Positions 1 to 64,000 of a stretch of 64,000 nt of DNA are shown here, piece by piece. Within the stretch, counting starts at the first letter, position 1; the number at the start of each line of letters is the position of its first letter. The DNA comes from Candidatus Hermodarchaeum yapensis (GTDB lineage Archaea > Asgardarchaeota > Hermodarchaeia > Hermodarchaeales > Hermodarchaeaceae). A program made the translations under genes and the position numbers. Location: contig JAEOSK010000009.1 in the NCBI GenBank assembly GCA_016840405.1, positions 26,808 to 90,807 of the forward strand. Direction: 5' to 3'. The notes beneath the pieces are model-generated. The model was not told where the DNA came from. It saw only the letters and a list, made by a program, of their open reading frames with translations, and made no database searches.

Positions 1-2196
1 TTAACAGAGCGAGATTTACCACACCTTCTATTTTCCGGACCCGCAGGAACCGGCAAAACTACAGCAATTCTTGCATTTTCACACGAACTCTTCGGAGAAC
101 AATTTTCAGGAAATTTCTTAGAACTAAACGCAAGCGTTGCTCCAGAGACACCAATTCTGATAAGGGAAAATGGAAAAACAGAGAGAATCAATTTTGAAAT
201 TCTTTCTAAAAGATACTTCAAAAAAGATGAAAAATATGCCAAACCCTCCACTCTTGAAATCCTCTCAATAGATGATAGCTACAAAGTAAAATTCATGCCA
301 GTAAGTTTGATCTCAAGACATAAGGTGACTAAAATTGCTAGGATAAAATATGGGGGCGGGGAGGTCAAAACAAGTCTAAACCATTCTGTAATAATTCTTG
401 ATAAAAAGGGAAACTTAACTCCAAGGGAGGTTTCAGATCTAGAAGAAGGGGATTTGTTAATTACTTTCTGTAAAGACATTGAAGGCCAAGAAAACATACT
501 CTTAGATTTCGAGGAATATGAACCACAAATATTCAACGAACTACAAAGTGGTCTCGTAAGGAATCCAAAAATTAAGAATATTCTAAAGAACTCAGAATTA
601 GATGAAGAGCTAGCATGGCTCTTTGGTACATATCTGGCAGAGGGCTGTTTAAGTTTTTGTAGGAATACAAGTGGTGGTCTAGTTTTTGAATTCGGATATC
701 CAGGCGAAATGGATCAAGTTGAAAGAGTTCAAACGATATTAGAAGAGAAGTTTAATCTTAAGAGTAAAACTAAGTTAGGTGGTTCAGGCTTCGACAGGAC
801 CAGAATGAGCTCTATACAAATACGAGTGCATAATACCCAATTAGCACGATTTTTCAGAAATAATTTCTATAATGGCTCAGAGGAATTTACTGCGAAATTT
901 AAGAGAGTGCCAAAATTCATTTACGACTCCCAATTTAAATGGGATTTTTTGAAGGGTTATGCTAATGATGCAATGGGACATTGGGGAGAATATCTTAGGT
1001 ATTCGTCAAAATCAGAAGAAAATCTAATTGATATTACTTGGTTAGGTCGAATCTCTGGTGTGGATACTTCTTGCTTTAAAGAAGAAACAAGAATCATTTG
1101 GAAAAAACCTTCATTTTCGTACATCAAAACTGATCTCATGCCTGCAGAACCTATAATTAATCTTTGTAAAGAGAACGACGAGAATATTGATTTTAACTGG
1201 AGATATCTCCTAAGGCATCAACTATATTCAAAACAAAGTAAAAGGGTATCAAAGAAACTAGTGAAAGAACTTCTTGAAAGAATAAGAGATAAGATAGGTA
1301 GGGAAAAGGTAGAGGGATTAATGAAACTAGTGGATTCCCCACTTTCAGTAGTTCTCATAAAGAAAATAGAAATTAATGAATATAATGGTTATCTTTACGA
1401 CGTAGCTGTTCCTGGCTCAGAGATGTTCTGGGGCGGAACTGCACCTATTTTATTACACAATAGTGATGAACGGGGCATTGATGTGATTCGGAATCGTGTC
1501 AAGAGTTTTGCTCGAACCCGCCCCTTGGGAGATGCTCCTTTTAAGATAATTTCATTGGATGAAGCTGATTCTCTAACTCGTGATGCACAACATGCTCTCC
1601 GAAGAACAATGGAACGATACGTCAGTAGTTGCCGGTTTTGCTTAATTGTAAATTATTCAAGCCGAATTATTGATCCTATCCAATCTCGATGTGCAATTTT
1701 CCGGTTCCCCCGGCTAGACCAACAGCAGCTCAAAAAGAGAATTCACTATATTGCTAAACAGGAAGGAGTTGAACTTTCTGAAGATGGAATAGACGCTATT
1801 CTTTATGTTTCCAGTGGTGACATGCGACGGGCAATTAATGTTCTTCAAGCAGCGGCAGTAACTAAGAAACTGGTTGATGCTGATGCAGTTTATAGTACAA
1901 CAGGCAAAGCCCGACCAGAAGAAGTAAGAGAGATGATTAATTCTTCCTTAAATGGCGATTTCTTAGAAGCACAGAACAAACTTCGAAATCTGTTGGTGTG
2001 GCAGGGATTATCCGGATCTGATATAGTCCGACAAATTCACAGTGAAGTTTTGAAGCTTGGTGTTGATGAAAAGATTAAGGTCCAACTTGTTGGATTAGTG
2101 GGCGAAGCGGAATTTCGACTTACTGAAGGAGCTGACCCAGAAATTCAGTTGAGTTATGTTCTGGCAAACTTTGCGTTAATTGGGAATCCCAAGTGA
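1..2196 (+). CDS. rfcS: Replication factor C small subunit, intein-containing, 5' end outside window
   Basis: Frame is open from base 1: PHLLFSGPAGTGKTT, ELNA|intein|SDERGID, DEAD, SRC motif (IQSRC). Confidence 0.96.
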   Translation, partial: LTERDLPHLLFSGPAGTGKTTAILAFSHELFGEQFSGNFLELNASVAPETPILIRENGKTERINFEILSKRYFKKDEKYAKPSTLEILSIDDSYKVKFMPVSLISRHKVTKIARIKYGGGEVKTSLNHSVIILDKKGNLTPREVSDLEEGDLLITFCKDIEGQENILLDFEEYEPQIFNELQSGLVRNPKIKNILKNSELDEELAWLFGTYLAEGCLSFCRNTSGGLVFEFGYPGEMDQVERVQTILEEKFNLKSKTKLGGSGFDRTRMSSIQIRVHNTQLARFFRNNFYNGSEEFTAKFKRVPKFIYDSQFKWDFLKGYANDAMGHWGEYLRYSSKSEENLIDITWLGRISGVDTSCFKEETRIIWKKPSFSYIKTDLMPAEPIINLCKENDENIDFNWRYLLRHQLYSKQSKRVSKKLVKELLERIRDKIGREKVEGLMKLVDSPLSVVLIKKIEINEYNGYLYDVAVPGSEMFWGGTAPILLHNSDERGIDVIRNRVKSFARTRPLGDAPFKIISLDEADSLTRDAQHALRRTMERYVSSCRFCLIVNYSSRIIDPIQSRCAIFRFPRLDQQQLKKRIHYIAKQEGVELSEDGIDAILYVSSGDMRRAINVLQAAAVTKKLVDADAVYSTTGKARPEEVREMINSSLNGDFLEAQNKLRNLLVWQGLSGSDIVRQIHSEVLKLGVDEKIKVQLVGLVGEAEFRLTEGADPEIQLSYVLANFALIGNPK
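133..1461 (+). mobile_element. Intein in RfcS (443 aa) with LAGLIDADG domain
   Basis: Starts SVAPETPILI after ELNA, ends LLHN before SDERG; motif LAWLFGTYLAEG; second motif degenerate (FLKGYANDAMG). Confidence 0.93.
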
Positions 2197-3431
2197 TGAT
2201 AATGATGATAGATCAGCCTTGGGTAGAAAAATATCGACCACAATCAAGCAAGGATCTTGTAGGTAATACCACTGCGATTTCAAAGATTAAGAAATGGCTC
2301 AGTAACTGGCCCAAGAGTATTTCTCGAAATAAACGAGCCTTGATGCTCTTTGGTCCTTCAGGTGTAGGAAAAACATTAGTGGCTCATACAATTGGCTCAG
2401 AGCTAGGTTATGACATAACTGAAATTAACGCTACTGTGAAAAGAAGCAAAAAAAGTATGGATGAATTATTACAAACTTCAACGATGACAGGAACACTTAC
2501 CAGCACACGAGGGAGAGTATTATTGGTTGATGAGCTGGCTGGACTAAGTGGTAAATCCGATAGGGGTGCTGCTTCAGCTTTAAAAGAGCATATTCAGAAG
2601 ACGCGCGTGCCCATCATTTTAGTCACAAATGATATTTCTGAGCCCAAGATTCGACCGTTAAGAAAGATTACTACACTTATTGAATTCGAACCGGTTAAAG
2701 AGTCGGAAATAGTTGAGATGTTGAAACAAATATGCAATCAGGAGAAAATAAGATTTGAGGATTCAGCTTTAGATACGTTGGCTTCTCATTCTCGTGGTGA
2801 TATAAGAGCTGCAATAAATGACTTGCAAAGCATTTCAAAATCTGTTAGTGTACTAAATAATAGAAATTTGCTCGAGTTCATACAATCAAGAGATCAAAGA
2901 ATTGACTTAAACGAGGCTCTTGACCGGATTTTTTATGCCGAGACATGGAATAAAGCCATCATCGCAGCTAATCAAATAGATGTATACCCTGATGAACTAA
3001 TCAGATGGATTAATGCGAACATACCGCTAGTTTTTCCTGAATTAAAACAACAAATCAAGGCTTTTGATTTCTTATCAAGGGCAAGCATATTTTCCCGTCG
3101 AATAAATCGAACTCAGAATTGGAGGCTCCTCCCTTATTCTAAGGAACTAATGTGCATAACAGGAACAATAACAGATGGAACACCAACACCGAAACGTTCT
3201 GAATATCGTTTTCCAGATTGGATACAACAAATGGGATTTTCTCGGGGTGTACGACAAAAACGGGTTCTAGTTGGACACGCCCTATCGCCAATCGTTCATC
3301 TATCAGCCAAAAGAGCCTACGAAGAATACATCACCGTGCTCAAAGCTCTTCTCAAAGAAGCGAAACTTAAGGAAAGAGTCAAGAATGACCTAGACTTGTC
3401 AGAGGATCTTGTTCACTTTATTCTCAAGTAA
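2193..3431 (+). CDS. rfcL: Replication factor C large subunit
   Basis: PWVEKYRP, GPSGVGKT, EINAT, GDIRAAINDLQ; follows rfcS. Confidence 0.93.
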   Translation: MMIMMIDQPWVEKYRPQSSKDLVGNTTAISKIKKWLSNWPKSISRNKRALMLFGPSGVGKTLVAHTIGSELGYDITEINATVKRSKKSMDELLQTSTMTGTLTSTRGRVLLVDELAGLSGKSDRGAASALKEHIQKTRVPIILVTNDISEPKIRPLRKITTLIEFEPVKESEIVEMLKQICNQEKIRFEDSALDTLASHSRGDIRAAINDLQSISKSVSVLNNRNLLEFIQSRDQRIDLNEALDRIFYAETWNKAIIAANQIDVYPDELIRWINANIPLVFPELKQQIKAFDFLSRASIFSRRINRTQNWRLLPYSKELMCITGTITDGTPTPKRSEYRFPDWIQQMGFSRGVRQKRVLVGHALSPIVHLSAKRAYEEYITVLKALLKEAKLKERVKNDLDLSEDLVHFILK

Positions 3432-3445
3432 TGTCATCCAAGTTC

Positions 3446-3766
3446 TCACTCAGATTTTTCCCAGAGTTCAATGAACCGTCGGAGAGCTAGAGCACGCAGA
3501 TTCTCGATTTTATATCGAAATATCCTTATTCGGCCGAACGTTTTTTCCTGAACGAGTTGCGCACGTTCTAAAAACCGAAGATGCCTCCTTGTAGTACTGT
3601 GATTCAGCTGAGCTCTCCGGGCGATTTCAGAGATATTTAGCTCACCACACTCAGCCAACAGACGAATTATCTTGATACGTCCGCGAGAGGAGAAAAGAAG
3701 TTCAACTGGAATTAGTCGATTATCGGGAACCTGCTCAAGAATAGCTGTCTCAGGTCTATCAATCAC
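3446..3766 (-). CDS. ArsR-like winged-helix protein
   Basis: LFSSRGRIKII...ELNISEIARRAQLNHSTTRRHL; overlaps the cdc6 stop codon. Confidence 0.8.
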   Translation of the reverse strand: MIDRPETAILEQVPDNRLIPVELLFSSRGRIKIIRLLAECGELNISEIARRAQLNHSTTRRHLRFLERAQLVQEKTFGRIRIFRYKIENLRALALRRFIELWEKSE

Positions 3767-4971
3767 CTACTGCCACCAACTTTCTTTTTTTCAATCTGTA
3801 GTTCAAGTTCGCGTTCTAACACTACGGCTGGAATATCAGGAAGCCCAATTAGAGTGGTTTTTCCGCGTTGACCAATGCCAGAAAGTTTCGAAGATAGAAT
3901 TCCTAACCCGACAAGATCTTGAACATACGTCCATATTTGGGTATGAGCGCGTGGCGTTTGGCCATTCTCTTCACAGACAAGCCGATACCGCGCTTCTAGC
4001 TCACCAGTTTTCACGTAGGCATCTTCTGAAGGTTTTAACAATCTGCATACGGCGAGCAGCAGAAATTTCTGGTGAAGCGATAAATCCAAGAGAACCTCCC
4101 GTCGTATTTCAGGCGTGGTAAAAGCTTTAGCACTTCTCACGAACTCGGGTAAGATGCGAAGTACACCCTTCTCGTCCGCAGCTTTCCCTGCGTGATACAG
4201 AAGTGATAGAGCGTACCGTGCATCTCCTGATGTTCCTGCGATATCAGTGATTAGATCAATTGTGCTTTCAGGAACTGCTCCGTCGAGAACGGCTTCTTTT
4301 ACTCGATAGTTCAGGATATCTCGAAGCTGGAGGGAGTTATAACGATTGAATTGTATTAGGTTCTTCTGTAGTGTACTCCAAGTACTTGGATCAAGAATGT
4401 AGCCAAAAAGTGGACTACGGCTTATACCTATTAATGATACTCTTTGTTGCGCGTTTAATTGGTCATCCACAGTACGTGATAAAAGATAAAGAAGTTCTTC
4501 TCCACATCGTTTGAGAAATACACCGAGTTCATCTAGCGTAATGAGCAAATACAGGTTGTTTGTTTCAATAAACTCCAAAATTATTGAAAGTAGTTCTTGT
4601 GTTGAGAGCCCCCGGAGAGGAATACCTGTTTGAAGCGCCGAGAGTATTTTATTTAGAATCATATATTCGGTTCGTTCACGTCGCGCATTAACATGAATAT
4701 ACACTAAGTTGAATCCATGACCCTGAGCAATCTCTGTCAGTAGTTTTCCAAATAGCTTTGTTACAGAAGTCTTTCCCGAACCTGTATCACCGACGAGTAA
4801 TACCTTTTGTGAAACATGACCAGGTGCCTCGATTACCCCGCGAAACAGCTGGGTTAGCTTACGGAGATGCTCTTCACGATGGGGGAGGGTGGGAGGAACA
4901 TAATCAATGGAAAGCTTCGCTTCATTGATGAATACAGATGGGCGTTGCAATTCATGCCGAATGATCTCCAT
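3763..4971 (-). CDS. cdc6: Cdc6/Orc1 initiator paralogue (origin-distal)
   Basis: YVPPTLPHRE, GDTGSGKT, LDE, GDARYAL, C-terminal wH with GQRGKTT. Confidence 0.93.
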   Translation of the reverse strand: MEIIRHELQRPSVFINEAKLSIDYVPPTLPHREEHLRKLTQLFRGVIEAPGHVSQKVLLVGDTGSGKTSVTKLFGKLLTEIAQGHGFNLVYIHVNARRERTEYMILNKILSALQTGIPLRGLSTQELLSIILEFIETNNLYLLITLDELGVFLKRCGEELLYLLSRTVDDQLNAQQRVSLIGISRSPLFGYILDPSTWSTLQKNLIQFNRYNSLQLRDILNYRVKEAVLDGAVPESTIDLITDIAGTSGDARYALSLLYHAGKAADEKGVLRILPEFVRSAKAFTTPEIRREVLLDLSLHQKFLLLAVCRLLKPSEDAYVKTGELEARYRLVCEENGQTPRAHTQIWTYVQDLVGLGILSSKLSGIGQRGKTTLIGLPDIPAVVLERELELQIEKKKVGGSR

Positions 4972-5079
4972 CCTGTGTTCTCCATTCGCGGTGTTCTGAA
5001 CATACAGAAGGTGTAATAAAAGAGAAGACAGAGTTAGAGATAAGTGAACTCGAGTTTTTGGTAACTGTTGATGGTAGAT

Positions 5080-5619
5080 TCATTTTTCACGAATCGGTTC
5101 GGAAAAGACTCGTGTTTGTAGATATTCTCCTAATACTGTTAGGGCATAGCTTGCTAGACGGGAATTATCGCAGTGATCGCGTCTATGCCTCCGAAGCTGT
5201 GCCGCGTTAAGAATACGGTTGAGAGTTGTAAACACCTCACGCGAATCGTTCATGAGAAGGGAGATTCGAGCTTCAGGGACATCAAGTTGTTCATCTAGAG
5301 ACACACGACCACCCCAGCCTTCATCGATGAAGAGAATAAGAAAGATAAGAGTTGCGATTCCAGTTACTAGGTAGCGAATCCCTAGTGATGTTGTAGGAAA
5401 CGAAGAGCCGGTTACTTCGGCTATGAGGATAAGCAGTTCTGATCCCGCGAAGCTGATAGCCACGACGGCGAGACCAACTAGCGAAAATACAAGCCGAATA
5501 CGTCTACGAGCATAGACATCTCTGATTATTGTATCAATAAAAAGGAAATCGCCAACAAGAGGATATAGAATGAAGAGTAAAGTAGCACGCATTCCCGATA
5601 CGGTCTTGGATTGAGCCAT
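5080..5619 (-). CDS. Hypothetical membrane protein (about 3 TM segments)
   Basis: 179-aa ORF with hydrophobic N-terminal segments. Confidence 0.6.
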   Translation of the reverse strand: MAQSKTVSGMRATLLFILYPLVGDFLFIDTIIRDVYARRRIRLVFSLVGLAVVAISFAGSELLILIAEVTGSSFPTTSLGIRYLVTGIATLIFLILFIDEGWGGRVSLDEQLDVPEARISLLMNDSREVFTTLNRILNAAQLRRHRRDHCDNSRLASYALTVLGEYLQTRVFSEPIREK

Positions 5620-5728
5620 AGACTAGCCCCTTTCTCACCGATTTGCCAAACAAAGAGGATACGATGGGAAAGAATATATAGCGTTCGTATGGTCTAATTC
5701 ACGCCCACGATAATTCTTTGGTGAGTCG

Positions 5729-6151
5729 ATGTCTGACCTTTGGTGGCCAAAATTCATCCGTAAACCCCGTCTAAAACTACGCGTGCCCCAGTTCCGAGGA
5801 GTGCACATGCCTTCAAAATGGATATTTTTCGCCATTGTACTAGGAATCTATTACTTCATAGTGAGTGGTAGTATTTTCAGTTTATCATATATTCCCCCAC
5901 CTTTTGGCGGAACAGAAGAAGCGCTTAGGATCCTTTGGCCAGGACTTAGCCGTCAGTTCCTTCTCGAAGGAATCGTCGGAGGAATCATGTACCTAATCGG
6001 CTTCATTGGATTCTTCTTTATGTACCATAGTACAAGGCACATCTACCGACCACGCTACTCCCAAATGTTGCTAGCCATAGGCATTGTTCTAATTCTCGTA
6101 TCTTTCATTACTTCCCAATACATGGTTAATTACAAGATATTTGTAAGATAG
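5729..6151 (+). CDS. Oligosaccharyltransferase OSTC/DC2 (OST3/OST6 family) subunit homologue
   Basis: PRLKLRVP..HMPS, YYFIVSGSIF..PPPFG, QFLLEGIV, three TM helices; resembles recalled eukaryotic DC2. Confidence 0.82.
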   Translation: MSDLWWPKFIRKPRLKLRVPQFRGVHMPSKWIFFAIVLGIYYFIVSGSIFSLSYIPPPFGGTEEALRILWPGLSRQFLLEGIVGGIMYLIGFIGFFFMYHSTRHIYRPRYSQMLLAIGIVLILVSFITSQYMVNYKIFVR

Positions 6152-6166
6152 GCAGATATTGCCTAG

Positions 6167-6742
6167 TTACCAAGGGACCGTCTTCAACCGTAAAAGATAG
6201 CCTATGAAATTTGCTAATAAGTGGATAATCGGTGTTACAATTAACAGGAAAGCCACAAAAAGTAACGGCAAAGGGGTAATAAGCCACCCAAAAAGAATTG
6301 CCATAATAAGAAAATCCAATTGATCAAGTAAGGGTGCTGGGCGACCTCTTGAGATATTCATTCTTCGTTTAACAAATGAACCAATTAAATCTCCAATCAA
6401 GGCTCCTAAAGCTACCATCATCACAAGTGGAATAGGTAATAACACAATAGGAACAAATTCGGGTGGCAGAATTAAATATTGTACAATCAGAGCTTCCAAA
6501 AATGGTGCAGTAAATACTTGGAGAAGCCCCACGCACACTCCACTAATGAACCCAATAATAAAACCTTCCCAACTCTTCCCAGGACCGAGTATGAAACGCT
6601 CATCCTTGAGAACACGTCCTCCATCAATTGGATGGGGAGAAGCAAAAAATTTGGCAAACACCGCAAACCCATTCGCAACATACGCTGGGAGAATATACCA
6701 AAAACCTAGAAGAAGCAGAATTGGATGAGACATTGTAATCAT
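6167..6742 (-). CDS. carS: CDP-archaeol synthase
   Basis: LPAYVAN, PIDGG, GKSWEG, GDLIGSFVKRR, PLLDQLDF. Confidence 0.93.
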   Translation of the reverse strand: MITMSHPILLLLGFWYILPAYVANGFAVFAKFFASPHPIDGGRVLKDERFILGPGKSWEGFIIGFISGVCVGLLQVFTAPFLEALIVQYLILPPEFVPIVLLPIPLVMMVALGALIGDLIGSFVKRRMNISRGRPAPLLDQLDFLIMAILFGWLITPLPLLFVAFLLIVTPIIHLLANFIGYLLRLKTVPW

Positions 6743-6752
6743 CTTGTTGGAG

Positions 6753-7433
6753 TTACCTAAAGCCTGATTCCTGTAATTGCAATACTAGAGTTAATGGTTC
6801 CGAATCTTGTGACCTAAACAACTTAAATTCTCTGTAACCCTTCGATTCAGCTCTTGAGATTAGGAGAGAGTAGGTACTCCAATACGAAGTTATTGAATCC
6901 GCAACCGGTCGGAAATTGTTTTCTCCTTCGATATTTCCACGGACCTGATTAATTAGAATTACAGCAACTGATTGAGATATCGCAAAGTTGGCAATCATTC
7001 CCAACTGTTGATTCAGCTTTCGATTGAGGATGAGATTCTCTGAACTTTCACCAAGTTCCTTCCGGTAAAGAGAAACGATTGTATCAAAAATTACCAACCG
7101 AGTGCCAGACGGGATTAATGACTCAAACTGTGAAACCATTAGTGCTTGATTATTGAAACTAGTTGGCGAAACTACATTAATCAAAGGAGTAATCTTATTG
7201 AATTCAGATCCAGACAATTGATTCAACCGAATTATCGGAAATTTCCCCTCTGTGTTTACATAAAACACCTGAAATCCATTTTTTGCTGTGGCAATAGCAA
7301 ACTGCAGAGCCAAGGTTGTCTTTCCAACCCCACCTGGTCCATAAATCTGGAATATCTCAGTGGATCGTAGACCCCCACCCAAGGCCTTATCCAACTCAGG
7401 AGCTCCAGAAGGGAAATATCTCATAATTGGCAT
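6753..7433 (-). CDS. radB: RadB-like RecA-family ATPase
   Basis: LDKALGGGL, GPGGVGKTT, VIFD, INQV; lacks the RadA N-domain. Confidence 0.85.
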   Translation of the reverse strand: MPIMRYFPSGAPELDKALGGGLRSTEIFQIYGPGGVGKTTLALQFAIATAKNGFQVFYVNTEGKFPIIRLNQLSGSEFNKITPLINVVSPTSFNNQALMVSQFESLIPSGTRLVIFDTIVSLYRKELGESSENLILNRKLNQQLGMIANFAISQSVAVILINQVRGNIEGENNFRPVADSITSYWSTYSLLISRAESKGYREFKLFRSQDSEPLTLVLQLQESGFR

Positions 7434-7446
7434 CTCGGTTAATATT

Positions 7447-7482
7447 ACTTCAATGAATTCAATGAATTTGTTATTATTAATG
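7447..7482 (-). repeat. Phased 9-bp repeat array A (upstream of radB)
   Basis: + strand acttcaatg aattcaatg aatttgtta ttattaatg; units read on the - strand include CATTGAAGT and CATTGAATT. Confidence 0.7.
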
Positions 7483-7505
7483 ATTACATAATAGGATTAG
7501 TATTA

Positions 7506-9461
7506 TCATACCTCTGAATAAAAAGATTTCAACTTGTCGAAGAGTACTCCATCGCTATCGTTGGAGCTTTTCAAATTTTCGATAATCCAACTGGGAAGCA
7601 AGCGACTACAAGATGGTGTTGCATAACGATCATCAAGAAACACTATTGCCCCACGATCATCAAGTCGACGAACAGAGCGCCCAGCTGCTTGCGAAGCACT
7701 CCTCAGTGCTGGCAGCTGATAACCGTAAAGTCGCCCTTTACCTGGAAATTGTTGTTCGAAATAATCAATACGGGTGGCTTCTATTGGGTTCGGTCTGGGA
7801 TAAGGAACCCCTACAACGATTACTGTTTGCATTTCCCTTCCTGGATAATCTTCACCCTCACTGTTTCTCCCACTCAACACACCCAAGAGCGCTGCTCCTG
7901 CATCAGCCCTGGCTTTATAGGCTTGAATCATGGCATCATTTTCGTTTGATGAACTGCCTGGTTTCTCTACAAAGAGCTCTCGATTGATTTGTGAGGCAAG
8001 ACCCGAATTAAGTAATGATTGTAAAACTGAATATGAGGGAACAAAGATTCCAACATTGTGAGTGGTAGCCTGGCATACCTCAACGATACGACGGGTTATC
8101 TTTGTAAACATTCTTGGTGTTCTGTATTTCATTGCTGTTGTTACACCAAGACTAATTACAGGAAAGATCTGATTAGGACTAAAAGGAGACGGCAAATTCA
8201 ACACCTGTGTTCCCTTAGGTAATCCCACTAAGTCAATATGAGCACTTATTGGTTGCAATGTCCCTGAAAGGTGAACTGACGAATGACAAGCTTCAAAAAC
8301 GGTAACCGTTGCACACCGTGGGTCTAGCGCAATTAGCTCTAGACGAGCAGAGTTTCTCTTGGATTCATTTCTTACAATGAAATACGCGGAATCAGAACGG
8401 TGGAGAGAATTACTCCATTTGACAAAGAATCTGCCTAGTGAATAAATATAGCTTATTGGAGCCAAGCTTTCAGTCAAGAGCTTCTTTATCAGTTTGTCTC
8501 CAAGTTGTAACAACTTTGTAGAAAAAGTCTCTAAATCGTTAGACTTTATCGATTTTGAAATTTGAGTATTGAAAACTTTTGGATCTAATTTTATTTCTTG
8601 CTCGGAGTGTGTTTCAAGTAGTTTCTGGATAACATGATCTAGTTTGTTACAGAATGTTACGACTGAGTGTAAGTCGTAGCGTTTTGCTTCCCTCCTTGCT
8701 TGACGAATGGAGTTAAGAGAAAGTTTAGCTGATGCCAATTCGACAGCTATCCGGGGGAGGTTATGGGCTTCATCTATGATGAGTATTGTATTTGAAAATG
8801 GTCGGGCGAAGGCCTCTAAAAATGATTGATGGATTTGGGGATCAAAAATCTGAAAATAGGTAGTTGCAACGACGGTAACAAAGGGTAATATCCGCTTTGT
8901 AAGTTCATAGGGACAAACCCGTTCTTTGAGGCATTTTTGACGTAGTTCCGACCCAGTTAGAGGTACCTTATAAAATTGAGTGTAATAATTCCGATTTCTT
9001 TTTGTCTTCTTTAAGAGATTTTGATAAAATTCACATCGCCCTGCGAGTCTTAATTGAAAACAAATGAACATGGCCTGTTGGGCATTAGATGCATATCTTT
9101 GAATCAAGGGATTCAAACAGGAAACAGCTCTCCCCCGTAGCACAACTCCGTTCAATCCTGTTGATTCTGAGATAAGCCGTAGTTCATGCATAACCCGATC
9201 CAGTTGTTTGTGAGTACGGGCGATGTAGACAATGCCATAATTATTCGTTTTAAGGAGAGGAAGCACTCCTGACAATGCAGCGATTGTTTTACCAAACCCA
9301 TTCGCGGCTTCGACACACAAGTGCGTTCCGACTGCTGCATATTCTTGAATGGCTCTGATAAGGGTTAGTTGACCTGGCCGAGGAGTCGAATACGGAAAAT
9401 AGGATGAAGCTGCATTAGCACACATTTGCCAAGTCCTCACAGATGAATATGTATCTACCAT
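7506..9461 (-). CDS. xpd: XPD/Rad3-family Fe-S DNA helicase
   Basis: ANGFGKT, Cys cluster incl. CPY, DEAHN, SGTL, SEG.DYPG, QAAGRSVR. Confidence 0.9.
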   Translation of the reverse strand: MVDTYSSVRTWQMCANAASSYFPYSTPRPGQLTLIRAIQEYAAVGTHLCVEAANGFGKTIAALSGVLPLLKTNNYGIVYIARTHKQLDRVMHELRLISESTGLNGVVLRGRAVSCLNPLIQRYASNAQQAMFICFQLRLAGRCEFYQNLLKKTKRNRNYYTQFYKVPLTGSELRQKCLKERVCPYELTKRILPFVTVVATTYFQIFDPQIHQSFLEAFARPFSNTILIIDEAHNLPRIAVELASAKLSLNSIRQARREAKRYDLHSVVTFCNKLDHVIQKLLETHSEQEIKLDPKVFNTQISKSIKSNDLETFSTKLLQLGDKLIKKLLTESLAPISYIYSLGRFFVKWSNSLHRSDSAYFIVRNESKRNSARLELIALDPRCATVTVFEACHSSVHLSGTLQPISAHIDLVGLPKGTQVLNLPSPFSPNQIFPVISLGVTTAMKYRTPRMFTKITRRIVEVCQATTHNVGIFVPSYSVLQSLLNSGLASQINRELFVEKPGSSSNENDAMIQAYKARADAGAALLGVLSGRNSEGEDYPGREMQTVIVVGVPYPRPNPIEATRIDYFEQQFPGKGRLYGYQLPALRSASQAAGRSVRRLDDRGAIVFLDDRYATPSCSRLLPSWIIENLKSSNDSDGVLFDKLKSFYSEV

Positions 9462-9498
9462 AAAAACCTCATCACCTGTTCAGTTGTAATTTTTGATT

Positions 9499-9534
9499 CA
9501 TTATACTTATTGAAATTATTGAAATCAATAATTT
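9499..9534 (+). repeat. Phased 9-bp repeat array B
   Basis: cattatact tattgaaat tattgaaat caataattt, between divergent xpd and the HTH gene. Confidence 0.7.
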
Positions 9535-9625
9535 AGAAATTGGTGATAGCCGGGTGTTAACACCGACGCATTTTTGAGGTGCCATTTCAATTCGTATACA
9601 AAATTGTATCCATGGAGATAGCCAG

Positions 9626-10138
9626 TTGACCCAAAAAAACGAAGTAGAGGAGACGCGCTCTTGGTCTCGCAGAATGCAAGAAGACCCAGTTACCCAATTG
9701 CTAGCAGAAAATAGCCACCTAACAAATGTGCAACTTGAAACACTCATCATAGACTATTTGCTGGATGGTTTTGGAGAGAAACGTATTGACTATAAAACTA
9801 AAGCCACCTTACGAGATCCAAGACCTAGAACAAAGAAGCCTAAGGGGATTAGTCGGGGATCGTTCAACCGATCACTCGCCCAAGCCCGAAAGAACGTATC
9901 AAAGTCGATTTTTACATTAGTTCTCCTAGGTTATTTAGGAATTCTGGAAACTCCATCACTCATGCAATATCAAGACCTCTCCGAAACTATTCGAAGTTAT
10001 GCACGAGAATATGACAAGGTAGCCACAACTAAGGAAACTCCAACACCAACTCACCTCAGCTCCCTTAAGCAAACACAACACCGCATCATTGCCCTAATCG
10101 AAGCACTTGCCAAACCGCTTGCCCTGAAACCCGAATAA
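9626..10138 (+). CDS. Conserved archaeal putative HTH DNA-binding protein
   Basis: SHLTNVQLE...GISRGSFNRSLAQARKN; TTG start with GGAGA upstream. Confidence 0.65.
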   Translation: MTQKNEVEETRSWSRRMQEDPVTQLLAENSHLTNVQLETLIIDYLLDGFGEKRIDYKTKATLRDPRPRTKKPKGISRGSFNRSLAQARKNVSKSIFTLVLLGYLGILETPSLMQYQDLSETIRSYAREYDKVATTKETPTPTHLSSLKQTQHRIIALIEALAKPLALKPE

Positions 10139-10166
10139 GGAACTTTATTGAAAGCCAAAAAAATAG

Positions 10167-10766
10167 TTAGATTTCTGAAAATTTCATTTTTTCAGCCAAG
10201 ATTGTTGCGACTGTTTCTCCAGTATCAGTACACTGAATGACATCCTGATTCTGAAGCACAAGGCCACTCTTTTCTAAATTGGTTATCGCTTGATTGATAT
10301 AGTCAGCATCGAAACCGAAGTTAAGAAGTTCATCGACTTGAATAACTCCTCCGAACCTTTTCAACATAAATAGGACTGAAAGATAACCCAATCTAGAAAT
10401 GAGTTTACTAGCCATCAAAAGGTTGTCATCCTCAGCAACCGTCCAAATCGCTGAGGGCACCCAACCAATGAAGTTGTAATAATCGACTTCATCGAATTTG
10501 TGAAGCAATTCAAGTATAGGACCTTCTGTACCAGGTTGAACTCCTAATACGCTTTTTCCCAATTTAACAAACGGTAATTGATCCATAATGCCTGAATAAT
10601 GATAAGTACGGGTAACTTCTTTGCCACCTTTTAGCAGCTGTTTAACTTGTTGGGTGTATCCATATAATTCTCGGAAAAAACGGGTCTTTCTAGACTGGTT
10701 AGAGCCTTTAGGTTGCTTGAAATCAAATGAGACGATCCATAATCTCTTCGTGCCGCTTACTTGCAT
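10167..10766 (-). CDS. Cas2/VapD/PaaX-like ferredoxin-fold domain fused to wHTH
   Basis: WIVSFDF..SRKTRFFRELYG..KLGKSVL, then a C-terminal wHTH; start moved to ATG 10766 because GGAGG precedes it. Confidence 0.6.
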   Translation of the reverse strand: MQVSGTKRLWIVSFDFKQPKGSNQSRKTRFFRELYGYTQQVKQLLKGGKEVTRTYHYSGIMDQLPFVKLGKSVLGVQPGTEGPILELLHKFDEVDYYNFIGWVPSAIWTVAEDDNLLMASKLISRLGYLSVLFMLKRFGGVIQVDELLNFGFDADYINQAITNLEKSGLVLQNQDVIQCTDTGETVATILAEKMKFSEI

Positions 10767-10855
10767 CTTGCTTCCTCCGGAATTTGCCCAACAATTAAAC
10801 ATAAGGTAGTGGATTCCCTAAAAGTTAAACTAAAGAAAATTAACTGAAAGGAATG

Positions 10856-10886
10856 ACTTCAATAATTTCATTAATTTTATTGAAGT
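10856..10886. repeat. 9-bp repeat array C with inverted repeat
   Basis: acttcaata atttcatta attttattg; ACTTCAATAA-N11-TTATTGAAGT. Confidence 0.7.
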
Positions 10887-10904
10887 TATTTCTTTTTATG
10901 CTAT

Positions 10905-11273
10905 TTACGATTTGCGTTGAAGCTTTTCGAAGACCTCAGGAAAATCTGATTTTATCTTCGCCTCGAGTGCCTCTGCAATAAACCGCGATTTACCACCAAA
11001 CCCACCATATTTACCTTCTCCTGATTTTGTGGCAGCAATTGCCACATAATCCAAGGCGGCTTTGATCCACGCTGGAATGCTCGCACTTATAGTTCTGCGT
11101 CCTTCGTATTCACTTTCAATGCGTAAGCGTTTAAGACTTGAATCACCGACTCTTGATGATAATTCTTCTAACTCGATATCAGATGTTTTTTCTGCTGGTT
11201 TTTTTGATTCTTTTTTGGGTTTGGTTTCTTTTTCCTTCTTCAATCGTTCTCTTATCAGATCCGTAGCCGACAT
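10905..11273 (-). CDS. Ribbon-helix-helix protein with charged N-terminal tail
   Basis: RTISASIP (strand), AWIKAALDYVA (helix), GKSRFIAEALE (helix); K/E-rich N-terminus. Confidence 0.75.
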   Translation of the reverse strand: MSATDLIRERLKKEKETKPKKESKKPAEKTSDIELEELSSRVGDSSLKRLRIESEYEGRRTISASIPAWIKAALDYVAIAATKSGEGKYGGFGGKSRFIAEALEAKIKSDFPEVFEKLQRKS

Positions 11274-11285
11274 GATTTATTCACC

Positions 11286-12599
11286 TCACACAAATGTGGA
11301 ACCCTTGGTCCATAGTTCAGTAGCCTGAATACGTCCCGCTTCAGGACTGTAGATAAGGCCTTGTTTTTCAAATAGATCGAAATCCTCCAATACGTTTTCC
11401 CAAGAGCTATCATGAATTTGTAGCCAGTCTTCAATTTCATCAAGTGATCTTGCAACAGAAAGGAAACTCAGAAGCTCAGTTTGAAATGAAGAAAATTCTG
11501 CTCTTGCCCGTTTTACCTCTTTTTGTACAAACCGTTGAACGTAGTTGAAGTCTATTTGATATGCTGATAGAATATGATCTAGCGTGTAACCATCGTTTAC
11601 AAGAACTTCAGCACCACGAACTGCATCCTGAAGACAGCGTAATAATAGCTCAAGCATAATCCCGGGATTACCCCCAGAATAACTGAAAATACCCTCTAGT
11701 GCTTCAACTGTATAGGGATACAGTAACTCTTTCACTGTATCAGACTCATAATCTACACTATCCTCCGAATTCGATTGCAGTTTGTCCATTGCACCTTTGA
11801 GGTAGGCTATTCTCCAGAGCATGACTTTCATTGCACTTGATTTATTCATTCGACGCATATCGTAGATTTCAACGAACCGTCTTCGAATAGCAGACTTGGT
11901 TCCATGACCTAAGGTTTCTCCAACTGATGAGAGTATTTCAAGAGTCTTAATAGCACTCTCGCCAACACGGGTAATTACTGCCAAGGCTAGGACAACGTAT
12001 CGACGTCCATCTCTGGTTTTGTCGTTTACCATTCGTAATAGCGTATCTACAATACGTACACGATTATCAGGTCTTTGGCGTTCTAATTGTCGAAATTCAT
12101 CAATTAAGAAAACATATGAGGTTCCATTTTCTTCTGCATCCGTTCTTAATGCCAATAGTAAACGAGAAAGCCGTTTAGCAACTGAACCACTGCGTACGAC
12201 ACGAACACCAACTCTGTCAATTAGGAAATCACGCACAGTTTGTTCTCCAATGTTTGCATGAACCAGGTCATCAATTAAAGCATCAGCCGAACTAACACCT
12301 TCAAGTCTTATGGCCCGAATATTTGGTAGACGATTTAATGATTGCTGGATCATTTCTAAAAATGTGGTTTTTCCCGCGCCCAATGGACCAGATACGACCA
12401 CACTAGCTGTTTGATTACGCAGATAGTTAACGGCTCTCTTTATTGCTAGGGCTTCCCCTTCTGGAACTACATACAGCTCGTCAGAATCAATGCCAAATAG
12501 CTCAATTCTCTCTGTTTTGAATCCCCATTTTGAAAGCATTTGTTGATCGAATTTTTGTGTTCGTTCGACTAATCGATCCAGCTCACTCAGTTTCATCAC
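11286..12599 (-). CDS. AAA+ ATPase (ExeA/TnsC/Cdc6-like clade) with C-terminal wHTH
   Basis: Walker A GPLGAGKTT, Walker B FLIDE, AIRRRF, YSGGNPG, terminal wHTH. Confidence 0.8.
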   Translation of the reverse strand: MMKLSELDRLVERTQKFDQQMLSKWGFKTERIELFGIDSDELYVVPEGEALAIKRAVNYLRNQTASVVVSGPLGAGKTTFLEMIQQSLNRLPNIRAIRLEGVSSADALIDDLVHANIGEQTVRDFLIDRVGVRVVRSGSVAKRLSRLLLALRTDAEENGTSYVFLIDEFRQLERQRPDNRVRIVDTLLRMVNDKTRDGRRYVVLALAVITRVGESAIKTLEILSSVGETLGHGTKSAIRRRFVEIYDMRRMNKSSAMKVMLWRIAYLKGAMDKLQSNSEDSVDYESDTVKELLYPYTVEALEGIFSYSGGNPGIMLELLLRCLQDAVRGAEVLVNDGYTLDHILSAYQIDFNYVQRFVQKEVKRARAEFSSFQTELLSFLSVARSLDEIEDWLQIHDSSWENVLEDFDLFEKQGLIYSPEAGRIQATELWTKGSTFV

Positions 12600-12643
12600 G
12601 CCTCAGTTATTTTGGAGAAATGTGGGTTCTGTATTATAAGGAT

Positions 12644-12706
12644 TATTGATAGTATTAAAAACATAAAACTAGATAAATTTATTGAATTCATTGAAATTAT
12701 TACAAA
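12644..12706 (+). repeat. Phased 9-bp repeat array D (7 units, upstream of the ATPase)
   Basis: tattgatag tattaaaaa cataaaact agataaatt tattgaatt cattgaaat tattacaaa. Confidence 0.72.
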
Positions 12707-12714
12707 ATCATGTG

Positions 12715-13314
12715 CTAAATTCGTGTAAATGCTATAATATCAATCTTAGTGACGATTCCCACAGGACGTCCTTGATCCTCTATTAATAATGCCTCAACGC
12801 CTGATGCGATTTTGGAGAATGCAAGTTCTACACTCTCGTTAATATCAATTGATGGAAAAGGCTCTTCCATTATTTCATTGACTGATAATGAGAAGACTCT
12901 CTGTGAGTCCATGACCATCAATTTTCGAAGTATAGTACCTTCACTAATACACCCAACAGATTTGTTCTTTTTAATGACAGGAAGTTGTGATATGCCATGA
13001 CGCCTCATCAGTATTACTGCACTTCGTACTTTGTCATTGGGGCTGACCCCGATTAATTGTTGCATCTTTGTAGTTTGGCCTTTCCATTTTAACAGCTTTC
13101 GTAGACTTGGAGAAACCTGTTCTTGATCTTCGATTGCACTAAGAATTCGTTTAAGCGTAATAATGCTCGGATTCACTTGGCCGTTTTCTATTCGTGCAAC
13201 TAAAGACTGACTAATCCCAACTCGAGTAGCAAGTTCTTCTTGCGTGAGCCCAACTTTCTTTCGGAGTTCTTGCAGTTCCTTTGGCGTTGGGACACGAAAT
13301 TCACTCATCATCAA
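12715..13314 (-). CDS. XRE-HTH + CBS domain regulator
   Basis: GLTQEELATRVGISQSLVARIE; ISQLPV; GIVTKID. Confidence 0.9.
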   Translation of the reverse strand: MMMSEFRVPTPKELQELRKKVGLTQEELATRVGISQSLVARIENGQVNPSIITLKRILSAIEDQEQVSPSLRKLLKWKGQTTKMQQLIGVSPNDKVRSAVILMRRHGISQLPVIKKNKSVGCISEGTILRKLMVMDSQRVFSLSVNEIMEEPFPSIDINESVELAFSKIASGVEALLIEDQGRPVGIVTKIDIIAFTRI

Positions 13315-13400
13315 ACACTAACCGAAAGCATATACTACTTGATGATAACTCCAAAAGAATTAATACTTCGCTTTCGTCGGTTCAAAGGGAGTTGACGCCG

Positions 13401-15725
13401 ATGACTAATATTCAACAAGCAGAAATTCGTGTTGTCGGCGTTGTACAGGGAATTGGCTTCCGTCCATTTATCTATGCCCAAGCCACACAACGTAATTTGT
13501 TAGGATACGTTTTGAATACTGGAAATTCTGCTGTTTTGATAGTTGTAGAAGGCGATAAAAAGAAAATTATTGAATTCATTGAATCCATTGAAAAAGATAA
13601 ACCATATCTTGCCGTAATTGACAGCATCCGCACAATATGGGGAACCCCAACCGGGAAATATACAAACTTTCAGATTCGAATTTCGAAGGACGAACAAAAG
13701 GCGGGCGGTTCAGTAATTCCCGCTGATATTGCCGTTTGCGAAGATTGTATTAGAGACATGGCTAGTCCGAAGTCGAGACATTATCAATATCCAATGACTT
13801 GTTGTGCTATTTGTGGTCCACGCTACACAACAATTACCAACACACCCTATGACCGAGAACGAACAACTATGAACGAGTTCCCCCTCTGCAAAGATTGCGC
13901 AACAGAGTTCGACAATCCATTAGACCGCCGATACAACGCCCAAACCATTTGTTGCCCAATCTGTGGTCCCAAATTTTCACTATTAGAATCTGGTGGAGTA
14001 TCCGTTATTGTCGATGACGTTTTCAAAGAAACGGTGAAGCTTCTGAACGAAGGAGCCATTATTGCCGTAAAAGGCTTAGGGGGTATACATCTTGCAGTTA
14101 GAGCTAATCTTGAAGAACCAACTCAACGACTTCGACAATTACGGAAAAAACCCAATAAACCCCTGGCCATAATGTCAACAAATCTCAAAGATATTCGACA
14201 GTATGCAAAAGTAAATCAAGATGAAGAAAAGCTCTTGACCTCTTGGCGTCGACCGATAGTAGTCTTGGATCAAAAATCTCCTTTCCCACTATCCCCAGCA
14301 CTAGCACCTGGATTGAATACAATTGGCGTAATGCTTCCTTATTCAGGAATCTATTTGCGATTATTTGAAGGCCTTGATGATCTCGCATTAGTGATGACAA
14401 GCGCAAATCCTGTGGGATTACCGACCCTCATCCATGCAACCACCTTCCAAGAACAATTCATGAAAATGGCTGACTACTTCCTCACTCATGATCGTACTAT
14501 ATACCAACGATGTGATGACTCGGTTGTCATTCCAATTTATGACCAAGCACTTATTGTCCGTCGTTCAAGAGGCTATACTCCTGAACCTATTGATACTGCC
14601 GATATTGGACCTCCAATTCTCGCTCTTGGAGCAATGGAAAAAAACACAGGAGCAATTTACCACAATAAACGAATCTATCTTACACAGCACATTGGCGATA
14701 TTGATACAGTAGAGACAATGCAGTTCCTTCAAGAAAGCCTCACACATCTCCAACAACTTCTTCGAGTAAATACCTTTGATGCTATTGCCTGCGATTTACA
14801 TCCTGATTTTCTCACAACTCAATATGGCGAAAAGATATCTGATGAACACCAAGTTCCCCTTATCCGGGTACAACACCACCACGCACACCTTGCGGCACTA
14901 TTAGCTGATCACCAACTCAAAGCGGATGAAGAAATCGTCGCTATCTGTTGCGATGGCGCAGGGTACGGTCCTGATGATACAATTTGGGGAGGCGAAATCC
15001 TCGTAGGTAACGCACAAAAGTACAAACGTGTAGGTCATCTGGAACAACAGCTCATGCCCGGTGGAGATCTTGCTGCTCGTTACCCGCTCCGTATGCTCAT
15101 CGGTATTCTGTCAAGGCATTATTCACAGGATCAATTATATGATCATTTCAAAGAAATTGCCACAAACACCTTACCACAAGGCACATCAGAATTGAGAATA
15201 GCACTCAAACAAGCGTACCAGAAAATCAATGCTCCGTTGACATCAAGTACAGGAAGAGTACTAGATTCACTTGCTGCACTCTTCCAAGTATGCTATACAC
15301 GTTCATACGAAGGTGAGCCTGCCATCCGATTCGAGTCTTTTGCAAATTCGGGCTCAGCCAACTCCAAAATTAAATTACAGATTCCCAAGAACAGACAAGG
15401 TAACTTAACAATCTTAGATACTAGCAGCTTCATTAAGCAAATTATGGACTTGCAATCCGACTTTAAGACTCCGGATCTGGCATATGCTGCACATCGCGCG
15501 CTTGGGTATGCATTGGCTGACACTGCTATTCAAGCAGCACAAAAACAAGGAATATCGAAAATCGGGTTTTCCGGAGGAGTTGCATACAACAAGATTCTCA
15601 CAAGAACTATACGAACAAATATTGAAGACCAAGGTCTTACGTTCCTAATGCACAACAAAGTTCCACCTGGTGACGCAGGAACATCTGTGGGTCAGGCTCT
15701 TGTAGCACGATCCATGATACAATAA
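13401..15725 (+). CDS. hypF: Hydrogenase maturation carbamoyltransferase HypF
   Basis: GVVQGIGFRPF, CxxC zinc fingers, KGLGGIHL, QHHHAH, PPGDAG; ATG 13401 preferred. Confidence 0.95.
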   Translation: MTNIQQAEIRVVGVVQGIGFRPFIYAQATQRNLLGYVLNTGNSAVLIVVEGDKKKIIEFIESIEKDKPYLAVIDSIRTIWGTPTGKYTNFQIRISKDEQKAGGSVIPADIAVCEDCIRDMASPKSRHYQYPMTCCAICGPRYTTITNTPYDRERTTMNEFPLCKDCATEFDNPLDRRYNAQTICCPICGPKFSLLESGGVSVIVDDVFKETVKLLNEGAIIAVKGLGGIHLAVRANLEEPTQRLRQLRKKPNKPLAIMSTNLKDIRQYAKVNQDEEKLLTSWRRPIVVLDQKSPFPLSPALAPGLNTIGVMLPYSGIYLRLFEGLDDLALVMTSANPVGLPTLIHATTFQEQFMKMADYFLTHDRTIYQRCDDSVVIPIYDQALIVRRSRGYTPEPIDTADIGPPILALGAMEKNTGAIYHNKRIYLTQHIGDIDTVETMQFLQESLTHLQQLLRVNTFDAIACDLHPDFLTTQYGEKISDEHQVPLIRVQHHHAHLAALLADHQLKADEEIVAICCDGAGYGPDDTIWGGEILVGNAQKYKRVGHLEQQLMPGGDLAARYPLRMLIGILSRHYSQDQLYDHFKEIATNTLPQGTSELRIALKQAYQKINAPLTSSTGRVLDSLAALFQVCYTRSYEGEPAIRFESFANSGSANSKIKLQIPKNRQGNLTILDTSSFIKQIMDLQSDFKTPDLAYAAHRALGYALADTAIQAAQKQGISKIGFSGGVAYNKILTRTIRTNIEDQGLTFLMHNKVPPGDAGTSVGQALVARSMIQ
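13568..13594 (+). repeat. 9-bp repeat array E inside hypF
   Basis: tattgaatt cattgaatc cattgaaaa. Confidence 0.5.
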
Positions 15726-15768
15726 GCATATTCAACAGTAGTTCGCTATTTTTCCACATTCTGAAACT

Positions 15769-15795
15769 CATTTATTTCATTGAATTCATTAAGTT
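15769..15795 (+). repeat. 9-bp repeat array F abutting the first ORB
   Basis: catttattt cattgaatt cattaagtt. Confidence 0.65.
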
Positions 15796-15806
15796 CCAGT
15801 GGAAAT
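15793..15806 (+). promoter_or_regulatory. ORB element 1 (no G-string)
   Basis: GTTCCAGTGGAAAT. Confidence 0.75.
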
Positions 15807-15861
15807 TATCCACAACTAATATAAATAACCGTAAATTATCTAGACGTAGAGTTGTGGTATT

Positions 15862-16155
15862 ATGGCTGCTACCCGAACCACCCAACGAACACCCCACAGT
15901 ACTCAAAAAACGAAACAACGTACCCGAACAACTACCCGTCCACCTGAGCCAGGCGACGTCAAAAGTCATATTACTAGCCTACTCCGAGATCAAGGTGCCT
16001 TAACGCGGGGAGAGATTACCGTCAGGACAGGGATCCCAAGAACAACTGTCTATGATACTCTAATGAATTTACTGATTTCCGGAACTGTTGAGAAGTATGT
16101 TGAACGAAACGGTAAGCGTGGTAGGCCCTCTGTATACTATCAACTGGTAGCTTAG
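15862..16155 (+). CDS. Small TrmB-like wHTH protein
   Basis: LTRGEITVRTGIPRTTVYDTL...KRGRPSVYY. Confidence 0.8.
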   Translation: MAATRTTQRTPHSTQKTKQRTRTTTRPPEPGDVKSHITSLLRDQGALTRGEITVRTGIPRTTVYDTLMNLLISGTVEKYVERNGKRGRPSVYYQLVA

Positions 16156-16168
16156 GAGACTAGGTATA

Positions 16169-16189
16169 CCCCTTAATTTCCACTGGAAC
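16169..16189 (-). promoter_or_regulatory. ORB element 2
   Basis: - strand GTTCCAGTGGAAATTAAGGGG. Confidence 0.88.
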
Positions 16190-16373
16190 TGCTTTTTAGT
16201 CGGATTTTTTGTTACCCTTTCAAATAAGTGGAAAATGCGCAAAAACAACTTCTATACTATTAAAGAAAACGTGTTAGAGAAGGTAAACTATTAATATAAC
16301 AATAGTAGAAAACTACTGGGGAAGATTCTTCGAATTATATAAAAACAAGACCAAACTTTCTTTGTTCTTCGAC

Positions 16374-16393
16374 TTCCAGTGGAAACAAAGGGG
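16374..16393 (+). promoter_or_regulatory. ORB element 3
   Basis: TTCCAGTGGAAACAAAGGGG. Confidence 0.9.
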
Positions 16394-16528
16394 AGTGACA
16401 ATTGATTCTATTTTTCCATTGATCTCTGAGGCCTTGTTACTTTGCCAATAGTAGATTAATTTTTTAAAGTTTATAACTATAGTTCATAATTTTTTTCCTA
16501 TGAAATAAAAAGTTTGAAAGAAACTGTT

Positions 16529-16999
16529 TTAGACTTTTGTGGCCAGGATAGCTGCAATCTCTTCTGTTAAATCTTCGATTTTAACTCGATACTCGCGTTG
16601 GGCAGCTGATCCACGACGTGTAAGAGTGCCATTGTCATGCATTCTTTTAAGGTATTGTGAGGCGGTGGCTAGTCGTAGGGGTGGGTGAAAGGTTCTTTCA
16701 TAGAGTTCTTGGATATCTTTGGAAGTGAACCATCCGTGACGACAGTGGCGAAGAGTGATATAGCGGACTTTTTGAAACACGGTCCAGGAATCCACATCAG
16801 CTAGGGGTTGTATCTCAGTTGTGGGTTCGTGGGCTGGAACCTCGGTGCCGGATTGACTGAGGGCTGTGACCAGAGATTCGGTGATGGAAGAGGGTAATCC
16901 GTCTGTAAAAGTGATAGTTACGTCACAGGTTTTTCCTTCGATGGTAAGTCCTTCGATGGTAATCTTTTGTTTACGTTTTTTCATGGGAGGCTCACCCAC
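16529..16999 (-). CDS. Origin-embedded protein with C-terminal wHTH
   Basis: GWFTSKDIQELYE..LATASQYLKRM..GTLTRRG. Confidence 0.75.
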   Translation of the reverse strand: MGEPPMKKRKQKITIEGLTIEGKTCDVTITFTDGLPSSITESLVTALSQSGTEVPAHEPTTEIQPLADVDSWTVFQKVRYITLRHCRHGWFTSKDIQELYERTFHPPLRLATASQYLKRMHDNGTLTRRGSAAQREYRVKIEDLTEEIAAILATKV

Positions 17000-17289
17000 T
17001 GGTGACTAGCTGGCTCTCCATGTCCCCACTAGAGAGGCGTGTTCACAGTGATAAAAGTGTGACGGTGTGAAGAGTGGTTGTATTGTAGCACTGATTATTT
17101 GCATGGTGCTGCTTACTTCTGTTGTATAATAAGCTAAAGCGTTCTTCTGCTTGTTCTGGTGTGTTATGAAAAATAAGGTGTCTCCGGTGTTCTTTTTACC
17201 TTTCAAGGATTTTCTCCATAGCCCGAGTGTGTTCACAGATTCTTCACGTGTTGATAATAATTTCTAAGAATCTAAGGCTTTATTGGATA

Positions 17290-17310
17290 GTTCCAGTGGA
17301 AACAAAGGGG
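17290..17310 (+). promoter_or_regulatory. ORB element 4
   Basis: GTTCCAGTGGAAACAAAGGGG. Confidence 0.9.
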
Positions 17311-17394
17311 TGAGTCTTTGTTGATTTGAAAATATACTAAATTTGGCTGTTTTTAAAAGAAAAAAGTGTTCTAAATCAGTTTATGATATTGAGA

Positions 17395-17422
17395 GTTCAC
17401 AATTAACGCGCCAATTGTGAAC
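17395..17422. promoter_or_regulatory. Inverted repeat upstream of cdc6
   Basis: GTTCACAATT-N8-AATTGTGAAC. Confidence 0.5.
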
Positions 17423-17555
17423 AAATTAAACCTTGTTTATTGAAGAAGATAGTTAATAAGAGTTATTTCTGCGAAACCCTAATATTGGAGGTGCGTGCAC
17501 TTCCAAAAGAAACGCTAGTATTTCCTATGGGAGCATTCTGGAGGAAATCTATTAA

Positions 17556-18791
17556 ATGGACGACCCACGGCCTTTGGACAGGATTTTTGAACGTTTTAGT
17601 ACTGGCCCAACTCTTATTCGTGATCGTAAAGTTCTTTGGCATTCATATGTTCCAGATGACCTTCCACATCGTGAGGAACAGATTACACAAATCGGAAGCA
17701 TATTAGCGACGGGGTTGAAAGGGAGTCGTCCATCAAACGTTTTTGTTTATGGTAAACCGGGAACTGGAAAAACAGCAGTGACTCGGTATGTTCTTCGGGA
17801 ACTAACTACTAAGTTTGGTGAACTACAGTTACCCTTCAAAGCTGTGTATTTGAATTGCCGGAATGTGGATACAGATTATCGTGTATTGGCGCGCATCTGT
17901 GCGGAGTTGGGTCAGAAAGTTCCGTTTACAGGGCTGCCAACTGATGAAGTTCATTCACGCTTGGTCGAGTTGCTAGAAAGCCAAGATCTCTTAACCATTA
18001 TTGTACTCGATGAAATCGACCGTTTAGTTTTGAAGAGCGGAGATGACACGCTCTATAAGTTGACTCGAATTAATTATGATCTTACGAGTGCTCGTGTCAG
18101 TTTGATTGGAATATCCAACGATCTTCGCTTCCCTGAGTATCTTGACCCTCGGGTGTTGAGTAGCTTAAGTGAGGAGAAGGTCATTTTTCATCCTTACACC
18201 GCATTACAGCTACAAGATATTCTTCGGCGTCGAAGTTCTCATGGACTGAAAAATGGTATTTTAGAAGAACCAGGAGTAATCAACCTATGTGCTGCTTTGG
18301 CTGCACGTGAAGAAGGTGACGCACGACGGGCTCTTGATCTCTTTCGTGTAGCAGTAGAAATTGCTGAACGTGAGGGAAGTAAAGAGGTAAAAGTTGACCA
18401 TGTTGAAAAGGCACGTTTAAGCATTGAACGTGATACTGTTCTTGAAGTACTAAGGACATTACCCGTGCAACAGAAACTTGTTCTTTATGCGGTGTATGTA
18501 TTAGAACGTCATAAACATCCACATCCAGTTACAGGAGAGGTGCAAGATGTGTACGGTGAATTTTGTTCGCAGTTGGGTATGGATCCTTTAACCCAGCGTC
18601 GGGTTAGCGATCTCATCAATGATCTTGATGCCATTGGAGTAGTTAATGCTAAGGTTGTAAGTAAAGGACGATATGGACGAACCAAAATTATCCGGTTGAG
18701 TGTCCCGAAAACAATGATTGCAGATGTATTAGAACGAGATAGTCGAATTAAGGCGCTATCAAGTTATGTTCCAGCAACCCCGGGTAAATAG
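17556..18791 (+). CDS. cdc6: Cdc6/Orc1-1 initiator (origin-adjacent)
   Basis: YVPDDLPHRE, GKPGTGKT, LDEID, GDARRAL, SKGRYGRT. Confidence 0.96.
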   Translation: MDDPRPLDRIFERFSTGPTLIRDRKVLWHSYVPDDLPHREEQITQIGSILATGLKGSRPSNVFVYGKPGTGKTAVTRYVLRELTTKFGELQLPFKAVYLNCRNVDTDYRVLARICAELGQKVPFTGLPTDEVHSRLVELLESQDLLTIIVLDEIDRLVLKSGDDTLYKLTRINYDLTSARVSLIGISNDLRFPEYLDPRVLSSLSEEKVIFHPYTALQLQDILRRRSSHGLKNGILEEPGVINLCAALAAREEGDARRALDLFRVAVEIAEREGSKEVKVDHVEKARLSIERDTVLEVLRTLPVQQKLVLYAVYVLERHKHPHPVTGEVQDVYGEFCSQLGMDPLTQRRVSDLINDLDAIGVVNAKVVSKGRYGRTKIIRLSVPKTMIADVLERDSRIKALSSYVPATPGK

Positions 18792-18813
18792 AACCGCGTT
18801 AAAGGTTGTCAGT

Positions 18814-19392
18814 ATGTTTAGTGTACCACGTAATCCAGTTGGCCTTGTGGATTATGCACTTCGTGCTCTCGGTAAAGATCATGTACCAATTCAACAGCTA
18901 GTATTCTTTCTTTCCTTTGATATCCGGCAGATGGCTCCTTCGCAGGCACTTAAACTTATTAAACGCCTTCAATCTGAAGGGCAGATAAGTATCGAAAACG
19001 GTTTGGTAAAAGTGTCTCATGAAATGGTGGTTGATACCGAAATCCCCACTCAGACAGCTTCAACAAATTTGGGTGAGCATCTACGATTATTTGTTAGCTC
19101 ATCCCGTTTATCTCGTGCAGTGGGAATGAACAATCAAGCCATTGAATTCATCCGCGTGTCTCAAAATCCATTGAAAGTGGAGGCCACGGTTCATGGATCT
19201 CAAGATTATATTCTCATCCTTGATGAAGCTAGCCGACGGATAGCTCATAATTGCCCTGACTGGCGAAAAGTCAGTTTGCTTCATCGATTCTGCAAACACG
19301 TGGCGAAATTATTCTTGATTTTAGAAAAGGAAGAATCTATTCGACTTCTCCAGTCGTTGCAGGTGGAATCGTGGGAATTCGAACAACTCTAA
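18814..19392 (+). CDS. SWIM-type zinc-finger protein
   Basis: HNCPDW...FCKH; start uncertain (18766 or 18814). Confidence 0.7.
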   Translation: MFSVPRNPVGLVDYALRALGKDHVPIQQLVFFLSFDIRQMAPSQALKLIKRLQSEGQISIENGLVKVSHEMVVDTEIPTQTASTNLGEHLRLFVSSSRLSRAVGMNNQAIEFIRVSQNPLKVEATVHGSQDYILILDEASRRIAHNCPDWRKVSLLHRFCKHVAKLFLILEKEESIRLLQSLQVESWEFEQL

Positions 19393-20939
19393 GTAAAATT
19401 CAGTGTTTTCACATTGAGGGTTTGTAGGTTTACAAGAGGGACGATTCCCGGTGTAGGTTCTACACCTATCAATCGTTGATAATCTGTTTGGCTTTGAAAG
19501 GTTCCCGAATTAAGAATTAGGGTTTTTCGGTAACTGCCCACGCTAGTTACATGGACATGACCACAATGAAGAATATCTGGTACTTCATCAATGACGAGCC
19601 AATCTCGCGGCTCAGCTACAATGGTTGTACTCTTCCCATATATGGGAGCAAGATGTCTCCCACGGAGCATCTCTCTCATTGCAGCAAAACTTGCTTCTAA
19701 CTCGGGTCTCGAAAGTGCAGCCATTATGTCGACAAGGCTGTCCCCATGGTAAATCAATAAATTCACATCATGAAGGCTCACTTGCGAAGGACAACCAAGA
19801 GACGTTATTTGTAATCCCGTATCTTTCAACGAAGCGAGAAAGCGATCTTCTATTGCTGGTCTTGGAATAGCCAACCGAACCCCATCATGATTCCCCGGGG
19901 CAATGAGGAGATGCATGTGAGAAGGAATTTGTTGGAGAAGTTTGTTAAGACCGTCAAATTGACTATCAAGATCGAAAAGTGTAATTTCTGCAATTTGATT
20001 TGGGTACACTCCGATTCCGTCTACAAGGTCACCATTAATGACAATATATTTTACCGTGCTAGCCAACTCGACGTGTTCTTCATCGCCTTCATTTCCTTGA
20101 AGCCAATCTAGTACCCGTTGAAAAATCTTGTCGAGAAAATTCCGGCTCCCAAAATGAATATCAGACAGCAGCAGGGCACTTACAGGTTCATTTGCTCGAT
20201 TATTTTTTCGATTCGAGGGAATATCTGGTAAAAAGAGATCCTTAGCAATCATCATCTCCGAACTCACTAAGGCTCCCTCAACACACAGTGCCTGATCGAG
20301 TAGCACAAGACGTGCCTTTGAAAATAAGTTCGGATCACGTTGTTGGACAATTACAGAGATGCGTCCTGTGGGGTCTTCTAATTCCAACGCAATATTTCCA
20401 CTCTTTGTTGTATTTTTACTGGTGATTAATCCTACAATCTTTACAGTCGCTACTTTCCCCTTTTCTTGGATATTATTTCCCTCTGCTACGTCATTGATAT
20501 CTATGACACCTTTTCCATCCACCCGTTGTGAGATGATGTCTCGTAAACGATAATACCGATCTCGGAAATTTGAAACGAAATCTTCTACTGTCCCCTTACT
20601 CTGCAATTGGGGTGTTGGGTCTTTTCTGATTTTTATTCTTGTTTTTACTCCCTCTGCTTGGAATCTAGGGTGTGTAAGTTGAGGGGTTTGGGAATCTTGC
20701 AGAAGTTCTTCTTGTGTTGGTTCTTGTGGTTTCTCTTTGGGTAGGTCAAAATGAATTGGTTCGAGAACGGGTGTGTCATTAGGGTGTACTATGTCAGAGG
20801 CTAGAAACTTATCGACAATCTGTTGGGGGTTGGATGCGGTTTGGAGCATTTGTAATGTCGCTGGGCTGACTTGAAAGCCCGCTCTAAGCAGTTTTGTAAT
20901 AGCGGTTTGAACATCAGAGTCTTCTACTGACAAACTCAT
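19389..20939 (-). CDS. polD1: DNA polymerase D small subunit DP1
   Basis: OB fold (LEDPTG), SDIHFG, GDLVDG, PGNHD, RHLAP, GHVH. Confidence 0.95.
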   Translation of the reverse strand: MSLSVEDSDVQTAITKLLRAGFQVSPATLQMLQTASNPQQIVDKFLASDIVHPNDTPVLEPIHFDLPKEKPQEPTQEELLQDSQTPQLTHPRFQAEGVKTRIKIRKDPTPQLQSKGTVEDFVSNFRDRYYRLRDIISQRVDGKGVIDINDVAEGNNIQEKGKVATVKIVGLITSKNTTKSGNIALELEDPTGRISVIVQQRDPNLFSKARLVLLDQALCVEGALVSSEMMIAKDLFLPDIPSNRKNNRANEPVSALLLSDIHFGSRNFLDKIFQRVLDWLQGNEGDEEHVELASTVKYIVINGDLVDGIGVYPNQIAEITLFDLDSQFDGLNKLLQQIPSHMHLLIAPGNHDGVRLAIPRPAIEDRFLASLKDTGLQITSLGCPSQVSLHDVNLLIYHGDSLVDIMAALSRPELEASFAAMREMLRGRHLAPIYGKSTTIVAEPRDWLVIDEVPDILHCGHVHVTSVGSYRKTLILNSGTFQSQTDYQRLIGVEPTPGIVPLVNLQTLNVKTLNFT

Positions 20940-21154
20940 TCGCCAAACAAGCCTATGTCACTATTGCTTTTCTAAAATTCGGTTGTAAATCTGGCTATAA
21001 ATGCAAATGTGTACCCATTTCAGTGCTAATTCTTAATAAAAAATAAACAAAGAGTAGCTAAAATTAAACCATTTTTTGCATGTCATTTTTTTGGTTTAAA
21101 GGGGGTTCTGAAATTGACTCATTAAATCACACAAATTTTGGAGGTATTCAATTA

Positions 21155-21193
21155 ATGAGTTACCCACGAATTCGTCCTTTACCAGGTAATTAA
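21155..21193 (+). CDS. 12-aa proline-rich peptide MSYPRIRPLPGN
   Basis: GGAGGT at 21140-21145, 9 nt before ATG; similar to the peptide at 23132-23170. Confidence 0.72.
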   Translation: MSYPRIRPLPGN

Positions 21194-21195
21194 AT

Positions 21196-21225
21196 TGAAG
21201 GCATTAATGCCTTCACCCTCTTTTT
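21196..21225 (+). terminator. Hairpin/terminator between peptide 1 and the convergent gene
   Basis: Perfect 20-bp palindrome TGAAGGCATTAATGCCTTCA followed by ccctcttttt. Confidence 0.6.
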
Positions 21226-21235
21226 GATGGGGAAA

Positions 21236-22966
21236 TTACGGTAAAGTGTGAGGTCCCCATTTCCATTTACCATTTATAAAATCATAATTCGAAGAATTTA
21301 GTGGCGGCTCAAAATCCGTTAATGTCTGCCATGCTGGATTAATACTAATGTGTGCGTTTAGCCCCATTTCTATTATTGTCTCTCTCATCGTCGAAAGTGT
21401 ATCAACAGCGCTTTGATTTGGAACACAGATGTGAACATGTCCATTTCCGTTTTCGACGATTCTTCCACTAATCAATGGGAATAGTTGTAATGCTCTCATT
21501 ATTGACTCGGTTGTTTCCTTAGGTTCAAAGATTAGAAGATGAATCGTTGTATTGAGATCGATGTGCTGTAACCAGAAATTTCCAGGGATGCCGATCTGTT
21601 GTTTTTCGAGTTTTTGTACACGTCTTCGATAACGCATGTGACTTGTTTCTAAGAGACCTGCTTTACGAACTTCTTGAGATGGTCGAGGTGTTACCCGTTC
21701 GGTTGTTCGGAACATTTCAGACGAGCGCCCAAAATATGTAAAGTCCTCTTGACGTAGCTTAATTGGGAATGTTTGATGTTGTTTAAGTAGATCATAAGAA
21801 TAGCTGTGGCTTTTCAGTGGTGGTAACGAGAAGCCGTGGTTTCCAAGTATTAATGATTGAAATTGATTAAGTTGAATTGAAAAATCGGTGGGCCATCCTT
21901 GTTCCGGAATATATGTTCTGAAATTCCAAGTAAAAGATTGATGTATAACTTTGTATACCCCAATTGGAGCTAGATTTTCTTTAGCTCTTATTGCATAAAT
22001 CCAGCTCTTAAATTCGTCCACCCGATTATATGGTATGACGAATCTGGATATCAAGAATTGTTTGGTATCGATGATGAAGTCAATATAAGGGGTTTTTGAT
22101 AGTAATGTCATGATTCTTCTTTTTTGCTTCATGTCAGAAACTTGAAGTTTAATCTCTAAAGGAATTAGTCCCAGCAAAGGAAGATTAATGAATGAAAAAA
22201 TTCTGAGCAATTGTCTTTGGGATAATCTATTGAGGGCTTGACTAATTGCAGAATCGCTAAGATTCAATATCTTGGCTAATTGACTCTGAGAGAAGTGATC
22301 AATTGTACAAAGTGCGTTGAGAATACGTAATTCGGTTTTATTTAGAGGGTTATGGGTTTCCTGCATCCATCTCTCCAAGGCAGCGGTATAGGTGGATGAA
22401 GAGAGCGGCTGGAAGCTGCTTGGGCGAATCGAGTTCAGCCAAAACAGGACGCGGTGAAGAAATAAATCACTAACAACTTGGTCAAAGATTGGAAACCCGA
22501 AAGGCGCATCATAGTTGTAATATAAATGGTATTGTGTTGGGGACACACGAGCCCACAATTCAAATATTTGTTTCTTTTCTTCGGTGTTATATTCACCAAA
22601 TTTTAAACCTGCATAAAGACCCAAGTCCGCAGCTTCGTGAATTTGGCGTATATTAGGAACAAGGTAGCTGAGAAATGCCTCCCGCCACAAAACCCATGAC
22701 AAAACGTGGGGAGACGCGACTTTGAGATCTTCTGAAAGAGTTACAGTCCAACCACCTCGAGATCCTTCTTCGGAGGGTATTTCAGTAGTACCAAATCGAG
22801 GTCCTACAAATTTCAATGATTTTGGTACAAATTGTAATTGAGTAATTCGATCTCGAACTCGGGGTAAAGGTTTGATATTAACTAAAGTTGCAAGTCGCTT
22901 CTGTAACACCCGAAACTGGGACCAAATTGAATTGGTATTAACCCGAGAAATGGTCAACCCATCCAC
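21236..22966 (-). CDS. Large HTH/Lrp-AsnC-like regulator, paralogue 1
   Basis: N-domain GPRFG/LWREAFL; HTH SQSQLAKILNLSDSAISQAL; INLPLLGL hinge; RAM-like repeats. Confidence 0.7.
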   Translation of the reverse strand: MDGLTISRVNTNSIWSQFRVLQKRLATLVNIKPLPRVRDRITQLQFVPKSLKFVGPRFGTTEIPSEEGSRGGWTVTLSEDLKVASPHVLSWVLWREAFLSYLVPNIRQIHEAADLGLYAGLKFGEYNTEEKKQIFELWARVSPTQYHLYYNYDAPFGFPIFDQVVSDLFLHRVLFWLNSIRPSSFQPLSSSTYTAALERWMQETHNPLNKTELRILNALCTIDHFSQSQLAKILNLSDSAISQALNRLSQRQLLRIFSFINLPLLGLIPLEIKLQVSDMKQKRRIMTLLSKTPYIDFIIDTKQFLISRFVIPYNRVDEFKSWIYAIRAKENLAPIGVYKVIHQSFTWNFRTYIPEQGWPTDFSIQLNQFQSLILGNHGFSLPPLKSHSYSYDLLKQHQTFPIKLRQEDFTYFGRSSEMFRTTERVTPRPSQEVRKAGLLETSHMRYRRRVQKLEKQQIGIPGNFWLQHIDLNTTIHLLIFEPKETTESIMRALQLFPLISGRIVENGNGHVHICVPNQSAVDTLSTMRETIIEMGLNAHISINPAWQTLTDFEPPLNSSNYDFINGKWKWGPHTLP

Positions 22967-23030
22967 AGACAGTTTAGAATATCATAGGATAGCACCTAAT
23001 TCTACCTTCCGATATCCATGCAACAACAAT

Positions 23031-23068
23031 GAAAAAGAAAAAAGGAAGGAACCCAAAACCCGGGTTCC
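23031..23068 (-). terminator. GC hairpin plus U-tract downstream of peptide 2
   Basis: - strand GGAACCC-N7-GGGTTCC followed by TTCCTTTTTTCTTTTTC. Confidence 0.6.
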
Positions 23069-23131
23069 AGGGCATCTAATTTCGGGGGCAAGGAACCTTG
23101 TGCCAGTTAATTCAGGTGATAATTAAACATT

Positions 23132-23170
23132 TTACGGATCCGGATAAGGTCGAATAGGGGGCCATTGCAT
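23132..23170 (-). CDS. 12-aa proline-rich peptide MQWPPIRPYPDP
   Basis: GGAGGT (23185-23180), 9 nt before ATG; similar to peptide 1. Confidence 0.72.
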   Translation of the reverse strand: MQWPPIRPYPDP

Positions 23171-23318
23171 GAGGGATTTACCTCCATAAACCTCTGAGAC
23201 TATTGGCAGAGAAATTCCATAAAAATCCCTAAAGGAAAATACAAAAATTTGAATGAAAGAGAATCAAAAATGGCTTTTTCTTACATCCTGGATTGTCACT
23301 TTTAGTGATTACTTATCA

Positions 23319-25058
23319 TCAATCATCAGATGATAGTGTTGGTAAAGTGTCTTTTGTCCAAATCCACTTTCCCTTATCAAAATGATAATTGCTTGGAATA
23401 ATGGGGTTCCCAGTTACCCAACCAAATGATTTCCATGCTGGTTTAATAGCCGTCCTAGTATGATATTCTAATTCTTCGAAAATATTTCGTAGAGCTGTTT
23501 GCACAGTGACTGCTGTTCCACTAGGTAATAGAATCATCATTGTTCCTGAGCCATTATCGAAAATCTTACCACTTACAGACGGAAGTAATTGAAAGGCAGA
23601 AATTATATCTTTAGTCCTATCATAAGGCGTTTCAATAAAAACGTTCACAGCCTCATTTAATCCGATATGCATTAAACCTAATCCCATTGGTTGACTCATA
23701 ATGTTTTGTAGGTTTAGAAAATCGACACGACGTCTATAGGTCATGTGCTCGGTTTCCCGATAACCTGCTTTCCGTGCTTCATGTGACTCATAAAATCGGG
23801 CTTGACTTGTTACCAAAAAGGCATCTGTTGCCCTTTGCATGTAAACAAAATCCTGAGGTTGAAGCGTTATTGATTTCGTTAATCTTGAGGGTGAAAACTT
23901 GAAGACATTTAGTTGAGGAATGTGAGAAGCCCACTCTTCCTTGATTATTCTGAAACAATTATCCAAGATTTGTTCATATTCTTCAGGCCAACCGCCTTGT
24001 TCGGGGTTGTAAAGATCAAAGTTCATCGAGTTTACTCTTTCTGTAGTAATGAAAATTTTAGGTGGAAATAGGTCATACCTCGCCGATATTTGTCTTATCC
24101 ACTGCCGTAATCGCGATGTCCTTTCTTTTGGAATAACGAATGAGGCGAGAAAACTGTCAGTAAATTCTTGAATGCTTTGCGTGTACCGAATTTTTGCGAC
24201 CAGGCTTTTGAGTGAATTAATAACTGTTTGATTGCTGCTAGAAAATAGTACTGTTATGGGTTGAAGACCTAGCACTGGATAGTTTTCATAAACGAAAAAT
24301 CGAAGAAGGTGTTTAGTAGCAAGTGATTTAATAACTCGACTGATTGTTGGCTGGCGAAGATCAGTGTTTTTTGCAAGTTGTTTTTGTGTGCAATGCAGAC
24401 AAGCATTTAGACCCCTAAGGATTTTCAACTCAATAGTTTGAAGGATGATATGGTGGTTGAAGATCCAACGTTCAAGATTGGCTGTGAACATTTGAGAGGA
24501 CATCTGGGTTGATGATTCTTTGAATGGTTCGAACCATTTCAAGACCATTTGAAGGAATGTACCATTAACGCTCCTATCAAAAATTGAAAATCCTGCAGTT
24601 GGGTAGTAATAATAGGACTTGTATCCTTGTGGAGGGGAAACACTCTCCCATAATTGTTGAAATTTTTGACGTTGTTTTGAAGTCCTTAGACCATATCGAT
24701 AATAACAATAGAACCCAAGATCTGACGATTCAGGAACCTTTCGGATAATACGGGGTAAATGAAGTAGGAATGCTTCACGCCAAAGGACTGGTTCTAAAAA
24801 TTCATTCCGATTTGAAAGTAGTTCTTCGGAGAGTTCCAGTATTGATTGATCATCTTTATTAGTATAAGCAATTGCTCCAAACCGAGGTCCTTTAAGCATA
24901 AATGGTGAGGGTTCCCAATGGATAGCAATATAGTGATCCAACGGCTCAGCTGCTAAACGATTACTAATTGTTTGGACTATGTGAGAAAATCGTTTAGTAG
25001 TCTCATCTTTTTGATGATCAGAATTGGTATCTTGCGGATTTGACTTTTTTAAACTCAT
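23319..25058 (-). CDS. Large HTH/Lrp-AsnC-like regulator, paralogue 2
   Basis: Shares GPRFG, LWREAFL, LERW, GWP, HMxYRRRV, PAW and SNYxFxxGKWxW..TLP with paralogue 1. Confidence 0.7.
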   Translation of the reverse strand: MSLKKSNPQDTNSDHQKDETTKRFSHIVQTISNRLAAEPLDHYIAIHWEPSPFMLKGPRFGAIAYTNKDDQSILELSEELLSNRNEFLEPVLWREAFLLHLPRIIRKVPESSDLGFYCYYRYGLRTSKQRQKFQQLWESVSPPQGYKSYYYYPTAGFSIFDRSVNGTFLQMVLKWFEPFKESSTQMSSQMFTANLERWIFNHHIILQTIELKILRGLNACLHCTQKQLAKNTDLRQPTISRVIKSLATKHLLRFFVYENYPVLGLQPITVLFSSSNQTVINSLKSLVAKIRYTQSIQEFTDSFLASFVIPKERTSRLRQWIRQISARYDLFPPKIFITTERVNSMNFDLYNPEQGGWPEEYEQILDNCFRIIKEEWASHIPQLNVFKFSPSRLTKSITLQPQDFVYMQRATDAFLVTSQARFYESHEARKAGYRETEHMTYRRRVDFLNLQNIMSQPMGLGLMHIGLNEAVNVFIETPYDRTKDIISAFQLLPSVSGKIFDNGSGTMMILLPSGTAVTVQTALRNIFEELEYHTRTAIKPAWKSFGWVTGNPIIPSNYHFDKGKWIWTKDTLPTLSSDD

Positions 25059-25238
25059 TTAGGGTTTTCCTGCTGTTGTGTAGCTCTAGGACCGTGCTAA
25101 AGTAGGACAAGCCGTCTTAAGAGTATTCGGCATTTGGACCTTGTATGAGTGAGGGTTTTACTGCCCTTTAGCATGAATAACACTAAAGCAACTTTTCACA
25201 GTTTCATAGAGTTGATGTCTGTTAATGAGAAAAAGGAA

Positions 25239-25316
25239 TGGTAGCGGGGGATTGATTTGAACAACCGATCTCGGGGTTATGAGCCCCGCGGGATATCCTG
25301 GCTACCCCACCCCGCT
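25239..25316 (-). tRNA. Initiator tRNA-Met(CAT)
   Basis: A1-U72, G-C-rich anticodon stem CGGGG-CTCATAA-CCCCG, encoded CCA. Confidence 0.95.
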
Positions 25317-25475
25317 GCGGACTTGGATGAGAACGGTACAGAAGAGCTGTGGTGGTCGATAAAAGCTTTGTGCCTTAATGTAGGCGGAGCTCTGTTTGGT
25401 TTTGTTTCGATACTATAGTGCGAAACTCTTGTGGTGTTTAAGTAATCAAATCCGGATTCATTGTTGGTGAAAATT

Positions 25476-25571
25476 ATGTATCCAATACCAGGAACTGAAA
25501 TCGGTCCATTGATGGCAATCTTTTGGGTTTTCTTTACTGTGCTGTTCTACGTCCTGTCACGTTTGGCGTAG
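25476..25571 (+). CDS. 31-aa single-TM small protein
   Basis: GGTGA upstream; MYPIPGTEIGPLMAIFWVFFTVLFYVLSRLA. Confidence 0.5.
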   Translation: MYPIPGTEIGPLMAIFWVFFTVLFYVLSRLA

Positions 25572-26597
25572 GAGCCGCATGAGGGCACGAGGTATCTCCG
25601 TGTATGAGTTGACTTTGATATAGCGTCCCCTACCAAGCTGGGCAATCTGCTGGCAGGTTTCTTCACCTTGCGGATGTGTACCTGGTGTTTGTAATACATG
25701 GAGATTGTGATACTTCCGTGCGTGGGGCTCTGGTGGTCCACCACGGTTGGCGATGCCATCGGTGATGAGGATAGCCCAAGATTCTTGTCGGTGAACACGT
25801 TGGTATTGAGTAAATGCAGTTTTTAGGGCATCGGCAATGTTGGTGTAGCCCGCAGGTTCTGTATCAAGGATTGTATCAACGATAGTATCTATTGTAGTGG
25901 GTTGATCGATGGTTTTGATAATGCTAGCAACGGTGTTGAAAGCAACAAGGGCATACTTGTCATGACGTAGGTGATATGCCGCAACAGCGGCTGCTGTAGC
26001 GGCTGTAAGAAGTTTTGTCCCGGCCATGGATCCGGAGGTATCTAAAATGATTGTGCCAATTTTTTTCCGTGCTACTCGTTCAACACCGACGATTTCATTA
26101 TAATTCACATAGTCGGGTTCTAGGAGTGTTTCTTCCAATGTTGCATCAAGGTCAAATTCGTCAAGACCTGGGTAAAAAGGGACGGTTTTGATAGTTTCAG
26201 GGCGCAGTCCACGTCCACTGATTCTTAGAGCTGAATGAATTATGGTAGCACGGGCCAGCTCACGAAATTTCTGGCGGTATTGTCCACGAATTTGATGTCG
26301 GAGTTGAAAGAAGAGTAGTGGTGCAGCAACATTCCCTTCATGGGCAGACTTTGCAATCAGGTGAACACCGTCTTGACTTGAAATGGCTTCACTTGTAGCA
26401 ATAGGTTGGAGCTGAGCGAGGGCTTGTAATGCAGTGACATTTCTTTGTTCTATGGCAAGTTCAGCCATTTCTTTTGCTTTGGGGTAATCAAAAGTACGAC
26501 CTAAACGGAGGTAGTATTGGAAATCACGTCCATTGGCTCTGATTTCCGATTCGAAGAGTTTCTCATCTGAGATGGTTCCGGAGAGAACGATGGGCAC
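25557..26597 (-). CDS. VWA domain protein (MoxR partner; possibly made as a frameshift fusion)
   Basis: MIDAS DTSGSM, YTNI, LITDG. Confidence 0.88.
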   Translation of the reverse strand: MPIVLSGTISDEKLFESEIRANGRDFQYYLRLGRTFDYPKAKEMAELAIEQRNVTALQALAQLQPIATSEAISSQDGVHLIAKSAHEGNVAAPLLFFQLRHQIRGQYRQKFRELARATIIHSALRISGRGLRPETIKTVPFYPGLDEFDLDATLEETLLEPDYVNYNEIVGVERVARKKIGTIILDTSGSMAGTKLLTAATAAAVAAYHLRHDKYALVAFNTVASIIKTIDQPTTIDTIVDTILDTEPAGYTNIADALKTAFTQYQRVHRQESWAILITDGIANRGGPPEPHARKYHNLHVLQTPGTHPQGEETCQQIAQLGRGRYIKVNSYTEIPRALMRLLRQT

Positions 26598-26600
26598 GTC

Positions 26601-26636
26601 ATCGGAGGCAGGGGCCTCCTCAGCGATTAAAAATTT
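26601..26636 (-). promoter_or_regulatory. Putative -1 programmed frameshift signal
   Basis: A AAT TTT heptamer before TAA; hairpin GGAGGC-CCCT-GCCTCC downstream; -1 frame continues into the VWA ORF. Confidence 0.7.
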
Positions 26637-27475
26637 GCTAACACAGCTTTAACGAGTGTTTTGATGACCTCGATTGCAGATTTCTGCGCGTCATCGTGTA
26701 GTTCAATTTTCGGGACAAGTGACATGATGGCTGCTTGTTCCCACACATCGTAACCTTCACCAGGTAGTTGTGTGTAGAGACTTGTAATATCGATTGCGCC
26801 CCGAACGCTAGCCCCGCGACGAATGTCTGTATAATCACGTGTTGCTCGGGTGATAGCCACGGCCAATTCTACGATTTCCTTGTCTTCAACTCCAGTATTG
26901 ATATGAACGATTTCTTTTTCTTCAGCTTCGGTATGATAGTCGAGATAAAGCCAGACGTAGCGATCCCGTAGAGCTTCTCCGAGTGGTGTTACACCTACGC
27001 TGGCCTCAGGATTTTGGGTAGCGATTATTCGGAATCCATTTTTTGCTTTTATAGTGCCTAGCTTTGGTACATGTAACGTTCCCTCGTCCATGACTGGGAG
27101 AAGTGTATTCTGTGTTGCTTCTGGCATACGGTTAATTTCATTAATGAAAAGCACTCCACCTGTTTCCATCGTTTCTACAAGAGGACCGGGAACGAAGGTG
27201 TCGCGGGTATATCCGTTTTTGAGTACAACCGGGGGATCGAACCATCCCACTAGCTTCGCTGAGGTATAGCGTTCATCTCCATCCACACGGAAAAATGAAC
27301 GTCCTAAGAAATTAGTAATGGCAGAGGCGATTGTGGTTTTCCCGACACCAACTGGGCCTTCGATGAGCATGTGTTTATCTGCCTTATCGGATGCTAGACA
27401 TTGCGTAATAAGGTCTTGGCGACCAATGATTTTATATTCCCGTTGAATTGTTTTGATGTCTTTGGAGAGGACCAT
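26627..27475 (-). CDS. MoxR-family AAA+ ATPase
   Basis: IIGR, GPVGVGKT, FINEINR, IATQNP, ALRDR, SVRGAI. Confidence 0.9.
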   Translation of the reverse strand: MVLSKDIKTIQREYKIIGRQDLITQCLASDKADKHMLIEGPVGVGKTTIASAITNFLGRSFFRVDGDERYTSAKLVGWFDPPVVLKNGYTRDTFVPGPLVETMETGGVLFINEINRMPEATQNTLLPVMDEGTLHVPKLGTIKAKNGFRIIATQNPEASVGVTPLGEALRDRYVWLYLDYHTEAEEKEIVHINTGVEDKEIVELAVAITRATRDYTDIRRGASVRGAIDITSLYTQLPGEGYDVWEQAAIMSLVPKIELHDDAQKSAIEVIKTLVKAVLANF

Positions 27476-27595
27476 TAAAGTTCACCCTGATGCGTTTTGG
27501 GAGCCGTCCCTCTAAGTAAAGTGTTTGGGTAGAACAGCAATCGAATAGAAGAGAAAAAAATGTTTATTGGTAAGGAAAATCATAATTAAAGGCTA

Positions 27596-27692
27596 GCGGA
27601 GTTGGCGGAGCGGTAACGCGCTGGACTCGAGATGACCGAGTCATCCAGTGACCTTCGTGGTCGCAAGGGTTCAAATCCCTTACTCCGCGCCA
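27596..27692 (+). tRNA. tRNA-Ser(CGA) with 11-nt intron (27632-27642)
   Basis: Long variable arm; CTGGA-CTCGAG|intron|A-TCCAG; encoded CCA. Confidence 0.92.
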
Positions 27693-27705
27693 CTTTCCTT
27701 TTCTG

Positions 27706-28701
27706 CTATATCACAAGGTCGGCTATGTCAATACTCGATTCAAAAATTCGTTCCACATTATGGATTACCCGATCGAACACTGGTAAAACAGACAAATCCT
27801 GTCTCGCTAGCACTTCAGTAAGTTCGAAAACCAGTTTAGAAATCGATTGTTTCTGGGCAATTACCTTTCGAGCTCGAACACTATTTTGTTGGAGGACAGC
27901 TGTAATTGCTTCTCGATGCGCGCGTAAAACTTGATCACTGAGTTTTGTTAATACTTGTGAAAACGGCCGCGGAGGAAAAATATACCCTTCTGTGACTACT
28001 TGTTCTGCTATACTCGCACACCCATCTGCAATTGCTTCTACTTCCTTTGCGACCAGCCGATAATCCAAGAGGTTGAGTGGAGAAAGCAGTAAATCACCAC
28101 TTGGTGAGGCAATTGCTTTCCGAAGTTGTCGGACGACCAAGAAATACAACCGATCTACTTCCCGATCTCGGGCAATAACATCTTGTGCCAGCTCTTGGTC
28201 ATTACGAATAAACGCATGAATCGCGTCTTCGTGCATCTTTGCTGCAATCCCATAGGTTCGCCGTAAATAGGTCCGTAAATCGATACTCCTGGGAATCATA
28301 CACTGCAAAGTCATGCTAGAGGCTTCTTCTTCCATAATTTCAACTCCGACAAGGAACTCAGCCATTCCTTTCACTTCGCGCTTCAAGGTGGGCGTCATCG
28401 CTTCTCCGAGATTAACTTCAATCACATCGTTGCCAGCCAAATAACAAGCAAGTATGTTTCGAGAAACATTGGATGGATCCGAGATAACACTACGGAGTCG
28501 AAGTGGTTCCTCTTCAAGTCTAGGATTGATGATAAGCATTCCATCTGCCCGTTCATGAACCAAAATCATTGAACCTTTCTTTAGTCCCTGTTCCTCCACC
28601 CACTGCTTTGGAACCGAAAGAAGAAATGAAGCTCCCACACGTTGTAGTTTCCGGGCTTCCATATTATTCACCACATATGAATTCTCTTTTCCCTTCACCA
28701 T
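27706..28701 (-). CDS. phoU: AbrB-PhoU phosphate uptake regulator
   Basis: RKLQRVGASFLLSVPKQW; DREVDRLYFLVVRQL. Confidence 0.85.
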   Translation of the reverse strand: MVKGKENSYVVNNMEARKLQRVGASFLLSVPKQWVEEQGLKKGSMILVHERADGMLIINPRLEEEPLRLRSVISDPSNVSRNILACYLAGNDVIEVNLGEAMTPTLKREVKGMAEFLVGVEIMEEEASSMTLQCMIPRSIDLRTYLRRTYGIAAKMHEDAIHAFIRNDQELAQDVIARDREVDRLYFLVVRQLRKAIASPSGDLLLSPLNLLDYRLVAKEVEAIADGCASIAEQVVTEGYIFPPRPFSQVLTKLSDQVLRAHREAITAVLQQNSVRARKVIAQKQSISKLVFELTEVLARQDLSVLPVFDRVIHNVERIFESSIDIADLVI

Positions 28702-28760
28702 AATAGCTTATCATGTGTTCGATGAAGGTGTGCTATTAATCAATCCCGAAAAACGTAAAA

Positions 28761-28837
28761 TGGTGGGCCGGACGGGCTTCGAACCCGCGACCTCTCGGTT
28801 ATCAGCCGAGTGCCCTACCAAGCTAGGCCACCGGCCC
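28761..28837 (-). tRNA. tRNA-Ile(GAT)
   Basis: CTCGG-CTGATAA-CCGAG anticodon arm; encoded CCA. Confidence 0.95.
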
Positions 28838-28887
28838 ACATGAAGTACGTGGATGCGCGTAGACTCTTTTCGTTTATCAAAAGCTTT

Positions 28888-29093
28888 GAGACGACTTTTT
28901 CTTTAGGTCGGGGATGAATCATGGAGGTTAAATACGTTTCTGCAATTCATTTAGTGAGGTCCTAGTCGGGGTCCGAGAACCAAGGAACCTGACTGGGCAA
29001 CATCGCCGGAACGGCGAGTAGAGCCTGTGGACCAGTTGACAGTGGTCGATGGTATGAAGCAGGAAGCTCCATCCTTCGGATGGGGTAGTTCAC
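28888..29093 (+). mobile_element. Non-autonomous IS200/IS605-type remnant with right-end (omega/reRNA-like) structure
   Basis: Left-end-like CTTTAGGTCGGGGATGAAT; right-end GAAGCTCCATCCTTCGGATGGGGTAGTTCAC; no tnpA or tnpB. Confidence 0.68.
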
Positions 29094-29121
29094 ATGGATT
29101 TTGCCGAAGCATATTGGGTGT

Positions 29122-29196
29122 TGGTGGAGTGGCCGGGATTTGAACCCGGGGCCTCGTGTGTGCGAGACACGCGATCTACCACTGATCTACCACCCC
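29122..29196 (-). tRNA. tRNA-Ala(CGC)
   Basis: G3-U70 pair; CGTGT-CTCGCAC-ACACG; encoded CCA. Confidence 0.93.
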
Positions 29197-29209
29197 TTTG
29201 GTTTCGGGG

Positions 29210-31606
29210 TTATTTTGGTGGGGGTATTTTTGTGTTGCCCTTTGTGGTGAATTTGATGGTTTTTATGTTATGCATCCGTTTAAGATCCTCGGCGTAGGGT
29301 TTGAGAGTCTTCGTTGTTGAAACTGTTGAGATAGGCGCACGGAGACTCATTTTGTGGTCTTTTTTGTGTTTCCAGAGGTCAGCGTTGAATTGGATCAAGG
29401 TATCGGTGGGGTGGTCTTTTTCAATTCCATCAATAGGTTCAGGGAAGTATAATTTGTGAATAGATGTGTCCGTGTCATAGAGGGTACGGTGAATTTTCTC
29501 GGTGATGAAAGGGCAAATCGGTGCCAAGAGTTTGAGGATGGCATGCAGGATCGTATGAAGAGTGAACCAGGCAGCGTTACGTCCTAGTTCATCCTCTTTG
29601 GAATAGGCACGTCCTTTGACGAGTTCAAGATAATGACTCGCAAAGAGGTCCCAAGTGAAGGTGCGAAGTTCACGGGCAGGAATGATGAAATCGAGTTTGC
29701 TATAACCGGCTCTGGCGCGATGGATTAAATCGTTTAGTTCAGAGAGAATCCAGTGATCAGCAGGTTGGAGTTCAATGTCATCGCCTTTGATTTGTGGGAA
29801 TCCAGAGATGAATCTGGAAATATTCCAAAGTTTAGTAAGAAACCGATATGCCCCTGCAAGCCGACCTTCACTGAATCGGAAATCAGAACCTAAAGAGGCT
29901 TCAAGAGCACCCCAAAGACGTAATGCGTCTGTGCCATATTGGTCGAACAATGGGTTAGGATCAATACTATTTCCACGGGATTTACTCATTCTTTCTCCAT
30001 GCTCATCAAGACCCATCCCACTGATCCAGATGTATTCGAAGGCGGGAGCCTTGAAAAGCTGGTAAACACGTAAAATTGAATAGAAAAGCCAAGTGCGAAC
30101 TATATCCTTCCCCTGGGGACGAATGCTAGCTGGAAAAAGACGTTGAAAGAGTTCATTGTCTTTAGTGTAGAAAGTGACAATAAGGGAGCTGATGGATGAG
30201 TCCATCCAAGTGTCCATAGTCCGAGTTTCCCCTTCGAAACTTTCCGAAGCCCCGCATTTTGGGCAATTCTTAATTGGTGGAGGAGTCTTCCACGGTTGAT
30301 AATATGGACCAACTGGTGGAACAATTGTCTCGTCACATTGTGTACAATACCAAAGGGGGATTTCGGTACCATAAAACCGACGACGGCTAATAGGCCAGTC
30401 CCGATTGACGCTATTTATCCAATCGATGAGAATCTGCTTGTTTGCGGTGGGAAAGAAAGTCATTTTATCGATGACGTTGCGAAGTTCATCAAGGTATGGT
30501 GTTTGTTTCAGGTAGTATTCTGGCATGGCAATGAATTCAATGGGGTTTCGACTCCGCCAACAGGTAGGTGTTCGATGAGAAATTGTCTCTTGTTTGATAA
30601 CGAGGTCCTTCTTGTGGAGGTCGTCGAGGATTGCTTTTCGTGCTTCCTTAATAGTCATGTCTTTGTAAGGGCCTGCAGCTTCTGTCATTTTCCCATCGGC
30701 ATCTAGGGCGTTGATTGGTTGGAGCTGTAGTTCTCTAAATAGTCTAACATCTGTATAATCGCCATAACTACAAACCATAACGACGCCGGTACCGAATTCA
30801 ATTCGAGCTTCGTGGTGCGGAATGATAGGAACTCGTTTATTGTATAACGGTGTGAGCGCGGTTTTATTTTGAAGATGTTGGTATCGTTCATCATCGGGGT
30901 TAACGAGGACAGCTGCGCATGCTGATAGGAGTTCAGGTCGTGTAGTAGCAATGAGTAATTCTTCACCTGAATCCTCAATAGTGAATTTCAGGGTTGTAAG
31001 GGTGGTTTGAATGTCTTTATATTCAACTTCAGCATCTGCGATGGTAGTTCCGCATTCGGAACACCAGTTATTGGGACGATCATCGATATAGACGAGTCCT
31101 TGATTGTATAGTTCAATGAACGTTCGTTGTGTAACTGCACGATAATCTGGATGATCAGTACGATACATCTCGTCGTGTTTGAAGGAGTTACAACTCAAAC
31201 CCAAACGTTGAGCCATTGCAACAATGAGTCTTTCATTTTGGTCCAGAAATTCAGCACACTTATTCAGAAACTCTTGACGAGGAATATCGTGCATACTTAT
31301 GTTGTAAGCTTTTTCCACTTGAACCTCGATGGGTAGTCCATTACGGTCTAGCCCCATAGGGAAAATGACCTCATAACCTTCCATGCGTTTTGTTCTGGCA
31401 ATCGTATCAATTTGAGCATAATGAATAGCACCGCCAATATGCCAAGGTCCGCTTAGGTAAGGAGGAGGTATGTCTATGGAATAGATGGGGCTCTGGGTTT
31501 CCCGGTGGAATGTGTAAAGCTGATCTTTGGTCCAAAGCTCAAGGATTTCTAATTCGATTTCTGGTTGCCAGCGTTTTTCCTTTAATTGTGTATTTTGCCC
31601 CATCAT
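29210..31606 (-). CDS. valS: Valine--tRNA ligase
   Basis: PPPYLSGPWHIG, WPISRRR, DTWMDSS, RMSKS. Confidence 0.93.
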   Translation of the reverse strand: MMGQNTQLKEKRWQPEIELEILELWTKDQLYTFHRETQSPIYSIDIPPPYLSGPWHIGGAIHYAQIDTIARTKRMEGYEVIFPMGLDRNGLPIEVQVEKAYNISMHDIPRQEFLNKCAEFLDQNERLIVAMAQRLGLSCNSFKHDEMYRTDHPDYRAVTQRTFIELYNQGLVYIDDRPNNWCSECGTTIADAEVEYKDIQTTLTTLKFTIEDSGEELLIATTRPELLSACAAVLVNPDDERYQHLQNKTALTPLYNKRVPIIPHHEARIEFGTGVVMVCSYGDYTDVRLFRELQLQPINALDADGKMTEAAGPYKDMTIKEARKAILDDLHKKDLVIKQETISHRTPTCWRSRNPIEFIAMPEYYLKQTPYLDELRNVIDKMTFFPTANKQILIDWINSVNRDWPISRRRFYGTEIPLWYCTQCDETIVPPVGPYYQPWKTPPPIKNCPKCGASESFEGETRTMDTWMDSSISSLIVTFYTKDNELFQRLFPASIRPQGKDIVRTWLFYSILRVYQLFKAPAFEYIWISGMGLDEHGERMSKSRGNSIDPNPLFDQYGTDALRLWGALEASLGSDFRFSEGRLAGAYRFLTKLWNISRFISGFPQIKGDDIELQPADHWILSELNDLIHRARAGYSKLDFIIPARELRTFTWDLFASHYLELVKGRAYSKEDELGRNAAWFTLHTILHAILKLLAPICPFITEKIHRTLYDTDTSIHKLYFPEPIDGIEKDHPTDTLIQFNADLWKHKKDHKMSLRAPISTVSTTKTLKPYAEDLKRMHNIKTIKFTTKGNTKIPPPK

Positions 31607-31727
31607 TAGAAACCTCTAATTCAATAGTTGAGGTGGTGGTAAACGGGTTTTAATTGATTATTTTTTATTTGACCAGTGGACGGCATTCTTTCGCATGTTA
31701 AAAAGGCTTTCTCCAAGATTTTTTAAC

Positions 31728-32987
31728 CTAAGCCTGATCAGCCCAACGAAGGAGGGCACCAATACCTCGAAATGCGATGAGGAGTTGTTTCCCTTCTTCA
31801 GTTTCAGGTGATATGATTTCGATTTTCGCTCCTGTTTCGTTCGATAATTCCCCTAACTCTTCAATTAGATCTTGCGTTTCAGTAATTTGCAAAGTCTGGT
31901 TCTGACACTTTGTACACTGTTGGTTGGCTAGATCATTCTCAAATCGTGTTATCACATCGGGTGTCAGCGTTCTCTCAGTAGTGTGACCGCAAGAGCTACA
32001 ATTAATTGTGACTCTTGATAATTCGATACCCTCGGAGACTAAGATGATTTCAACTGCACCTCGGTCGAGTGCTTCTCGGACCTGTCTTTCACCGTATGTA
32101 GCCCGACCAGTATCGCGAGCCAATTCACCCAGGAAGCGTTGGACGAGACGTTTTTCTTTCATTAAGCGTTGGTTTCGAAGAATCTCTCCTGATTTTTCCA
32201 CTAAGGCTCGGATGCCCTCTTCTCCAGAGTAGGCTGTGTCAAGAACTGCTAATACCTTGTCCTTCAACGGAGAAGTCAGGTAGCCCTTCTCTGAAAAGAC
32301 TTCTTTGGTGAAACCTGGACCCCCTATGATTATTCCCCTTAAATCCGGAATATCTTCGAATAGTTCTCTTGTTAATTCGCTGGATCGAGTGAGAAATTCA
32401 TGGGCTGCCTGTTCTATGAGACGTTCGAACCGTCGCTGACTCTGCCCACCTGCTCGGTGTTTGCCCATAATCCCTGATTTAACCGTTTTTACAACCTGTA
32501 AGTTGGTTCCGCGTAATAGGGCCCAAGCAGCGGCACTTCGGTCAATTGAGATTAAACCATAGCTATCCTTTGGGGTTAACATTTCGTGCAGAGGATTGAG
32601 CCAGAATTCTGCAGCACACCGGTAGATGTATACATTCACTGGCTCAGGCGGTTCAATCAGATATATTTCCATTTTTTCGCTACCAGGTGCTCCATGAGGA
32701 ATGGCCCCTGCGAACACGGCTAATCCGTTAGGTGGAGGTTTAGGAATGATTTTCAAACGTTGGATTACCGTTTGGATTGCATCCATCACATTCTTTCTTG
32801 TTGATTTAGATTTGATGTTGGTTGCAGTTCCATATTCCGTTCGTAGTGTTGAGAGTACATCGCTCATTTGACGTTCGGGTGGAATGTAAAGGGTTATTAA
32901 CTCCGTATGAAGTCCTTTTTTCTCTGCGAGAGTGTCCACTACCTTCTTGAGCCTGAACCGCCGATATGATTCGCTAGTAGTGGACAT
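31728..32987 (-). CDS. prf1: Peptide chain release factor aRF1
   Basis: NIKS, YRC and GGQ motifs; start at MSTTS assumed. Confidence 0.95.
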   Translation of the reverse strand: MSTTSESYRRFRLKKVVDTLAEKKGLHTELITLYIPPERQMSDVLSTLRTEYGTATNIKSKSTRKNVMDAIQTVIQRLKIIPKPPPNGLAVFAGAIPHGAPGSEKMEIYLIEPPEPVNVYIYRCAAEFWLNPLHEMLTPKDSYGLISIDRSAAAWALLRGTNLQVVKTVKSGIMGKHRAGGQSQRRFERLIEQAAHEFLTRSSELTRELFEDIPDLRGIIIGGPGFTKEVFSEKGYLTSPLKDKVLAVLDTAYSGEEGIRALVEKSGEILRNQRLMKEKRLVQRFLGELARDTGRATYGERQVREALDRGAVEIILVSEGIELSRVTINCSSCGHTTERTLTPDVITRFENDLANQQCTKCQNQTLQITETQDLIEELGELSNETGAKIEIISPETEEGKQLLIAFRGIGALLRWADQA

Positions 32988-33097
32988 AGATAGCAACTCC
33001 TTGCTCGCATAAAGCAAAAAGGCATGTATGCGATATTAAGTGCGAGCAGCAACCGTTAAAGGTATCCAAAAACTTTTCGAACTACAGAGGCGTTCCG

Positions 33098-33793
33098 ATG
33101 AAACTCGTAATAAAAATTGGTGGTTCCCTTCTATTTGATGAGGATGAACAGTTCGATATTGCCCGATATCAGGGATTTGCCAACGCAATTCAACAAATTA
33201 AGGAACTTGGGCATAACATCGTATTGGTAATCGGAGGAGGCGTTCTTGCGAAATCCTTGGTGAAAAATGGAAAATTATTAGGTGCAAACCGTGACATACT
33301 GGACCAGCTGGGTATCGCAGCAACTTGGGTTTGTGCCCAACTGATGATTACAGCATTGCGAGATGTAGCCTATCCAACTCCAATAATGAGTGAAGAACAA
33401 CTAGCTAACCTTCAAAATGATGAACGTCTTCTTATTCTCGGTGGTCTTCGTCCTGGTCAATCGACCAATGCTGTCGCTGCCCAAGTTGCTGAATTAACGA
33501 ATTCAAAAATTCTGCTTAACGTCACTGATGTCGAAGGCGTCTATGACAGCGATCCTAAAGAGTTCACTCAAGCAAAGCTTCTGTCAGAAATCACCATTGA
33601 TCAATTACGAAAAATTATCGCCCCCCTAGAAAGCCAACCTGGAACTTACCCTCTCTTTGATAAACCCGCCCTAGATATAATCCAACGGGCCCAAATCGAA
33701 GTCTGGTTTGTCAATGGAACAACCCCCGAAAACATTGTCCAAGCCTTAGAAAAGGGAAAAATTGGTACTAGAATCGTGCCATCAGAGGTTTAG
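33098..33793 (+). CDS. pyrH: Uridylate kinase
   Basis: VIKIGGS, GGG, PGQSTNAVAA, TDVEGVYDSDP. Confidence 0.9.
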   Translation: MKLVIKIGGSLLFDEDEQFDIARYQGFANAIQQIKELGHNIVLVIGGGVLAKSLVKNGKLLGANRDILDQLGIAATWVCAQLMITALRDVAYPTPIMSEEQLANLQNDERLLILGGLRPGQSTNAVAAQVAELTNSKILLNVTDVEGVYDSDPKEFTQAKLLSEITIDQLRKIIAPLESQPGTYPLFDKPALDIIQRAQIEVWFVNGTTPENIVQALEKGKIGTRIVPSEV

Positions 33794-33870
33794 ACTATGT
33801 TGATGGCTTTCGCGGCAAACCTTTTTTGTAAGAGCTTCCCATTATTGACATTAGGTTCATTTCCAGAGCG

Positions 33871-34176
33871 GTGAGTTGGCTACATCCAATGGGTCGATTA
33901 AAAGAGTTGTTCGGTGACACTCCACAGATTCGGCTTCTCGAAGTGCTCATTCAACAGAAGGATACAACGATGCATCTTTCCATGCTTGCCCGACGCGCGA
34001 AGGTTTCAGTATCATCCGTTGAAAGGTGTCTTCTTCCTCTGATAAAAGCGGGAATTGTTTCGGATATTCGATTTTTTCGACGTAGACGAATCCTCCATTT
34101 AAACCCAAAACATCCTGTCGCACAATTACTTGTTAGCTTTGCTCAAGAAATTGATAATGACTGGGGTTCTAAGTAA
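33871..34176 (+). CDS. wHTH protein
   Basis: LFGDTPQIRLL...LARRAKVSVSSV. Confidence 0.7.
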   Translation: MSWLHPMGRLKELFGDTPQIRLLEVLIQQKDTTMHLSMLARRAKVSVSSVERCLLPLIKAGIVSDIRFFRRRRILHLNPKHPVAQLLVSFAQEIDNDWGSK

Positions 34177-34191
34177 GGGAATTTAATCTGT

Positions 34192-35331
34192 TTACATATT
34201 TGCCTGTTTCTTGATTTGGGTGAGCAGTTTCTTCGGGTGATAGATTTCAGCCCACCGTTTCTTCTTTCCTATCTCAATATGCACAAGGGTTTCTGATATC
34301 CGGAAGGCCCGGTTCACATACCCTAAGGCTACGCCTTTTCGGAGAAGCGGAGAAATGGATCCACTTGTGACTTCTCCAATCACTTCACCTTTTGCGTAAA
34401 TTGGGTTACCCGTTCTTGGTATTCCCTTCTCCAACATAATGAGCCCCACCCGAAGTCGTTGGGGTTTTTCCGCCTTCTCGGTAACCAGCGCCTCTTTACC
34501 TATGAATTTTTCTTTTTTCAAATGGACAATAAATCCAATCCGTGCTTGATATGGGCTAGTATTCTCGTTGATATCGTTTCCGTAAAGAGCCATTCCCGCC
34601 TCAAGACGAAGAGTATCCCGTGCAGCTAAACCGACTGGGACGAGTCCTTCTCCCTTCCCGTGCTGAAGAATATCTTCCCACAATTGAACTGCCAACTTTT
34701 TTTTATCAAGATTTACATTGAGCTGAGCAATCTCAAATCCATCCTCTCCTGTATACCCACTACGGGTGGCGATGACATCAAATCCGTTTAGCTTCGTTTT
34801 CACCGAGTGAAAACGGGGGACTGAATTCAAATCACTTGATGTGAGTTTCTGTAAGATCTTTACCGCTGCAGGTCCCTGAAGAGCAAACATCGGAGTGCTA
34901 TCAGAAATATTCGAAATCTTGACATTAAATTCCTTAGTGTGTTTTTTCATCCAACCAAAGTCTTTCTTTCGGTTCGCTCCATTGACTACCATATAGTATT
35001 CATTATCTGCTAAGCGGAACAGAAAGAGGTCATCAACGATACCGCCATTTTTGGTGCAGAAAGCACTGTATGTTCCCCCACCGTTTTCCAAACGGTGAAT
35101 CCGTGTAGGTAAGAGGTTGTCAAGATATTGAGTGGCTTCAGAACCGGTGATCATCGCTCTACCCATGTGGGTTACATCAAAAATCCCCGCAGCTTTCCGA
35201 GTAGTAATATGCTCTGTAGTGATGGCTTGGTACCATAAGGGCATATGAAACCCTGCGAATGACACCATTTTAGCTCCATGATCCTCATGCCAATCGTGTA
35301 AATGTGTTGTAAGTAATTTTGATTTAGTCAA
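34192..35331 (-). CDS. gcvT: Glycine cleavage T protein
   Basis: FDVTHMG, GYTGEDGFE, RDTLRLEAG. Confidence 0.95.
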   Translation of the reverse strand: MTKSKLLTTHLHDWHEDHGAKMVSFAGFHMPLWYQAITTEHITTRKAAGIFDVTHMGRAMITGSEATQYLDNLLPTRIHRLENGGGTYSAFCTKNGGIVDDLFLFRLADNEYYMVVNGANRKKDFGWMKKHTKEFNVKISNISDSTPMFALQGPAAVKILQKLTSSDLNSVPRFHSVKTKLNGFDVIATRSGYTGEDGFEIAQLNVNLDKKKLAVQLWEDILQHGKGEGLVPVGLAARDTLRLEAGMALYGNDINENTSPYQARIGFIVHLKKEKFIGKEALVTEKAEKPQRLRVGLIMLEKGIPRTGNPIYAKGEVIGEVTSGSISPLLRKGVALGYVNRAFRISETLVHIEIGKKKRWAEIYHPKKLLTQIKKQANM

Positions 35332-35400
35332 AGCAATAACCTCTGTGGAACGGTCGATTTCTTATTTGGGCAAGTGGCATTAAGTTTTCGGTGACCACTA

Positions 35401-36234
35401 ATGAGTTCTTCTCAAGCACAGCTTGGTTCAGTAAGTGTAGGTGACAATCAGCCAGTAGCCATAATGGGAATTATCAATCTGGATCCCCACTCTTTCTATC
35501 AGAACTCCTACCATGCCTCTTCCAAGGAAGTTCTATCAGCCGTTGAGAGAATGGTAGATGAGAATGTTGATATGATTGACGTTGGTGGTGTATCAACCGC
35601 ACCTGGTTCTCCTATACCGCCAGTTGAGATAGAAAAAAAGCGCGTAGTCAAGATTATTCAATCAATTGTAAAAAACTGGGACGTACCAGTATCAATCGAT
35701 ACATACCGGGCATCAGTTGCACAGGTTGCCCTAGTAAAAGGTGCAACTATTGTCAATGATGTATCTGGGTTGAAATTTGATCCCAATATGGCTAAAATCA
35801 TCCAAGATTTTGGCGCAAGTTGCGTGCTAATGGCTACAAAAAACCGACCTGGTGACCGGACTACTAGTACTCAGGTAGTATCCGCATTGAGAAGGAGTCT
35901 CCATATTGCTCATACTGCAGAAATTCCCTCAAACTTTATTGTTGTAGATCCAGGTCTTGGATTTGGCAAACCGTTCCAAAATGACTTGGAACTTATTCGG
36001 AACTTAAGGAAAATCCGGATTCTGAAAAAACCAATTTTACTGGGCGTGTCTAGAAAAAGTTTCATCGGCAAGGTTTTGGGCTATCCTTCTCCCCAAGACC
36101 GTCTATTTGGGACACTTGCAGCTGTGACAATTGCCATACTGGAAGGTGCTCATGTTATTCGGGCTCATGATGTTCGCGCAACGAGTGACTGCGCAAAAAT
36201 GGTCACTGCGTTTTCTAGTAACTTAAGAATGTGA
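35401..36234 (+). CDS. folP: Dihydropteroate synthase
   Basis: IMGIIN, SIDT, NDVSG, DPGLGFGK, SRKSF, IRAHDV. Confidence 0.93.
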   Translation: MSSSQAQLGSVSVGDNQPVAIMGIINLDPHSFYQNSYHASSKEVLSAVERMVDENVDMIDVGGVSTAPGSPIPPVEIEKKRVVKIIQSIVKNWDVPVSIDTYRASVAQVALVKGATIVNDVSGLKFDPNMAKIIQDFGASCVLMATKNRPGDRTTSTQVVSALRRSLHIAHTAEIPSNFIVVDPGLGFGKPFQNDLELIRNLRKIRILKKPILLGVSRKSFIGKVLGYPSPQDRLFGTLAAVTIAILEGAHVIRAHDVRATSDCAKMVTAFSSNLRM

Positions 36235-36240
36235 AGAAAA

Positions 36241-37020
36241 ATGGAGCTAATAGGTATTAGGACTCCAATTATCCAGCCTGGAGATGACTTAATTGAACAT
36301 CTGGTTTCTGCCATTACTGAACAAGGGCTAACAGTAGAATCTCAGGACATCATCGTTGTGGCTGAAACGGTTGTTGCAACAGCGCAAAACCGGCTTCGTA
36401 AATTGTCGACGGTTTCGGTTTCCCCTCAAGCTCAGGAATTAGCTGAGCGTTATGAAATGGATGTGCATTTGGTTCAAATCATCTTGGAAGAGGCGGATGA
36501 AATACTCGGGGGTGTACCTCATGTACTCCTGACCATTAAGGATAACACCTTGATGGCCAATGCTGGAATAGATCGGTCGAATGCACCATCAGGTCATGTG
36601 GTACTTCTCCCATCCAAAACTACAGAGACCGCTTGGCAAATTAAAAACGAGTTAGAAAAGAAAACTGGTCATGAGCTGGGTATTGTGATTGCAGACAGTC
36701 GGACACAGCCCTTACGACTCGGTACCGTCGGGCTCGCGGTAGCTGTTGCCGGAATTGAACCAATCAAAGACTATCGTGGGCAATCAGACCTCTTTTCATA
36801 TCCTCTTCGTATCACCCGATCTGCCATCGCAGATAATCTCGCTTCAGCAGCACAACTCATCATGGGAGAAGCTGATGAACAAATTCCAGCGGTCATAATT
36901 CGGGGAGCACCTGTTACTTTCACGAAAAGACGAGTTTCACCCAACGAGCTGACAATCTCTCGGCAAGAATGTTTGTATATGGCAATTTTTGAACAATACA
37001 GAAATTCAGCTACGATATAA
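36241..37020 (+). CDS. cofE: CofE-family gamma-glutamyl ligase
   Basis: NAGIDRSN, IADSRTQPLRLG, ADNLASAA..MGEADE. Confidence 0.85.
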   Translation: MELIGIRTPIIQPGDDLIEHLVSAITEQGLTVESQDIIVVAETVVATAQNRLRKLSTVSVSPQAQELAERYEMDVHLVQIILEEADEILGGVPHVLLTIKDNTLMANAGIDRSNAPSGHVVLLPSKTTETAWQIKNELEKKTGHELGIVIADSRTQPLRLGTVGLAVAVAGIEPIKDYRGQSDLFSYPLRITRSAIADNLASAAQLIMGEADEQIPAVIIRGAPVTFTKRRVSPNELTISRQECLYMAIFEQYRNSATI

Positions 37021-37035
37021 TTTTTGTAAAAAGGC

Positions 37036-37119
37036 GGAGAGCGGCTCAGTACTCAAGATCCCTGTCATTCCTATAGAGTTCTATAGGTCGTAAGGGTCAG
37101 GTCTTCACAGCCATTCTCC
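37036..37119 (-). ncRNA. C/D-box methylation guide sRNA
   Basis: Terminal stem GGAGA-TGGC/GCCG-TCTCC, C-like box GTGAAGA, internal hairpin, guide GGATCTTGAGTA, D box CTGA. Confidence 0.72.
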
Positions 37120-37169
37120 AGCTAAAATCAGGTTTTCTTGCCTTTTATGCCTTGAGCATCAAAAAAGAA

Positions 37170-37275
37170 TGGTGCGGCTTCCGGGAATTTCGGTGACTGC
37201 ATAAAGCAGGTCGTGCTTTCGAACCCGGGTCTCAGGCGTGGGAGGCCTGGGTCATAACCACTAGACCAAAGCCGC
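37170..37275 (-). tRNA. tRNA-Gly(CCC) with 31-nt T-loop intron (37187-37217)
   Basis: CAGGC-CTCCCAC-GCCTG; BHB TTCG/CGAA at position 59/60. Confidence 0.9.
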
Positions 37276-37604
37276 GTGGATTCTTAGTTGAAAAAGTATC
37301 AAGTCAACCTAAAACAATTTTGGTAATTTGTTAATAAGAATAGTAAATTATCTGTGGGGTTTTTTGTACAGATTGAGGAGGAAATTGACGTAAGTCACCT
37401 GTTATTTTGGAGTATAACATAAAAATGCAAATTATGGTCCATCACAAAGTGATGTGAAAAGACCTCACGTTTCTCTTAAAATGAGGCGTAAGGGTTTGAG
37501 TAGTAGACCTAAATCCTAACCATAATACCGTGACCACAAGAGACATTTTGTAGAGTAGAAGAAATGACATATGATGGTTTCTAAAATCTAGCGATGTAAA
37601 GTGG

Positions 37605-39038
37605 TTAGTTACCTTCAACAGCGGGTGGTGAAAATCGATATAGTTGCTGAGTTTTTGCCTTTTCAATGGTTTCCGGGTCTATTCGCTTGAGCTCGCGTTC
37701 AGGGAATGTTGAGAGCATTTCCCAACCCAAATCTAACGTTTGTTCAATGGTTCGTTCTTCAAATTCTCCTTGGTTGAGAAATCCTGTCTCAAACCTTTGG
37801 ATGAAATTCAAATAAACCCGGTCTCGGTCGGAGAGGGCGCCTTCACCAACTACTGCAACGAGATCTCGGAGATCTGACCCTTCACTGGCAGCGTAATATA
37901 ATTGGGCCTGAACCTCGTTGTGGTCTGCTCGAGTGTGACCCTCGCCAATTCCTTCTTTCATTAGCCGACTTAGACTGGGTGCGGGGTCAATTGGTGGGTA
38001 TAGTCCTTTGTTGTGAAGGGCTCGGCTGGTAATGAGTTGTCCCTCGGTGATATATCCAGTTAGGTCAGCTACAGGATGGGTGATGTCATCACCAGGCATG
38101 GTGAGAATGGGCATCTGGGTAATTGTGCCTTTCCGACCAATGATACGACCTGCGCGTTCATATATCGAAGCTAGGTCTGTGTACAAGTAACCAGGATACC
38201 CTCTGCGACCAGGCACCTCTTCTCGGGCTGCTGAGATTTCACGTAAGGCGTTGGAATAGTTGAGCATGTCTGTAAGAATAACCAGAACGTGCATGTCTTG
38301 TTCAAAGGCTAGGTACTCCGCAATAGTAAGGGCGGTTCGGGGGGTAATAATTCGCTCAATGGGTGGGTCATCAGCAAGGTTGAGAACAAGGACACTGGTG
38401 GATAAAGCTCCTGTTTCTTCCAACGTTTTCATGTAAAATTGTGCAGTTTCAGCTGTAATTCCAATGGCACAGAGAATAACTGCAAAATCCTCTTTCTTTC
38501 CAGGAATTTTTGCTTGACGGGTGATTTGGGCTGCAACACGGTCATGGGGTAAGCCTGATCCACTGAAAATTGGAAGCTTTTGTCCCCGGACAAGTGTATT
38601 GAGACCGTCAATTACACTGAGTCCTGTTTGAATAAACTCACGTGGATACTGTCGCGCATCAGGGTTCATAGGAGCTCCGTTCAAATCTAATTCATCTTCA
38701 GGGACAATTGGTGGTCCTTTATCGATAGGAATACCTGATCCATTGAGAGCTCTTCCTAGTAAATCGATGGTGACGGGAGTTCGCATTGTTTCTCCAGTAA
38801 GACGAACTCGAGTAGCTTTTGTGTCAAGTCCTCGGGTCCCTTCAAATACTTGTACAATCGCACGTCCACTCATAGCTTCTAATACAGTTCCACGGCGTAG
38901 AGTACCATCTGGCGCAGTGACTTCAACAAGCTCGTTATAGGCAACGTCTTTAACCTTATCTAGAATCAGAAGAGGTCCTGAGACGGTAGTCACTGTTTGA
39001 TAGGTGGGCTTTAGAACGGCACTTTGTCTGTCAGTCAT
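37605..39038 (-). CDS. atpB: A/V-type ATP synthase subunit B
   Basis: [36 protein letters not shown]. Confidence 0.96.
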
Positions 39039-39180
39039 TATTGCAGCCTCACAGTTCCAAATATCCTTCTGATGAAAGATGGCTGGCTTCGGTCACTAGG
39101 CTTGTGCAACTTTTAAGCCTTACCTTGAGACGAGAAATTAATTTGACATTTTTTTCTTATGGCAAAGTTCACGTCACAGA

Positions 39181-40173
39181 TTATGCCTTTAATAACAAAG
39201 CCGTTTTCGCTATTCCACTGTTATAGGCCAACATTTCTTCCATGCGATCTAGAATGATTTGTGTGATTACCGAATCTTTCATCACATCGACAATTGTTTC
39301 AGTCTGACGCTTCCATTGCCGTAAAAGAGGTATTTCCCCTAGCACTTGGCGAACCATCTCTTGATTTCGTTGTAAGAAAGCAGAAATGGCTTTTTTGAGA
39401 TTTTCATACACCTTGTTTAAAGCAGCCACAGCCAGCTTATTCTGTTCATCAGGGGGTTGACGGCGGGTTAAGGCTTCTGCGATGTGTTGGATGTTTTCAT
39501 GAATATTGTGTAGTTGGAGTACATAATAGGCCGTATCAAAAATGTAGGCGGTTTCTAGCTTTAACCCAGAAGGTCGAACAGTCATGGCTTTTCTAAGTTC
39601 TCGTTGGGCTCGCAAGTAATTTCCTCGTTGGCGCCAACTATCATCGATTAATTCGTTTGCTACACGTTCGGTTTCATCCGGGCCCGATCCTAGTCCGCTA
39701 ATGAGTTTCTCAATCATTTCAATCGTTGTGCGACTGCTCATTTTCACGAATTCCATGATATCCTGACCGCGGATAACACTTACACCTTTTATCGTAACTC
39801 TGCGGTCTGTGCTCTCCAGAATTTCATATCCAGGCAGCTGGTTTACAATTTTGTTCAAAATTTTCCGAACTGGCTCATTCAAACGACGGCTGCTCTCTAT
39901 CGTTAATTGATCGTAACCCACGACATAGTACGTTTCGAGAATCGTTAAAAGTGTTAGTTCATCTTGTTCGAGCAGTCGGATTGTAGCAGTCTTTTCAGAT
40001 GGTGTTCCTGTAATCTGAAGTGGCATTATTTTCAAATGCCCTTCAGGCCCCTCTTGGATATGGAGTTGCGCATCAGGTTCAATACCATACTTCTTAATCC
40101 AGCGACGTGGCAAGCTCACTACCAGAGTCTTACTTCTCCCCCATTTGATCGCTTTTCGAGTTTCATCTATCAT
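39181..40173 (-). CDS. Divergent AbrB-PhoU-like regulator
   Basis: ETRK..WGRSKTLVVSLPRRW; YYVVGYD; helical C-terminus. Confidence 0.75.
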   Translation of the reverse strand: MIDETRKAIKWGRSKTLVVSLPRRWIKKYGIEPDAQLHIQEGPEGHLKIMPLQITGTPSEKTATIRLLEQDELTLLTILETYYVVGYDQLTIESSRRLNEPVRKILNKIVNQLPGYEILESTDRRVTIKGVSVIRGQDIMEFVKMSSRTTIEMIEKLISGLGSGPDETERVANELIDDSWRQRGNYLRAQRELRKAMTVRPSGLKLETAYIFDTAYYVLQLHNIHENIQHIAEALTRRQPPDEQNKLAVAALNKVYENLKKAISAFLQRNQEMVRQVLGEIPLLRQWKRQTETIVDVMKDSVITQIILDRMEEMLAYNSGIAKTALLLKA

Positions 40174-40242
40174 TGGAATACGCCTCTCCGCGGGTGGAGA
40201 GAACTTTAATCCAGTCCCATTATTTAGGTAGTGATTTTTGAC

Positions 40243-43200
40243 CTAACTCGCTTCTATCGATGCAAATTCCTTAGTAATTTCAGTTTGTAGATTTTGGAAG
40301 TATTGTGCCATTGAATCAGGTTGGTCGTGCGGCTGGACTTTCATTCGTGCAATTTTCCCTACAACAGGGAGAGCGATTATCCGTCGTAGAGGGACGCCTT
40401 CATCAATGGCTTTTTGCATTTGTTCCCAGAATTCCATGATAATCTTTAGCATCCAGTAGCTTTTCTGTTCGGGGCAATATGTGTCCACTGGGTGAAGTGC
40501 TGACTGCATAAGGTAATCTTCTTTCACCATACGAGCTGCCTCCAGAATAGCGCGTTCACGTTCTGGCAAAGCATCGGGACCCACGAGTTGGACAATTTCA
40601 CGAAGTTCCTTGTCACGTTGAAGAATTGATAGGGCTTCCTCAGTCAGCTCAGGCCAATCATCGCCCATCTTTCCTTGATACCAAGATGCTAACTCATCTT
40701 TGTACAATGAATAGCTCTGCAAGTAATTAATTGCAGGGAAGAATCGCCTTGATGCCATATCCTTATCCAATGCCCAGAAAACCTTTGTAATTCGTAGAGT
40801 TGATTGAGTTACGGGCTCAGAGAAGTCTCCTCCTGCCGGTGAAACAGCTCCAGTAACTGTAACACTTCCAATACGAGGTTCGGTTCCTAGTGTTTCCACA
40901 CGTCCCGCTCTTTCGTAGAATTCAGCCAATCGACTACCAAGATAGGCAGGATAACCTTCTTCTCCTGGCATTTCTTCTAATCGTCCTGAAATTTCACGTA
41001 AGGCTTCTGCCCATCGTGAAGTACTATCCGCCATTAGAGCAACATCGTAACCTTGATCTCTGAAATATTCGGCAAGGGTAATTCCAGTATAAATTGATGC
41101 TTCACGGGCCGCAACAGGCATGTTACTCGTATTGGCTACAAGAAGCGTCCTTTCCATAAGCGATTTCCCGCTCTTAGGATCTTTCAACTTAGGAAAGTCT
41201 TCCAAGACTTCCGTCATCTCGTTTCCGCGTTCCCCACAGCCAACATACACAATAATATCTGCGTCTGCCCATTTAGCAAGCTGATGAAGAGTAACAGTGT
41301 TATGAAGTGTGAAGGGAAGAATTCCACCTACAAAATTATGAGTTTTTTCCACTGTGATATCAAAAACTGGAGTATCTGCTTCGTCGATTTGTATTTGTTT
41401 AATTCGATCAAAATTGACGTGTTCAACGGCATCTACAATTTTTTGGAGTCTTTCCCTGGTTTTTTCGGTGATTTTAGTTTCATGTGAGTCTATTATCTCA
41501 AGGATACGTTGAAGTGAGTCTGTAGAAGGTATTTCGCCTTTTTTCGTATAATTGTCTAAACGAATACCTTGGGTCTTCCTGAAAACATCGTGATCATTTG
41601 GAGTTTTTCCCTCTGTTTTAAGAGTAAGTAATAGTTGTTTGTTAACAGGAACTGTGTCTAAGCCAATGAAGTGTACAATTTCTTGTGCTGCATATTCATG
41701 TAATCGTTGGATTTTGGTATAGGGATATACTCCCTTTGCCTTCAGTTGCTTTGAAATAACTTCTGCAAATTTCCCATTTATTTCAATAATAAATGAGTTA
41801 TTTTTTGGTCTAGCTCGATATATCAGGCCAAGTCGAGTTAAGAGGTAGCCAACATCGCTGTGTAGTTGAGGACTAATAGTACCTAGTTGGAGAGAATATT
41901 TCGAGAAATGTCCATCACCAGCAATATATCCCGCTAGAAAGTGAACGAAATAATCTTCTGGTGCCTTTCGAATGCACGTAGGAACTCGAACGGTAGCGGT
42001 TTTATTATATTCCGGAAGACCAAGGGAGAGTAAGAATTTCTTGAAAGCAGTGTTTCGAATATATGCATATGGTGTTCGATTAGGTGAATCTTGATCAATT
42101 ATTGGTTCGGAATCAAATATGATTAAGGATAGTTCTTTGAAACGATCTAAAATTTGAGGAGAAGAATTGTAAAGATAAATGCCTTGATATTTTCCTTTGA
42201 AGTGTCCATCGGCTACAAACAATCCAAGCCATTCCGCTAATTCCTTGGTAAGTTTATTAGGGATGCAAAAGGGTTCTGAACCTCTTTCTGCTTTAACCAA
42301 AGTAACAGGTATTCGTTGTTTACCTGCAAATTTAACCAAGTCATCGAGAAACTTGAGTGTGGGGTTATTTCTTCCAATCTTATAAGCAATGAGAACATCG
42401 TAAGAAATTTTTAATTTCCCTGACAGAGCTTTTAGTGTCATTTGTTCTTGGAGATCTTGAATTAGCTCTTGCATTTGTTGTATGGCTTTTGAATCAGCAA
42501 CACGCAAAGAGAGATCAATCTCGTAAGGGTCAAATTGTGGTATTTGCCCAGGAACGTTTAATTTTCTAGGCACTACGAGGTAATCACCTACATTTAGTTG
42601 CTGAGATTCAACTTCTTCAATTATTTCACCGTTGAATCGGAAGAGCTTGTGTACTGGTGTTACATTCACAGTTCGTCCAGTACGAGTAGTAATTTTGACG
42701 ATTGTTGGAGTATTTCCTCTGTATATGTGAGTTGCTTTAGCCGGAACATATTTTGTACCATCAAATGATAAAATTCGAAGAGGAGTTTTTAAACGAAGAA
42801 GCGTTTCATTTTCTGAATCCTGTTCGATGAATTCTCCTCTTCGTAGAAAGCGTTTGTATAAATCATGAATTGGGATGGTATCACCATCTGCGAGTAAAAC
42901 AGGAGTATCGCCAGTTACACATTTTCCTGTTCCGAATCCTCCGGGGATGGCTCCTGTTCCGCCTTTGGCGACTGGGAAGAATGAATCAATCACTCTTTGA
43001 CCAGTGAAAAGAGGAACCTCGGTGCCAATCTTGCTGGCATAAGGGCGTCCTATACGAACGGGCCATCTTTGAGTTAGAGTAAGATCCTGCTTTCCAGAAG
43101 GCGTTTGCACTTGTGCAATGCCATCTTTGATAGTGTAGTCTCCTGCATTGACAATGTGTGTTACTTTCCCTTGAATTCCTGGTGGGACCAAAATTTTGTG

Positions 43201-43647
43201 TAGAAATACGCTTGTCTCTTGGACAGTACCTAACACATCTCCTCCTGCCACAGAAGCGCCTTTTTCTACTGAGGGTTTAAACGGCCATTGCTTGTCAATG
43301 GGCAGTGGAGGTGCTGTTACACCTCGGGTAATGAAATCTCCCACTTGTTCCTTAATACTAGGCAGTGGTCGTTGGATACCGTCAAAAATGGAACCGACTA
43401 AACCAGGGCCAAGTTCAACATCAAGTGAAGTCCCTGTGGCAACTACTTTTTCACCAGGTTTCAGACCAGAGGTTTCTTCATAAACTTGTATGAAAGCTCG
43501 GTCACTGACGACACGATTAACTTCGCCAATTAATTCCTCTGAACCTACTCTGCAGACTTCAAACATGGTCACTCCAAGGAGACCATCAGCCTCAATTAGA
43601 GGTCCTGCAATTCGTTGAATAGTTCCAATTCGCGTTGTCATTCTCAA
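40243..43647 (-). CDS. atpA: A/V-type ATP synthase subunit A, intein-containing
   Basis: PGGFGTGK|intein|[24 protein letters not shown]. Confidence 0.96.
41299..42921 (-). mobile_element. Intein in the AtpA P-loop (541 aa) with LAGLIDADG domain
   Basis: CVTGDTPV...TLHN/T; LGLFVADG and [10 protein letters not shown]. Confidence 0.94.
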
Positions 43648-43728
43648 CCGTCCTTGTTGGTAAACCGCTATCTCGTTTCACTATCAGCTATATTATGTTG
43701 TCAAAAATCTTATGGTGGCTAGACAGTT

Positions 43729-44052
43729 TCAGAATCCTTCGAGTTCAACTCCAATTGCTCGTTTGACTAATCTTCGTAATGGACTTTCTTTTTCCGCGAG
43801 ATGACCACTTTTATCAGGAATCTCGACTATAACCGGATAAGGGCGCTGAGATACTTCTTCAATATTCTCGCGAATCATTTCTGCATAACGCTCGGTGATA
43901 ATTATAATGGAGACACTTGAATCTCTTGATAAGTCCAATAAAGCCCTTCGGGTTGAAGCAGCATCTGATGGTGTGTTCGACTTCAGAATTCCTGCTAATC
44001 TAAAACCTACAACTGTATCGACATCACCAATGATCGCAATCTTATCAGTCAT
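43729..44052 (-). CDS. atpF: A/V-type ATP synthase subunit F
   Basis: KIAIIGDVDTVVGFRLAG...VEIPD..RAIG. Confidence 0.93.
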   Translation of the reverse strand: MTDKIAIIGDVDTVVGFRLAGILKSNTPSDAASTRRALLDLSRDSSVSIIIITERYAEMIRENIEEVSQRPYPVIVEIPDKSGHLAEKESPLRRLVKRAIGVELEGF

Positions 44053-44063
44053 GTTCGTTCGTC

Positions 44064-44813
44064 TCAAGTTTTTTCGTTAGGGGCATATTTTCCAAGGATT
44101 TGTAACTTTCGTAACATACCTTCAATTGATTCCATACGCGATACTGCTAGAGGAACTCTTTCTCTATTCGCGAGTTCAATAGCGAGATAATCCAGTTTTT
44201 CTACACCATGTAATACAAAAAGACTTGGTTTAAAATCGTCTTTGATCGTAATTAATGGGGAACGTCCTGTCGAGGCGTTTACGAGTATTAATGCCCGCTC
44301 TCCTGTTGATTCAAAGAGTTTTAGAAAACCGTTGCTTGACAAAACATCTAACGCCTTTGTGGTATCAACGACCACATACCCAAGCACCTCTCTATCTAAC
44401 GCCTCTTCACCTGCAACAACCTGCGCACGGATACTTTCAAGCAGAGCCGTTGCGCTCACACCTTGGTTAAACTCACGAATATCCAATATTATGCTGGTTG
44501 GAATGTCCACACCCATCAAGCGTTGAAAAGCATTGACTACCTGCCCACCGTTATGCTCATCCAAAGTAATGATGGTCTCAACAAAACGCTTTATGGTTTT
44601 AGTGCCTGGTGACTGGCGGCGACCACTCTCATAATCACTGATAACTGAAGGAGAAACCCCCAAGGATTCGGCCAATTGAATTTGGGGAATATGGAACATT
44701 TCTCTCCATTGCCTCATTACACGACCTGGCTGATCGGATAGGGATATTTCCCCAGCTATACGTCGAGCAAGACGTTGTCTGATCTGTGCCGCCACGGGCA
44801 TATCTATTCGCAT
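44064..44813 (-). CDS. Archaeal HTH transcriptional regulator (COG1709-like)
   Basis: IAGEISLS..MRQWRE..SPSVISDYESGRR; STGRSP. Confidence 0.85.
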   Translation of the reverse strand: MRIDMPVAAQIRQRLARRIAGEISLSDQPGRVMRQWREMFHIPQIQLAESLGVSPSVISDYESGRRQSPGTKTIKRFVETIITLDEHNGGQVVNAFQRLMGVDIPTSIILDIREFNQGVSATALLESIRAQVVAGEEALDREVLGYVVVDTTKALDVLSSNGFLKLFESTGERALILVNASTGRSPLITIKDDFKPSLFVLHGVEKLDYLAIELANRERVPLAVSRMESIEGMLRKLQILGKYAPNEKT

Positions 44814-44895
44814 CGTATCATAGTTTAAGTGCTTTACGCAAATTTACGCTAATTGACGAACTTTTTCTAAAAACGTCAACGTTCAAAAGGGTTAA

Positions 44896-45094
44896 TGGTG
44901 GGCCGACGGGGATTTTCCCCAGTTAGAAATTCTACCTGGCTTTGAACCCCGGATCTCACGGATTCCCGCCGAGAGTTCGTGTGAAACTCCTGGTCCCGAA
45001 CCGCGAATCTTTGGCGATCAAAGGAACTAGTTCCTTTTTCTATACCAAACTAGTCCGAGAAATCGAGTTCCCCGGGAATCTAGACCATCGACCC
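44896..45094 (-). tRNA. tRNA-Pro(CGG) with four introns
   Basis: Removing 45048-45077, 45010-45041, 44963-44994 and 44913-44940 gives a 77-nt cloverleaf with CCA. Confidence 0.85.
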
Positions 45095-45137
45095 AACGTG
45101 GCAGGATACAGGGAATTTCGGCTTAAAATGTTTCTTT

Positions 45138-45962
45138 TCAGCACGAGTTTTGTTGACGTAGTTGGCTGAGTTTTCCCAGCGGGGTTTGATCGAGCATGAA
45201 AATCTCAGCCTCTCTCATTGAGAGATATCGAAATATCGGTGTACCGGCTGGTTCCTTGGGTTTAGTGCGGTTTAAGACATGACCTTGAAGTAGGTCAAGA
45301 AATGCTGGCAAAATTAAGATTTTCATATTGAGAAGTTGTTGAATCCGTTCTTGCTCATTGGTGACTACTTCTTTTCCTATCCATGATTCAATTGCATCTA
45401 AAATTGTTGGTTGCCATTTGGTCCTAACCCAGACTTGATGAGTACGCATTCGTCCTTGAAGTGTAGGGCGTGCCAAAGTTGGGTGAATGTGGCCCATGAG
45501 AAGACTATCACAGGTCAATATTTCTGATGTGGGTTGGGCATGGCCGTGGAGAAGATAGACATGTTGGGAACGAAACTTAATTCGTAGACCCGAAGACGGG
45601 ATAATAGTTGTGTTGTCAGGAACGACTAATTCTAGATCTGCATCATGGTTACCACGGATTATGGTAATTGGCGATTGCTGTTGAGTCCTGTGTAATAGTT
45701 GTGCAACTTCGTGAAACTCTTGCCTAGAAAATTCTCTGATAGAATGCTTGAGATCACCCAAGATGATAACTTCACTTGGTTTGGTTGTCGAAACCAAGTT
45801 ATCGAAGTGCTGAATAATCCTGCTAGTTAGATTGGATGAGTACTGATCCTGTTTGAAGAGTGTGCGTTCATATCCGATGTGCAAATCTGCCACAACTAAA
45901 ATACGGCGTGAACCTTCCTGAAGAAGTAGAGCCGGCTCGTTTTTTATTAGTTCCAAATGCAT
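45138..45962 (-). CDS. Calcineurin-like metallophosphoesterase (Lhr-associated type)
   Basis: ADLHIG, GDLKH, GNHD, HGH, GHIHP. Confidence 0.88.
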   Translation of the reverse strand: MHLELIKNEPALLLQEGSRRILVVADLHIGYERTLFKQDQYSSNLTSRIIQHFDNLVSTTKPSEVIILGDLKHSIREFSRQEFHEVAQLLHRTQQQSPITIIRGNHDADLELVVPDNTTIIPSSGLRIKFRSQHVYLLHGHAQPTSEILTCDSLLMGHIHPTLARPTLQGRMRTHQVWVRTKWQPTILDAIESWIGKEVVTNEQERIQQLLNMKILILPAFLDLLQGHVLNRTKPKEPAGTPIFRYLSMREAEIFMLDQTPLGKLSQLRQQNSC

Positions 45963-46026
45963 TCTTTCTCATATTTACTAATACGATAGGTATTTTTTTC
46001 TTTATGATAAAGAAACGTTTGTAACG

Positions 46027-46461
46027 ATGAGGAAGGAACTTACCACAACGATAAACACTATTCGTGAAAATCAATGTATTTCTGGCTCGGAACTGTCAGC
46101 CTTGGCTCGATACTGTGGAGACCGATTTTGGAAAGCCCTCAAAGCGGTAGCGAATGATCTTGTGAAAAAATATATTTTTGAACCGAGTGGAAGAGAAGCT
46201 TGGATTGTAGTTGGAAAATCTCGAGATTACCGGGTGTTGTCCGAGATTTATTGCGATTGTGAAGATTTCTATATTAACGTCATTGTAAAACGCTCGGCCG
46301 ACCTTTGTTATCATATCTTATCAAAGATATTAGCAGGAGCTCTTGGAGTTTTTTCGGAAATTCGTGTGGATGATATGATGTATGAAACTCTACGAGCTGA
46401 ATGGGAAACGTTGCCTGAAGCGCAGTCTACTCGTAAATCAAGAAAGGGGAGTATTGAGTAA
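46027..46461 (+). CDS. SWIM zinc-finger protein
   Basis: YCDCEDFY...CYH. Confidence 0.75.
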   Translation: MRKELTTTINTIRENQCISGSELSALARYCGDRFWKALKAVANDLVKKYIFEPSGREAWIVVGKSRDYRVLSEIYCDCEDFYINVIVKRSADLCYHILSKILAGALGVFSEIRVDDMMYETLRAEWETLPEAQSTRKSRKGSIE

Positions 46462-46503
46462 AAGTTAAAAACTAGCTAAGCATGGTGCAGAACGGTTCTC
46501 TTC

Positions 46504-46611
46504 ATGGATGTATTTTACCAGGTTTATCAAATGGCAACCCTTGGACTAGCAATCCTAGCCGCATTTCTCATTATGGCCTTCCATATTCTTGGTGGGCGTG
46601 AAGAGGATTAA
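46504..46611 (+). CDS. 35-aa single-TM protein, OST4-like
   Basis: MDVFYQVYQMATLGLAILAAFLIMAFHILGGREED. Confidence 0.55.
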   Translation: MDVFYQVYQMATLGLAILAAFLIMAFHILGGREED

Positions 46612-46628
46612 TCAAGATTTTTCCAATC

Positions 46629-49439
46629 TTAGGTCTTTGGTTCAGCCCACCACTCCCGTGTTCTGATAAACTGCTTCTCGTTCTCTAAAATGAGAAGATA
46701 AAATTCTTTTTCAGGTCGACCATGACTTCCTGCCATAATTCGTTTTACAACAGTCGGTCCTATTCCACGACCAGCCATCGCAATCAGAGCCGGCTTTCCG
46801 TAATTTAACACCACATTCGCGTTTTCTCGTCCTTTCCGTAACGCCCTTTGCTCTTCGGGAGTAAGTTTCATGCCTGCGCGGTGACGACGAATAGCTTGTT
46901 CTAAAAGCTCATCGGTGGGAAAAACACCTGCAATCAATCGAGATTTGCATTTTTTGCACTGTGGATGCTCTTTCAGATGTTTAATGGTCCGGACACTTGC
47001 CCATTGTCCACAGTGGAGGCAAACTAATCGAACTTTGCGGTTCATCAGTCGATTTTTGGTTTGTTCAAGGATATACGCCTCAGGGATTTCAGGTTCGAGA
47101 AATTCTCCAAATCGCGCAAGAATTTGACGGGCAAAAGGTGAGGGACGTTTCTGATAGAGTCGTTTTACGATGATTTCACCAGTTTGGATTGCATTTACGA
47201 TTCTTTGGGTGTTTTCAATATCTAGCTTGTCAGTATAAAATTCGCGGAGAGCCTCATCTATTAGGGGCGTCCCCGTAAAATATTGCATCATTCTAAGAAG
47301 CTGAGTGCTCCGAAGTTTTGCTTCATGAGAAATGACTCCAAATCTTCTAGCGATGTGCAGAAAGCGTCGTGCAAAATATGGTGATCGTAGCAGAATCATT
47401 TCCAAAAGATCAACGATATGTTCGGGGTCAAGCGTTTGTATACCTTCATAAATCGCCTCACCAACTGGATGACCGCCTCCTCGCTCAAATCGGAACAGAA
47501 TTCGATATTGATCTGCATGAAAGGCAATTTCCATTCCTAGCTGAGAAGTCAACAGAGCTGCCAGAATTCTGCCTAAAGTCTCGTTGACTCGAGTTCCATA
47601 GCACGAATGAATCACCACCAACTCGTGACCTATTTCAACAAAAATCGTTTCTTTTTGTGGTAGGAATTCTTCTTGTTGCTGTTTTGTTATGGTTTTCAGC
47701 ATTACTTCTTTAGCTTGCTCATCAACGGTAATTTCAAACTCGAGGTTAGTGGGGTGATCGACGTTTTCAGAAACATACGTCCAAAGATCAGCAACTGCTT
47801 TAACAATATTTTCCGAGACAGGTATTAGCTCACCACTCCAACGAGGAATACGTCCCTTTGTTTGGTTAATAGGTGTCACGAATACGTTTTCTTCATCCTG
47901 CTTAACAACTTCCCAAGGTCGACCACGCAAAACTAGAATATTACCTGTTTGGCCAAATTCCTCTGCAAATCCAGTATCCAAACGACCGACGGGCCTGCTT
48001 GTGGCAACATTGACAACACGGTGATGAGGTGTGTCAGGAATCACTGAGAGATTTTCAAAGTAATAGGCATAAGATTTTCGTCGAGGTCTTAAAATGACAT
48101 CATCTCGGGCGATTAGCCCCTCCTTCTGAAGAAAACCCACTATTTGATTGAAAGTGTCCTGCTCAAGTTCTTGATATGGTGTTGCCCGCTTTATTATATC
48201 AAATGCCTGTTGAAAGGACAGTGTTTTGTATTCGATTGCAAGACCAACCAGTTGATGAGCAACAATATCAAGCGCGTTATGATGAATGGGTGGTACTTCT
48301 AACCGCCCTTCAAGAGATTGATTAGCTACCACTAAACTTTCACAGATATCATCAAACCGTGTAGTTATCATTACACCTTTAGACTTGCGGTCTAAACGGT
48401 GCCCCGATCGCCCAACACGTTGCAATAACCGAACAACCTGACGTGGCGAGCCGAATTGAATTACTAAATCAACAGTACCAATATCTAATCCTAGTTCCAA
48501 AGATGAGGTACAAACTAGATAGGGCACAGCTCTCTCTTTGAATTTCCTTTCAGCTTCAATTCGGGCTTCGCGCGAGAGTGATCCATGGTGAACCCCGGAA
48601 TCTCCTCCATGAATTCTTGCTAATCTTAAGGCGAGTGCTTCTGCCGTTTGGCGTTCATTACTAAAAATCAGGGTTGAAGTATGTTGATTAACCAATTCCC
48701 ATATTCTACGCACAGGACCGTCAAGGGGAGATTCATCGGATTCCTTGTAAGAAAATGGACTATATTCAATGGTAAAATGAAAATCCTTTCTTGCAGGCGA
48801 TTCAATAACTTCGACCGGTTCACCACCATTCATGAATGCTCCAATTTCTTCCGGATTGCCAACCGTGGCAGATAATCCAATTCGTTGAAAGGATAACCCC
48901 GTTAGCTCTCGTAATCTTTCTAAGGCTACCATTAGTTGAACTCCGCGTTTACTCGCAGCGAGTTCATGAATTTCATCAATAACTACACCCTGAATGTTTC
49001 GTAAATGTTCTCGTATGCGTTTACCTGCTAAAAGCGCCTGAAGAGTTTCTGGGGTGATAACTAGTATAGTTGGAGGGTCTAGCATTTGACGGCGACGGGT
49101 ACTAGCTCGAGTATCGCCATGTCTTACCTCGGCTCTTACATCCAGGTTATTTGCAATCAGAACTAGCCTACGAAGAATATCACGATTAAGTGCTCTGATA
49201 GGACTAATCCAGAGAAGATTAATCCCATCTTTGGTTGGCGGATTGGTCAGAATATGATGCAATCTGGGGAGGAAAGCCGTTTCTGTTTTTCCATGTCCTG
49301 TTGGAGCGATGAGAAGGAGATTCTCATTCTGTAAAACCCGTGTGAGGGCGCGCTCCTGGATTGGAGTAGGTTTGCTAAATCCAAGCTTCTTCAGTTCCCT
49401 TTGAATACGGGGATCCAACAGGGAGAAGACATTTTTCAT
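46629..49439 (-). CDS. lhr: Lhr-family SF2 helicase
   Basis: APTGHGKT, RHGDT, DEIH, LSAT, HHGSLS, QRVGRSGH, C-terminal Zn ribbon. Confidence 0.93.
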   Translation of the reverse strand: MKNVFSLLDPRIQRELKKLGFSKPTPIQERALTRVLQNENLLLIAPTGHGKTETAFLPRLHHILTNPPTKDGINLLWISPIRALNRDILRRLVLIANNLDVRAEVRHGDTRASTRRRQMLDPPTILVITPETLQALLAGKRIREHLRNIQGVVIDEIHELAASKRGVQLMVALERLRELTGLSFQRIGLSATVGNPEEIGAFMNGGEPVEVIESPARKDFHFTIEYSPFSYKESDESPLDGPVRRIWELVNQHTSTLIFSNERQTAEALALRLARIHGGDSGVHHGSLSREARIEAERKFKERAVPYLVCTSSLELGLDIGTVDLVIQFGSPRQVVRLLQRVGRSGHRLDRKSKGVMITTRFDDICESLVVANQSLEGRLEVPPIHHNALDIVAHQLVGLAIEYKTLSFQQAFDIIKRATPYQELEQDTFNQIVGFLQKEGLIARDDVILRPRRKSYAYYFENLSVIPDTPHHRVVNVATSRPVGRLDTGFAEEFGQTGNILVLRGRPWEVVKQDEENVFVTPINQTKGRIPRWSGELIPVSENIVKAVADLWTYVSENVDHPTNLEFEITVDEQAKEVMLKTITKQQQEEFLPQKETIFVEIGHELVVIHSCYGTRVNETLGRILAALLTSQLGMEIAFHADQYRILFRFERGGGHPVGEAIYEGIQTLDPEHIVDLLEMILLRSPYFARRFLHIARRFGVISHEAKLRSTQLLRMMQYFTGTPLIDEALREFYTDKLDIENTQRIVNAIQTGEIIVKRLYQKRPSPFARQILARFGEFLEPEIPEAYILEQTKNRLMNRKVRLVCLHCGQWASVRTIKHLKEHPQCKKCKSRLIAGVFPTDELLEQAIRRHRAGMKLTPEEQRALRKGRENANVVLNYGKPALIAMAGRGIGPTVVKRIMAGSHGRPEKEFYLLILENEKQFIRTREWWAEPKT

Positions 49440-49559
49440 TAATCTTAGAACCTCAGTTGTAGAACTGAATAAAGCGTAAGTATCCTACCATTATACACTT
49501 AATGGGGTAAAATAATTTCAATCTCTATTTTTAATTTTCCAAAGAAAAGAGTATTTGTA

Positions 49560-50671
49560 ATGTTGGAGGATGACTTCCGAATTCCAATTTTTGATACTTG
49601 TTTTAATCTATTTGGGGGTAGGCGAAATTTTGCAAAACTTCTAGGAGCAAGTTATACTGCAGTATCAGAGTGGTATCATGGGAAGAAAAAAAGAAGTAAA
49701 ACAAAAACTACTCGTCAATTTTGTCCATTATGGGTAATAGAAAAAATAAATCGAATATTTATTGATCAAAATCTAGAAAATATTGCGAATGAAATTCAAA
49801 AAAATATTACTGAGTATAGAAGCCATTCTGGTAGAAGTGTTATTAATCCAAATTTGCCTATACCTGAAAAACCAGAATTGATGAATTTATTGGCTCATAT
49901 TCTAGGTGATGGATGTGCTCTTAGAGGAAGTATGCCTTACTATTCGAACACATGTGAAGAACTTAGAAACGAGTTTCTGAACGACCTTAAGATATTTGGT
50001 GAAGTTGAATGTTTTGAGAGAATTCAACAATATCATACGCCAAGAGTAATGTTTCCGACAGTAATAGTTCATGTGTTAGAAGGGGCATATCCAATAGATT
50101 TGGGAAAAAAAAGAATCTTTAACCCTTCATTTCTATTTGAACTACCAGAAAAGATGTTAATGGCTTTTTTGATGATGAGGGGCATGTTCATGACTCAAAT
50201 ATCCAAGTATGCTCACAAAATAAAAAATTCTTAGATTTGTTGAAAAAACTTCTAGATTATCGATTAAACATTCCAACCAGTGATATTTTTGAATACCCCA
50301 AATATTTTCGAATGGATGGTTCTATTAGTGAAGCTTACTATATTGATATATACTCTAGGGGGATACCAAAATTTTCTAAGTGCATTGGATTTACTCATCC
50401 GAAAAAGCAAAGATTGTTAGATTATTTGAATAGAAGACAGAGTAGAGGATGGAAATTTCCCGATCAGAAATCTATTAGAAAAGCGATTATTGAAGCTTTG
50501 AGGGAGAATAATCATCTAACGGCAAGAGAGTTATCTATTAAAACCCTTATAACAGCAAGAAACTTAAGAACAAGCTATTTGTATCCCATGGAAAATGAAG
50601 GAATCCTTCTGAAGGTAGGAAAAATGAAGGGGAAAGGTGGTCCAGTTCTCTGGGGTCTAAAAAAACAGTGA
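49560..50671 (+). pseudogene. Frameshifted free-standing LAGLIDADG homing endonuclease with C-terminal HTH
   Basis: LAHILGDG in the first ORF; GFFDDEG appears in the frame of the second ORF near 50162. Confidence 0.8.
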
Positions 50672-50699
50672 TAATTTTTTTGGTGGTTGATGGGTAGTT

Positions 50700-50892
50700 C
50701 ATAATTGTGAATTAAGGGGAGAAAGGCGGCTTCGGTTTTTCCATGTCCTGTTGGTGCAATCAGTAAGGCGGACTCACCACTAAGTATCCGTGGAATACTA
50801 CGGACTTGTATTGGTGTTGGAGTTTGAAATCCCTGCTTTTCAAGCTCCTCATAAAGCCGAGAGTCTAGCAAACTAAATATATCTTCAACCAC
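50700..50892 (-). pseudogene. Truncated duplicate of the lhr 5' end
   Basis: IFSLLD..GF..PTPIQ..LLIAPTGHGKTEAAFLP, after which similarity stops. Confidence 0.85.
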
Positions 50893-50994
50893 ACTAAGGC
50901 GCCTCTTATTCGACTAACGAAGGGATGTTTTTAAAACGTTGTTCGTAGAAACCTGTGGTATTATCGTATCTAACCAGGGAGGCTGTTTTCAAGC

Positions 50995-52734
50995 GTGCCA
51001 CTTAAGCTTGCCGAAATTGTGGATTTAATAGTCGATAAATCAGGTAAATCCAAAGATGAAATCCTTCAAATGATCGAAGAAAAAAAGAAGGAACTCGATG
51101 GTTATGTGACAGACGAAGGTGCTGCATCACTTGTAGCACGGGAATTAGATCTCGATCTCTTTGAGAGGCAGCCCACTCCTGAACTGAAACTATCTATTCG
51201 TGACTTAGTTGCAGGAATGACGGGAGTTTCACTGAATCTGAAAGTTGTTCGCATATTCCCAGTTAGGACATTTCAACGAAAACAAGGGGGAGAAGGGAAA
51301 GTTGCCAGTATCATGGGAAGCGATTCGACAGGCTCTATTCGTGTAACTTTCTGGAATGATCATACAAAACCAATAGAAGATCAAGAATTCGATGAAGGTG
51401 ATATCCTACGAGTAATAAATGGCAGAGTAAGAACTGGGCTTCGTGACCAACTGGAAATCCATCTGGGCAGTGGAAGCCGGATAATGATCAACCCACCTGA
51501 TGTTGACGTAAAGGACTTTCCCGAAGTGGCAGTTACTCTAACTCCACTAAAATCTCTAGAAGCGGGAATGAGCGATGTTCATGTCGAATGCGTAATTATT
51601 GCCAAATATCGAGTTTCCACGTTTAGTCGAGGAGACTCTGAGGGAAGCGTAGCAAGCTTGGCAATTCGTGATGAGACAGGTCGTACCAGACTAGTATTAT
51701 GGGACGAACAAAGTGAATGGTTTCAGAAATTATCAGTGAACGATAACATTCGAATAGAAAGCGGATATGTACGAATGGACCGAAATAACGAACCTGAATT
51801 ACATTTAGGTCGTCGTGGACAACTCCGACAACTAAGTGCTACCGACCAACCTCCTGAAAGTCGGCCTTCAGAGCCACAAGCTCTAAAAGATCTAACAGCT
51901 GGTGATTTTCCGAGCGCAGTCGGTGTTGTAGTCATAGAAAACCAAGGTGTACGAACATTCACACGACGTGATGGGCAAGAAGGTAAGCGCCTTGTATTCA
52001 TTTTAGCTGATGAAACAGCCAAAGTTCGTGCGGTTGCTTGGGGTCAGGCTGCTGAAGATCTTGCTGATGTCGAAGTGGGCACCAAACTTCTTTTGGAAGG
52101 AGTTAACTGTCGTGCTGGACTTCGCCAAGAACTTGAAATCCACATTAACGAGTCTTCCCAAGTTACACGCAATCCACCTAATCTTAAAATTAAAAGCCCT
52201 TCAAATGATTTTATCAGTTCAGGAAAGCCTGAGGTGCCTGACCAAATTTTAGCAAATGTGACAGAAGGTAACTTTGTAACTGTACGTGGAACCGTTGTCC
52301 AAGTAATTCATCAAAAATCGGTATATGATTCATGTCCAAAGTGTTTCAAAAAAGTAACAATCAGTAATTCATCAATTACGTGTCCCAAATGTGGTACAAT
52401 TCCTAAATTCGAACCACGATTAATCGCTAAACTCGTCATAGACGATGGAACAGAAAACATTCGTGCTAGTCTTATTGGGGCCTCTGCGGAGAAACTCTTT
52501 GGAATGAGTGGAGAGGATGCCAAATCAATCATTGAGGAATCTGGAAACGAAGATGAACCCGTTCGGCGCGTAGAAGACACTCTGCTTGGAAAGGAACTCA
52601 ATTTATCTGGGCGAATTAATCTGAATAACTTCTCTAACCAGCTAGAACTATCAGTGAATGACGTTTCAGAAGCAGATCCAATTGAGACAGCCAACCAATT
52701 GCTGAGTGATCTTAAACGAAAAGTCCAAAGGTGA
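50995..52734 (+). CDS. rpa: Replication protein A large subunit (multi-OB + Zn finger)
   Basis: Repeated DxTG OB folds; CPKC...CPKC; DDGT. Confidence 0.9.
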   Translation: MPLKLAEIVDLIVDKSGKSKDEILQMIEEKKKELDGYVTDEGAASLVARELDLDLFERQPTPELKLSIRDLVAGMTGVSLNLKVVRIFPVRTFQRKQGGEGKVASIMGSDSTGSIRVTFWNDHTKPIEDQEFDEGDILRVINGRVRTGLRDQLEIHLGSGSRIMINPPDVDVKDFPEVAVTLTPLKSLEAGMSDVHVECVIIAKYRVSTFSRGDSEGSVASLAIRDETGRTRLVLWDEQSEWFQKLSVNDNIRIESGYVRMDRNNEPELHLGRRGQLRQLSATDQPPESRPSEPQALKDLTAGDFPSAVGVVVIENQGVRTFTRRDGQEGKRLVFILADETAKVRAVAWGQAAEDLADVEVGTKLLLEGVNCRAGLRQELEIHINESSQVTRNPPNLKIKSPSNDFISSGKPEVPDQILANVTEGNFVTVRGTVVQVIHQKSVYDSCPKCFKKVTISNSSITCPKCGTIPKFEPRLIAKLVIDDGTENIRASLIGASAEKLFGMSGEDAKSIIEESGNEDEPVRRVEDTLLGKELNLSGRINLNNFSNQLELSVNDVSEADPIETANQLLSDLKRKVQR

Positions 52735-52797
52735 AGTCGTACTAATAATCCTGAGAATTATATAACATGCCATATTACAACTAATGAGGTTAATCAA

Positions 52798-53076
52798 ATG
52801 GGTCGACGACGAAGAAAAACCACTCCCCGACGTCCTATCCGAACAATTCCTTCAATTTTCAATTGTCCTAAATGTGGACGTAATGCTGTCCGTGTTGAGA
52901 TGAACCGAAATATTGGGCAGGCGACAATTCATTGTGGAAACTGTGACGTTCAAGCCACAATAGCCATTACCTCTTTAACAGAACCAGTCGATGTCTATGG
53001 TGAATTTGTTGATATTTGTGCGAACCAACCAACAACAGTCACAAAAGCAACAGATTCCCAACTTTCAACTGAATAG
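52798..53076 (+). CDS. elf1: Transcription elongation factor Elf1
   Basis: MGRRRRK..FNCPKC..CGNC..EPVDVYGEFVD. Confidence 0.9.
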   Translation: MGRRRRKTTPRRPIRTIPSIFNCPKCGRNAVRVEMNRNIGQATIHCGNCDVQATIAITSLTEPVDVYGEFVDICANQPTTVTKATDSQLSTE

Positions 53077-53135
53077 TAAGCTTTTTCATTTTCTGGATTA
53101 CTTACTCCAATCTCTAAACATTATAGAAACCGCTG

Positions 53136-53831
53136 GTGTATATGAAGGTCTGTTGTATCATTCCTGCCTATCAAGAATCCCGTGCCATTGATCAAGTGAT
53201 AACAATTGCGCAGAAGTATTGCACACATGTTGTTGTAGTTGATGATGGTAGTACCGATAACACTGGAAAGATAGCCGAAGCTAACGGTGCAACAGTGCTG
53301 AGGCATCCAACGAATCTTGGAAAAGGAGCAGCATTACGGACTGGTTTTAATTATTCAATAAGAAATCAATATGATGTCATAATTACACTTGATGGCGATC
53401 TACAACATAATCCCCATTCCATCCCACGATTCCTTGAAAAAATCAAACAAGGTTATGACATCATTGTTGGATCACGTTACCAAACGCAATCAAAAGATAT
53501 GCCCTTTGCTCGAAAGTTAAGTAATCTTATCACAACCACCGTTCTCAGAGTGCTCTTCAAAGTTCCCGTTACGGATTCACAATCTGGGTACCGCGCTTTC
53601 AAAAGGAGGGTTTTAGAAACAATTCCTGTTCGTGATAACGGATTCGCTGCCGAGACTGAAATTCTCATCGATGCGCAACGAGCAGGCTTTCTGATTTCTG
53701 AAGTTCCCATCGCCACTAGTTACGGTGAAGAAGAATCAAAAATTCGTGCCGGTCGTGACATCAGTCGGTGGCTAGCAACACTAAGCCAATACCTCTTTTA
53801 TCCCCCTCGTTTCTTGAGCCAAAACGAATAG
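53136..53831 (+). CDS. GT2 glycosyltransferase (dolichol-phosphate sugar synthase-like)
   Basis: IPAYQE, DDGSTD, GKGAA, DGDLQH, DSQSGYR. Confidence 0.88.
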   Translation: MYMKVCCIIPAYQESRAIDQVITIAQKYCTHVVVVDDGSTDNTGKIAEANGATVLRHPTNLGKGAALRTGFNYSIRNQYDVIITLDGDLQHNPHSIPRFLEKIKQGYDIIVGSRYQTQSKDMPFARKLSNLITTTVLRVLFKVPVTDSQSGYRAFKRRVLETIPVRDNGFAAETEILIDAQRAGFLISEVPIATSYGEEESKIRAGRDISRWLATLSQYLFYPPRFLSQNE

Positions 53832-54775
53832 ATGAACAAAGCCATCCCAACAATTAACACCAAAGAAACAATGAAAATCAAGAAAAGTGTGGTGTCCTGG
53901 ACAAAGGATGCAGACAACCAGTTGAATATATTCAGCCACAAAATGGAATTATCCCGAGACTGGAACCAACTCTGGTTAGTACCGATACATGACGTATCAG
54001 AAAACATTGTATTTGAAGTACACAAGACTACTCGAGAGCTGTTAACCCAAAAAGCCGCTAACCAGCCAGGTTGACTATGAATGGCTTCTTCATTAATATT
54101 AACGGCTTGTGAGGTTTCAGCACCTGTTGAAATGATTAAACCTGAGGTCTGTTCTGTCAGTGAACCACCTGCCACCATCACCGAATTGATATTCACACCG
54201 ATGGTTGCACGAAGCGGGTCTAAAGTAATGAATGACTGATTAACTTGAATATTATATGGTAAAAGTAGTGAATTATTTAGATCGTATATTGCATCGCCTT
54301 GTATGTCATCGCCTTCGATAACTGTAGAAAATTGAATAAGTGGTTCAGAAATTCCTTGAAGAATCTCATTTAGTACCACAGGATTTCCAATACGCCTATT
54401 TGCAATCTGAAAATCACATAATAGGAATAAAGAACCTCCTCTGTTCACAAAATTGCTAATGACCTCTAGTTCTGCGGTGGTGTACTCTTTTCCTGGATTT
54501 GAAATAACGAGAATATGTGAACGTGTTAGATTCTCTGCAGATAATTCACCCTCAGTTAGAATCCGTACGAAATATTCAGGCCGATTACTAAGAACATCAA
54601 CAGCTTCTGTGAAATTCTGGTTCGCTGGGCTGAATAGTTGATCATGGCCAAAATCAAAAACAATTGTAATTTGACCTTCTTCACTTTGCGAGGCTACACT
54701 TCTCTTTGGGAATACAAGTACCAAAAGGAAAATCATTAGTCCGACAATGATTTTTTGGCGAGACGTAAGAACCAT
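53798..54775 (-). CDS. Secreted, C-terminally anchored GATase-like-fold protein
   Basis: Signal peptide, VFDFGH, FVNRGGSL, C-terminal TM plus KKRGG. Confidence 0.65.
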   Translation of the reverse strand: MVLTSRQKIIVGLMIFLLVLVFPKRSVASQSEEGQITIVFDFGHDQLFSPANQNFTEAVDVLSNRPEYFVRILTEGELSAENLTRSHILVISNPGKEYTTAELEVISNFVNRGGSLFLLCDFQIANRRIGNPVVLNEILQGISEPLIQFSTVIEGDDIQGDAIYDLNNSLLLPYNIQVNQSFITLDPLRATIGVNINSVMVAGGSLTEQTSGLIISTGAETSQAVNINEEAIHSQPGWLAAFWVNSSRVVLCTSNTMFSDTSCIGTNQSWFQSRDNSILWLNIFNWLSASFVQDTTLFLIFIVSLVLIVGMALFIYSFWLKKRGG

Positions 54776-54944
54776 CTAACGGATTCACCTGCATGTGATA
54801 GGCTGATTTGACAAGTATTAAACTTTAAAGCCTTTTCCCAATCGGAGGAAGTTCACCTGTTCTCGTTCTTGGTGAGTCAAAAGAGTGAGATGTAGCTGGT
54901 TATGCCCAAACGCATAAGAGTCACCGTCATATCCGAATAAGGTA

Positions 54945-55646
54945 ATGGCAATTCCTATTGTCACCACCGAAGTTCAGCGTAAAATTTTCCATTCACTAAT
55001 GATTTTAGTTGCTTTAGTAAATTGGATTGGAATTCAATTCTTTGGACTTTTGTATGGTTCGCTTTTGTCCATCGGGTTTACAGGAATTTCACTAGTCTTC
55101 TTCATAGGCTTTGATTTCACACGAGTCCGAGTGTATGGTTATTTTCCCTTCAGACGTATTACTGACCGTGTGATGCGACCAAGAGAACGGACCAGATTCG
55201 GTGCCAGTGTTTACTTTGCAGTCGGTTCTCTACTAATCTTTATTACGCTCTACCTTCTTGGCCACATCCTGCTAAATTGGTTTCATTTTTCCGCTATATG
55301 GATGCTTTCAGGGTGGCTATCCGTTACCGCAGTTATGGTAGCTGCAATTGGTGATGGGGCTGCTGCCATTATTGGAATGAGGTTCGGACGCCGTCGAATT
55401 AAAGGTAACCGTACTCTTGAAGGTGCAATTGGTGGGTTTTTCTTTGGTTTCCTAGCATTTCTCCCTCTTTGGTATTTCATTGGTGTTCCATTGATTTTTG
55501 GAATTATCGCGGCAACCATTTTACTAATCGTTGATTTTGTTGCCTCTCCAATTGATGACAATTTACTAAATCCCATAGCAATTGGAATAACTTTAGCACT
55601 CTTTGAAATAATATTTGTAATCCTCTTTTTCACGGGGTTGGGGTAA
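54945..55646 (+). CDS. CTP-dependent polyprenol/dolichol/diacylglycerol kinase family
   Basis: RKIFH, IGDGAAAIIG..FG, RTLEG, DDNL. Confidence 0.85.
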   Translation: MAIPIVTTEVQRKIFHSLMILVALVNWIGIQFFGLLYGSLLSIGFTGISLVFFIGFDFTRVRVYGYFPFRRITDRVMRPRERTRFGASVYFAVGSLLIFITLYLLGHILLNWFHFSAIWMLSGWLSVTAVMVAAIGDGAAAIIGMRFGRRRIKGNRTLEGAIGGFFFGFLAFLPLWYFIGVPLIFGIIAATILLIVDFVASPIDDNLLNPIAIGITLALFEIIFVILFFTGLG

Positions 55647-58600
55647 ATGGAATTTCAGGAATCCTACAAAACATCCCTCAAAGAAGAAGTTCAACGGCTC
55701 GCGCAGGTAGCCAATGAAGCACGAAGTAAAGGTTTGGACCCAACCCGTGAGGTAGAAATGCGTCCAGCTGATGACGTGGCAGGACGTGTGGAAGGCTTAG
55801 TAGGACCGGTTGGTGTGGCTGAACGGATACGATATCTAAGCGACACCGAACCCTCTCATAGCATTGCTTTTACTGTAGCCCGTGAAATTATCCAAGGCGC
55901 TCAAACTAATGGGTGGGATCTTGAAAACGCGGCTGAGCAAGCAATTCGCACAGCATTAGCAATTATTACAGAAGGAATTACCGCTGGACCGATTGAAGGT
56001 ATAGCCTCAGTGAAAATAAAAACAAATATCGATGGCAGTAGATACCTAGCCGTCTATTTTGCTGGACCCATCAGGGCGGCCGGGGGCACAGAAGGCGCCC
56101 AAATACTCCTCGTTGCAGATTCAGTGAGACAACAGCTCGATTTAGATCGCTATAAACCCTCCACTGAAAATGTTGAAAGATATGTTGAAGAAGTCGATTT
56201 GTATAATCGCATATCCCACCTGCAATTTCCTTCTAAACCCGAAGAAGTAAGACTTGTGGCAAAAAACCTCCCCGTTGAAGTTACAGGTGAACCTACGGCT
56301 GAAGCAGAGGTAACTGGATACCGTGATTTACCCGGTGTTGAAACAAATCGGCTGCGAGGAGGCGCGATTCTCGTCCTAAATGATAGCGTCTTAGGCAAAG
56401 CACATAAATTGGTCAACCTTGTCGAGTCGCTCTCGCTCCCAGGATGGGGCTGGTTAGAAAACCTAGCCCCTAGCGAATCAGATGAAAACATGATCGAAAA
56501 ACGCATCCAACCCAACGAGAAATATCTTGAAGATATTATTGCAGGACGACCTGTGTTATCATATCCGTCAAGAAAGGGAGGGTTTCGTGTTAGATACGGG
56601 CGGTCGCGAAACACTGGTCTATCAGCACTTGGTGTTCATCCTGCAACAATGGTGATACTTGATAATTTCATTGCCTGCGGAACTCAACTAATTATTGAAC
56701 GACCGGGAAAGGGTTGCGTGGCGATGCCTGTCGACACCATCCACGGACCAATAGTTAAATTGTACAATGGAAGCATTGTCCGCGTTGATACTGTTGAAGA
56801 AGCAAAGCGAATCCACGATGCCATAGCAAAAATATTATTTCTAGGCGACCTACTGATCGGCTTTGGGGAATTTCGTGAGAATAATCATCTAATTGTTCCA
56901 GCCGGCTATTGTCCTGAATGGTGGGCTCAAGAGGCACTAGGAGGGTTTATAGTTGCTTCGAGTGCCCAACTTGAAAAACTTTTGAAAACTATTGATAAAA
57001 CCAGTTTTTCACGAGTGCTCTATGATCCGCTACAGAGTTATCCAGATCCTTGGCAAGCTCTCGCAATCTCATCTCATCTCGCCGTTCCTTTGCATCCAAG
57101 ATACGTCTATTTCTGGGAAGAGCTTTCATTCGAACAATTACAAGTCTTACAAAAATGGGTCCAACATCTTACTCCTGAAAATGATGAGTCTCGAGTTACT
57201 AGCCTTTACGGCTCCTTAGATACAGAAATTGAAGAAATTCTCGACTCTCTTTGTATACCCTGCCAGATATCTAATAATTCCGTTCGATTTGATGAAGCGG
57301 CTCCAATACTCTACGAGCTTTTTTTGAGCGAAAATCAATGTAAGTTTTCCTCTGAAATTGAAAATGCAACAGATGCATTAAGTTACATTCAAGCCAATTG
57401 GGTAATTCCGCTCCGCTCTAAAGGGACATTCTATATTGGAGCCCGAATTGGGCGTCCTGAAAAAGCCAAACGCCGAGAAATGTCACCTCCTCCAAACGGG
57501 ATATTTCCTGTAGGTGATGCCGGTGGCCCTATGAGGGATTTACGGAAAGCCGAGAAAAAGAACCTTGTAAAAGTTGAAGTAAATTATCGCCAGTGCCCAA
57601 GATGTGGAGATAAGACCTTTCTCCGAATCTGTCAGGACTGCGGAATCGAAACAGAGCAAATGCATTGGTGTTCAAGTTGCAATCAGGATGTTAACACAGA
57701 ATCTTGCCCAACGTGCCAAAACTTAACGACTTCATACAGACCGATTGAACTCTCAATAAAAGAACAACTAAGTCGCGCACGAAAACAATTTGGTGGAAGA
57801 CTTCCAGAGCGAATAAAAGGCGTAAAGGGGTTAATGAGCAAAAACAAAGTCCCTGAACTTCTTGAAAAAGCAATCCTCCGAGCCCGTTACGATCTCTTCG
57901 TCTACAAAGACGGCACAATCCGATTTGATATGACTGATGCCCCCCTCACACACTTCAAACCCTGCGAAATCAGTGTTTCACCCGACATCCTCCAAAAACT
58001 CGGATACCACTTCGATCAAAACGGCACCCCTCTCACATCAGAAAACCAAATCCTTGAACTCAAAACCCAAGATATCATCATCACCTTCGACTGCGCCAAA
58101 TACCTCCACCGCATCTCCCAATTCATCGACGACCTCCTCGTCAACGTCTACAACCTCAAACCCTACTACAACCTCCAATCACCCAACGACCTCGTCGGAC
58201 ACCTCGCCGTCGGACTCGCCCCGCACACATCCGCCGGTATCATCGGACGCATCATCGGATTCACCCCCCTCCGCGTCTGCTACGCCCACCCCTTCTGGCA
58301 CGCCGCAAAAAGACGCAACTGCCTCCAAGCGGACGAAGAGATTCTTATCTGGGATACTCATGAGGAAAAACTCCTCAAACTCCCCCTTGGTCACATCGTT
58401 GAAGAACTCCTTGAAAAGGGAACACCAAACGAGATTGTCGACGACTTCGGTACACTTGCTATCGATAACCCCTACCATCATTGGCGTACAATCAGCTTAG
58501 ACCCCACAACCCGACAACCCATATATCAACCCATCAAACACTGGATCAAAGGTTCCAGCCACCACTGGCTCAAAGTCACCACCCGCTCCGGACGCACCAT

Positions 58601-60743
58601 CACCATGACCCCCGATCACAATGCTATGGTCTGGAATCCACACACAGAAACCATCGAACGTATCAAAGCCCACCAACTCAACCTCGGTGACCAGATTCCC
58701 ATCCTATCTTCAATCGCCGTTCCTGAGAAAAATCCACCCAACGCAATCAACGTTCTTCAAGAACTAGCCCAGGGTCTACCAGCCACAGAAAAATTCCAAA
58801 CCTTCAAACACCAAACTCGACTAAGAAATGCCGATCAATGGATGCGAACTAAACTCCAACGATTTGCCTACTCTAAAACTAACCATCCAAAGCACACACC
58901 AAAAGATACACTCGGTCCTCGAAAAATCAACAAAGTGCTCCAAGACTACTTTGCCTCTAAAATCCCCCGCAGACGCCAAACACGTCTTTTTACTCAAGCC
59001 TGGTACACCTCCATCCCACTCACCCACCTTGAAATTCTCGAACGCGAAGGCGTCTTCCAATGGCACGAAATACCCCCCACTGCCCGACTCGGCATTGCCC
59101 GCGACGAACACACCATCGCCCCCTACATAACCTTCAACTCAAATTTTGTCCGCCTCCTCGGCTACTACATCTCCGAAGGATACATCCGCGAAAAACCCAC
59201 CTGCTACCAAACCAACTTCAGTCTCCCCCACCCCGCCCTTCGAACACACCTACGACACCTCATCCAAACCGTCCTCGGAACAGATCCCTACTACATCCAA
59301 GACAACGACCAACTCATCCACACCGGACGCATCCACGCCTACCTCTTCGCATACGCATGGAAAATGGGGACTAACGCTTATACTAAGAGGCTTCCTGATT
59401 TTATTTACTCATTAAATGAGAAGTTAAGGTTAGAGTTCCTATCTGCTTATATTGATGGTGATGGAAGCATACCTGCAACGGATAGCTGTATTTTGTTCTA
59501 TTCGGTATCGCAAAAATTGCTTGAAGATGTTGGGCTTCTACTTAGCACGTTAGGTGTATTTTATAGATACCGAAAAGATCTACCTCCGGGTCGTTATGGG
59601 CCTCGTGTTCTAGCCAGGTATAAGGAGCTAGGTAAAACACCGAAAAAGCAGGTTGTACGCCGAATTTCAGTAAGGGGTCCTGACCTTCTGATTCTTGAAA
59701 GATTAACTTTGATGCATCCCTTTAGACAGAAAAATGCTCAAAGAATTTTAGCTAAAGGCGTTCCGGTCGATCGTGTAATAAGAACTTCTGATGGAACGCG
59801 GCACACATTAGGAGGAATATCAAAAACTGTATTTGATGTTGTGGGGGAGATTCAGTTACTAAACAAGGAAATGCCCTCTTATTGCTTAAGCGTTACTCCA
59901 GAAAATACTAATAATCTTCTTTATAAGAATATACATACGTCTATTTGTATAACTGGGAATTGCGACGGCGATGAAGATAGTGTGTTGCTTGCGTTGGATC
60001 CGATGATTAATTTTTCTCGTGAGTATCTTCCGACGACTCGGGGTGGGACGATGGATACGCCGTTAGTGTTGAGTGTGACGATTTCACCGAAGGAAATTGA
60101 TGATGAGGCGCATAACATTGATGGGAGTGGGATTTATCCGCTGGAATTTTATGAACGAGCGTTGCATTTTGTTGACCCCAAAGATGTTGAGGACATTCTG
60201 GATTTGGTAGCCCATCGTGTTGTCGACCACCGGATTGAACCTATCGCCGAATCGTATGGGTTGCATTACTCGCATCCAACCTGTGACGTAAATTATGGAC
60301 CCCGAGAGACTACCTATTCCAAATTGAATACAATGCAAGAAAAGGTGGAAAGACAGCTAGCACTAGGGCAACGTATTGCTGCGGTTGATGCTCAAGATAT
60401 GGCTCGGCGGCTTTTGGACTCTCATTTCCTTCCAGATATTTATGGAAACTTGCGAGCTTTCTCGACACAGAAATTAAGATGCACAGGATGTAACGAGAAA
60501 TATCGCCGTGCACCATTATCCGGTAGCTGTTCAAAATGCGAAGGAAAACTGGTGTTAACAGTTACAAAAGCTGGGATTACCAAATATATTGATTTAGCAA
60601 CCAAAATTATCAAAGACAATAATTTACCACGTTATTACCAACAGCGAATTGATATCGCAAAAAGAATGATTAACTCACTATTTCCTCCTGATGAAGATAT
60701 TCACCAAACGACTTTGAAGGGGTTCACCCCTTCAAACCCATAA
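55647..60743 (+). CDS. polD2: DNA polymerase D large subunit DP2, intein-containing
   Basis: AGPIRAAGGT, RYGRSRN, KRRN|intein|CDGDED. Confidence 0.96.
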   Translation: MEFQESYKTSLKEEVQRLAQVANEARSKGLDPTREVEMRPADDVAGRVEGLVGPVGVAERIRYLSDTEPSHSIAFTVAREIIQGAQTNGWDLENAAEQAIRTALAIITEGITAGPIEGIASVKIKTNIDGSRYLAVYFAGPIRAAGGTEGAQILLVADSVRQQLDLDRYKPSTENVERYVEEVDLYNRISHLQFPSKPEEVRLVAKNLPVEVTGEPTAEAEVTGYRDLPGVETNRLRGGAILVLNDSVLGKAHKLVNLVESLSLPGWGWLENLAPSESDENMIEKRIQPNEKYLEDIIAGRPVLSYPSRKGGFRVRYGRSRNTGLSALGVHPATMVILDNFIACGTQLIIERPGKGCVAMPVDTIHGPIVKLYNGSIVRVDTVEEAKRIHDAIAKILFLGDLLIGFGEFRENNHLIVPAGYCPEWWAQEALGGFIVASSAQLEKLLKTIDKTSFSRVLYDPLQSYPDPWQALAISSHLAVPLHPRYVYFWEELSFEQLQVLQKWVQHLTPENDESRVTSLYGSLDTEIEEILDSLCIPCQISNNSVRFDEAAPILYELFLSENQCKFSSEIENATDALSYIQANWVIPLRSKGTFYIGARIGRPEKAKRREMSPPPNGIFPVGDAGGPMRDLRKAEKKNLVKVEVNYRQCPRCGDKTFLRICQDCGIETEQMHWCSSCNQDVNTESCPTCQNLTTSYRPIELSIKEQLSRARKQFGGRLPERIKGVKGLMSKNKVPELLEKAILRARYDLFVYKDGTIRFDMTDAPLTHFKPCEISVSPDILQKLGYHFDQNGTPLTSENQILELKTQDIIITFDCAKYLHRISQFIDDLLVNVYNLKPYYNLQSPNDLVGHLAVGLAPHTSAGIIGRIIGFTPLRVCYAHPFWHAAKRRNCLQADEEILIWDTHEEKLLKLPLGHIVEELLEKGTPNEIVDDFGTLAIDNPYHHWRTISLDPTTRQPIYQPIKHWIKGSSHHWLKVTTRSGRTITMTPDHNAMVWNPHTETIERIKAHQLNLGDQIPILSSIAVPEKNPPNAINVLQELAQGLPATEKFQTFKHQTRLRNADQWMRTKLQRFAYSKTNHPKHTPKDTLGPRKINKVLQDYFASKIPRRRQTRLFTQAWYTSIPLTHLEILEREGVFQWHEIPPTARLGIARDEHTIAPYITFNSNFVRLLGYYISEGYIREKPTCYQTNFSLPHPALRTHLRHLIQTVLGTDPYYIQDNDQLIHTGRIHAYLFAYAWKMGTNAYTKRLPDFIYSLNEKLRLEFLSAYIDGDGSIPATDSCILFYSVSQKLLEDVGLLLSTLGVFYRYRKDLPPGRYGPRVLARYKELGKTPKKQVVRRISVRGPDLLILERLTLMHPFRQKNAQRILAKGVPVDRVIRTSDGTRHTLGGISKTVFDVVGEIQLLNKEMPSYCLSVTPENTNNLLYKNIHTSICITGNCDGDEDSVLLALDPMINFSREYLPTTRGGTMDTPLVLSVTISPKEIDDEAHNIDGSGIYPLEFYERALHFVDPKDVEDILDLVAHRVVDHRIEPIAESYGLHYSHPTCDVNYGPRETTYSKLNTMQEKVERQLALGQRIAAVDAQDMARRLLDSHFLPDIYGNLRAFSTQKLRCTGCNEKYRRAPLSGSCSKCEGKLVLTVTKAGITKYIDLATKIIKDNNLPRYYQQRIDIAKRMINSLFPPDEDIHQTTLKGFTPSNP
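58320..59960 (+). mobile_element. Intein in the DP2 catalytic motif (547 aa) with LAGLIDADG domain
   Basis: CLQADEE...ITGN/CDGDED; LLGYYISEG and FLSAYIDGDG. Confidence 0.93.
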
Positions 60744-60753
60744 TTTAGATACC

Positions 60754-61602
60754 TTATTTTTCTGCGAGTAATAGAATGCGCAGAAGGTCTTTATCACGAA
60801 TCATGCCGCCCAGCTCTCCTTCAGCGCTAGTGATTGGAAGCTGATCAATATCATGACGCCGCATACTTTTGGTGGTTTCACCAATTGTGGAATGTTCGTA
60901 TGTCGTGATGATTCTCCCAACCATTACATCTGAAACTGGTTTATCTGGAAGCTGTAATTCATTCGTAGTAATGTATAGTACCGTTGTTGCATCCCAAGAC
61001 CAATCCGTTCCCTCACTAGCCGCAGAAACAGATGTTGACCGACGTTCTTGAACGATTTCACTGAGATTCATTATATCGCTAACTGAAATTATACCGACCA
61101 AATCACCTTTTTCCGAAATAACTGGTAGGACATCAGTCGATGCCAATCTCATTATTGTATACGCCGCTTTGAGAGGTGTTTTTTCCCAAATGGCTGTGGT
61201 TTTTCGTTCTACGAAGGGAGTGATTAGTTCATCAGCGTATTGCACACTGACAACCTTACGTATTATTTGGTGTACCGTTATCATGCCCTTCAGTCGGCGT
61301 TTCGAATCAACTACGGGTAATCGTCGAATTCCTTTTTCAAGAAGAATTCGCACTGCGTCTTCAATTTCGTTACTTTGTGCAATAACAGGGGGATTTCTAT
61401 CCATTAAAAGTGCTAATTGGCCTTCGTCAGGTTTTCGCATTAAGTCAAGGCGTGATACCATTCCAGCCAATTCTTCGGTATCTTTTTTCACTAAAGGAAT
61501 GGCGGTTTTTCCATGCTCGGACATGATTTGGAGTACGGTGTCACGGTTGCCGGGAACTGAAGCCCTAGCAAATTCCGTCTTCATTACCTCTTTGACTTTC
61601 AT
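60754..61602 (-). CDS. CBS-domain protein (4 CBS)
   Basis: IRRLPVVD, LPVIS, IDQLP, WSWD. Confidence 0.88.
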   Translation of the reverse strand: MKVKEVMKTEFARASVPGNRDTVLQIMSEHGKTAIPLVKKDTEELAGMVSRLDLMRKPDEGQLALLMDRNPPVIAQSNEIEDAVRILLEKGIRRLPVVDSKRRLKGMITVHQIIRKVVSVQYADELITPFVERKTTAIWEKTPLKAAYTIMRLASTDVLPVISEKGDLVGIISVSDIMNLSEIVQERRSTSVSAASEGTDWSWDATTVLYITTNELQLPDKPVSDVMVGRIITTYEHSTIGETTKSMRRHDIDQLPITSAEGELGGMIRDKDLLRILLLAEK

Positions 61603-61711
61603 AGTAAACGCCTCCCAAGGAGTTACAATCTCAACTGTAAAAAGGGCTTTGAAATCGAAAATCCTGCATTAACTGGGCAAGGACTGTTAAAAAGGGTTGC
61701 TCATCAGGTGT

Positions 61712-63049
61712 TTAACGTAATTTAACGTAATCATAGGCATCGCGTGCTGTGTCAAATGCATAATGAACTTTTTGAAACTTCTTACGAAACTGGGCTACTT
61801 CCTTTGCCACTAGTTTTGGTGATTTTTGGTCGAATACAATTTTACGCATGAATTCAGCTATTTGAGACATTTCTTCCTCTTTCATACCGAGCCGTGTAAC
61901 CTCACTGGTACCCAATCGAATGCCTCCCGGACGAATGTAATCCCGTCCAAAGCGTTTATCCCATGGGAGCAAGTTTCGGTTAATGATAATGTTCGCTTCC
62001 TCTAGTTTTTCTTCTACAGCCCTACCATTCTGAAGCGGACTATTTGCCACTTCAATAAGTAATACGTGAGATTTTGTGAATCCTTTATGTTCTGCAAGAA
62101 CTTTGAAGCCTTCTTCCATTAAGGCTGATCCTAGGGCTTGTGCATTCTTGATGATTTGTTTACTATACTCTTTGCCAAAGGCAATCATTTCTGCCATTGC
62201 AACAGCTTTTGCTGCAACATGGTGGAGATGGTGATTGCTATGAAGTGCGGGGAAGACTCCGCGTTTAATTCGGTCGGCAAACTCTTCATGGGCAACAATG
62301 CAGCCCCCTTGGGGGCCTGGAAGGGTTTTATGAGTACTGAAAGTGAGACTATTTGCTCCCTCACGAAGTGGATCTTGAAAAATATTGGCTGCTACCAAAC
62401 CTGCCACATGGGCTGCATCATGATTTACATACGATCCATATCCCTTAGCAACTTCTGCGATCTCAGTTATGGGGTGAGGAAAGGGAAATACTGACGCTCC
62501 AAACATGTAAAAGTCAATGTGCTTGCCTTTCTTTTTTAATCGTTCAATTTTCCGAATTGTAGCGTCAACGTCAATATTCAATTCGTATTCGTCATATTTG
62601 AAGTATTGAATCTTCAATCCCCTAACTCGACCGGCGGTACCCCATAAGCGATGGCGGGCAGATGAAATGTGACCACCAGTGGGTATTGATAAACACATCA
62701 TTCGGTCTCCTGGTTCAGTAAACGCGGTAAGAATACTTAGATTCGCTAAAACACCGCTAATTGGTCGCACATCGGCGAAATCAGCGCGGAACAAAGTCTT
62801 CGTTAGTTCGTTGCCCAAGATTTCAACTTCATCAATATATTTTGTTCCCGCATAAACCCGTTCACCTGGCCAACCTTCTGCATAGCGGTCACTGAAATCC
62901 ACCTGCATGGCTTCTCGAACAGCAGGGGAATGTACATTTTCTGATGCGATTAAATTGACAGTGTCTCGCATCCAGGAGTGGTGTTTTTCTAATAGACTAA
63001 AAATTTCATTATATGTTGATTGGGCTTCACTAGGTTTCATCTTTTCCAA
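61712..63049 (-). CDS. glyA: Serine hydroxymethyltransferase
   Basis: NLIASEN, RYAEG, STHKTLPGPQGG, GIRLGT. Confidence 0.95.
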   Translation of the reverse strand: MEKMKPSEAQSTYNEIFSLLEKHHSWMRDTVNLIASENVHSPAVREAMQVDFSDRYAEGWPGERVYAGTKYIDEVEILGNELTKTLFRADFADVRPISGVLANLSILTAFTEPGDRMMCLSIPTGGHISSARHRLWGTAGRVRGLKIQYFKYDEYELNIDVDATIRKIERLKKKGKHIDFYMFGASVFPFPHPITEIAEVAKGYGSYVNHDAAHVAGLVAANIFQDPLREGANSLTFSTHKTLPGPQGGCIVAHEEFADRIKRGVFPALHSNHHLHHVAAKAVAMAEMIAFGKEYSKQIIKNAQALGSALMEEGFKVLAEHKGFTKSHVLLIEVANSPLQNGRAVEEKLEEANIIINRNLLPWDKRFGRDYIRPGGIRLGTSEVTRLGMKEEEMSQIAEFMRKIVFDQKSPKLVAKEVAQFRKKFQKVHYAFDTARDAYDYVKLR

Positions 63050-63157
63050 CTCATATTGGGGCTCATTAGGTTTTAGGAGGAAGTGACTGTTATTTCAAGA
63101 AACCTTAAAAACGGTTAGGATTTAAGGATTCCATACAAGCTAGAAGGCAGGGATTGT

Positions 63158-63358
63158 ATGCCCAAATCGAAACGAAAACGACAATCAGAGGGTCCAATGC
63201 CAGCGGCAGGAGCCGGGTTGATACGCTTCTTTGCTGACTCCAGTGAAGGCATCAAAGTAGGTCCCATTCTTGTTTTAACCATCTCAATATCGCTTATCAT
63301 CATCATTTTGATGGCGCATTTCGGCATCTTCACGCTACTCGGATTTAGACCTCTATAG
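63158..63358 (+). CDS. secG: Preprotein translocase Sec61beta
   Basis: AGLIRFF..GIKVGP plus one TM helix. Confidence 0.9.
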   Translation: MPKSKRKRQSEGPMPAAGAGLIRFFADSSEGIKVGPILVLTISISLIIIILMAHFGIFTLLGFRPL

Positions 63359-63462
63359 TCAAATTACTCCAGCTATCGAGAACTCTAGCAGAGTTAAAAT
63401 AGAAAATATGCATATTCCTGACGAAGGTAAATTTTACGCCTAATGACTCGTGGGATTTTCGA

Positions 63463-64000
63463 ATGCAGAGACCTCCCTCTGATTTCAAACTCATCAGTTC
63501 ACGCAATATCCTAATTCGAGCAGGTAAACAACAACTACTTTTTGATCCCACTAAGATACACCGTCATTGGGTATCGCAAAACACAATCGCATGCATTTCT
63601 CATGCCCATGCTGATCACATCGCAGGATTTCGAAGTTCCATCCAAAAAATCGTAACTCCGGAAACCCTAGAACTCTACAAAGCTCTTGCAACAACACCAC
63701 GAAAAGTTCAACCAATCGTACCTGGCCAAAGCCTCCCACTTACGGGAGAGGGGTCAATACAGATTCACCCTGCGGGTCATATGCTTGGTGCAGCACAATT
63801 TGTAATAGAAAGAAATGGCGCCCGCCTCGTTTACACTGGGGACTTCAACCTCCGTTCCTCAATGACTGCTAAAGGCGCAAACCCACTCCCCTGCGACGTT
63901 CTACTAATGGAAGCAACATATGGACGACCTGATGCAGTGTTTCCTCCACGGGAACAGGTCTATTCGGAAATTGCCGAATGGACGAGTCACGAGTTGAAAG
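63463..64000 (+). CDS. MBL-fold (beta-CASP-like) nuclease, 3' end outside window
   Basis: SHAHADH, PAGHMLG, YTGDF, MEATYG. Confidence 0.85.
   Translation, partial: MQRPPSDFKLISSRNILIRAGKQQLLFDPTKIHRHWVSQNTIACISHAHADHIAGFRSSIQKIVTPETLELYKALATTPRKVQPIVPGQSLPLTGEGSIQIHPAGHMLGAAQFVIERNGARLVYTGDFNLRSSMTAKGANPLPCDVLLMEATYGRPDAVFPPREQVYSEIAEWTSHELK

Follow-up and report, generated by a model that had tools for sequence, protein, structure and literature searches.

An ATPase and small probable DNA-binding protein operon with tandem 9-bp box arrays beside oriC of an Asgard archaeon: a candidate origin-flank nucleoprotein module

What is the role of an operon for an AAA+ ATPase and a small, putatively DNA-binding protein that is bracketed by repeats and located next to a replication origin? 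The question is raised by a locus of Candidatus Hermodarchaeum yapensis (Hermodarchaeota, Asgard; genome size 2.7 Mb), which lies in a stretch of 64,000 nucleotides (hereafter the window) and which an earlier sequence-only reading proposed to be a candidate non-ParA segregation or origin-control system. Chromosome organisation and separation are little understood in archaea, and in Asgard archaea especially, and to our knowledge SegAB, with its ParA-like ATPase, is the only described archaeal segregation system. Judged from its sequence, the locus looks like an undescribed origin-linked DNA-handling system, in which origin-abutting and nearly genome-unique cis sites are co-conserved with an ORC-shaped ATPase and a small putative adaptor protein. 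The genes and the origin are arranged as follows, in coordinates of the window:

9626..10138, forward strand: gene for a 170-aa protein near the origin, conserved in all lineages examined
10167..10802, reverse strand: third gene, a 211-aa open reading frame (probably 199 aa) with a weak winged-helix C-terminus; genus-specific
10905..11273, reverse strand: gene for a small probable RHH DNA-binding protein, 122 aa, named for its sequence pattern
11286..12599, reverse strand: ATPase gene, 437 aa, predicted ORC/Cdc6-fold AAA+ with lid and C-terminal winged helix
12715..13314, reverse strand: HTH_3 and CBS-pair regulator (HTH-CBS), a conserved neighbour upstream of the ATPase
15794..17302: oriC with four ORB cores, interspersed with genes for a TrmB-like 97-aa and a 156-aa protein
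17556..18791, forward strand: Cdc6-1, the initiator gene adjoining the origin

As originally read, the ATPase gene is followed by the small gene after a gap of 12 bp, which contains a GGTGA Shine-Dalgarno-like motif; a 102-bp spacer separates the small gene from the third open reading frame. The ATPase may start at the ATG at 12596, because its public homologues are 436 aa long. The claimed distance of about 3 kb from oriC was likewise borne out, with the outermost ORB core (ORB1) located 3.2 kb from the ATPase start. Against 0.67 expected, the sequence contains four perfect TTCCAGTGGAAA ORB cores (15794, +; 16177, -; 16374, +; 17291, +), and the cumulative GC skew reaches its minimum at ~16000 of the window. 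Also in agreement with the sequence-only reading, no transposase or integrase was identified among the Pfam-scanned neighbours from 295 to 19392.

The third gene had been listed after the pair under the label 'Cas2-like-wHTH'. Its 199-aa version, beginning at 10766, is more likely than the 211-aa version. Only weak winged-helix matches were obtained (DUF4364, E 0.002; a PADLOC WH model, E 8e-4), and with no match to Cas2 in Pfam, NCBIfam, PADLOC or Atlas the 'Cas2-like' part of the label finds no support. As the gene is restricted to the genus, fast-evolving and missing from Ranarchaeia, it is not considered part of the system.

The ATPase encodes a Walker A motif GPLGAGKTT and a Walker B motif LIDEF and matches the Pfam families AAA, AAA_22, AAA_16 and ATPase_2, the last of these (PF01637) with 32.4 bits and thus below the gathering cut-off of 33.2. 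An AF2 model (pLDDT 72.7) retrieved ORC4, Orc1 and Cdc6 as top Foldseek matches (E 2.5e-7 to 1e-4), and ORC4 was also the best match in a PDB profile search (E 0.011). VIA comparison of the model yielded Z 14.2 over 305 residues with A. pernix ORC2 (1w5s), Z 12.8 with 2qby and Z 11.6 with 1fnn, Z 13.3 and 11.9 with the PF01637 proteins PABY2304 (2qen) and SSO1545 (2fna), and Z 9.6-11.2 with TnsC/MuB/TniB; residues 363-437 match MarR/PadR winged helices (Z ~9). In the model, the architecture is that of an ORC/Cdc6-type AAA+ core with a lid and a C-terminal winged helix. PF01637 is the nearest Pfam family, and the full-length combination of AAA+ and winged helix is common to both, although the ATPase falls below the curated cut-off and the PF01637 proteins are without known links to an origin, an RHH partner or arrays. 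No ParA/MinD fold occurred among the structure matches listed, and the deviant Walker A KGGxxGK[ST] is absent from the ATPase. A ParA/ParF/SegA-type assignment was consequently rejected on the basis of the classical Walker A and of best folds in ORC/Cdc6 and PF01637, which confirms the earlier description of a classical Walker A with AAA+ features in place of the ParA KGGxGK loop. The accompanying term 'motor' proved unfounded, since by its fold the ATPase belongs with ORC/Cdc6, PF01637 and DNA-bound ATP switches of the TnsC/MuB type. A classification as Cdc6 at the sequence level was rejected as well: the Cdc6_lid (PF22703) and Cdc6_C (PF09079) HMMs gave no match at E up to 1, an invariant SGGNPG without the sensor-2 arginine stands in place of the Cdc6 sensor-2 GDAR, and hhalign against an Asgard Cdc6 alignment reached a probability of 20.7% over 107 columns, covering the Walker A-B core only. 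A PADLOC scan of the ATPase yielded P-loop-level matches only (mad8, E 1.4e-4, 19.5 bits).

The small protein starts with an N-terminal helix (S-A-T-D-L-I-R-E-R) and a K/E-rich disordered tail of low pLDDT, followed by an R-T-I-S-A-S-I-P strand, a helix, a loop, G-F-G-G-K-S and a second helix. Read as a strand-like segment, a helix, a G-x-S turn and another helix, this succession fits RHH proteins, and Atlas language-model leads, all weak (0.84-0.87), point to CB_ParB_C, MetJ (cluster at 0.86), RHH_1 and RHH_4. At E up to 10, neither Pfam scans of 25 members of the family nor a PDB profile search retrieved an RHH match, and no SegB chain appeared among the PDB profile matches; botulinum-toxin rows in the PDB search were dismissed as low-complexity matches to the charged tail. 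The monomer model (pLDDT 59) returned nothing meaningful in Foldseek, a PADLOC scan gave no match, and the host genome encodes only four RHH_1 proteins, too few for a profile comparison. The protein is a probable RHH DNA-binding protein, and the earlier RHH assignment draws on the sequence pattern and the weak language-model leads, with no counterpart among HMM matches (Pfam, PDB profiles). An N-terminal S-x-x-D-L-I-K/R helix is present in all three lineages in which the small protein is linked to the ATPase and is lost or degraded in homologues without an ATPase. Complex prediction for the ATPase and the small protein scored 0.19 against a mark of 0.32, a result that counts neither way on binding.

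The repeats flanking the operon consist of a palindromic 9-bp box, TTCAWTRAW, arranged in tandem in two to four copies. They are located at the following positions:

7449..7466: array between RadB-like and XPD genes, left edge of the zone
9506..9523: array between XPD and the 170-aa gene
10858..10884: array of three boxes, 3' of the small gene and 5' of the 211-aa gene
12642-12650: single extra box beside a TATA-like element, upstream of the ATPase
12678..12695: array of two boxes, upstream of the ATPase
13566..13592: array of three boxes within the 5' portion of hypF, with the HTH-CBS start ~250 bp downstream
15767..15793: array abutting ORB1 with zero gap, right edge of the zone

Arrays thus occur on both sides of the ATPase-small gene pair, as described before, and are not private to it, being members of a set of six or seven that spans 7449-15793. 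A hairpin-like inverted repeat (I2, 10847-10895) was discarded as a separate feature, as it is simply the palindromic boxes read as an inverted repeat. In the hypF array region, the protein reads as I-E-x repeats. In the whole genome, nine sites agree with the pattern at no fewer than 17 of 18 positions, six of which lie inside one 8.35-kb zone ending at ORB1, compared with ~0.03 expected there by simple proportion. At the same threshold the window contains six sites versus a mean of 0.04 in 100 dinucleotide shuffles, and five to seven sites were observed at ATPase-bearing loci versus 0.01-0.06 expected from shuffle controls. Outside an 8-kb zone bounded on one side by the outermost ORB of oriC, the genome is therefore almost free of such arrays. 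Most array matches fall within ~10 kb of the ATPase in 14/14 genomes of the genus, in which a reversed control pattern gave 0 matches. Seven to eight arrays are common at orthologous spots in 14/14 species of the genus, and across 13 species the arrays form phylogenetic footprints in otherwise diverged spacers; arrays at orthologous positions were found in four further species, and the array in the hypF coding sequence is kept across the genus. At 8-9 bp, each palindromic box of a tandem array would accommodate one RHH dimer, as in MetJ. MetJ binds tandem 8-bp metboxes and omega tandem 7-bp heptads, and the strand T-I-S-A-S-I-P of the small protein bears what we take to be a resemblance to I-T-V-S-I-P of MetJ. 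Homology to MetJ is nevertheless undetectable, the inter-helix loop is 11-16 residues long in the genus, and methionine regulation is not the function here.

As a conserved operon, the genes for the ATPase and the small protein were identified in 14/14 genus genomes, in four Ranarchaeia loci and on one metagenomic contig, with gaps of 9-32 bp between the two genes elsewhere, and they remain tightly linked in these three lineages, whose ATPases have diverged to 26% identity (metagenomic contig). In Ranarchaeia, arrays are again located just upstream and downstream of the pair, so that arrays directly border the operon in two lineages diverged to 53-56% ATPase identity. Cdc6 is found within ~2 kb in 3/4 Ranarchaeia loci, and the locus is origin-proximal wherever its context is visible, one short contig excepted. 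Within the genus, the ATPase is 81-84% identical, compared with 91-93% for Cdc6-1 and 84-87% for Cdc6-2, and with 62-67% for RFC-L and XPD and 54-63% for RadB; its conservation is close to that of both Cdc6 genes. The ATPase family is very narrow: of 1.84 billion representatives, three clusters scored below E 1e-10, and 14 loci were found in 185,579 species genomes. Its distribution above the genus level is patchy, most Asgard genomes searched being without the ATPase.

Other Asgard lineages encode homologues of the small protein near the origin, with arrays upstream and beside an ORB, and no ATPase; in these lineages the clearest arrays precede the small gene. The module thus does not include the ATPase in every lineage, be it through gain or loss. 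In two other lineages, ATPase-less ones included, 15-84 bp separate arrays from an outer ORB. In a sister genus (four MAGs), which served with only partial success as a negative control, the ATPase, the small protein, HTH-CBS and the arrays were not found; three of the four MAGs are also without a Cdc6-1 match, so that their origin regions are probably unassembled. The only sister-genus contig that runs from the 3' end of hypF through Cdc6-1 carries no array and a degenerate ORB1, and a second contig encodes a distant HypF in a different context.

Such a patchy and narrow distribution would fit a pair that was captured along with the origin from a plasmid or virus, as a replication-partition module that is now a relic or domesticated. 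An ATPase, an RHH protein and repeats are a typical plasmid layout, and archaeal origins with their initiators can reportedly be acquired as modules. We consider this origin very improbable, as IMG/VR contains no relatives and neither PADLOC nor PHROG a family for the pair, integrases and transposases are absent nearby, the single-copy gene is under strong constraint at a fixed chromosomal position, and ATPase divergence between the lineages (53-56% identity) parallels that of Cdc6-1 (45-52%). For the sequence-only reading, which had named unlinked genes or a patchy and mobile distribution as grounds for refutation, the pair is linked and does not look mobile, and is patchy above the genus. 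An equally slight chance is given to a defence or toxin-antitoxin-like pair of an AAA+ effector with an RHH antitoxin or regulator. RHH proteins are common among antitoxins and STAND/AAA+ ATPases among defence systems, and weak P-loop-only matches to mad8 and nSTAND models were obtained; on the other hand, there is no real PADLOC family match, dedicated multi-site cis arrays have no role in such systems, and the fixed, origin-proximal, single-copy ATPase is far more conserved than its neighbours, the opposite of what is seen in defence islands.

The position of the arrays, mostly 15-150 bp upstream of a gene start, is compatible with a local transcription circuit, in which the RHH-like protein or HTH-CBS would act as a repressor or activator of about seven neighbouring promoters including that of its own operon, the ATPase would act as a nucleotide-dependent co-regulator, and origin proximity would reflect inherited gene order. 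Most RHH proteins regulate transcription, and RHH regulators of the archaeal cell cycle have reportedly been described. In the genus as well as in Ranarchaeia, the 170-aa gene, HTH-CBS and the ATPase operon are conserved and each have an array upstream, and a plain regulatory circuit would account for these three arrays; the clearest arrays in ATPase-less lineages, upstream of the small gene, point the same way. However, nearly all sites of the genome lie in one contiguous 8-kb zone rather than in a dispersed regulon, the other flanked genes vary by lineage (RadB, XPD and HypF in the genus, POR and Alba in Ranarchaeia), and the near-Cdc6 conservation of the ATPase would be unusual for an accessory regulator. 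Some arrays are, in addition, located between convergent genes (the array 3' of the small gene in two Ranarchaeia loci), inside hypF or against ORB1, which argues against a mere set of promoter elements. A circuit of this kind is a possible but somewhat doubtful explanation; even so, it would bring with it two new protein families, an operator of a new type and a group of conserved genes beside the origin.

The fold of the ATPase raises a further alternative, namely that it represents a third and highly derived Orc/Cdc6-like protein, acting at ORB1 together with Cdc6-1 in the control of replication initiation, as a co-initiator/loader or a negative regulator, with the arrays as auxiliary initiator or regulator sites and the small protein as an origin-specific regulator. 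Like archaeal Orc1/Cdc6 and eukaryotic ORC4, the ATPase combines in its model an initiator-type AAA+ core, a helical insert, a lid and a C-terminal winged helix (VIA Z 11.6-14.2), its gene adjoins the origin and is about as conserved as Cdc6, and ORC4 leads the PDB profile matches. An array abuts ORB1 in the genus and lies close to the outer ORB in two other lineages, and the box TTCAWTGAA, in direct reading, resembles a contracted ORB core TTCCAGTGGAA. In contrast to Orc1/Cdc6, the ATPase has SGGNPG for GDAR, a small putative adaptor partner and a very narrow distribution. Initiation control is regarded as unlikely, given the remote sequence relation to Cdc6, the missing lid and C-terminal domain matches and sensor-2 arginine, the arrays up to 8 kb from the origin that it leaves unexplained, and the absence of the ATPase from most Asgard genomes searched.

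We tentatively prefer, while rating it as somewhat short of probable, an origin-flank nucleoprotein module whose design follows type Ib partition systems except for the kind of ATPase. Each box would be occupied by one dimer of the small RHH-like protein, side by side in the manner of MetJ and omega, which would autoregulate the operon and decorate the zone. The D-L-I-K/R N-terminal helix on its flexible charged tail would contact the ATPase. The latter, equipped with a winged helix of its own, may act as a DNA-bound ATP switch like ORC/Cdc6 and TnsC/MuB and may assemble in its ATP state on the decorated DNA. The resulting complex would mark the origin-proximal flank, so that newly replicated origins are held, positioned or separated, and may also influence Cdc6 at ORB1. 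With TnsC, MuB and TniB, the ATPase would share membership in an AAA_22-like group of ATP-dependent, DNA-bound oligomeric switches that are recruited by a sequence-specific adaptor, but no transposase or transposon ends are present here, the chromosomal location is fixed, and a C-terminal winged helix is predicted.

Several points speak against the proposed module. The modelled ATPase fold suggests a switch or loader and not a force generator, and we know of no AAA+ ATPase that drives segregation. The array binder could instead be HTH-CBS, a possible extra component or alternative binder, or the 170-aa, TrmB-like or 156-aa protein; the conservation of recognition elements failed to separate the RHH-like protein from HTH-CBS, because these elements are near-invariant in both. 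So narrow an ATPase family would be odd for a basic function, and other Asgard archaea have the small protein and arrays but no ATPase. Of the earlier segregation or origin-control proposal, the linked, non-ParA and non-mobile pair with bracketing arrays near the origin persists, and the motor and the third gene do not. That the locus represents partition-like machinery of a new class, with an RHH adaptor recruiting an ORC/Cdc6-fold AAA+ to a multi-array 'centromere' at oriC, seems rather unlikely to us; if true, it would add a fourth NTPase class for DNA segregation or origin positioning, with the same fold as eukaryotic ORC, and the module could be a case of the ORC/Cdc6 fold being used on DNA beside an origin in a role other than that of an initiator.

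The closest parallels in layout are type Ib partition systems (ParF-ParG of TP228, delta-omega of pSM19035), in which, as here, the NTPase gene comes first and is followed by the gene for a small protein, dimeric and DNA-binding in those systems and putatively so here, with a flexible N-terminal tail. The short tandem repeats directly upstream of the operon could equal operator and centromere, and the heptads of omega, like the arrays described here, are found at several neighbouring promoters. Unlike in type Ib systems, the NTPase is predicted to be an ORC/Cdc6-fold AAA+ with a classical Walker A instead of the ParA-type deviant Walker A, the sites extend across 8 kb of the chromosome next to oriC, and the RHH partner is putative. 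SegAB of Sulfolobales is similar in being an archaeal chromosomal operon of an ATPase and a small protein, site-specifically DNA-binding in SegAB and putatively so here, with short repeats upstream, although SegA is ParA-like and similarity to SegB went undetected in the PDB profile search with the small protein. A triple 7-bp repeat immediately preceding segAB is the binding site of SegB, which contacts SegA through its N-terminal region (PMC12139799). The segS site, [AGNGTNN]x3, is located 166 kb from an origin in S. acidocaldarius; the six to eight arrays of the present locus directly adjoin oriC.

The window derives from a metagenome-assembled genome (2.7 Mb, 77 contigs, 86% complete), and public homologues carry the labels Candidatus Hermodarchaeota, Thorarchaeota or Promethearchaeota. 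Within the first 20 kb of the window lie genes for the small (intein-bearing) and large RFC subunits, an OST3/6-like protein, CDP-archaeol synthase, a RadB-like protein, an XPD-like helicase, an HTH_3+CBS regulator (HTH-CBS), HypF, a TrmB-like 97-aa protein and a 156-aa protein. Located features of the window are as follows.

1-2196, RFC small-subunit gene; intein (Intein_splicing match) at ORF residues 6-389
3763-4971, minus strand, Cdc6 paralogue (Cdc6-2)
5729-6151, plus strand, eukaryote-like stand-alone membrane protein of the OST3/OST6 family (Pfam E 8e-8)
9626-10138, plus strand, 170-aa protein
10167-10802, minus strand, third gene (211-aa ORF), probably 199 aa with its start at 10766
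10905-11273, minus strand, small-protein gene, 122 aa
11286-12599, minus strand, ATPase gene, 437 aa (Walker A GPLGAGKTT, Walker B LIDEF)
16529-16999, minus strand, 156-aa protein
17556-18791, plus strand, Cdc6-1
27596-27692, tRNA-Leu(GAG) call; its 97 nt suggest an intron or a long variable arm
58001-59000, composition outlier (GC 0.50, GC skew -0.42, AT skew +0.26), with no Rfam match at the gathering threshold

Four perfect ORB cores (TTCCAGTGGAAA; at 15794, 16177, 16374 and 17291, with 0.67 expected) and a turning point of the cumulative GC skew at about 16000 indicate that oriC is real. Its start is 3.2 kb away from the ATPase gene, in agreement with the sequence-only reading, which had placed it about 3 kb from the pair. 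Separated by 12.6 kb, the two Cdc6 paralogues stand on either side of the array zone; only Cdc6-1 is adjoined by ORBs, and together with the ORC-fold ATPase the paralogues bring the number of initiator-fold genes within 15 kb to three.

The ATPase and small-protein genes form an operon with a 12-bp gap that includes a Shine-Dalgarno-like GGTGA. Coordinates and layout (ATPase, gap, small gene, third gene, flanking repeats) had been read correctly from the sequence. The third gene, previously read as a Cas2-like-wHTH gene, follows after a 102-bp spacer, is restricted to the genus, is only 47-56% conserved and is absent from Ranarchaeia; it has an array and a promoter-like element of its own and counts as a neighbour, not as a core component.

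Of all parts of the finding, the arrays carry the most information. Both spacers flanking the pair hold tandem 9-bp units, each a palindromic box TTCAWTRAW, arranged head-to-tail in two to four copies. Only nine sites genome-wide match two consecutive boxes at ≥17 of 18 positions, six of them within window 7449-15793 (8.35 kb), where proportionality predicts about 0.03; window shuffles gave 0.04 such sites. Arrays occupy the RadB/XPD, XPD/170-aa, small-gene/211-aa, ATPase/HTH-CBS and HypF/TrmB spacers, and one lies inside the 5' part of hypF. In all 14 genomes of the genus, the majority of genome-wide array matches lie no more than about 10 kb from the ATPase gene, and a reversed control pattern gave zero matches. 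Four further species each carry seven or eight arrays at orthologous places, including the hypF-internal one and the one abutting ORB1. In alignable spacers the boxes are conserved as footprints within diverged DNA, and in hypF they are kept while synonymous positions vary. The protein at the hypF array (window 13566-13592) reads I-I-E-F-I-E-S-I-E, a repeat of three residues that the DNA repeat apparently imposes and that is kept across the genus. The last box of the HypF/TrmB array touches ORB1 with a gap of zero. Control of initiation, with Cdc6 regulated at ORB1, ranks third among the readings and is considered unlikely.

One perfect two-box site lies outside the origin zone, on another contig of the same genome (G000:C63:11339-11356, i.e. 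L020:4040-4057), in the spacer that separates a 274-aa/Ras-like GTPase operon from a divergent GNAT acetyltransferase gene. At least four other species in the genus also have an identical 18-mer on other contigs.

The ATPase has an ORC-type fold. Its AF2 model (pLDDT 72.7) found ORC4, Orc1 and Cdc6 as best Foldseek matches, and VIA Z scores were highest for A. pernix ORC2 (14.2), PABY2304 (13.3), Cdc6 (13.1) and S. solfataricus Orc1 (12.8), followed by SSO1545 (11.9), TnsC (about 11) and MuB (9.6). In the same model, VIA identifies residues 363-437 as a MarR/PadR-like winged helix. Pfam returned only generic AAA, AAA_22 and AAA_16 matches, with ATPase_2 slightly below cut-off. Although alike in fold, the ATPase is not a member of Orc1/Cdc6 by sequence: Cdc6_lid and Cdc6_C matches are absent, hhalign against Asgard Cdc6 gave a probability of 21% with an alignment confined to the Walker A-B core, and the sensor-2 position reads SGGNPG in all members. 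Within the genus it is 81-84% identical, close to the 84-87% of Cdc6-2 and the 91-93% of Cdc6-1 and well above RFC-L, XPD, RadB and HypF (54-72%). The small protein is probably an RHH protein, as its core order (strand, helix, loop, G-x-S turn, helix) follows the RHH pattern and the neighbours found by language model belong to RHH families, at scores below threshold; HMM and PDB sequence searches gave no match.

The ATPase has a very narrow distribution. When 1.84 billion representative proteins were searched by profile, only three ATPase clusters fell below E 1e-10, and a scan of one genome per species (185,579 species) yielded 14 loci, all of this genus. No relatives were found in IMG/VR. 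That the module is the relic of a mobile element is highly improbable; its ATPase diverges between the genus and Ranarchaeia in parallel with Cdc6-1. A role in defence is given just as little credence. Ranarchaeia MAGs encode an ATPase 53-56% identical, followed after 9-32 bp by a small-protein homologue in all four loci. Box arrays lie directly upstream of the ATPase gene, directly downstream of the small gene and in neighbouring spacers (3-7 sites at ≥17/18 per locus vs 0.01-0.06 expected). Three of the loci have a Cdc6 gene with an ORB at no more than about 2 kb, beside a homologue of the 156-aa gene. Upstream, the pair is adjoined by HTH-CBS in three of the four. Convergent genes flank the downstream array in two Ranarchaeia loci, so this array is no promoter element there. 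A purely transcriptional circuit, in which the arrays would serve gene regulation only, ranks second and appears rather doubtful. In a third lineage, known only from a 1.2-kb contig, the ATPase is 26% identical over its full length, and the following ORF starts M-S-S-I-A-D-L-I-K-K.

Some other Asgard genomes without the ATPase encode small-protein homologues 2-4 kb or less from Cdc6 and ORBs, where HTH-CBS, the TrmB-like gene and 156-aa and 170-aa gene homologues are neighbours. Arrays are fewer (0-4 per locus), the clearest preceding the small gene and lying 15 bp from an outer ORB. These proteins retain the invariant core R-x-T-I-S-A-S-I-P ... G-F-G-G-K-S-x-F and lack the N-terminal S-x-x-D-L-I-K/R helix, of which one has a degraded form. 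The motif thus tracks the ATPase, as would be expected of an interaction peptide, in a comparison of few independent lineages. Here and throughout, genomes of kin do not count as independent observations. In the sister genus, absence of the system may be only apparent, since three of four MAGs also lack a Cdc6-1 match and the origin region is probably unassembled there; the one informative contig has a degenerate ORB1 and no array abutting it.

MetJ binds 8-bp metboxes and omega binds 7-bp heptads. By analogy, one RHH dimer would bind each palindromic 9-bp box, cooperatively along the array. Half-sites just 5 bp apart are ill-suited to a two-fold HTH dimer, and the RHH-like protein is therefore favoured over HTH-CBS as the somewhat likelier array binder. 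Its N-terminal helix may contact the ATPase, as its tail and motif pattern and the examples of ParG, omega and SegB suggest, and the ATPase, judging from its fold, could be a DNA-bound ATP switch that oligomerises rather than a translocase. Possible outputs are partition-like marking or positioning of the origin flank, Cdc6 control at ORB1 and transcription control of origin-neighbour genes; in omega and ParG, a partition-like role and transcription control can coexist. Partition-like organisation of the origin flank ranks first, as a tentative preference. In its working, the module appears closest to type Ib partition cassettes and SegAB, with which it shares an NTPase, a small tailed DNA-binding protein (predicted here) and tandem repeats upstream of the operon. 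In contrast to ParA-type systems, it lacks the defining ParA feature, and the earlier view of a non-ParA ATPase was borne out. No description of an AAA+/RHH/array module at an Asgard origin was found among the papers retrieved.

The 156-aa protein, encoded between ORB3 and ORB4, matches no Pfam family. Several Asgard lineages have homologues (30% identity, E 2e-20) placed divergently beside Cdc6, and the protein is accordingly a candidate for an origin-associated factor. The 170-aa protein, of unassigned family, has a conserved S-R-G-A-F ... L-L-G-Y motif; its gene is origin-proximal in all lineages examined, lies between ORBs in one genome and usually has a box array upstream. Homologues in relatives' loci are as follows.

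156-aa protein: L019:4647-5105, L016, L018, L023, L025, L049
170-aa protein: L016:7373-7882, L018:6748-7272, L019:1224-1751, L049:11446-11817, L023:6222-6722

Several Asgard lineages (loci L016-L019, L023 and L025) furthermore have a common origin-proximal block comprising the ribosomal L3-L4-L23-L2 operon, Cdc6, an Arf/Ras-like GTPase, POR, an aminotransferase, Alba and glycine-cleavage genes; this is an unusually stable origin neighbourhood.

Follow-up and report, generated by a model that had tools for sequence, protein, structure and literature searches.

In the RRNPP and Rgg/SHP systems of Firmicutes and in the arbitrium pair AimR/AimP, a tiny peptide gene adjoins one for a cytoplasmic HTH protein, and receptor-peptide modules are found in duplicate with diverged peptides; prgQ/prgX is a known convergent peptide/receptor arrangement. 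Gene-encoded peptides of ~10 residues can also be substrates, as with microcin C7, whose 7-codon mccA gene is preceded by a strong SD and immediately followed by a terminator hairpin, and arrest leaders of 8-24 codons such as ErmCL and TnaC exist as well. On the protein side, Lrp/AsnC regulators of ~150 aa (PH0061, 2dbb; FL11/PH1519, 2cyy and 2e1c; ST1022) combine a wHTH with a RAM domain, and the effectors known for them are free amino acids rather than peptides encoded by genes. Two Lrp-like modules form a covalent tandem in NirDL/AhbA-AhbB (4ch7, 4czc); NirDL is an enzyme that is not known to bind peptides and has no extra N-domain. IrrE/PprI carries, alongside a peptidase-type domain, an HTH and a domain that senses small ligands, and ImmA is also among the peptidase-HTH proteins.

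The window analyzed here, a 64,000-nt stretch of the genome of the Asgard archaeon Candidatus Hermodarchaeum yapensis, carries a cassette in the order A (579 aa), alpha peptide, B (576 aa) and convergent beta peptide (Table 1). The original prediction of two 12-codon ORFs, each led by GGAGGT at a fixed spacing, was confirmed, as were the downstream hairpins, which begin 3 nt past the beta stop and 63 nt past the alpha stop. The large genes are indeed paralogues (34% identity over 541 residues, E 2e-96). Alpha had been placed 3' of the 579-aa gene, which is correct; in addition, it precedes the 576-aa gene, encoded on the same strand, by 166 nt. In a six-frame search of the organism's own 2.7-Mb genome, the motif [YWF]P.[ILV]RP.P occurred at just two sites, alpha and beta, and both ORFs are among the 6 of 138 GGAGG-led ORFs of up to 15 codons that encode at least three prolines.

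Table 1. Elements of the A/B cassette (positions in the window)
Feature	Position	Strand	Remarks
Beta promoter (putative): TTTTGCA (21074-21080) and TATA box TTTAAA (21095-21100)	21074..21100	+	
Beta Shine-Dalgarno GGAGGT	21140..21145	+	exactly 9 nt, then ATG
Beta micro-gene MSYPRIRPLPGN and stop	21155..21193	+	convergent with gene B
Terminator-like hairpin TGAAGGCATTAATGCCTTCA and T-run	21196..21225	+	between beta stop and B stop; hairpin 21196-21215, then T-run
Gene B	21236..22966	-	576 aa
Motif ATCGGAAGGTAGAATTA	22997..23013	-	~31-47 nt before B start codon
Palindrome/hairpin GGAACCC-N7-GGGTTCC and T-rich tract	23031..23068	-	candidate alpha terminator and/or operator before B promoter; hairpin 23068-23048, T-rich tract then to 23031
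Alpha micro-gene MQWPPIRPYPDP and stop	23132..23170 (23170-23132)	-	between A and B, same strand
Alpha Shine-Dalgarno GGAGGT	23180..23185	-	exactly 9 nt, then ATG
Alpha promoter region (putative): TTTTTGTA element and TATA-like TTTTTAT	23219..23247	-	read from sequence
Gene A	23319..25058	-	579 aa, paralogue of B, architecture as in B

The A/B pair was found in 16 of the 18 genomes of one GTDB family of Hermodarchaeota-like Asgard archaea. Homologous loci lacking the ORFs had been named as a test of the original prediction, and the outcome did not refute it: alpha is present in all 16 genomes that carry the pair, and beta at every locus whose sequence continues beyond the B 3' end. At each orthologous locus that was examined, all 14 fetched ones and those from across the family, the micro-ORFs recurred in the same places, far above chance, and A orthologues stood in tandem with B in 14/14 fetched loci. 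A search for an SD followed by M[WYF]PPx[RH]P returned 13 matches in 11 genomes of the family, all at the A/B locus, and none in 381 other Asgard genomes (reversed control, 0); the cassette was likewise found in none of those 381. The A clade is monophyletic (support 100), and the peptide genes are confined to the A+B clade, with none beside paralogue C or more distant relatives. The cassette is single-copy, vertically inherited and limited to one family. The genes around it change from locus to locus and have housekeeping functions (Cdc6, PolD small subunit, MoxR/VWA, a class I tRNA synthetase). Alpha lies downstream of A in one genus (g1) and upstream of A in another (g2), while beta keeps a constant convergent position at the B 3' end with no downstream gene on its strand. 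That alpha adjoins A in both genera and beta adjoins B lends indirect support to the predicted cognate pairs alpha-A and beta-B. Taken as a whole, alpha and beta are real, conserved genes of 10-12 codons that flank, and are strictly linked to, the paralogous regulator-like proteins A and B.

Alpha orthologues include MQWPPVRPEPTP, MWPPSRPEPF, MWPPRRPEPH, MYPPRRPEPL and MHYPPTRPNPF, among others, with the consensus M(x)[WYF]PPx[RH]P[ED]P.., and beta orthologues at the same position include MSYPRIRPTPGL, MSYPRLRPPIPGV, MYPARDPFPS, MYPQRDPFPS, MYPPRDPFPS and MYPPQHPFPY, among others, with the consensus M(S)YPx[RQ]..P.P... The two look paralogous from their sequences: in canonical form both have 10 residues, the second aromatic and the third, seventh and ninth Pro. 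Across the alpha core (17 distinct sequences), entropy at codon positions 1, 2 and 3 was 0.31, 0.45 and 1.24 bits, and at the four invariant Pro codons 0, 0 and 1.26 bits. Synonymous codons are exchanged for Pro (CCT/CCC/CCA/CCG) and Arg (CGT/CGA/AGG), and Glu/Asp alternate as GAA/GAT/GAC. Since substitutions concentrate at the third codon position, the peptides themselves are under selection. The start, stop and SD of the micro-ORFs persist in every genome despite 40-50% divergence of the neighboring proteins, and ORF length varies by whole codons only. Tandem and decayed extra copies occur, as does one beta form with the core twice (MYPPSRPDGGPNNYPPSRPDGGPN); in this turnover the micro-genes behave like product-encoding genes. 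CCC serves as the first alpha Pro codon in 16 of the 17 sequences, a bias that may point to a further constraint on the nucleotides or on translation.

The flanking elements are also conserved. Nearly all orthologous micro-genes have GGAGG[CT] 8-11 nt before the start, a few having weaker versions such as GTGGAG or AGAGGC. In relatives, the layout TTTTGCA-N12-13-(C/G)TTTAWA lies ~55-70 nt ahead of the start codon in both alpha and beta genes, and it is rare in the organism's own genome (3 matches); the alpha TTTTTGTA/TATA region corresponds in position to TTTTTGCA-N12-CTTTAAA of relatives. A hairpin and T-run follow alpha at most g1 loci, where the palindrome GGAA(A/C)CC-loop-GG(G/T)TTCC is mostly kept with paired A/C-T/G changes; the alpha/B palindrome is unique in its own genome. 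The beta hairpin is mostly not clear in relatives, and stop-to-hairpin distances range from ~2 to 96 nt among micro-genes. Rfam contained no family matching the micro-gene elements, and a search for RNA runs containing this DNA found none. Ahead of B, the motif ATCGGAAGGTAGAATTA, unique in its own genome and kept as ATCGGAAGGTARAATTA across g1 loci, is a probable BRE/TATA promoter of a near-leaderless B mRNA. Because B has this promoter-like motif and no SD before its start, alpha is not simply a leader of B. Alpha and beta are best described as independent micro-genes with predicted TATA promoters of their own, each with a strong SD and a terminator-like hairpin in this genome.

The description of A and B as regulators stood in part: the two are not plain MarR regulators, each being modeled as a pseudo-zincin front with a double Lrp/AsnC fusion behind it. 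Protein B consists of a zincin-like N-domain (residues 1-205), Lrp/AsnC-like modules at ~208-347 and 408-544, and an aromatic tail (AlphaFold model, pLDDT 87), and the wHTH + RAM (beta-alpha-beta-beta-alpha-beta) module occurs twice in A as well. Pfam placed MarR_2/HTH_24 on the first HTH of B, with MarR_2 at residues 208-255. The best Foldseek match of the C-terminal 370 residues of B was NirDL (4ch7; E 2.4e-8, ~12% identity), and Lrp/AsnC regulators were also matched. Since the wHTH of A scores below the Pfam threshold and NirDL is an enzyme, not a regulator, DNA binding by A and B is not assured. The context of A and B, unlike that of NirDL, contains no genes for heme d1 or alternative heme biosynthesis. 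Compared with Lrp/AsnC regulators, A and B are far larger (~580 aa), with two fused modules behind a 205-residue peptidase-like front and an aromatic tail.

In models, residues 1-205 match the catalytic-domain fold of zincins (M1 tricorn factor F3, LTA4 hydrolase, thermolysin). VIA-align gave Z 9.8 to the M1 peptidase F3 (1z1w) over 170 residues, and all 50 matches listed were peptidases or peptidase-like proteins, TAF2 of TFIID among them; atlas matches were M61 and M48 peptidases, and IrrE/PprI was a weak Foldseek match. Unlike zincins, however, the A/B family lacks HExxH and any conserved His in this domain throughout, and sequence profiles found no similarity to a peptidase family. The domain architecture of A and B is predicted with good confidence; by its modeled fold, the front is a zincin-peptidase-like domain that has lost the zinc-binding HExxH, and it is probably non-catalytic, as is the M1-derived TAF2 in TFIID. 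Invariant aromatic and acidic residues (W94, E96, E111, D114, W138, Y150, Y152) are retained. Paralogue C and distant members keep the invariant residues (xREx, PExxDL) without adjacent peptide genes, so the conserved site may serve another ligand.

Membership in the RRNPP/arbitrium group, raised earlier as an analogy, is not borne out. Those receptors are TPR proteins, whereas no TPR domain is present in A and B, which are modeled as a pseudo-zincin with a double Lrp/AsnC fusion, and the peptide appears to be the whole 10-12-residue product; neither a signal sequence nor a pro-region is present, and there is no exporter or Opp link. The cassette also belongs to an Asgard archaeon, and peptide binding by A and B is putative.

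A different possibility is that the micro-ORFs are cis-acting translation sensors, responding to aIF5A or a small tunnel ligand, and that the peptide itself has no function. M-[WY]-P-P-x-R-P-[DE]-P would be hard to translate, and stalling would shift termination at the downstream hairpin, with read-through of alpha feeding B (A in g2) and read-through of beta yielding antisense RNA against B. Four prolines in 10 residues, a PP that immediately follows the start, and motifs of the RP[DE]P or DP type are in keeping with this, Pro-Pro and Asp-Pro contexts being known to need EF-P/eIF5A, as is the near-invariant CCC codon, which suggests a decoding-level constraint. There is precedent in TnaC, ErmCL/ErmBL, trpL and the PPW uORF of AZIN1, which responds to polyamines; such ORFs are 8-24 codons long, conserve aromatic, acidic and proline residues and have proline-rich, stalling-prone sequences. 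Likewise, alpha has a hairpin and T-run ahead of a same-strand large gene. Unlike arrest leaders, however, the micro-genes have predicted promoters of their own, and alpha a predicted terminator, both retained where it shifted from before B to before A; ORF-to-hairpin spacing is variable, with no conserved anti-terminator pairing seen; B has its own conserved promoter-like motif past the hairpin and no SD; and beta has neither a same-strand downstream gene nor, in most relatives, a clear hairpin. The invariant aromatic and Arg residues, variable C-terminal tails and tandem copies fit a product better, and neighboring genes show no link to proline or polyamine metabolism. We therefore consider such sensing unlikely.

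Export or modification of the peptides seems improbable as well. Here they would either be matured into, or already constitute, a signal, a proline-rich antimicrobial peptide or a cofactor-like RiPP, and A and B would be modifying enzymes, immunity factors or sensors. The 7-residue MccA is a precedent for substrates of this size and for a functional gene of comparable shortness, the tandem copies and doubled beta core recall multi-core precursors, and two further points in favor are that the closest structural match of the C-terminal half is an enzyme (siroheme decarboxylase NirDL) and that the N-domain is modeled with a peptidase fold. The mccA operon, however, encodes the adenylating enzyme MccB, an exporter and immunity proteins, none of which occurs in the A/B cassette. 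The RiPP reading of the original prediction is not supported: no leader/core split or signal peptide is present, and neither a transporter nor a modifying gene (radical-SAM, YcaO, ATP-grasp, ThiF-like or other) is conserved in the cassette; the neighbors are variable and housekeeping, the peptidase-like domain has no conserved His, and single-copy vertical inheritance in one family is unlike typical accessory RiPP clusters. Finally, the ORFs could be incidental to small RNAs or DNA operator/terminator sequences, the peptides being by-products. Nucleotide-level conservation of the promoter elements and palindrome, and convergent beta/B transcription that could act through antisense RNA, speak for this; the strong three-periodicity of substitutions, with amino acids held while codons vary, persistence of start, stop and SD beside diverging proteins, whole-codon length changes and the lack of an Rfam family make it very improbable.

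The explanation that we tentatively favor, at somewhat less than an even chance, is that unprocessed intracellular peptides are ligands of A and B, possibly held in the peptidase-like cleft. The micro-genes would be translated into proline-rich peptides that lack both a signal sequence and a leader and so most likely work intracellularly. Their role may be that of ligands, or pseudo-substrates, dedicated to the neighboring A and B, whose front domain may keep a peptide-binding cleft, and occupancy would alter the action of A and B at DNA. Such action could take place at the palindrome that precedes the B promoter and at the conserved promoter elements of the peptide genes. As the peptides are near a worst case for proline peptide-bond formation, their level could also report translation capacity. 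The cassette is probably a small-peptide/receptor circuit of a kind not described in archaea.

Both 12-codon micro-genes that the original prediction had placed beyond the 3′ ends of the sister paralogues A (579 aa) and B (576 aa) were read in the window, alpha between A and B and beta convergent with B. As had been claimed, each is preceded by GGAGGT, 9 nt and ATG and is followed by a terminator-like hairpin with a T-run. The motif said to be common to the two held in a six-frame search of the 2.7-Mb assembly, where [YWF]P.[ILV]RP.P occurred at the alpha and beta sites only. The ORFs carry no hydrophobic signal and their neighbourhood has no conserved exporter or Opp genes, in agreement with the earlier view that neither a signal peptide nor an exporter is visible. 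The two genes also have a promoter layout in common, TTTTGCA-N12-13-(C/G)TTTAWA, which lies ~55-70 nt ahead of the ATG and is rare in the genome. No protein segment mimicked by the peptides was found elsewhere in the genome, and we know of no eukaryote-type proline-motif ligand class among SH3, WW, EVH1, GYF and UEV that their consensus would fit. Two longer ORFs cover parts of the same DNA: a 37-aa extension of beta, whose ATG precedes the beta TATA box, is probably spurious and probably unexpressed, and an 84-aa ORF on the opposite strand, overlapping the alpha terminator and the putative B promoter, is probably spurious as well.

Features of the cassette (A, alpha, B, beta) and of related loci; positions are those of the window unless a fetched locus (L), genome (G) or contig is named
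Feature	Position	Strand	Remark
Gene A	23319-25058	(-)	
Gene B	21236-22966	(-)	
Alpha	23170-23132	(-)	12 codons; encodes MQWPPIRPYPDP
Beta	21155-21193	(+)	12 codons; encodes MSYPRIRPLPGN
Alpha hairpin	23068-23048	(-)	starts 63 nt past alpha stop
Beta hairpin	21196-21215	(+)	starts 3 nt past beta stop
Palindrome GGAACCC-N7-GGGTTCC	23031-23068	(-)	single occurrence in 2.7-Mb genome; sequence kept across the window's genus; candidate operator
Motif ATCGGAAGGTAGAATTA before B	22997-23013	(-)	single occurrence in 2.7-Mb genome; sequence kept across the window's genus; candidate operator
First alpha Pro codon	23161-23163		
Beta extension, 37 aa	21080-21193	(+)	
Opposite-strand ORF, 84 aa	22872-23126	(+)	
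tRNA gene	25242-25316	(-)	directly upstream of A; Rfam 56 bits
Housekeeping surroundings	17556-20939 and 25557-31606		
Tandem alpha, intact	L018: 2760-2870; L029: 1255-1360		
Second alpha, decayed	L005: 2782-2840		frameshifted
Second alpha, decayed	L006: 2800-2845		no start (ATA)
Second alpha, decayed	L009: 2783-2822		degenerate, MWPASRPELNQK
Double-core beta	L016: 4770-4845, equal to G107 contig 62 near 8000	(-)	24 residues, MYPPSRPDGGPNNYPPSRPDGGPN
Gene C (third paralogue)	G000 contig 33: 26343-27683 (L003/L073)		~598 aa
~110-nt element	L007-L014, L018: about 650-830; L034 (G110)		absent from the window's genome

Fourteen orthologous loci were fetched from other MAGs, in which B was 37-85% identical to that of the window. 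A and B stood in tandem in all 14, and a scan of the flanks, suggested alongside the original prediction, recovered SD-led proline-rich micro-ORFs in 14 of 14. The alpha consensus was M(x)[WYF]PPx[RH]P[EDN]P.. (canonical MWPPSRPEPF) and that of beta M(S)YPx[RQ]..P.P.. (canonical MYPARDPFPS). Across these loci alpha shared the strand of B and lay 150-480 nt before that gene, except in L016, where alpha is upstream of A, and beta lay on the opposite strand just beyond the 3′ end of B wherever the fetched locus extends that far. This displacement of alpha characterizes the second genus (g2), in which its promoter, SD and terminator are unchanged. Because alpha shifts to the upstream side of A in g2, alpha goes with A and beta with B, and in every locus a peptide gene adjoins its large gene in just this way. 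Among 400 Asgard genomes, full-length A/B pairs were confined to one GTDB family (14/14 genomes of the window's genus, g1, and 2/4 of g2), and loci fetched from genomes with the pair contained the same peptides. A search with GGAGG-N8-11-ATG-[WYF]-P-P-x-[RH]-P gave 13 matches in 11 genomes of this family, each at an A/B locus, and none in 381 other Asgard genomes; the reversed control likewise gave none. The MAGs carrying homologues are labelled Hermodarchaeota, Hodarchaeota or Promethearchaeota, and those of L005-L018, which belong to one GTDB family, are titled Promethearchaeota, Hermodarchaeota, Odinarchaeota or Thorarchaeota, so that source names are a poor guide to lineage. The sequencing runs listed for this DNA are DNA metagenomes only (marine sediment, seawater, estuary).

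In a quick maximum-likelihood tree, A and B formed one clade (support 100), within which A was monophyletic (100), as were the B genes of g1 (98). The third paralogue, C, and ~540-aa relatives from other Asgard families fell outside this clade, and no micro-ORFs were found beside either; C is followed instead by an ordinary co-directional gene. C is conserved in all family members, and a weak fourth relative was seen on contig 3, just ahead of the window (L004).

Across 17 distinct nucleotide versions, mean entropy in the alpha core was 0.31 bits at the first codon position, 0.45 at the second and 1.24 at the third; for the four invariant Pro codons the corresponding values were 0, 0 and 1.26 bits. 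Start (ATG, in a few cases TTG) and stop codons are retained everywhere, and total lengths of 10-14 codons, plus one 24-codon form, differ by whole codons. Nearly all micro-ORFs have a GGAGG-type SD, with weaker sites in a few, and no Rfam match was found in the region. The third-position entropy, the retained starts and stops and the whole-codon length differences together are the hallmark of selection on the peptide; expression of alpha and beta is predicted. The first alpha Pro codon is CCC in 16 of the 17 distinct sequences, while the three others vary freely, and this near-fixation suggests that the nucleotide sequence or its decoding is under an added constraint. Tandem alpha copies are intact in some loci, and in others the second copy has decayed; the alpha of the window is of the second-copy type, its coding part matching the copy that is decayed in the closest relatives. 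In the second genus, beta doubles its core within a single product, which may be a bivalent or a processed form.

Downstream of alpha, the g1 loci keep a palindrome or hairpin, GGAA(A/C)CC-loop-GG(G/T)TTCC, with a T-tract and then ATCGGAAGGTARAATTA, a motif that begins ~45 nt ahead of the start codon of B; no SD was found before that start. The palindrome appears to be the alpha terminator and possibly also an operator, and the motif would be a separate promoter of a near-leaderless B mRNA. Since conservation in g1 and uniqueness in the genome exceed what a generic terminator or promoter needs, both may serve as operator sites.

A and B are 34% identical. Pfam detected a MarR-type wHTH in B only, at residues 208-255 (MarR_2, 29.9 bits, cut-off 27), and no TPR domain in either protein. 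In its AlphaFold model (pLDDT 87), B consisted, behind the N-domain, of two wHTH plus RAM (beta-alpha-beta-beta-alpha-beta) modules at residues 208-347 and 408-544. The best Foldseek match of this model was the fused Lrp-like siroheme decarboxylase NirDL (4ch7; E 2.4e-8, TM by target 0.53), and the archaeal Lrp/AsnC regulators 2dbb, 7fby, 2cyy and 2e1c were matched at probability 1.0. The original designation of A and B as regulators is therefore supported as far as their Lrp/AsnC modules go, but they are not ordinary members of that group: Lrp/AsnC (FFRP) proteins have a single module in ~150 aa, whereas A and B, at 576-579 aa, have the wHTH-RAM order twice in tandem behind a 205-aa N-domain. 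Tandem Lrp-like modules are shared with NirDL/AhbAB, but the neighbours of A and B include no heme d1 or alternative heme biosynthesis genes.

The N-domain (residues 1-205) gave a model of pLDDT 89 when predicted alone, and only VIA-align and an ESM-atlas shape search assigned this predicted model to a fold. VIA-align against 48,161 chains yielded eight matches with Z of at least 8, all of them peptidases or a peptidase-like putative lipoprotein; the M1 peptidase F3 scored highest (1z1w; Z 9.8, rmsd 4.3, 170 residues). All 50 matches listed were zincin peptidases or peptidase-like, among them thermolysin, ACE and TAF2, an inactive M1 homologue. The atlas search pointed to the M61, M48 and YgjP families (TM 0.41-0.63). 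Nothing usable came from Pfam, a PDB sequence profile, Foldseek against the PDB (best E 0.14) or language-model look-alikes (0.77). The model matches the catalytic-domain fold of gluzincins and thermolysin-like zincins (backing helix, mixed sheet, active-site helix, glutamate helix), but the zinc site of HExxH plus a third ligand is lacking. HExxH was absent from A, B, C and 23 distant relatives, and no His in residues 1-204 is invariant across the family. Among 1.84 billion proteins, a search by profile returned only 34 representatives, all of the same narrow family, none of them bearing HExxH, and nearly all full-length ones share a ~530-590-aa architecture. Conserved in the N-domain are the motif x-R-E-x-x-[LFM] and the invariant residues W94, R95, E96, R107, E111, D114, W138, Y150 and Y152. 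Because the fold matches are to zincins yet HExxH and a conserved His are lacking, the N-domain is most aptly called a degenerate zincin that is probably non-catalytic. The front domain of the family is thus newly identified, from predicted models, as zincin-like, and such a fold would provide a peptide-binding cleft.

Neighbours of the cassette encode Cdc6/Orc1, DUF2240, the PolD small subunit, VWA, MoxR-type AAA and PhoU-like proteins and a class I tRNA synthetase (798 aa). These housekeeping surroundings lie near the replication origin, and the same genes are reshuffled around the cassettes of relatives, which likewise have tRNA genes upstream of A. Most relatives also have, upstream of A, a conserved element of ~110 nt (..CAGCCACCCGGAyCACGACCAAGCAGTCGyGTCA..) with a CACGAC/GTCGTG hairpin, for which no Rfam match reached the gathering score (L011). 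It was rejected as a third ORF, having no consistent start codon or reading frame and being missing from the window's genome.

On the simplest interpretation, alpha and beta would be translated into peptides that stay unprocessed inside the cell and have A and B as their targets. They would probably be ligands or pseudo-substrates and so tune how the Lrp-type modules bind DNA. The weightiest caveat is that C and the distant relatives share the invariant N-domain residues yet have no peptide genes. A predicted complex in which full-length B was paired with the formal 37-residue ORF containing beta, itself probably unexpressed, had an ipSAE of 0.01 and gave no verdict either way. The main rival holds that the micro-ORFs are cis-acting sensors of polyproline or aIF5A-dependent arrest. 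The sequence suits it, with PP immediately after the start, RP[DE]P and the near-fixed CCC codon, but the anatomy suits it poorly: each micro-gene has a separate putative promoter, the distance from ORF to hairpin varies, B would be transcribed from another promoter, and nothing follows beta on its strand. As candidate leader-peptide attenuators the loci give a mixed picture. Alpha precedes a large gene (B in g1, A in g2) with a hairpin and T-run between them, but at spacings of 2-96 nt; neither an alternative pairing of the terminator nor a gene after beta was seen, and a promoter motif stands directly before B. The two ideas can be combined, with the peptide level reading out translation capacity.

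A function of these loci as RNA only is contradicted by the codon pattern. RiPP-like or exported products, the former entertained in the original prediction, lack a partner: the 10-12-residue ORFs have no leader, A and B are the only conserved neighbours, and no enzyme or transporter is conserved with them. The analogy with RRNPP, Rgg or arbitrium pairs was reduced to a likeness in logic, a small peptide gene beside a putative receptor gene; the secreted pro-peptide and re-import are missing, and the predicted receptor is zincin-like with two Lrp/AsnC modules rather than TPR. We rate the kind of system as a peptide with a putative cognate cytoplasmic receptor, its mechanism being a proposal. 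No description of such a system was found in the literature searched. In its most ambitious form, which we regard as rather unlikely, the peptide-ligand reading would make this the first archaeal peptide-based regulatory circuit and one of new design, in which unprocessed products of ~10 residues, from among the shortest conserved genes known, are dedicated intracellular ligands of paired transcription factors that recruited a dead zincin peptidase domain as peptide sensor, and in which a hard-to-translate polyproline sequence lets the abundance of the peptide reflect aIF5A and the capacity for translation in Asgard archaea.

Genes of 10-12 codons escape annotation, and the comparative evidence for two of them here, in the archaea most closely related to eukaryotes, is unusually clean. 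Should A and B prove to bind the peptides as ligands, they would belong together to a peptide-sensing transcription-factor system that has no described archaeal counterpart, and the receptor architecture of pseudo-peptidase plus double Lrp would be new. For gene regulation in uncultured Asgard archaea the cassette offers a directly testable handle, made up of two synthetic decapeptides, a pair of soluble proteins and three short stretches of conserved DNA.

Follow-up and report, generated by a model that had tools for sequence, protein, structure and literature searches.

A tRNA-Pro(CGG) gene in the Asgard class Hermodarchaeia predicted to carry four short introns and a 6-nt exon

Gene organization and spliced product

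The gene described here lies on the minus strand of the window (the whole 64,000-nt stretch of DNA analysed), where a 199-nt tRNA gene runs from 45094 to 44896 and ends in an encoded CCA; a CCA is encoded in 22 of the 23 tRNA genes of this genome among the Rfam matches listed. It is made up of five exons (17 + 6 + 15 + 22 + 17 nt) separated by introns of 30, 32, 32, and 28 nt, which in standard tRNA numbering fall at 17/17a, 22/23, 37/38, and 59/60, so that the D loop would hold two of the predicted introns and the T loop one, the remaining one occupying the canonical site in the anticodon loop. The coordinates of all these parts, together with those of a promoter-like element and of the first T-run behind the gene, are given in Table 1.

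When the four inserts are excised, a 77-nt sequence remains which ARAGORN recognizes from end to end as tRNA-Pro(cgg). The unspliced gene was called neither by ARAGORN nor by Rfam at its gathering threshold, while other tRNAs in the window were called. The spliced form has the features of a tRNA-Pro(CGG), with a 7-nt anticodon loop, UUCGGGU (anticodon CGG, U33, and G37), an acceptor stem of 7 bp (GGGUCGA/UCGGCCC) followed by A73, a T loop UUCAAAU, a D loop of 9 nt, and standard D and T arms, the D stem having a single mismatch (U13-U22).

Table 1. Parts of the interrupted tRNA-Pro(CGG) gene and its flanking signals (positions are those of the window).
Feature	Position	Strand	Description
Promoter-like element	45122..45139	-	purine-rich BRE-like stretch, then TATA-like CATTTTAAG at -28..-36
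Exon 1 (17 nt)	45078..45094	-	acceptor 5' strand, U8, G9, D-stem 5' strand, D loop through U17
Intron 1 (30 nt)	45048..45077	-	HBh' type, site 17/17a
Exon 2 (6 nt)	45042..45047	-	UGGUAU = U17a G18 G19 U20 A21 U22
Intron 2 (32 nt)	45010..45041	-	HBh' type, site 22/23
Exon 3 (15 nt)	44995..45009	-	G23-G37, incl. anticodon C34 G35 G36; invariant in 19/19 orthologs
Intron 3 (32 nt)	44963..44994	-	full hBHBh', canonical site 37/38
Exon 4 (22 nt)	44941..44962	-	U38-A59; anticodon-stem 3' strand, variable loop, T-stem 5' strand, most of T loop
Intron 4 (28 nt)	44913..44940	-	relaxed BHB, T-loop site 59/60
Exon 5 (17 nt)	44896..44912	-	U60, T-stem 3' strand, acceptor 3' strand, A73, CCA (44896-44898)
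First T-run	44885..44888	-	8-11 nt past CCA; likely terminator

Comparison within the class

The gene was compared across 19 species-level genomes of the class, all of one family and divided into two genera (g1 and g2), and it is present in every one of them. Since atpA is found 1–2 kb from the gene in both genera, the copies are considered orthologs. Within g1, the genus to which the window belongs, the complete set of four introns, with unchanged sites, is found in 11 of 14 relatives, and the other three (G001, G007, and G011) are without intron 1. Introns 2 and 4 are restricted to this genus, as none of the four orthologs in the sister genus has either of them. One of these four has only intron 1 (L018, from genome G015), two have only intron 3 (L016 and L017, from genomes G017 and G018), and the fourth (L019) has no intron and scores 55.9 bits as an Rfam tRNA. 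Once freed of its own single intron, each of L016, L017, and L018 matches the predicted 77-nt product letter for letter, and five positions are different in L019. This graded series of orthologs fixes the exon boundaries with no recourse to the splicing motif.

Throughout the 19 genomes the exons, exon 1 among them, are near-invariant, whereas the introns fall to about 50% identity and keep their helices. In the alignment of the 19 sequences, 92.7% of the cells are paired under the structure with four motifs, compared to 39–49% in slid registers. Both sides have changed in 19 pairs, most of them within the inner hairpins that belong to introns 1, 3, and 4; the genomes are related and hence non-independent samples, yet the pattern leaves no ambiguity. 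None of 500 shuffles reached the observed values of pairing and covariation. This agreement among orthologs, pairing, and shuffle test is far beyond what chance could produce.

Structure of the splice junctions

The archaeal bulge-helix-bulge (BHB) motif consists of a central helix of 4 bp and two bulges of 3 nt on opposite strands, with cutting after the second nucleotide of each bulge. In the substrates of EndA, exon nucleotides -6 to -3 pair with intron nucleotides -6 to -3. This register fits all four junctions at exactly the boundaries of the first-pass annotation, with central helices CUAG/CUAG (4/4), UGGU/GCCA (4/4), UUCG/CGGG (4/4), and UUCA/GGAA (3/4) for introns 1 to 4, respectively. 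Alternative cut positions that would give an identical product pair far worse. An inner hairpin (h') sits immediately behind each central helix, and compensatory changes are seen in this hairpin in all four introns. The outer helix (h) is provided by the anticodon stem in the case of intron 3 and by the T stem in the case of intron 4.

In intron 1, whose central helix takes its 5' strand from CUAG at nt 12–15 of exon 1, the inner hairpin has 7 bp, five of which show compensatory changes. For intron 2 the 5' strand is formed by the first four nucleotides of exon 2, UGGU, which pair 4/4 with GCCA, ACCA, GCUA, ACUA, or GCCG in 15 of 15 copies; all helix variants preserve pairing, and the two basal base pairs covary. 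Covariation affects four of the seven inner pairs of intron 3 and six of the eight of intron 4. The mismatch of the last central helix, at A57, is found in 14 of the 15 copies of intron 4, and the one from G008 pairs 4/4.

A point against the proposed structure is that, when the 199-nt precursor is folded globally, the minimum-energy result (-77.5 kcal/mol) differs from the structure with all BHB motifs (-60.0 kcal/mol, or -67.1 when the helices are enforced) and is without motifs 1 and 3. Motifs 1 and 2 do appear in local folds. Intron 4 has only three of four central pairs, and its helix is absent from the predicted local fold. A shorter intron 2 of 29 nt, which was preferred by our tRNA census (see below) and would give a 12-nt D loop, was rejected, as it is contradicted by the orthologs without intron 2.

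The first-pass annotation had proposed a tRNA-Pro with anticodon CGG, interrupted by four introns with a BHB-like helix at each junction and including a 6-nt exon, and this description holds. The identity of the tRNA is borne out by the ARAGORN call on the spliced 77 nt and by the identical contiguous sequence in the sister genus, and the number, sites, and lengths of the introns by the agreement between the BHB register and the intron-lacking orthologs, in which the small exon UGGUAU runs on uninterrupted into its neighbors. The boundaries of intron 1, which had been flagged as the least certain, are now fixed by the CUAG/CUAG pairing, invariant across 13 of 13 copies, and by the relatives that lack this intron.

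Expression signals and splicing enzymes

Upstream of the gene, the purine-rich stretch and CATTTTAAG at -28 to -43 are kept at a fixed distance in 15 of 15 g1 orthologs, and the counterpart in g2, GAAAGAyTTAAGA, is related and found at a similar distance. T-runs follow the CCA in most orthologs. Between the promoter-like element and the gene (window 45101–45111, minus-strand -7 to -17) there is also a block, CTGTATCCTGC, which is conserved across g1 despite the variable spacer surrounding it and could act as a promoter-proximal or initiator element. The idea that this block assists the folding of the precursor was dropped, its duplexes with the precursor being no better than those of shuffled leaders; the best leader/precursor duplexes fall at different places in different species.

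Two EndA paralogues of 186 and 198 aa, each with the domains PF01974 and PF02778, are encoded in the genome. As read from their sequences, the 186-aa form retains the catalytic His context and the 198-aa form does not, and such a predicted pair fits the (alpha-beta)2 architecture. RtcB is encoded as well. The RtcB matches are split between C74:10768-11895 (+), covering profile positions 1–365 in a 427-aa frame, and C61:3858-4367 (-), covering positions 263–426 in a 171-aa frame, and they could reflect a pair of paralogues, a gene that is interrupted, or a break in the assembly. No second Pro(CGG)-like gene was found in the assembly, and "only copy" is to be read as true of the assembly alone because this is a MAG with a completeness of 86%.

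Taken together, the single copy, the promoter-like element, and the enzymes point to a working gene, with EndA predicted to cut its transcript four times and RtcB to rejoin the pieces. We are highly confident in this reading, i.e., in a functional, independently transcribed tRNA-Pro(CGG) with a 199-nt precursor containing four short BHB introns that would be removed by EndA and the exons joined by RtcB. In each intron a 4-nt strand would pair with the last-but-two four nucleotides of the upstream exon and, together with the hairpin of the intron itself, would place the two cut sites within 3-nt bulges accessible to a two-subunit EndA of the (alpha-beta)2 type, after which RtcB would join the exons. 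The actual cutting and joining, as well as their order, are what we infer from these sequence features.

Order of splicing and alternative readings

The two D-loop introns are separated only by the exon UGGUAU, which provides G18 and G19 of the D loop. Their motifs overlap by one nucleotide, U17a, which is at the same time the third nucleotide of the 3' bulge of intron 1 and part of the first pair of the motif-2 helix. In an unconstrained local fold (nt 8–92) both helices and both hairpins form side by side. The 3' bulges UU and AA can pair here and lengthen the second helix to 6 bp, a pairing taken as incidental because other species, with UA, CA, or CC at these positions, are without it. Once intron 1 is removed, motif 2 acquires an outer helix of 3 bp made entirely of invariant exon sequence; in the relatives without intron 1 this outer helix has only 1 bp.

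Ordered splicing, which the first-pass annotation had suggested from the adjacent D-loop motifs, gains plausibility from their common nucleotide U17a. An obligatory order, in which the motif of one D-loop intron becomes usable only after the other intron has been cut out and its exons ligated, is entertained here as a tentative alternative to independent removal. Such an order would agree with the better motif 2 left by the excision of intron 1 and with the description of closely spaced introns, of which one must go first, in the tRNAscan-SE 2.0 paper (PMC8450103). In addition, four simultaneous cuts in the D loop would free a hexamer, a reasoning that favors processing one intron at a time. 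However, both motifs coexist in the local minimum-energy fold, relaxed motifs are reported to be accepted by (alpha-beta)2 EndA (PMC4033280), and the relatives without intron 1 have intron 2 in spite of an outer helix of 1 bp. That the U17a overlap could by itself force EndA to act on one intron and await ligation before it turns to the other, we regard as rather unlikely. If true, this would be a safeguard tethering the 6-nt exon, and RNA structure would set the order of splicing in a tRNA spliced by proteins.

Whatever the order, the reading of a functional gene with four introns has to be weighed against that of a decaying or non-functional one, in which the insertions are tolerated since tRNA-Pro(UGG) can read CCG by wobble. 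A Pro(UGG) gene does exist (contig C11), the unspliced Pro(CGG) gene is missed by the standard finders, and in two metatranscriptome contig sets the coverage at the locus is limited to 44700–44806, stopping within the neighboring HTH gene. Yet decay is very improbable when exons stay near-invariant in 19 genomes next to introns whose identity has dropped to about 50% amid compensatory changes, when the promoter-like element is conserved, when introns have been lost exactly, so that the mature sequence is restored, and when no other copy of Pro(CGG) is present in the assembly. In the DNA runs, no joints were detected at the locus and no intron-less allele was seen.

Least credible of all is a composite or nested insertion of 68 nt that includes the 6-nt piece and would leave a gene of truly three introns: the motifs do abut, with U17a common to both, and the paired UU/AA bulges extend the second helix, but this pairing varies between species, removal as a unit would delete U17a–U22 with G18 and G19, which are contiguous in the intron-lacking orthologs, and intron 2 occurs without intron 1 in G001, G007, and G011 and intron 1 without intron 2 in G015. 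Excision of the first two insertions as one unit, the outcome that the first-pass annotation had named as fatal to its proposal, is therefore excluded, because each insert is found alone in relatives and the exon is required.

Intron history

A tree was built from the extein parts of AtpA (596 columns; a single marker, with several weak nodes and no outgroup), in which the two genera are strongly separated and the three-intron genes (G001 with G007, and G011) are nested within clades of four-intron genes. From this topology, the four introns appear to have been present at the base of the genus g1, with at least two later, exact losses of intron 1. For the sister genus the simplest reading would be differential loss of introns 1 and 3. 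One family thus displays the same gene with zero, one (of two kinds), three, and four introns, an unusually clean natural series that shows precise intron loss.

The four introns have no further copies in the genome and no resemblance to one another. In other species, intron 2 does not preserve the string ACUAGUU that introns 1 and 2 share in this gene.

The neighboring atpA gene is itself interrupted. AtpA, the catalytic subunit of the A-type ATPase (window 40243-43647, minus strand, 1134 aa), contains an intein of about 540 aa with a LAGLIDADG domain (Pfam Intein_splicing and LAGLIDADG_3, residues ~246–783), and the atpA of most relatives encodes about 600 aa and is intein-free. The insert is found also in G010, G007, and G006, with stop codons in the G006 match.

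Comparison with known interrupted tRNA genes

Three introns are given as the maximum per archaeal tRNA in reviews up to 2021 (PMC4033280; PMC8450103). The remark of the first-pass annotation that three is the usual maximum is correct for that literature but has been outdated by Valentin-Alvarado et al. (2024, Nat Commun, PMC11291895) and by a preprint of October 2026 (bioRxiv 10.64898/2026.10.13.758758). In the former, 92–95% of the tRNA genes of Atabeyarchaeia and Freyarchaeia bear introns, and four-intron Asgard tRNAs are tabulated, among them the Arg(TCT) and Ile2(CAT) of Freyarchaeia with four introns called and four curated (PMC11291895 Supplementary Data 4). In the preprint, three Asgard families are credited with 2.2 intervening sequences per gene; it also reports a maximum of five in an Asgard gene, D-arm inserts systematically missed by tRNAscan-SE, and two EndA paralogues with (alpha-beta)2 architecture in most Asgard genomes (bioRxiv 10.64898/2026.10.13.758758). 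The Pro(CGG) gene is a fresh example and not a record for intron number, and the known maximum is left unchanged. It combines an Asgard host, at least two introns with the D arm included, and absence from the output of tRNA finders, the marks of a heavily interrupted Asgard tRNA gene, and it extends such genes to another Asgard class, Hermodarchaeia.

The closest likeness is to the genes of Freyarchaeia and Atabeyarchaeia (PMC11291895), with which it shares an Asgard host, four short introns per gene, non-canonical sites in the D and T arms, and introns missed by automatic callers. The micro-exons there measure 7–9 nt by the tabulated coordinates, whereas the shortest one here has 6 nt. The Hermodarchaeia case differs also in class, in the tRNA that bears four introns, and in a genome that is less interrupted overall. 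In the three Freyarchaeia/Atabeyarchaeia genomes of that study Pro(CGG) has one intron (PMC11291895), which in Freyarchaeia and Atabeyarchaeia-2 starts near D-loop positions 17–18, as judged by tabulated coordinates only. With the census of the preprint our gene has in common D-arm inserts missed by annotators, canonical BHB boundaries, a genome with two EndA paralogues, and little copying of introns between genes (here likewise without extra copies). The focal families of that census are Freyrarchaeaceae, Jordiarchaeaceae, and Atabeyarchaeaceae, and Hermodarchaeia are absent from its text. The preprint stresses repeated gains, whereas at the Pro(CGG) locus an ancestor with four introns would mainly have undergone precise losses.

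Thermoproteales (Sugahara et al., 2007, 2008) are also similar in having non-canonical BHB introns, an (alpha-beta)2 EndA, and neighboring introns at short distance, one of which may need to be removed first (PMC4033280; PMC8450103). Their stated maximum is three introns, and related introns recur across different tRNAs by transposition, unlike what is seen here. As described in abstracts, a eukaryotic nuclear tRNA gene with three introns likewise has BHB-type introns in three different arms but no abutting pair of D-loop introns like the one reported here.

For annotation, the gene is another essential tRNA wholly missed by ARAGORN and Rfam. The locus would be well suited for tests of (alpha-beta)2 EndA and RtcB on abutting motifs and a 6-nt exon.

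Other interrupted tRNA genes in the genome

The census of tRNA genes in this genome was carried out in a SPLITS-like manner, going back from each encoded CCA, jumping BHB-compatible introns, and enforcing cloverleaf constraints; its counts are lower bounds, some real genes being missed. It gave about 40 credible tRNA genes, with no intron in 12, one in 19, two in at least six, and three in His(GTG) and Phe(GAA), so that the average is roughly one intron per gene (also a lower bound). Calls with four to six "introns" of 50–130 nt were discarded for their low scores and their lack of ARAGORN support.

The genome probably has a second four-intron gene, a predicted Leu(CAA) of 187 nt (C77 minus, reverse-strand coordinates 2597-2783) with introns of 22, 30, 21, and 26 nt. 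Two of its sites are 8/9 and 59/60, and it is uncertain where exactly the two middle introns begin and end. Its spliced form is an 88-nt class II tRNA accepted by ARAGORN, and the central helices pair 4/4, 3/4, 3/4, and 4/4.

The Pro(GGG) and Pro(UGG) genes are present with two introns each. In Pro(GGG) (C24 minus, reverse-strand coordinates 19079-19214) there is an intron at 17/17a with the same CUAG/CUAG central helix as in Pro(CGG) and an unrelated hairpin. The single introns of the published Pro(CGG) genes of Freyarchaeia and Atabeyarchaeia-2 start close to this point too, by the tabulated coordinates, and 17/17a may be a favored or ancient intron site.

Two more tRNA genes of the window deserve mention. 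One is a tRNA-Gly(CCC) at 37170-37275 (minus strand) with one 31-nt intron according to the census; its spliced form is accepted by ARAGORN, and unspliced it was reported in the window by neither ARAGORN nor Rfam. The other, at 27596-27692 (plus strand), is labeled tRNA-Leu(gag) by ARAGORN and becomes a class II tRNA-Ser(CGA) after subtraction of an 11-nt intron, for which reason the Leu(gag) label looks artefactual.

Elsewhere in the assembly, three genes pass the test of T arm, acceptor, and CCA and were left unsolved by the census: a 184-nt interrupted gene with a long insert in the anticodon region and a T-loop intron (C36:7588-7771, +), a probable Gln(TTG) with two introns (C68:5824-5960, +), and a Val(CAC) whose intron falls outside the BHB criteria of the census (C51:5719-5825, +). 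Finally, position 33 of tRNAs is almost universally U, and a tRNA-Arg(TCT) at C73:59310-59383 (+), matched by Rfam with 65.8 bits, has C33 in its anticodon loop (CCUCUAA).
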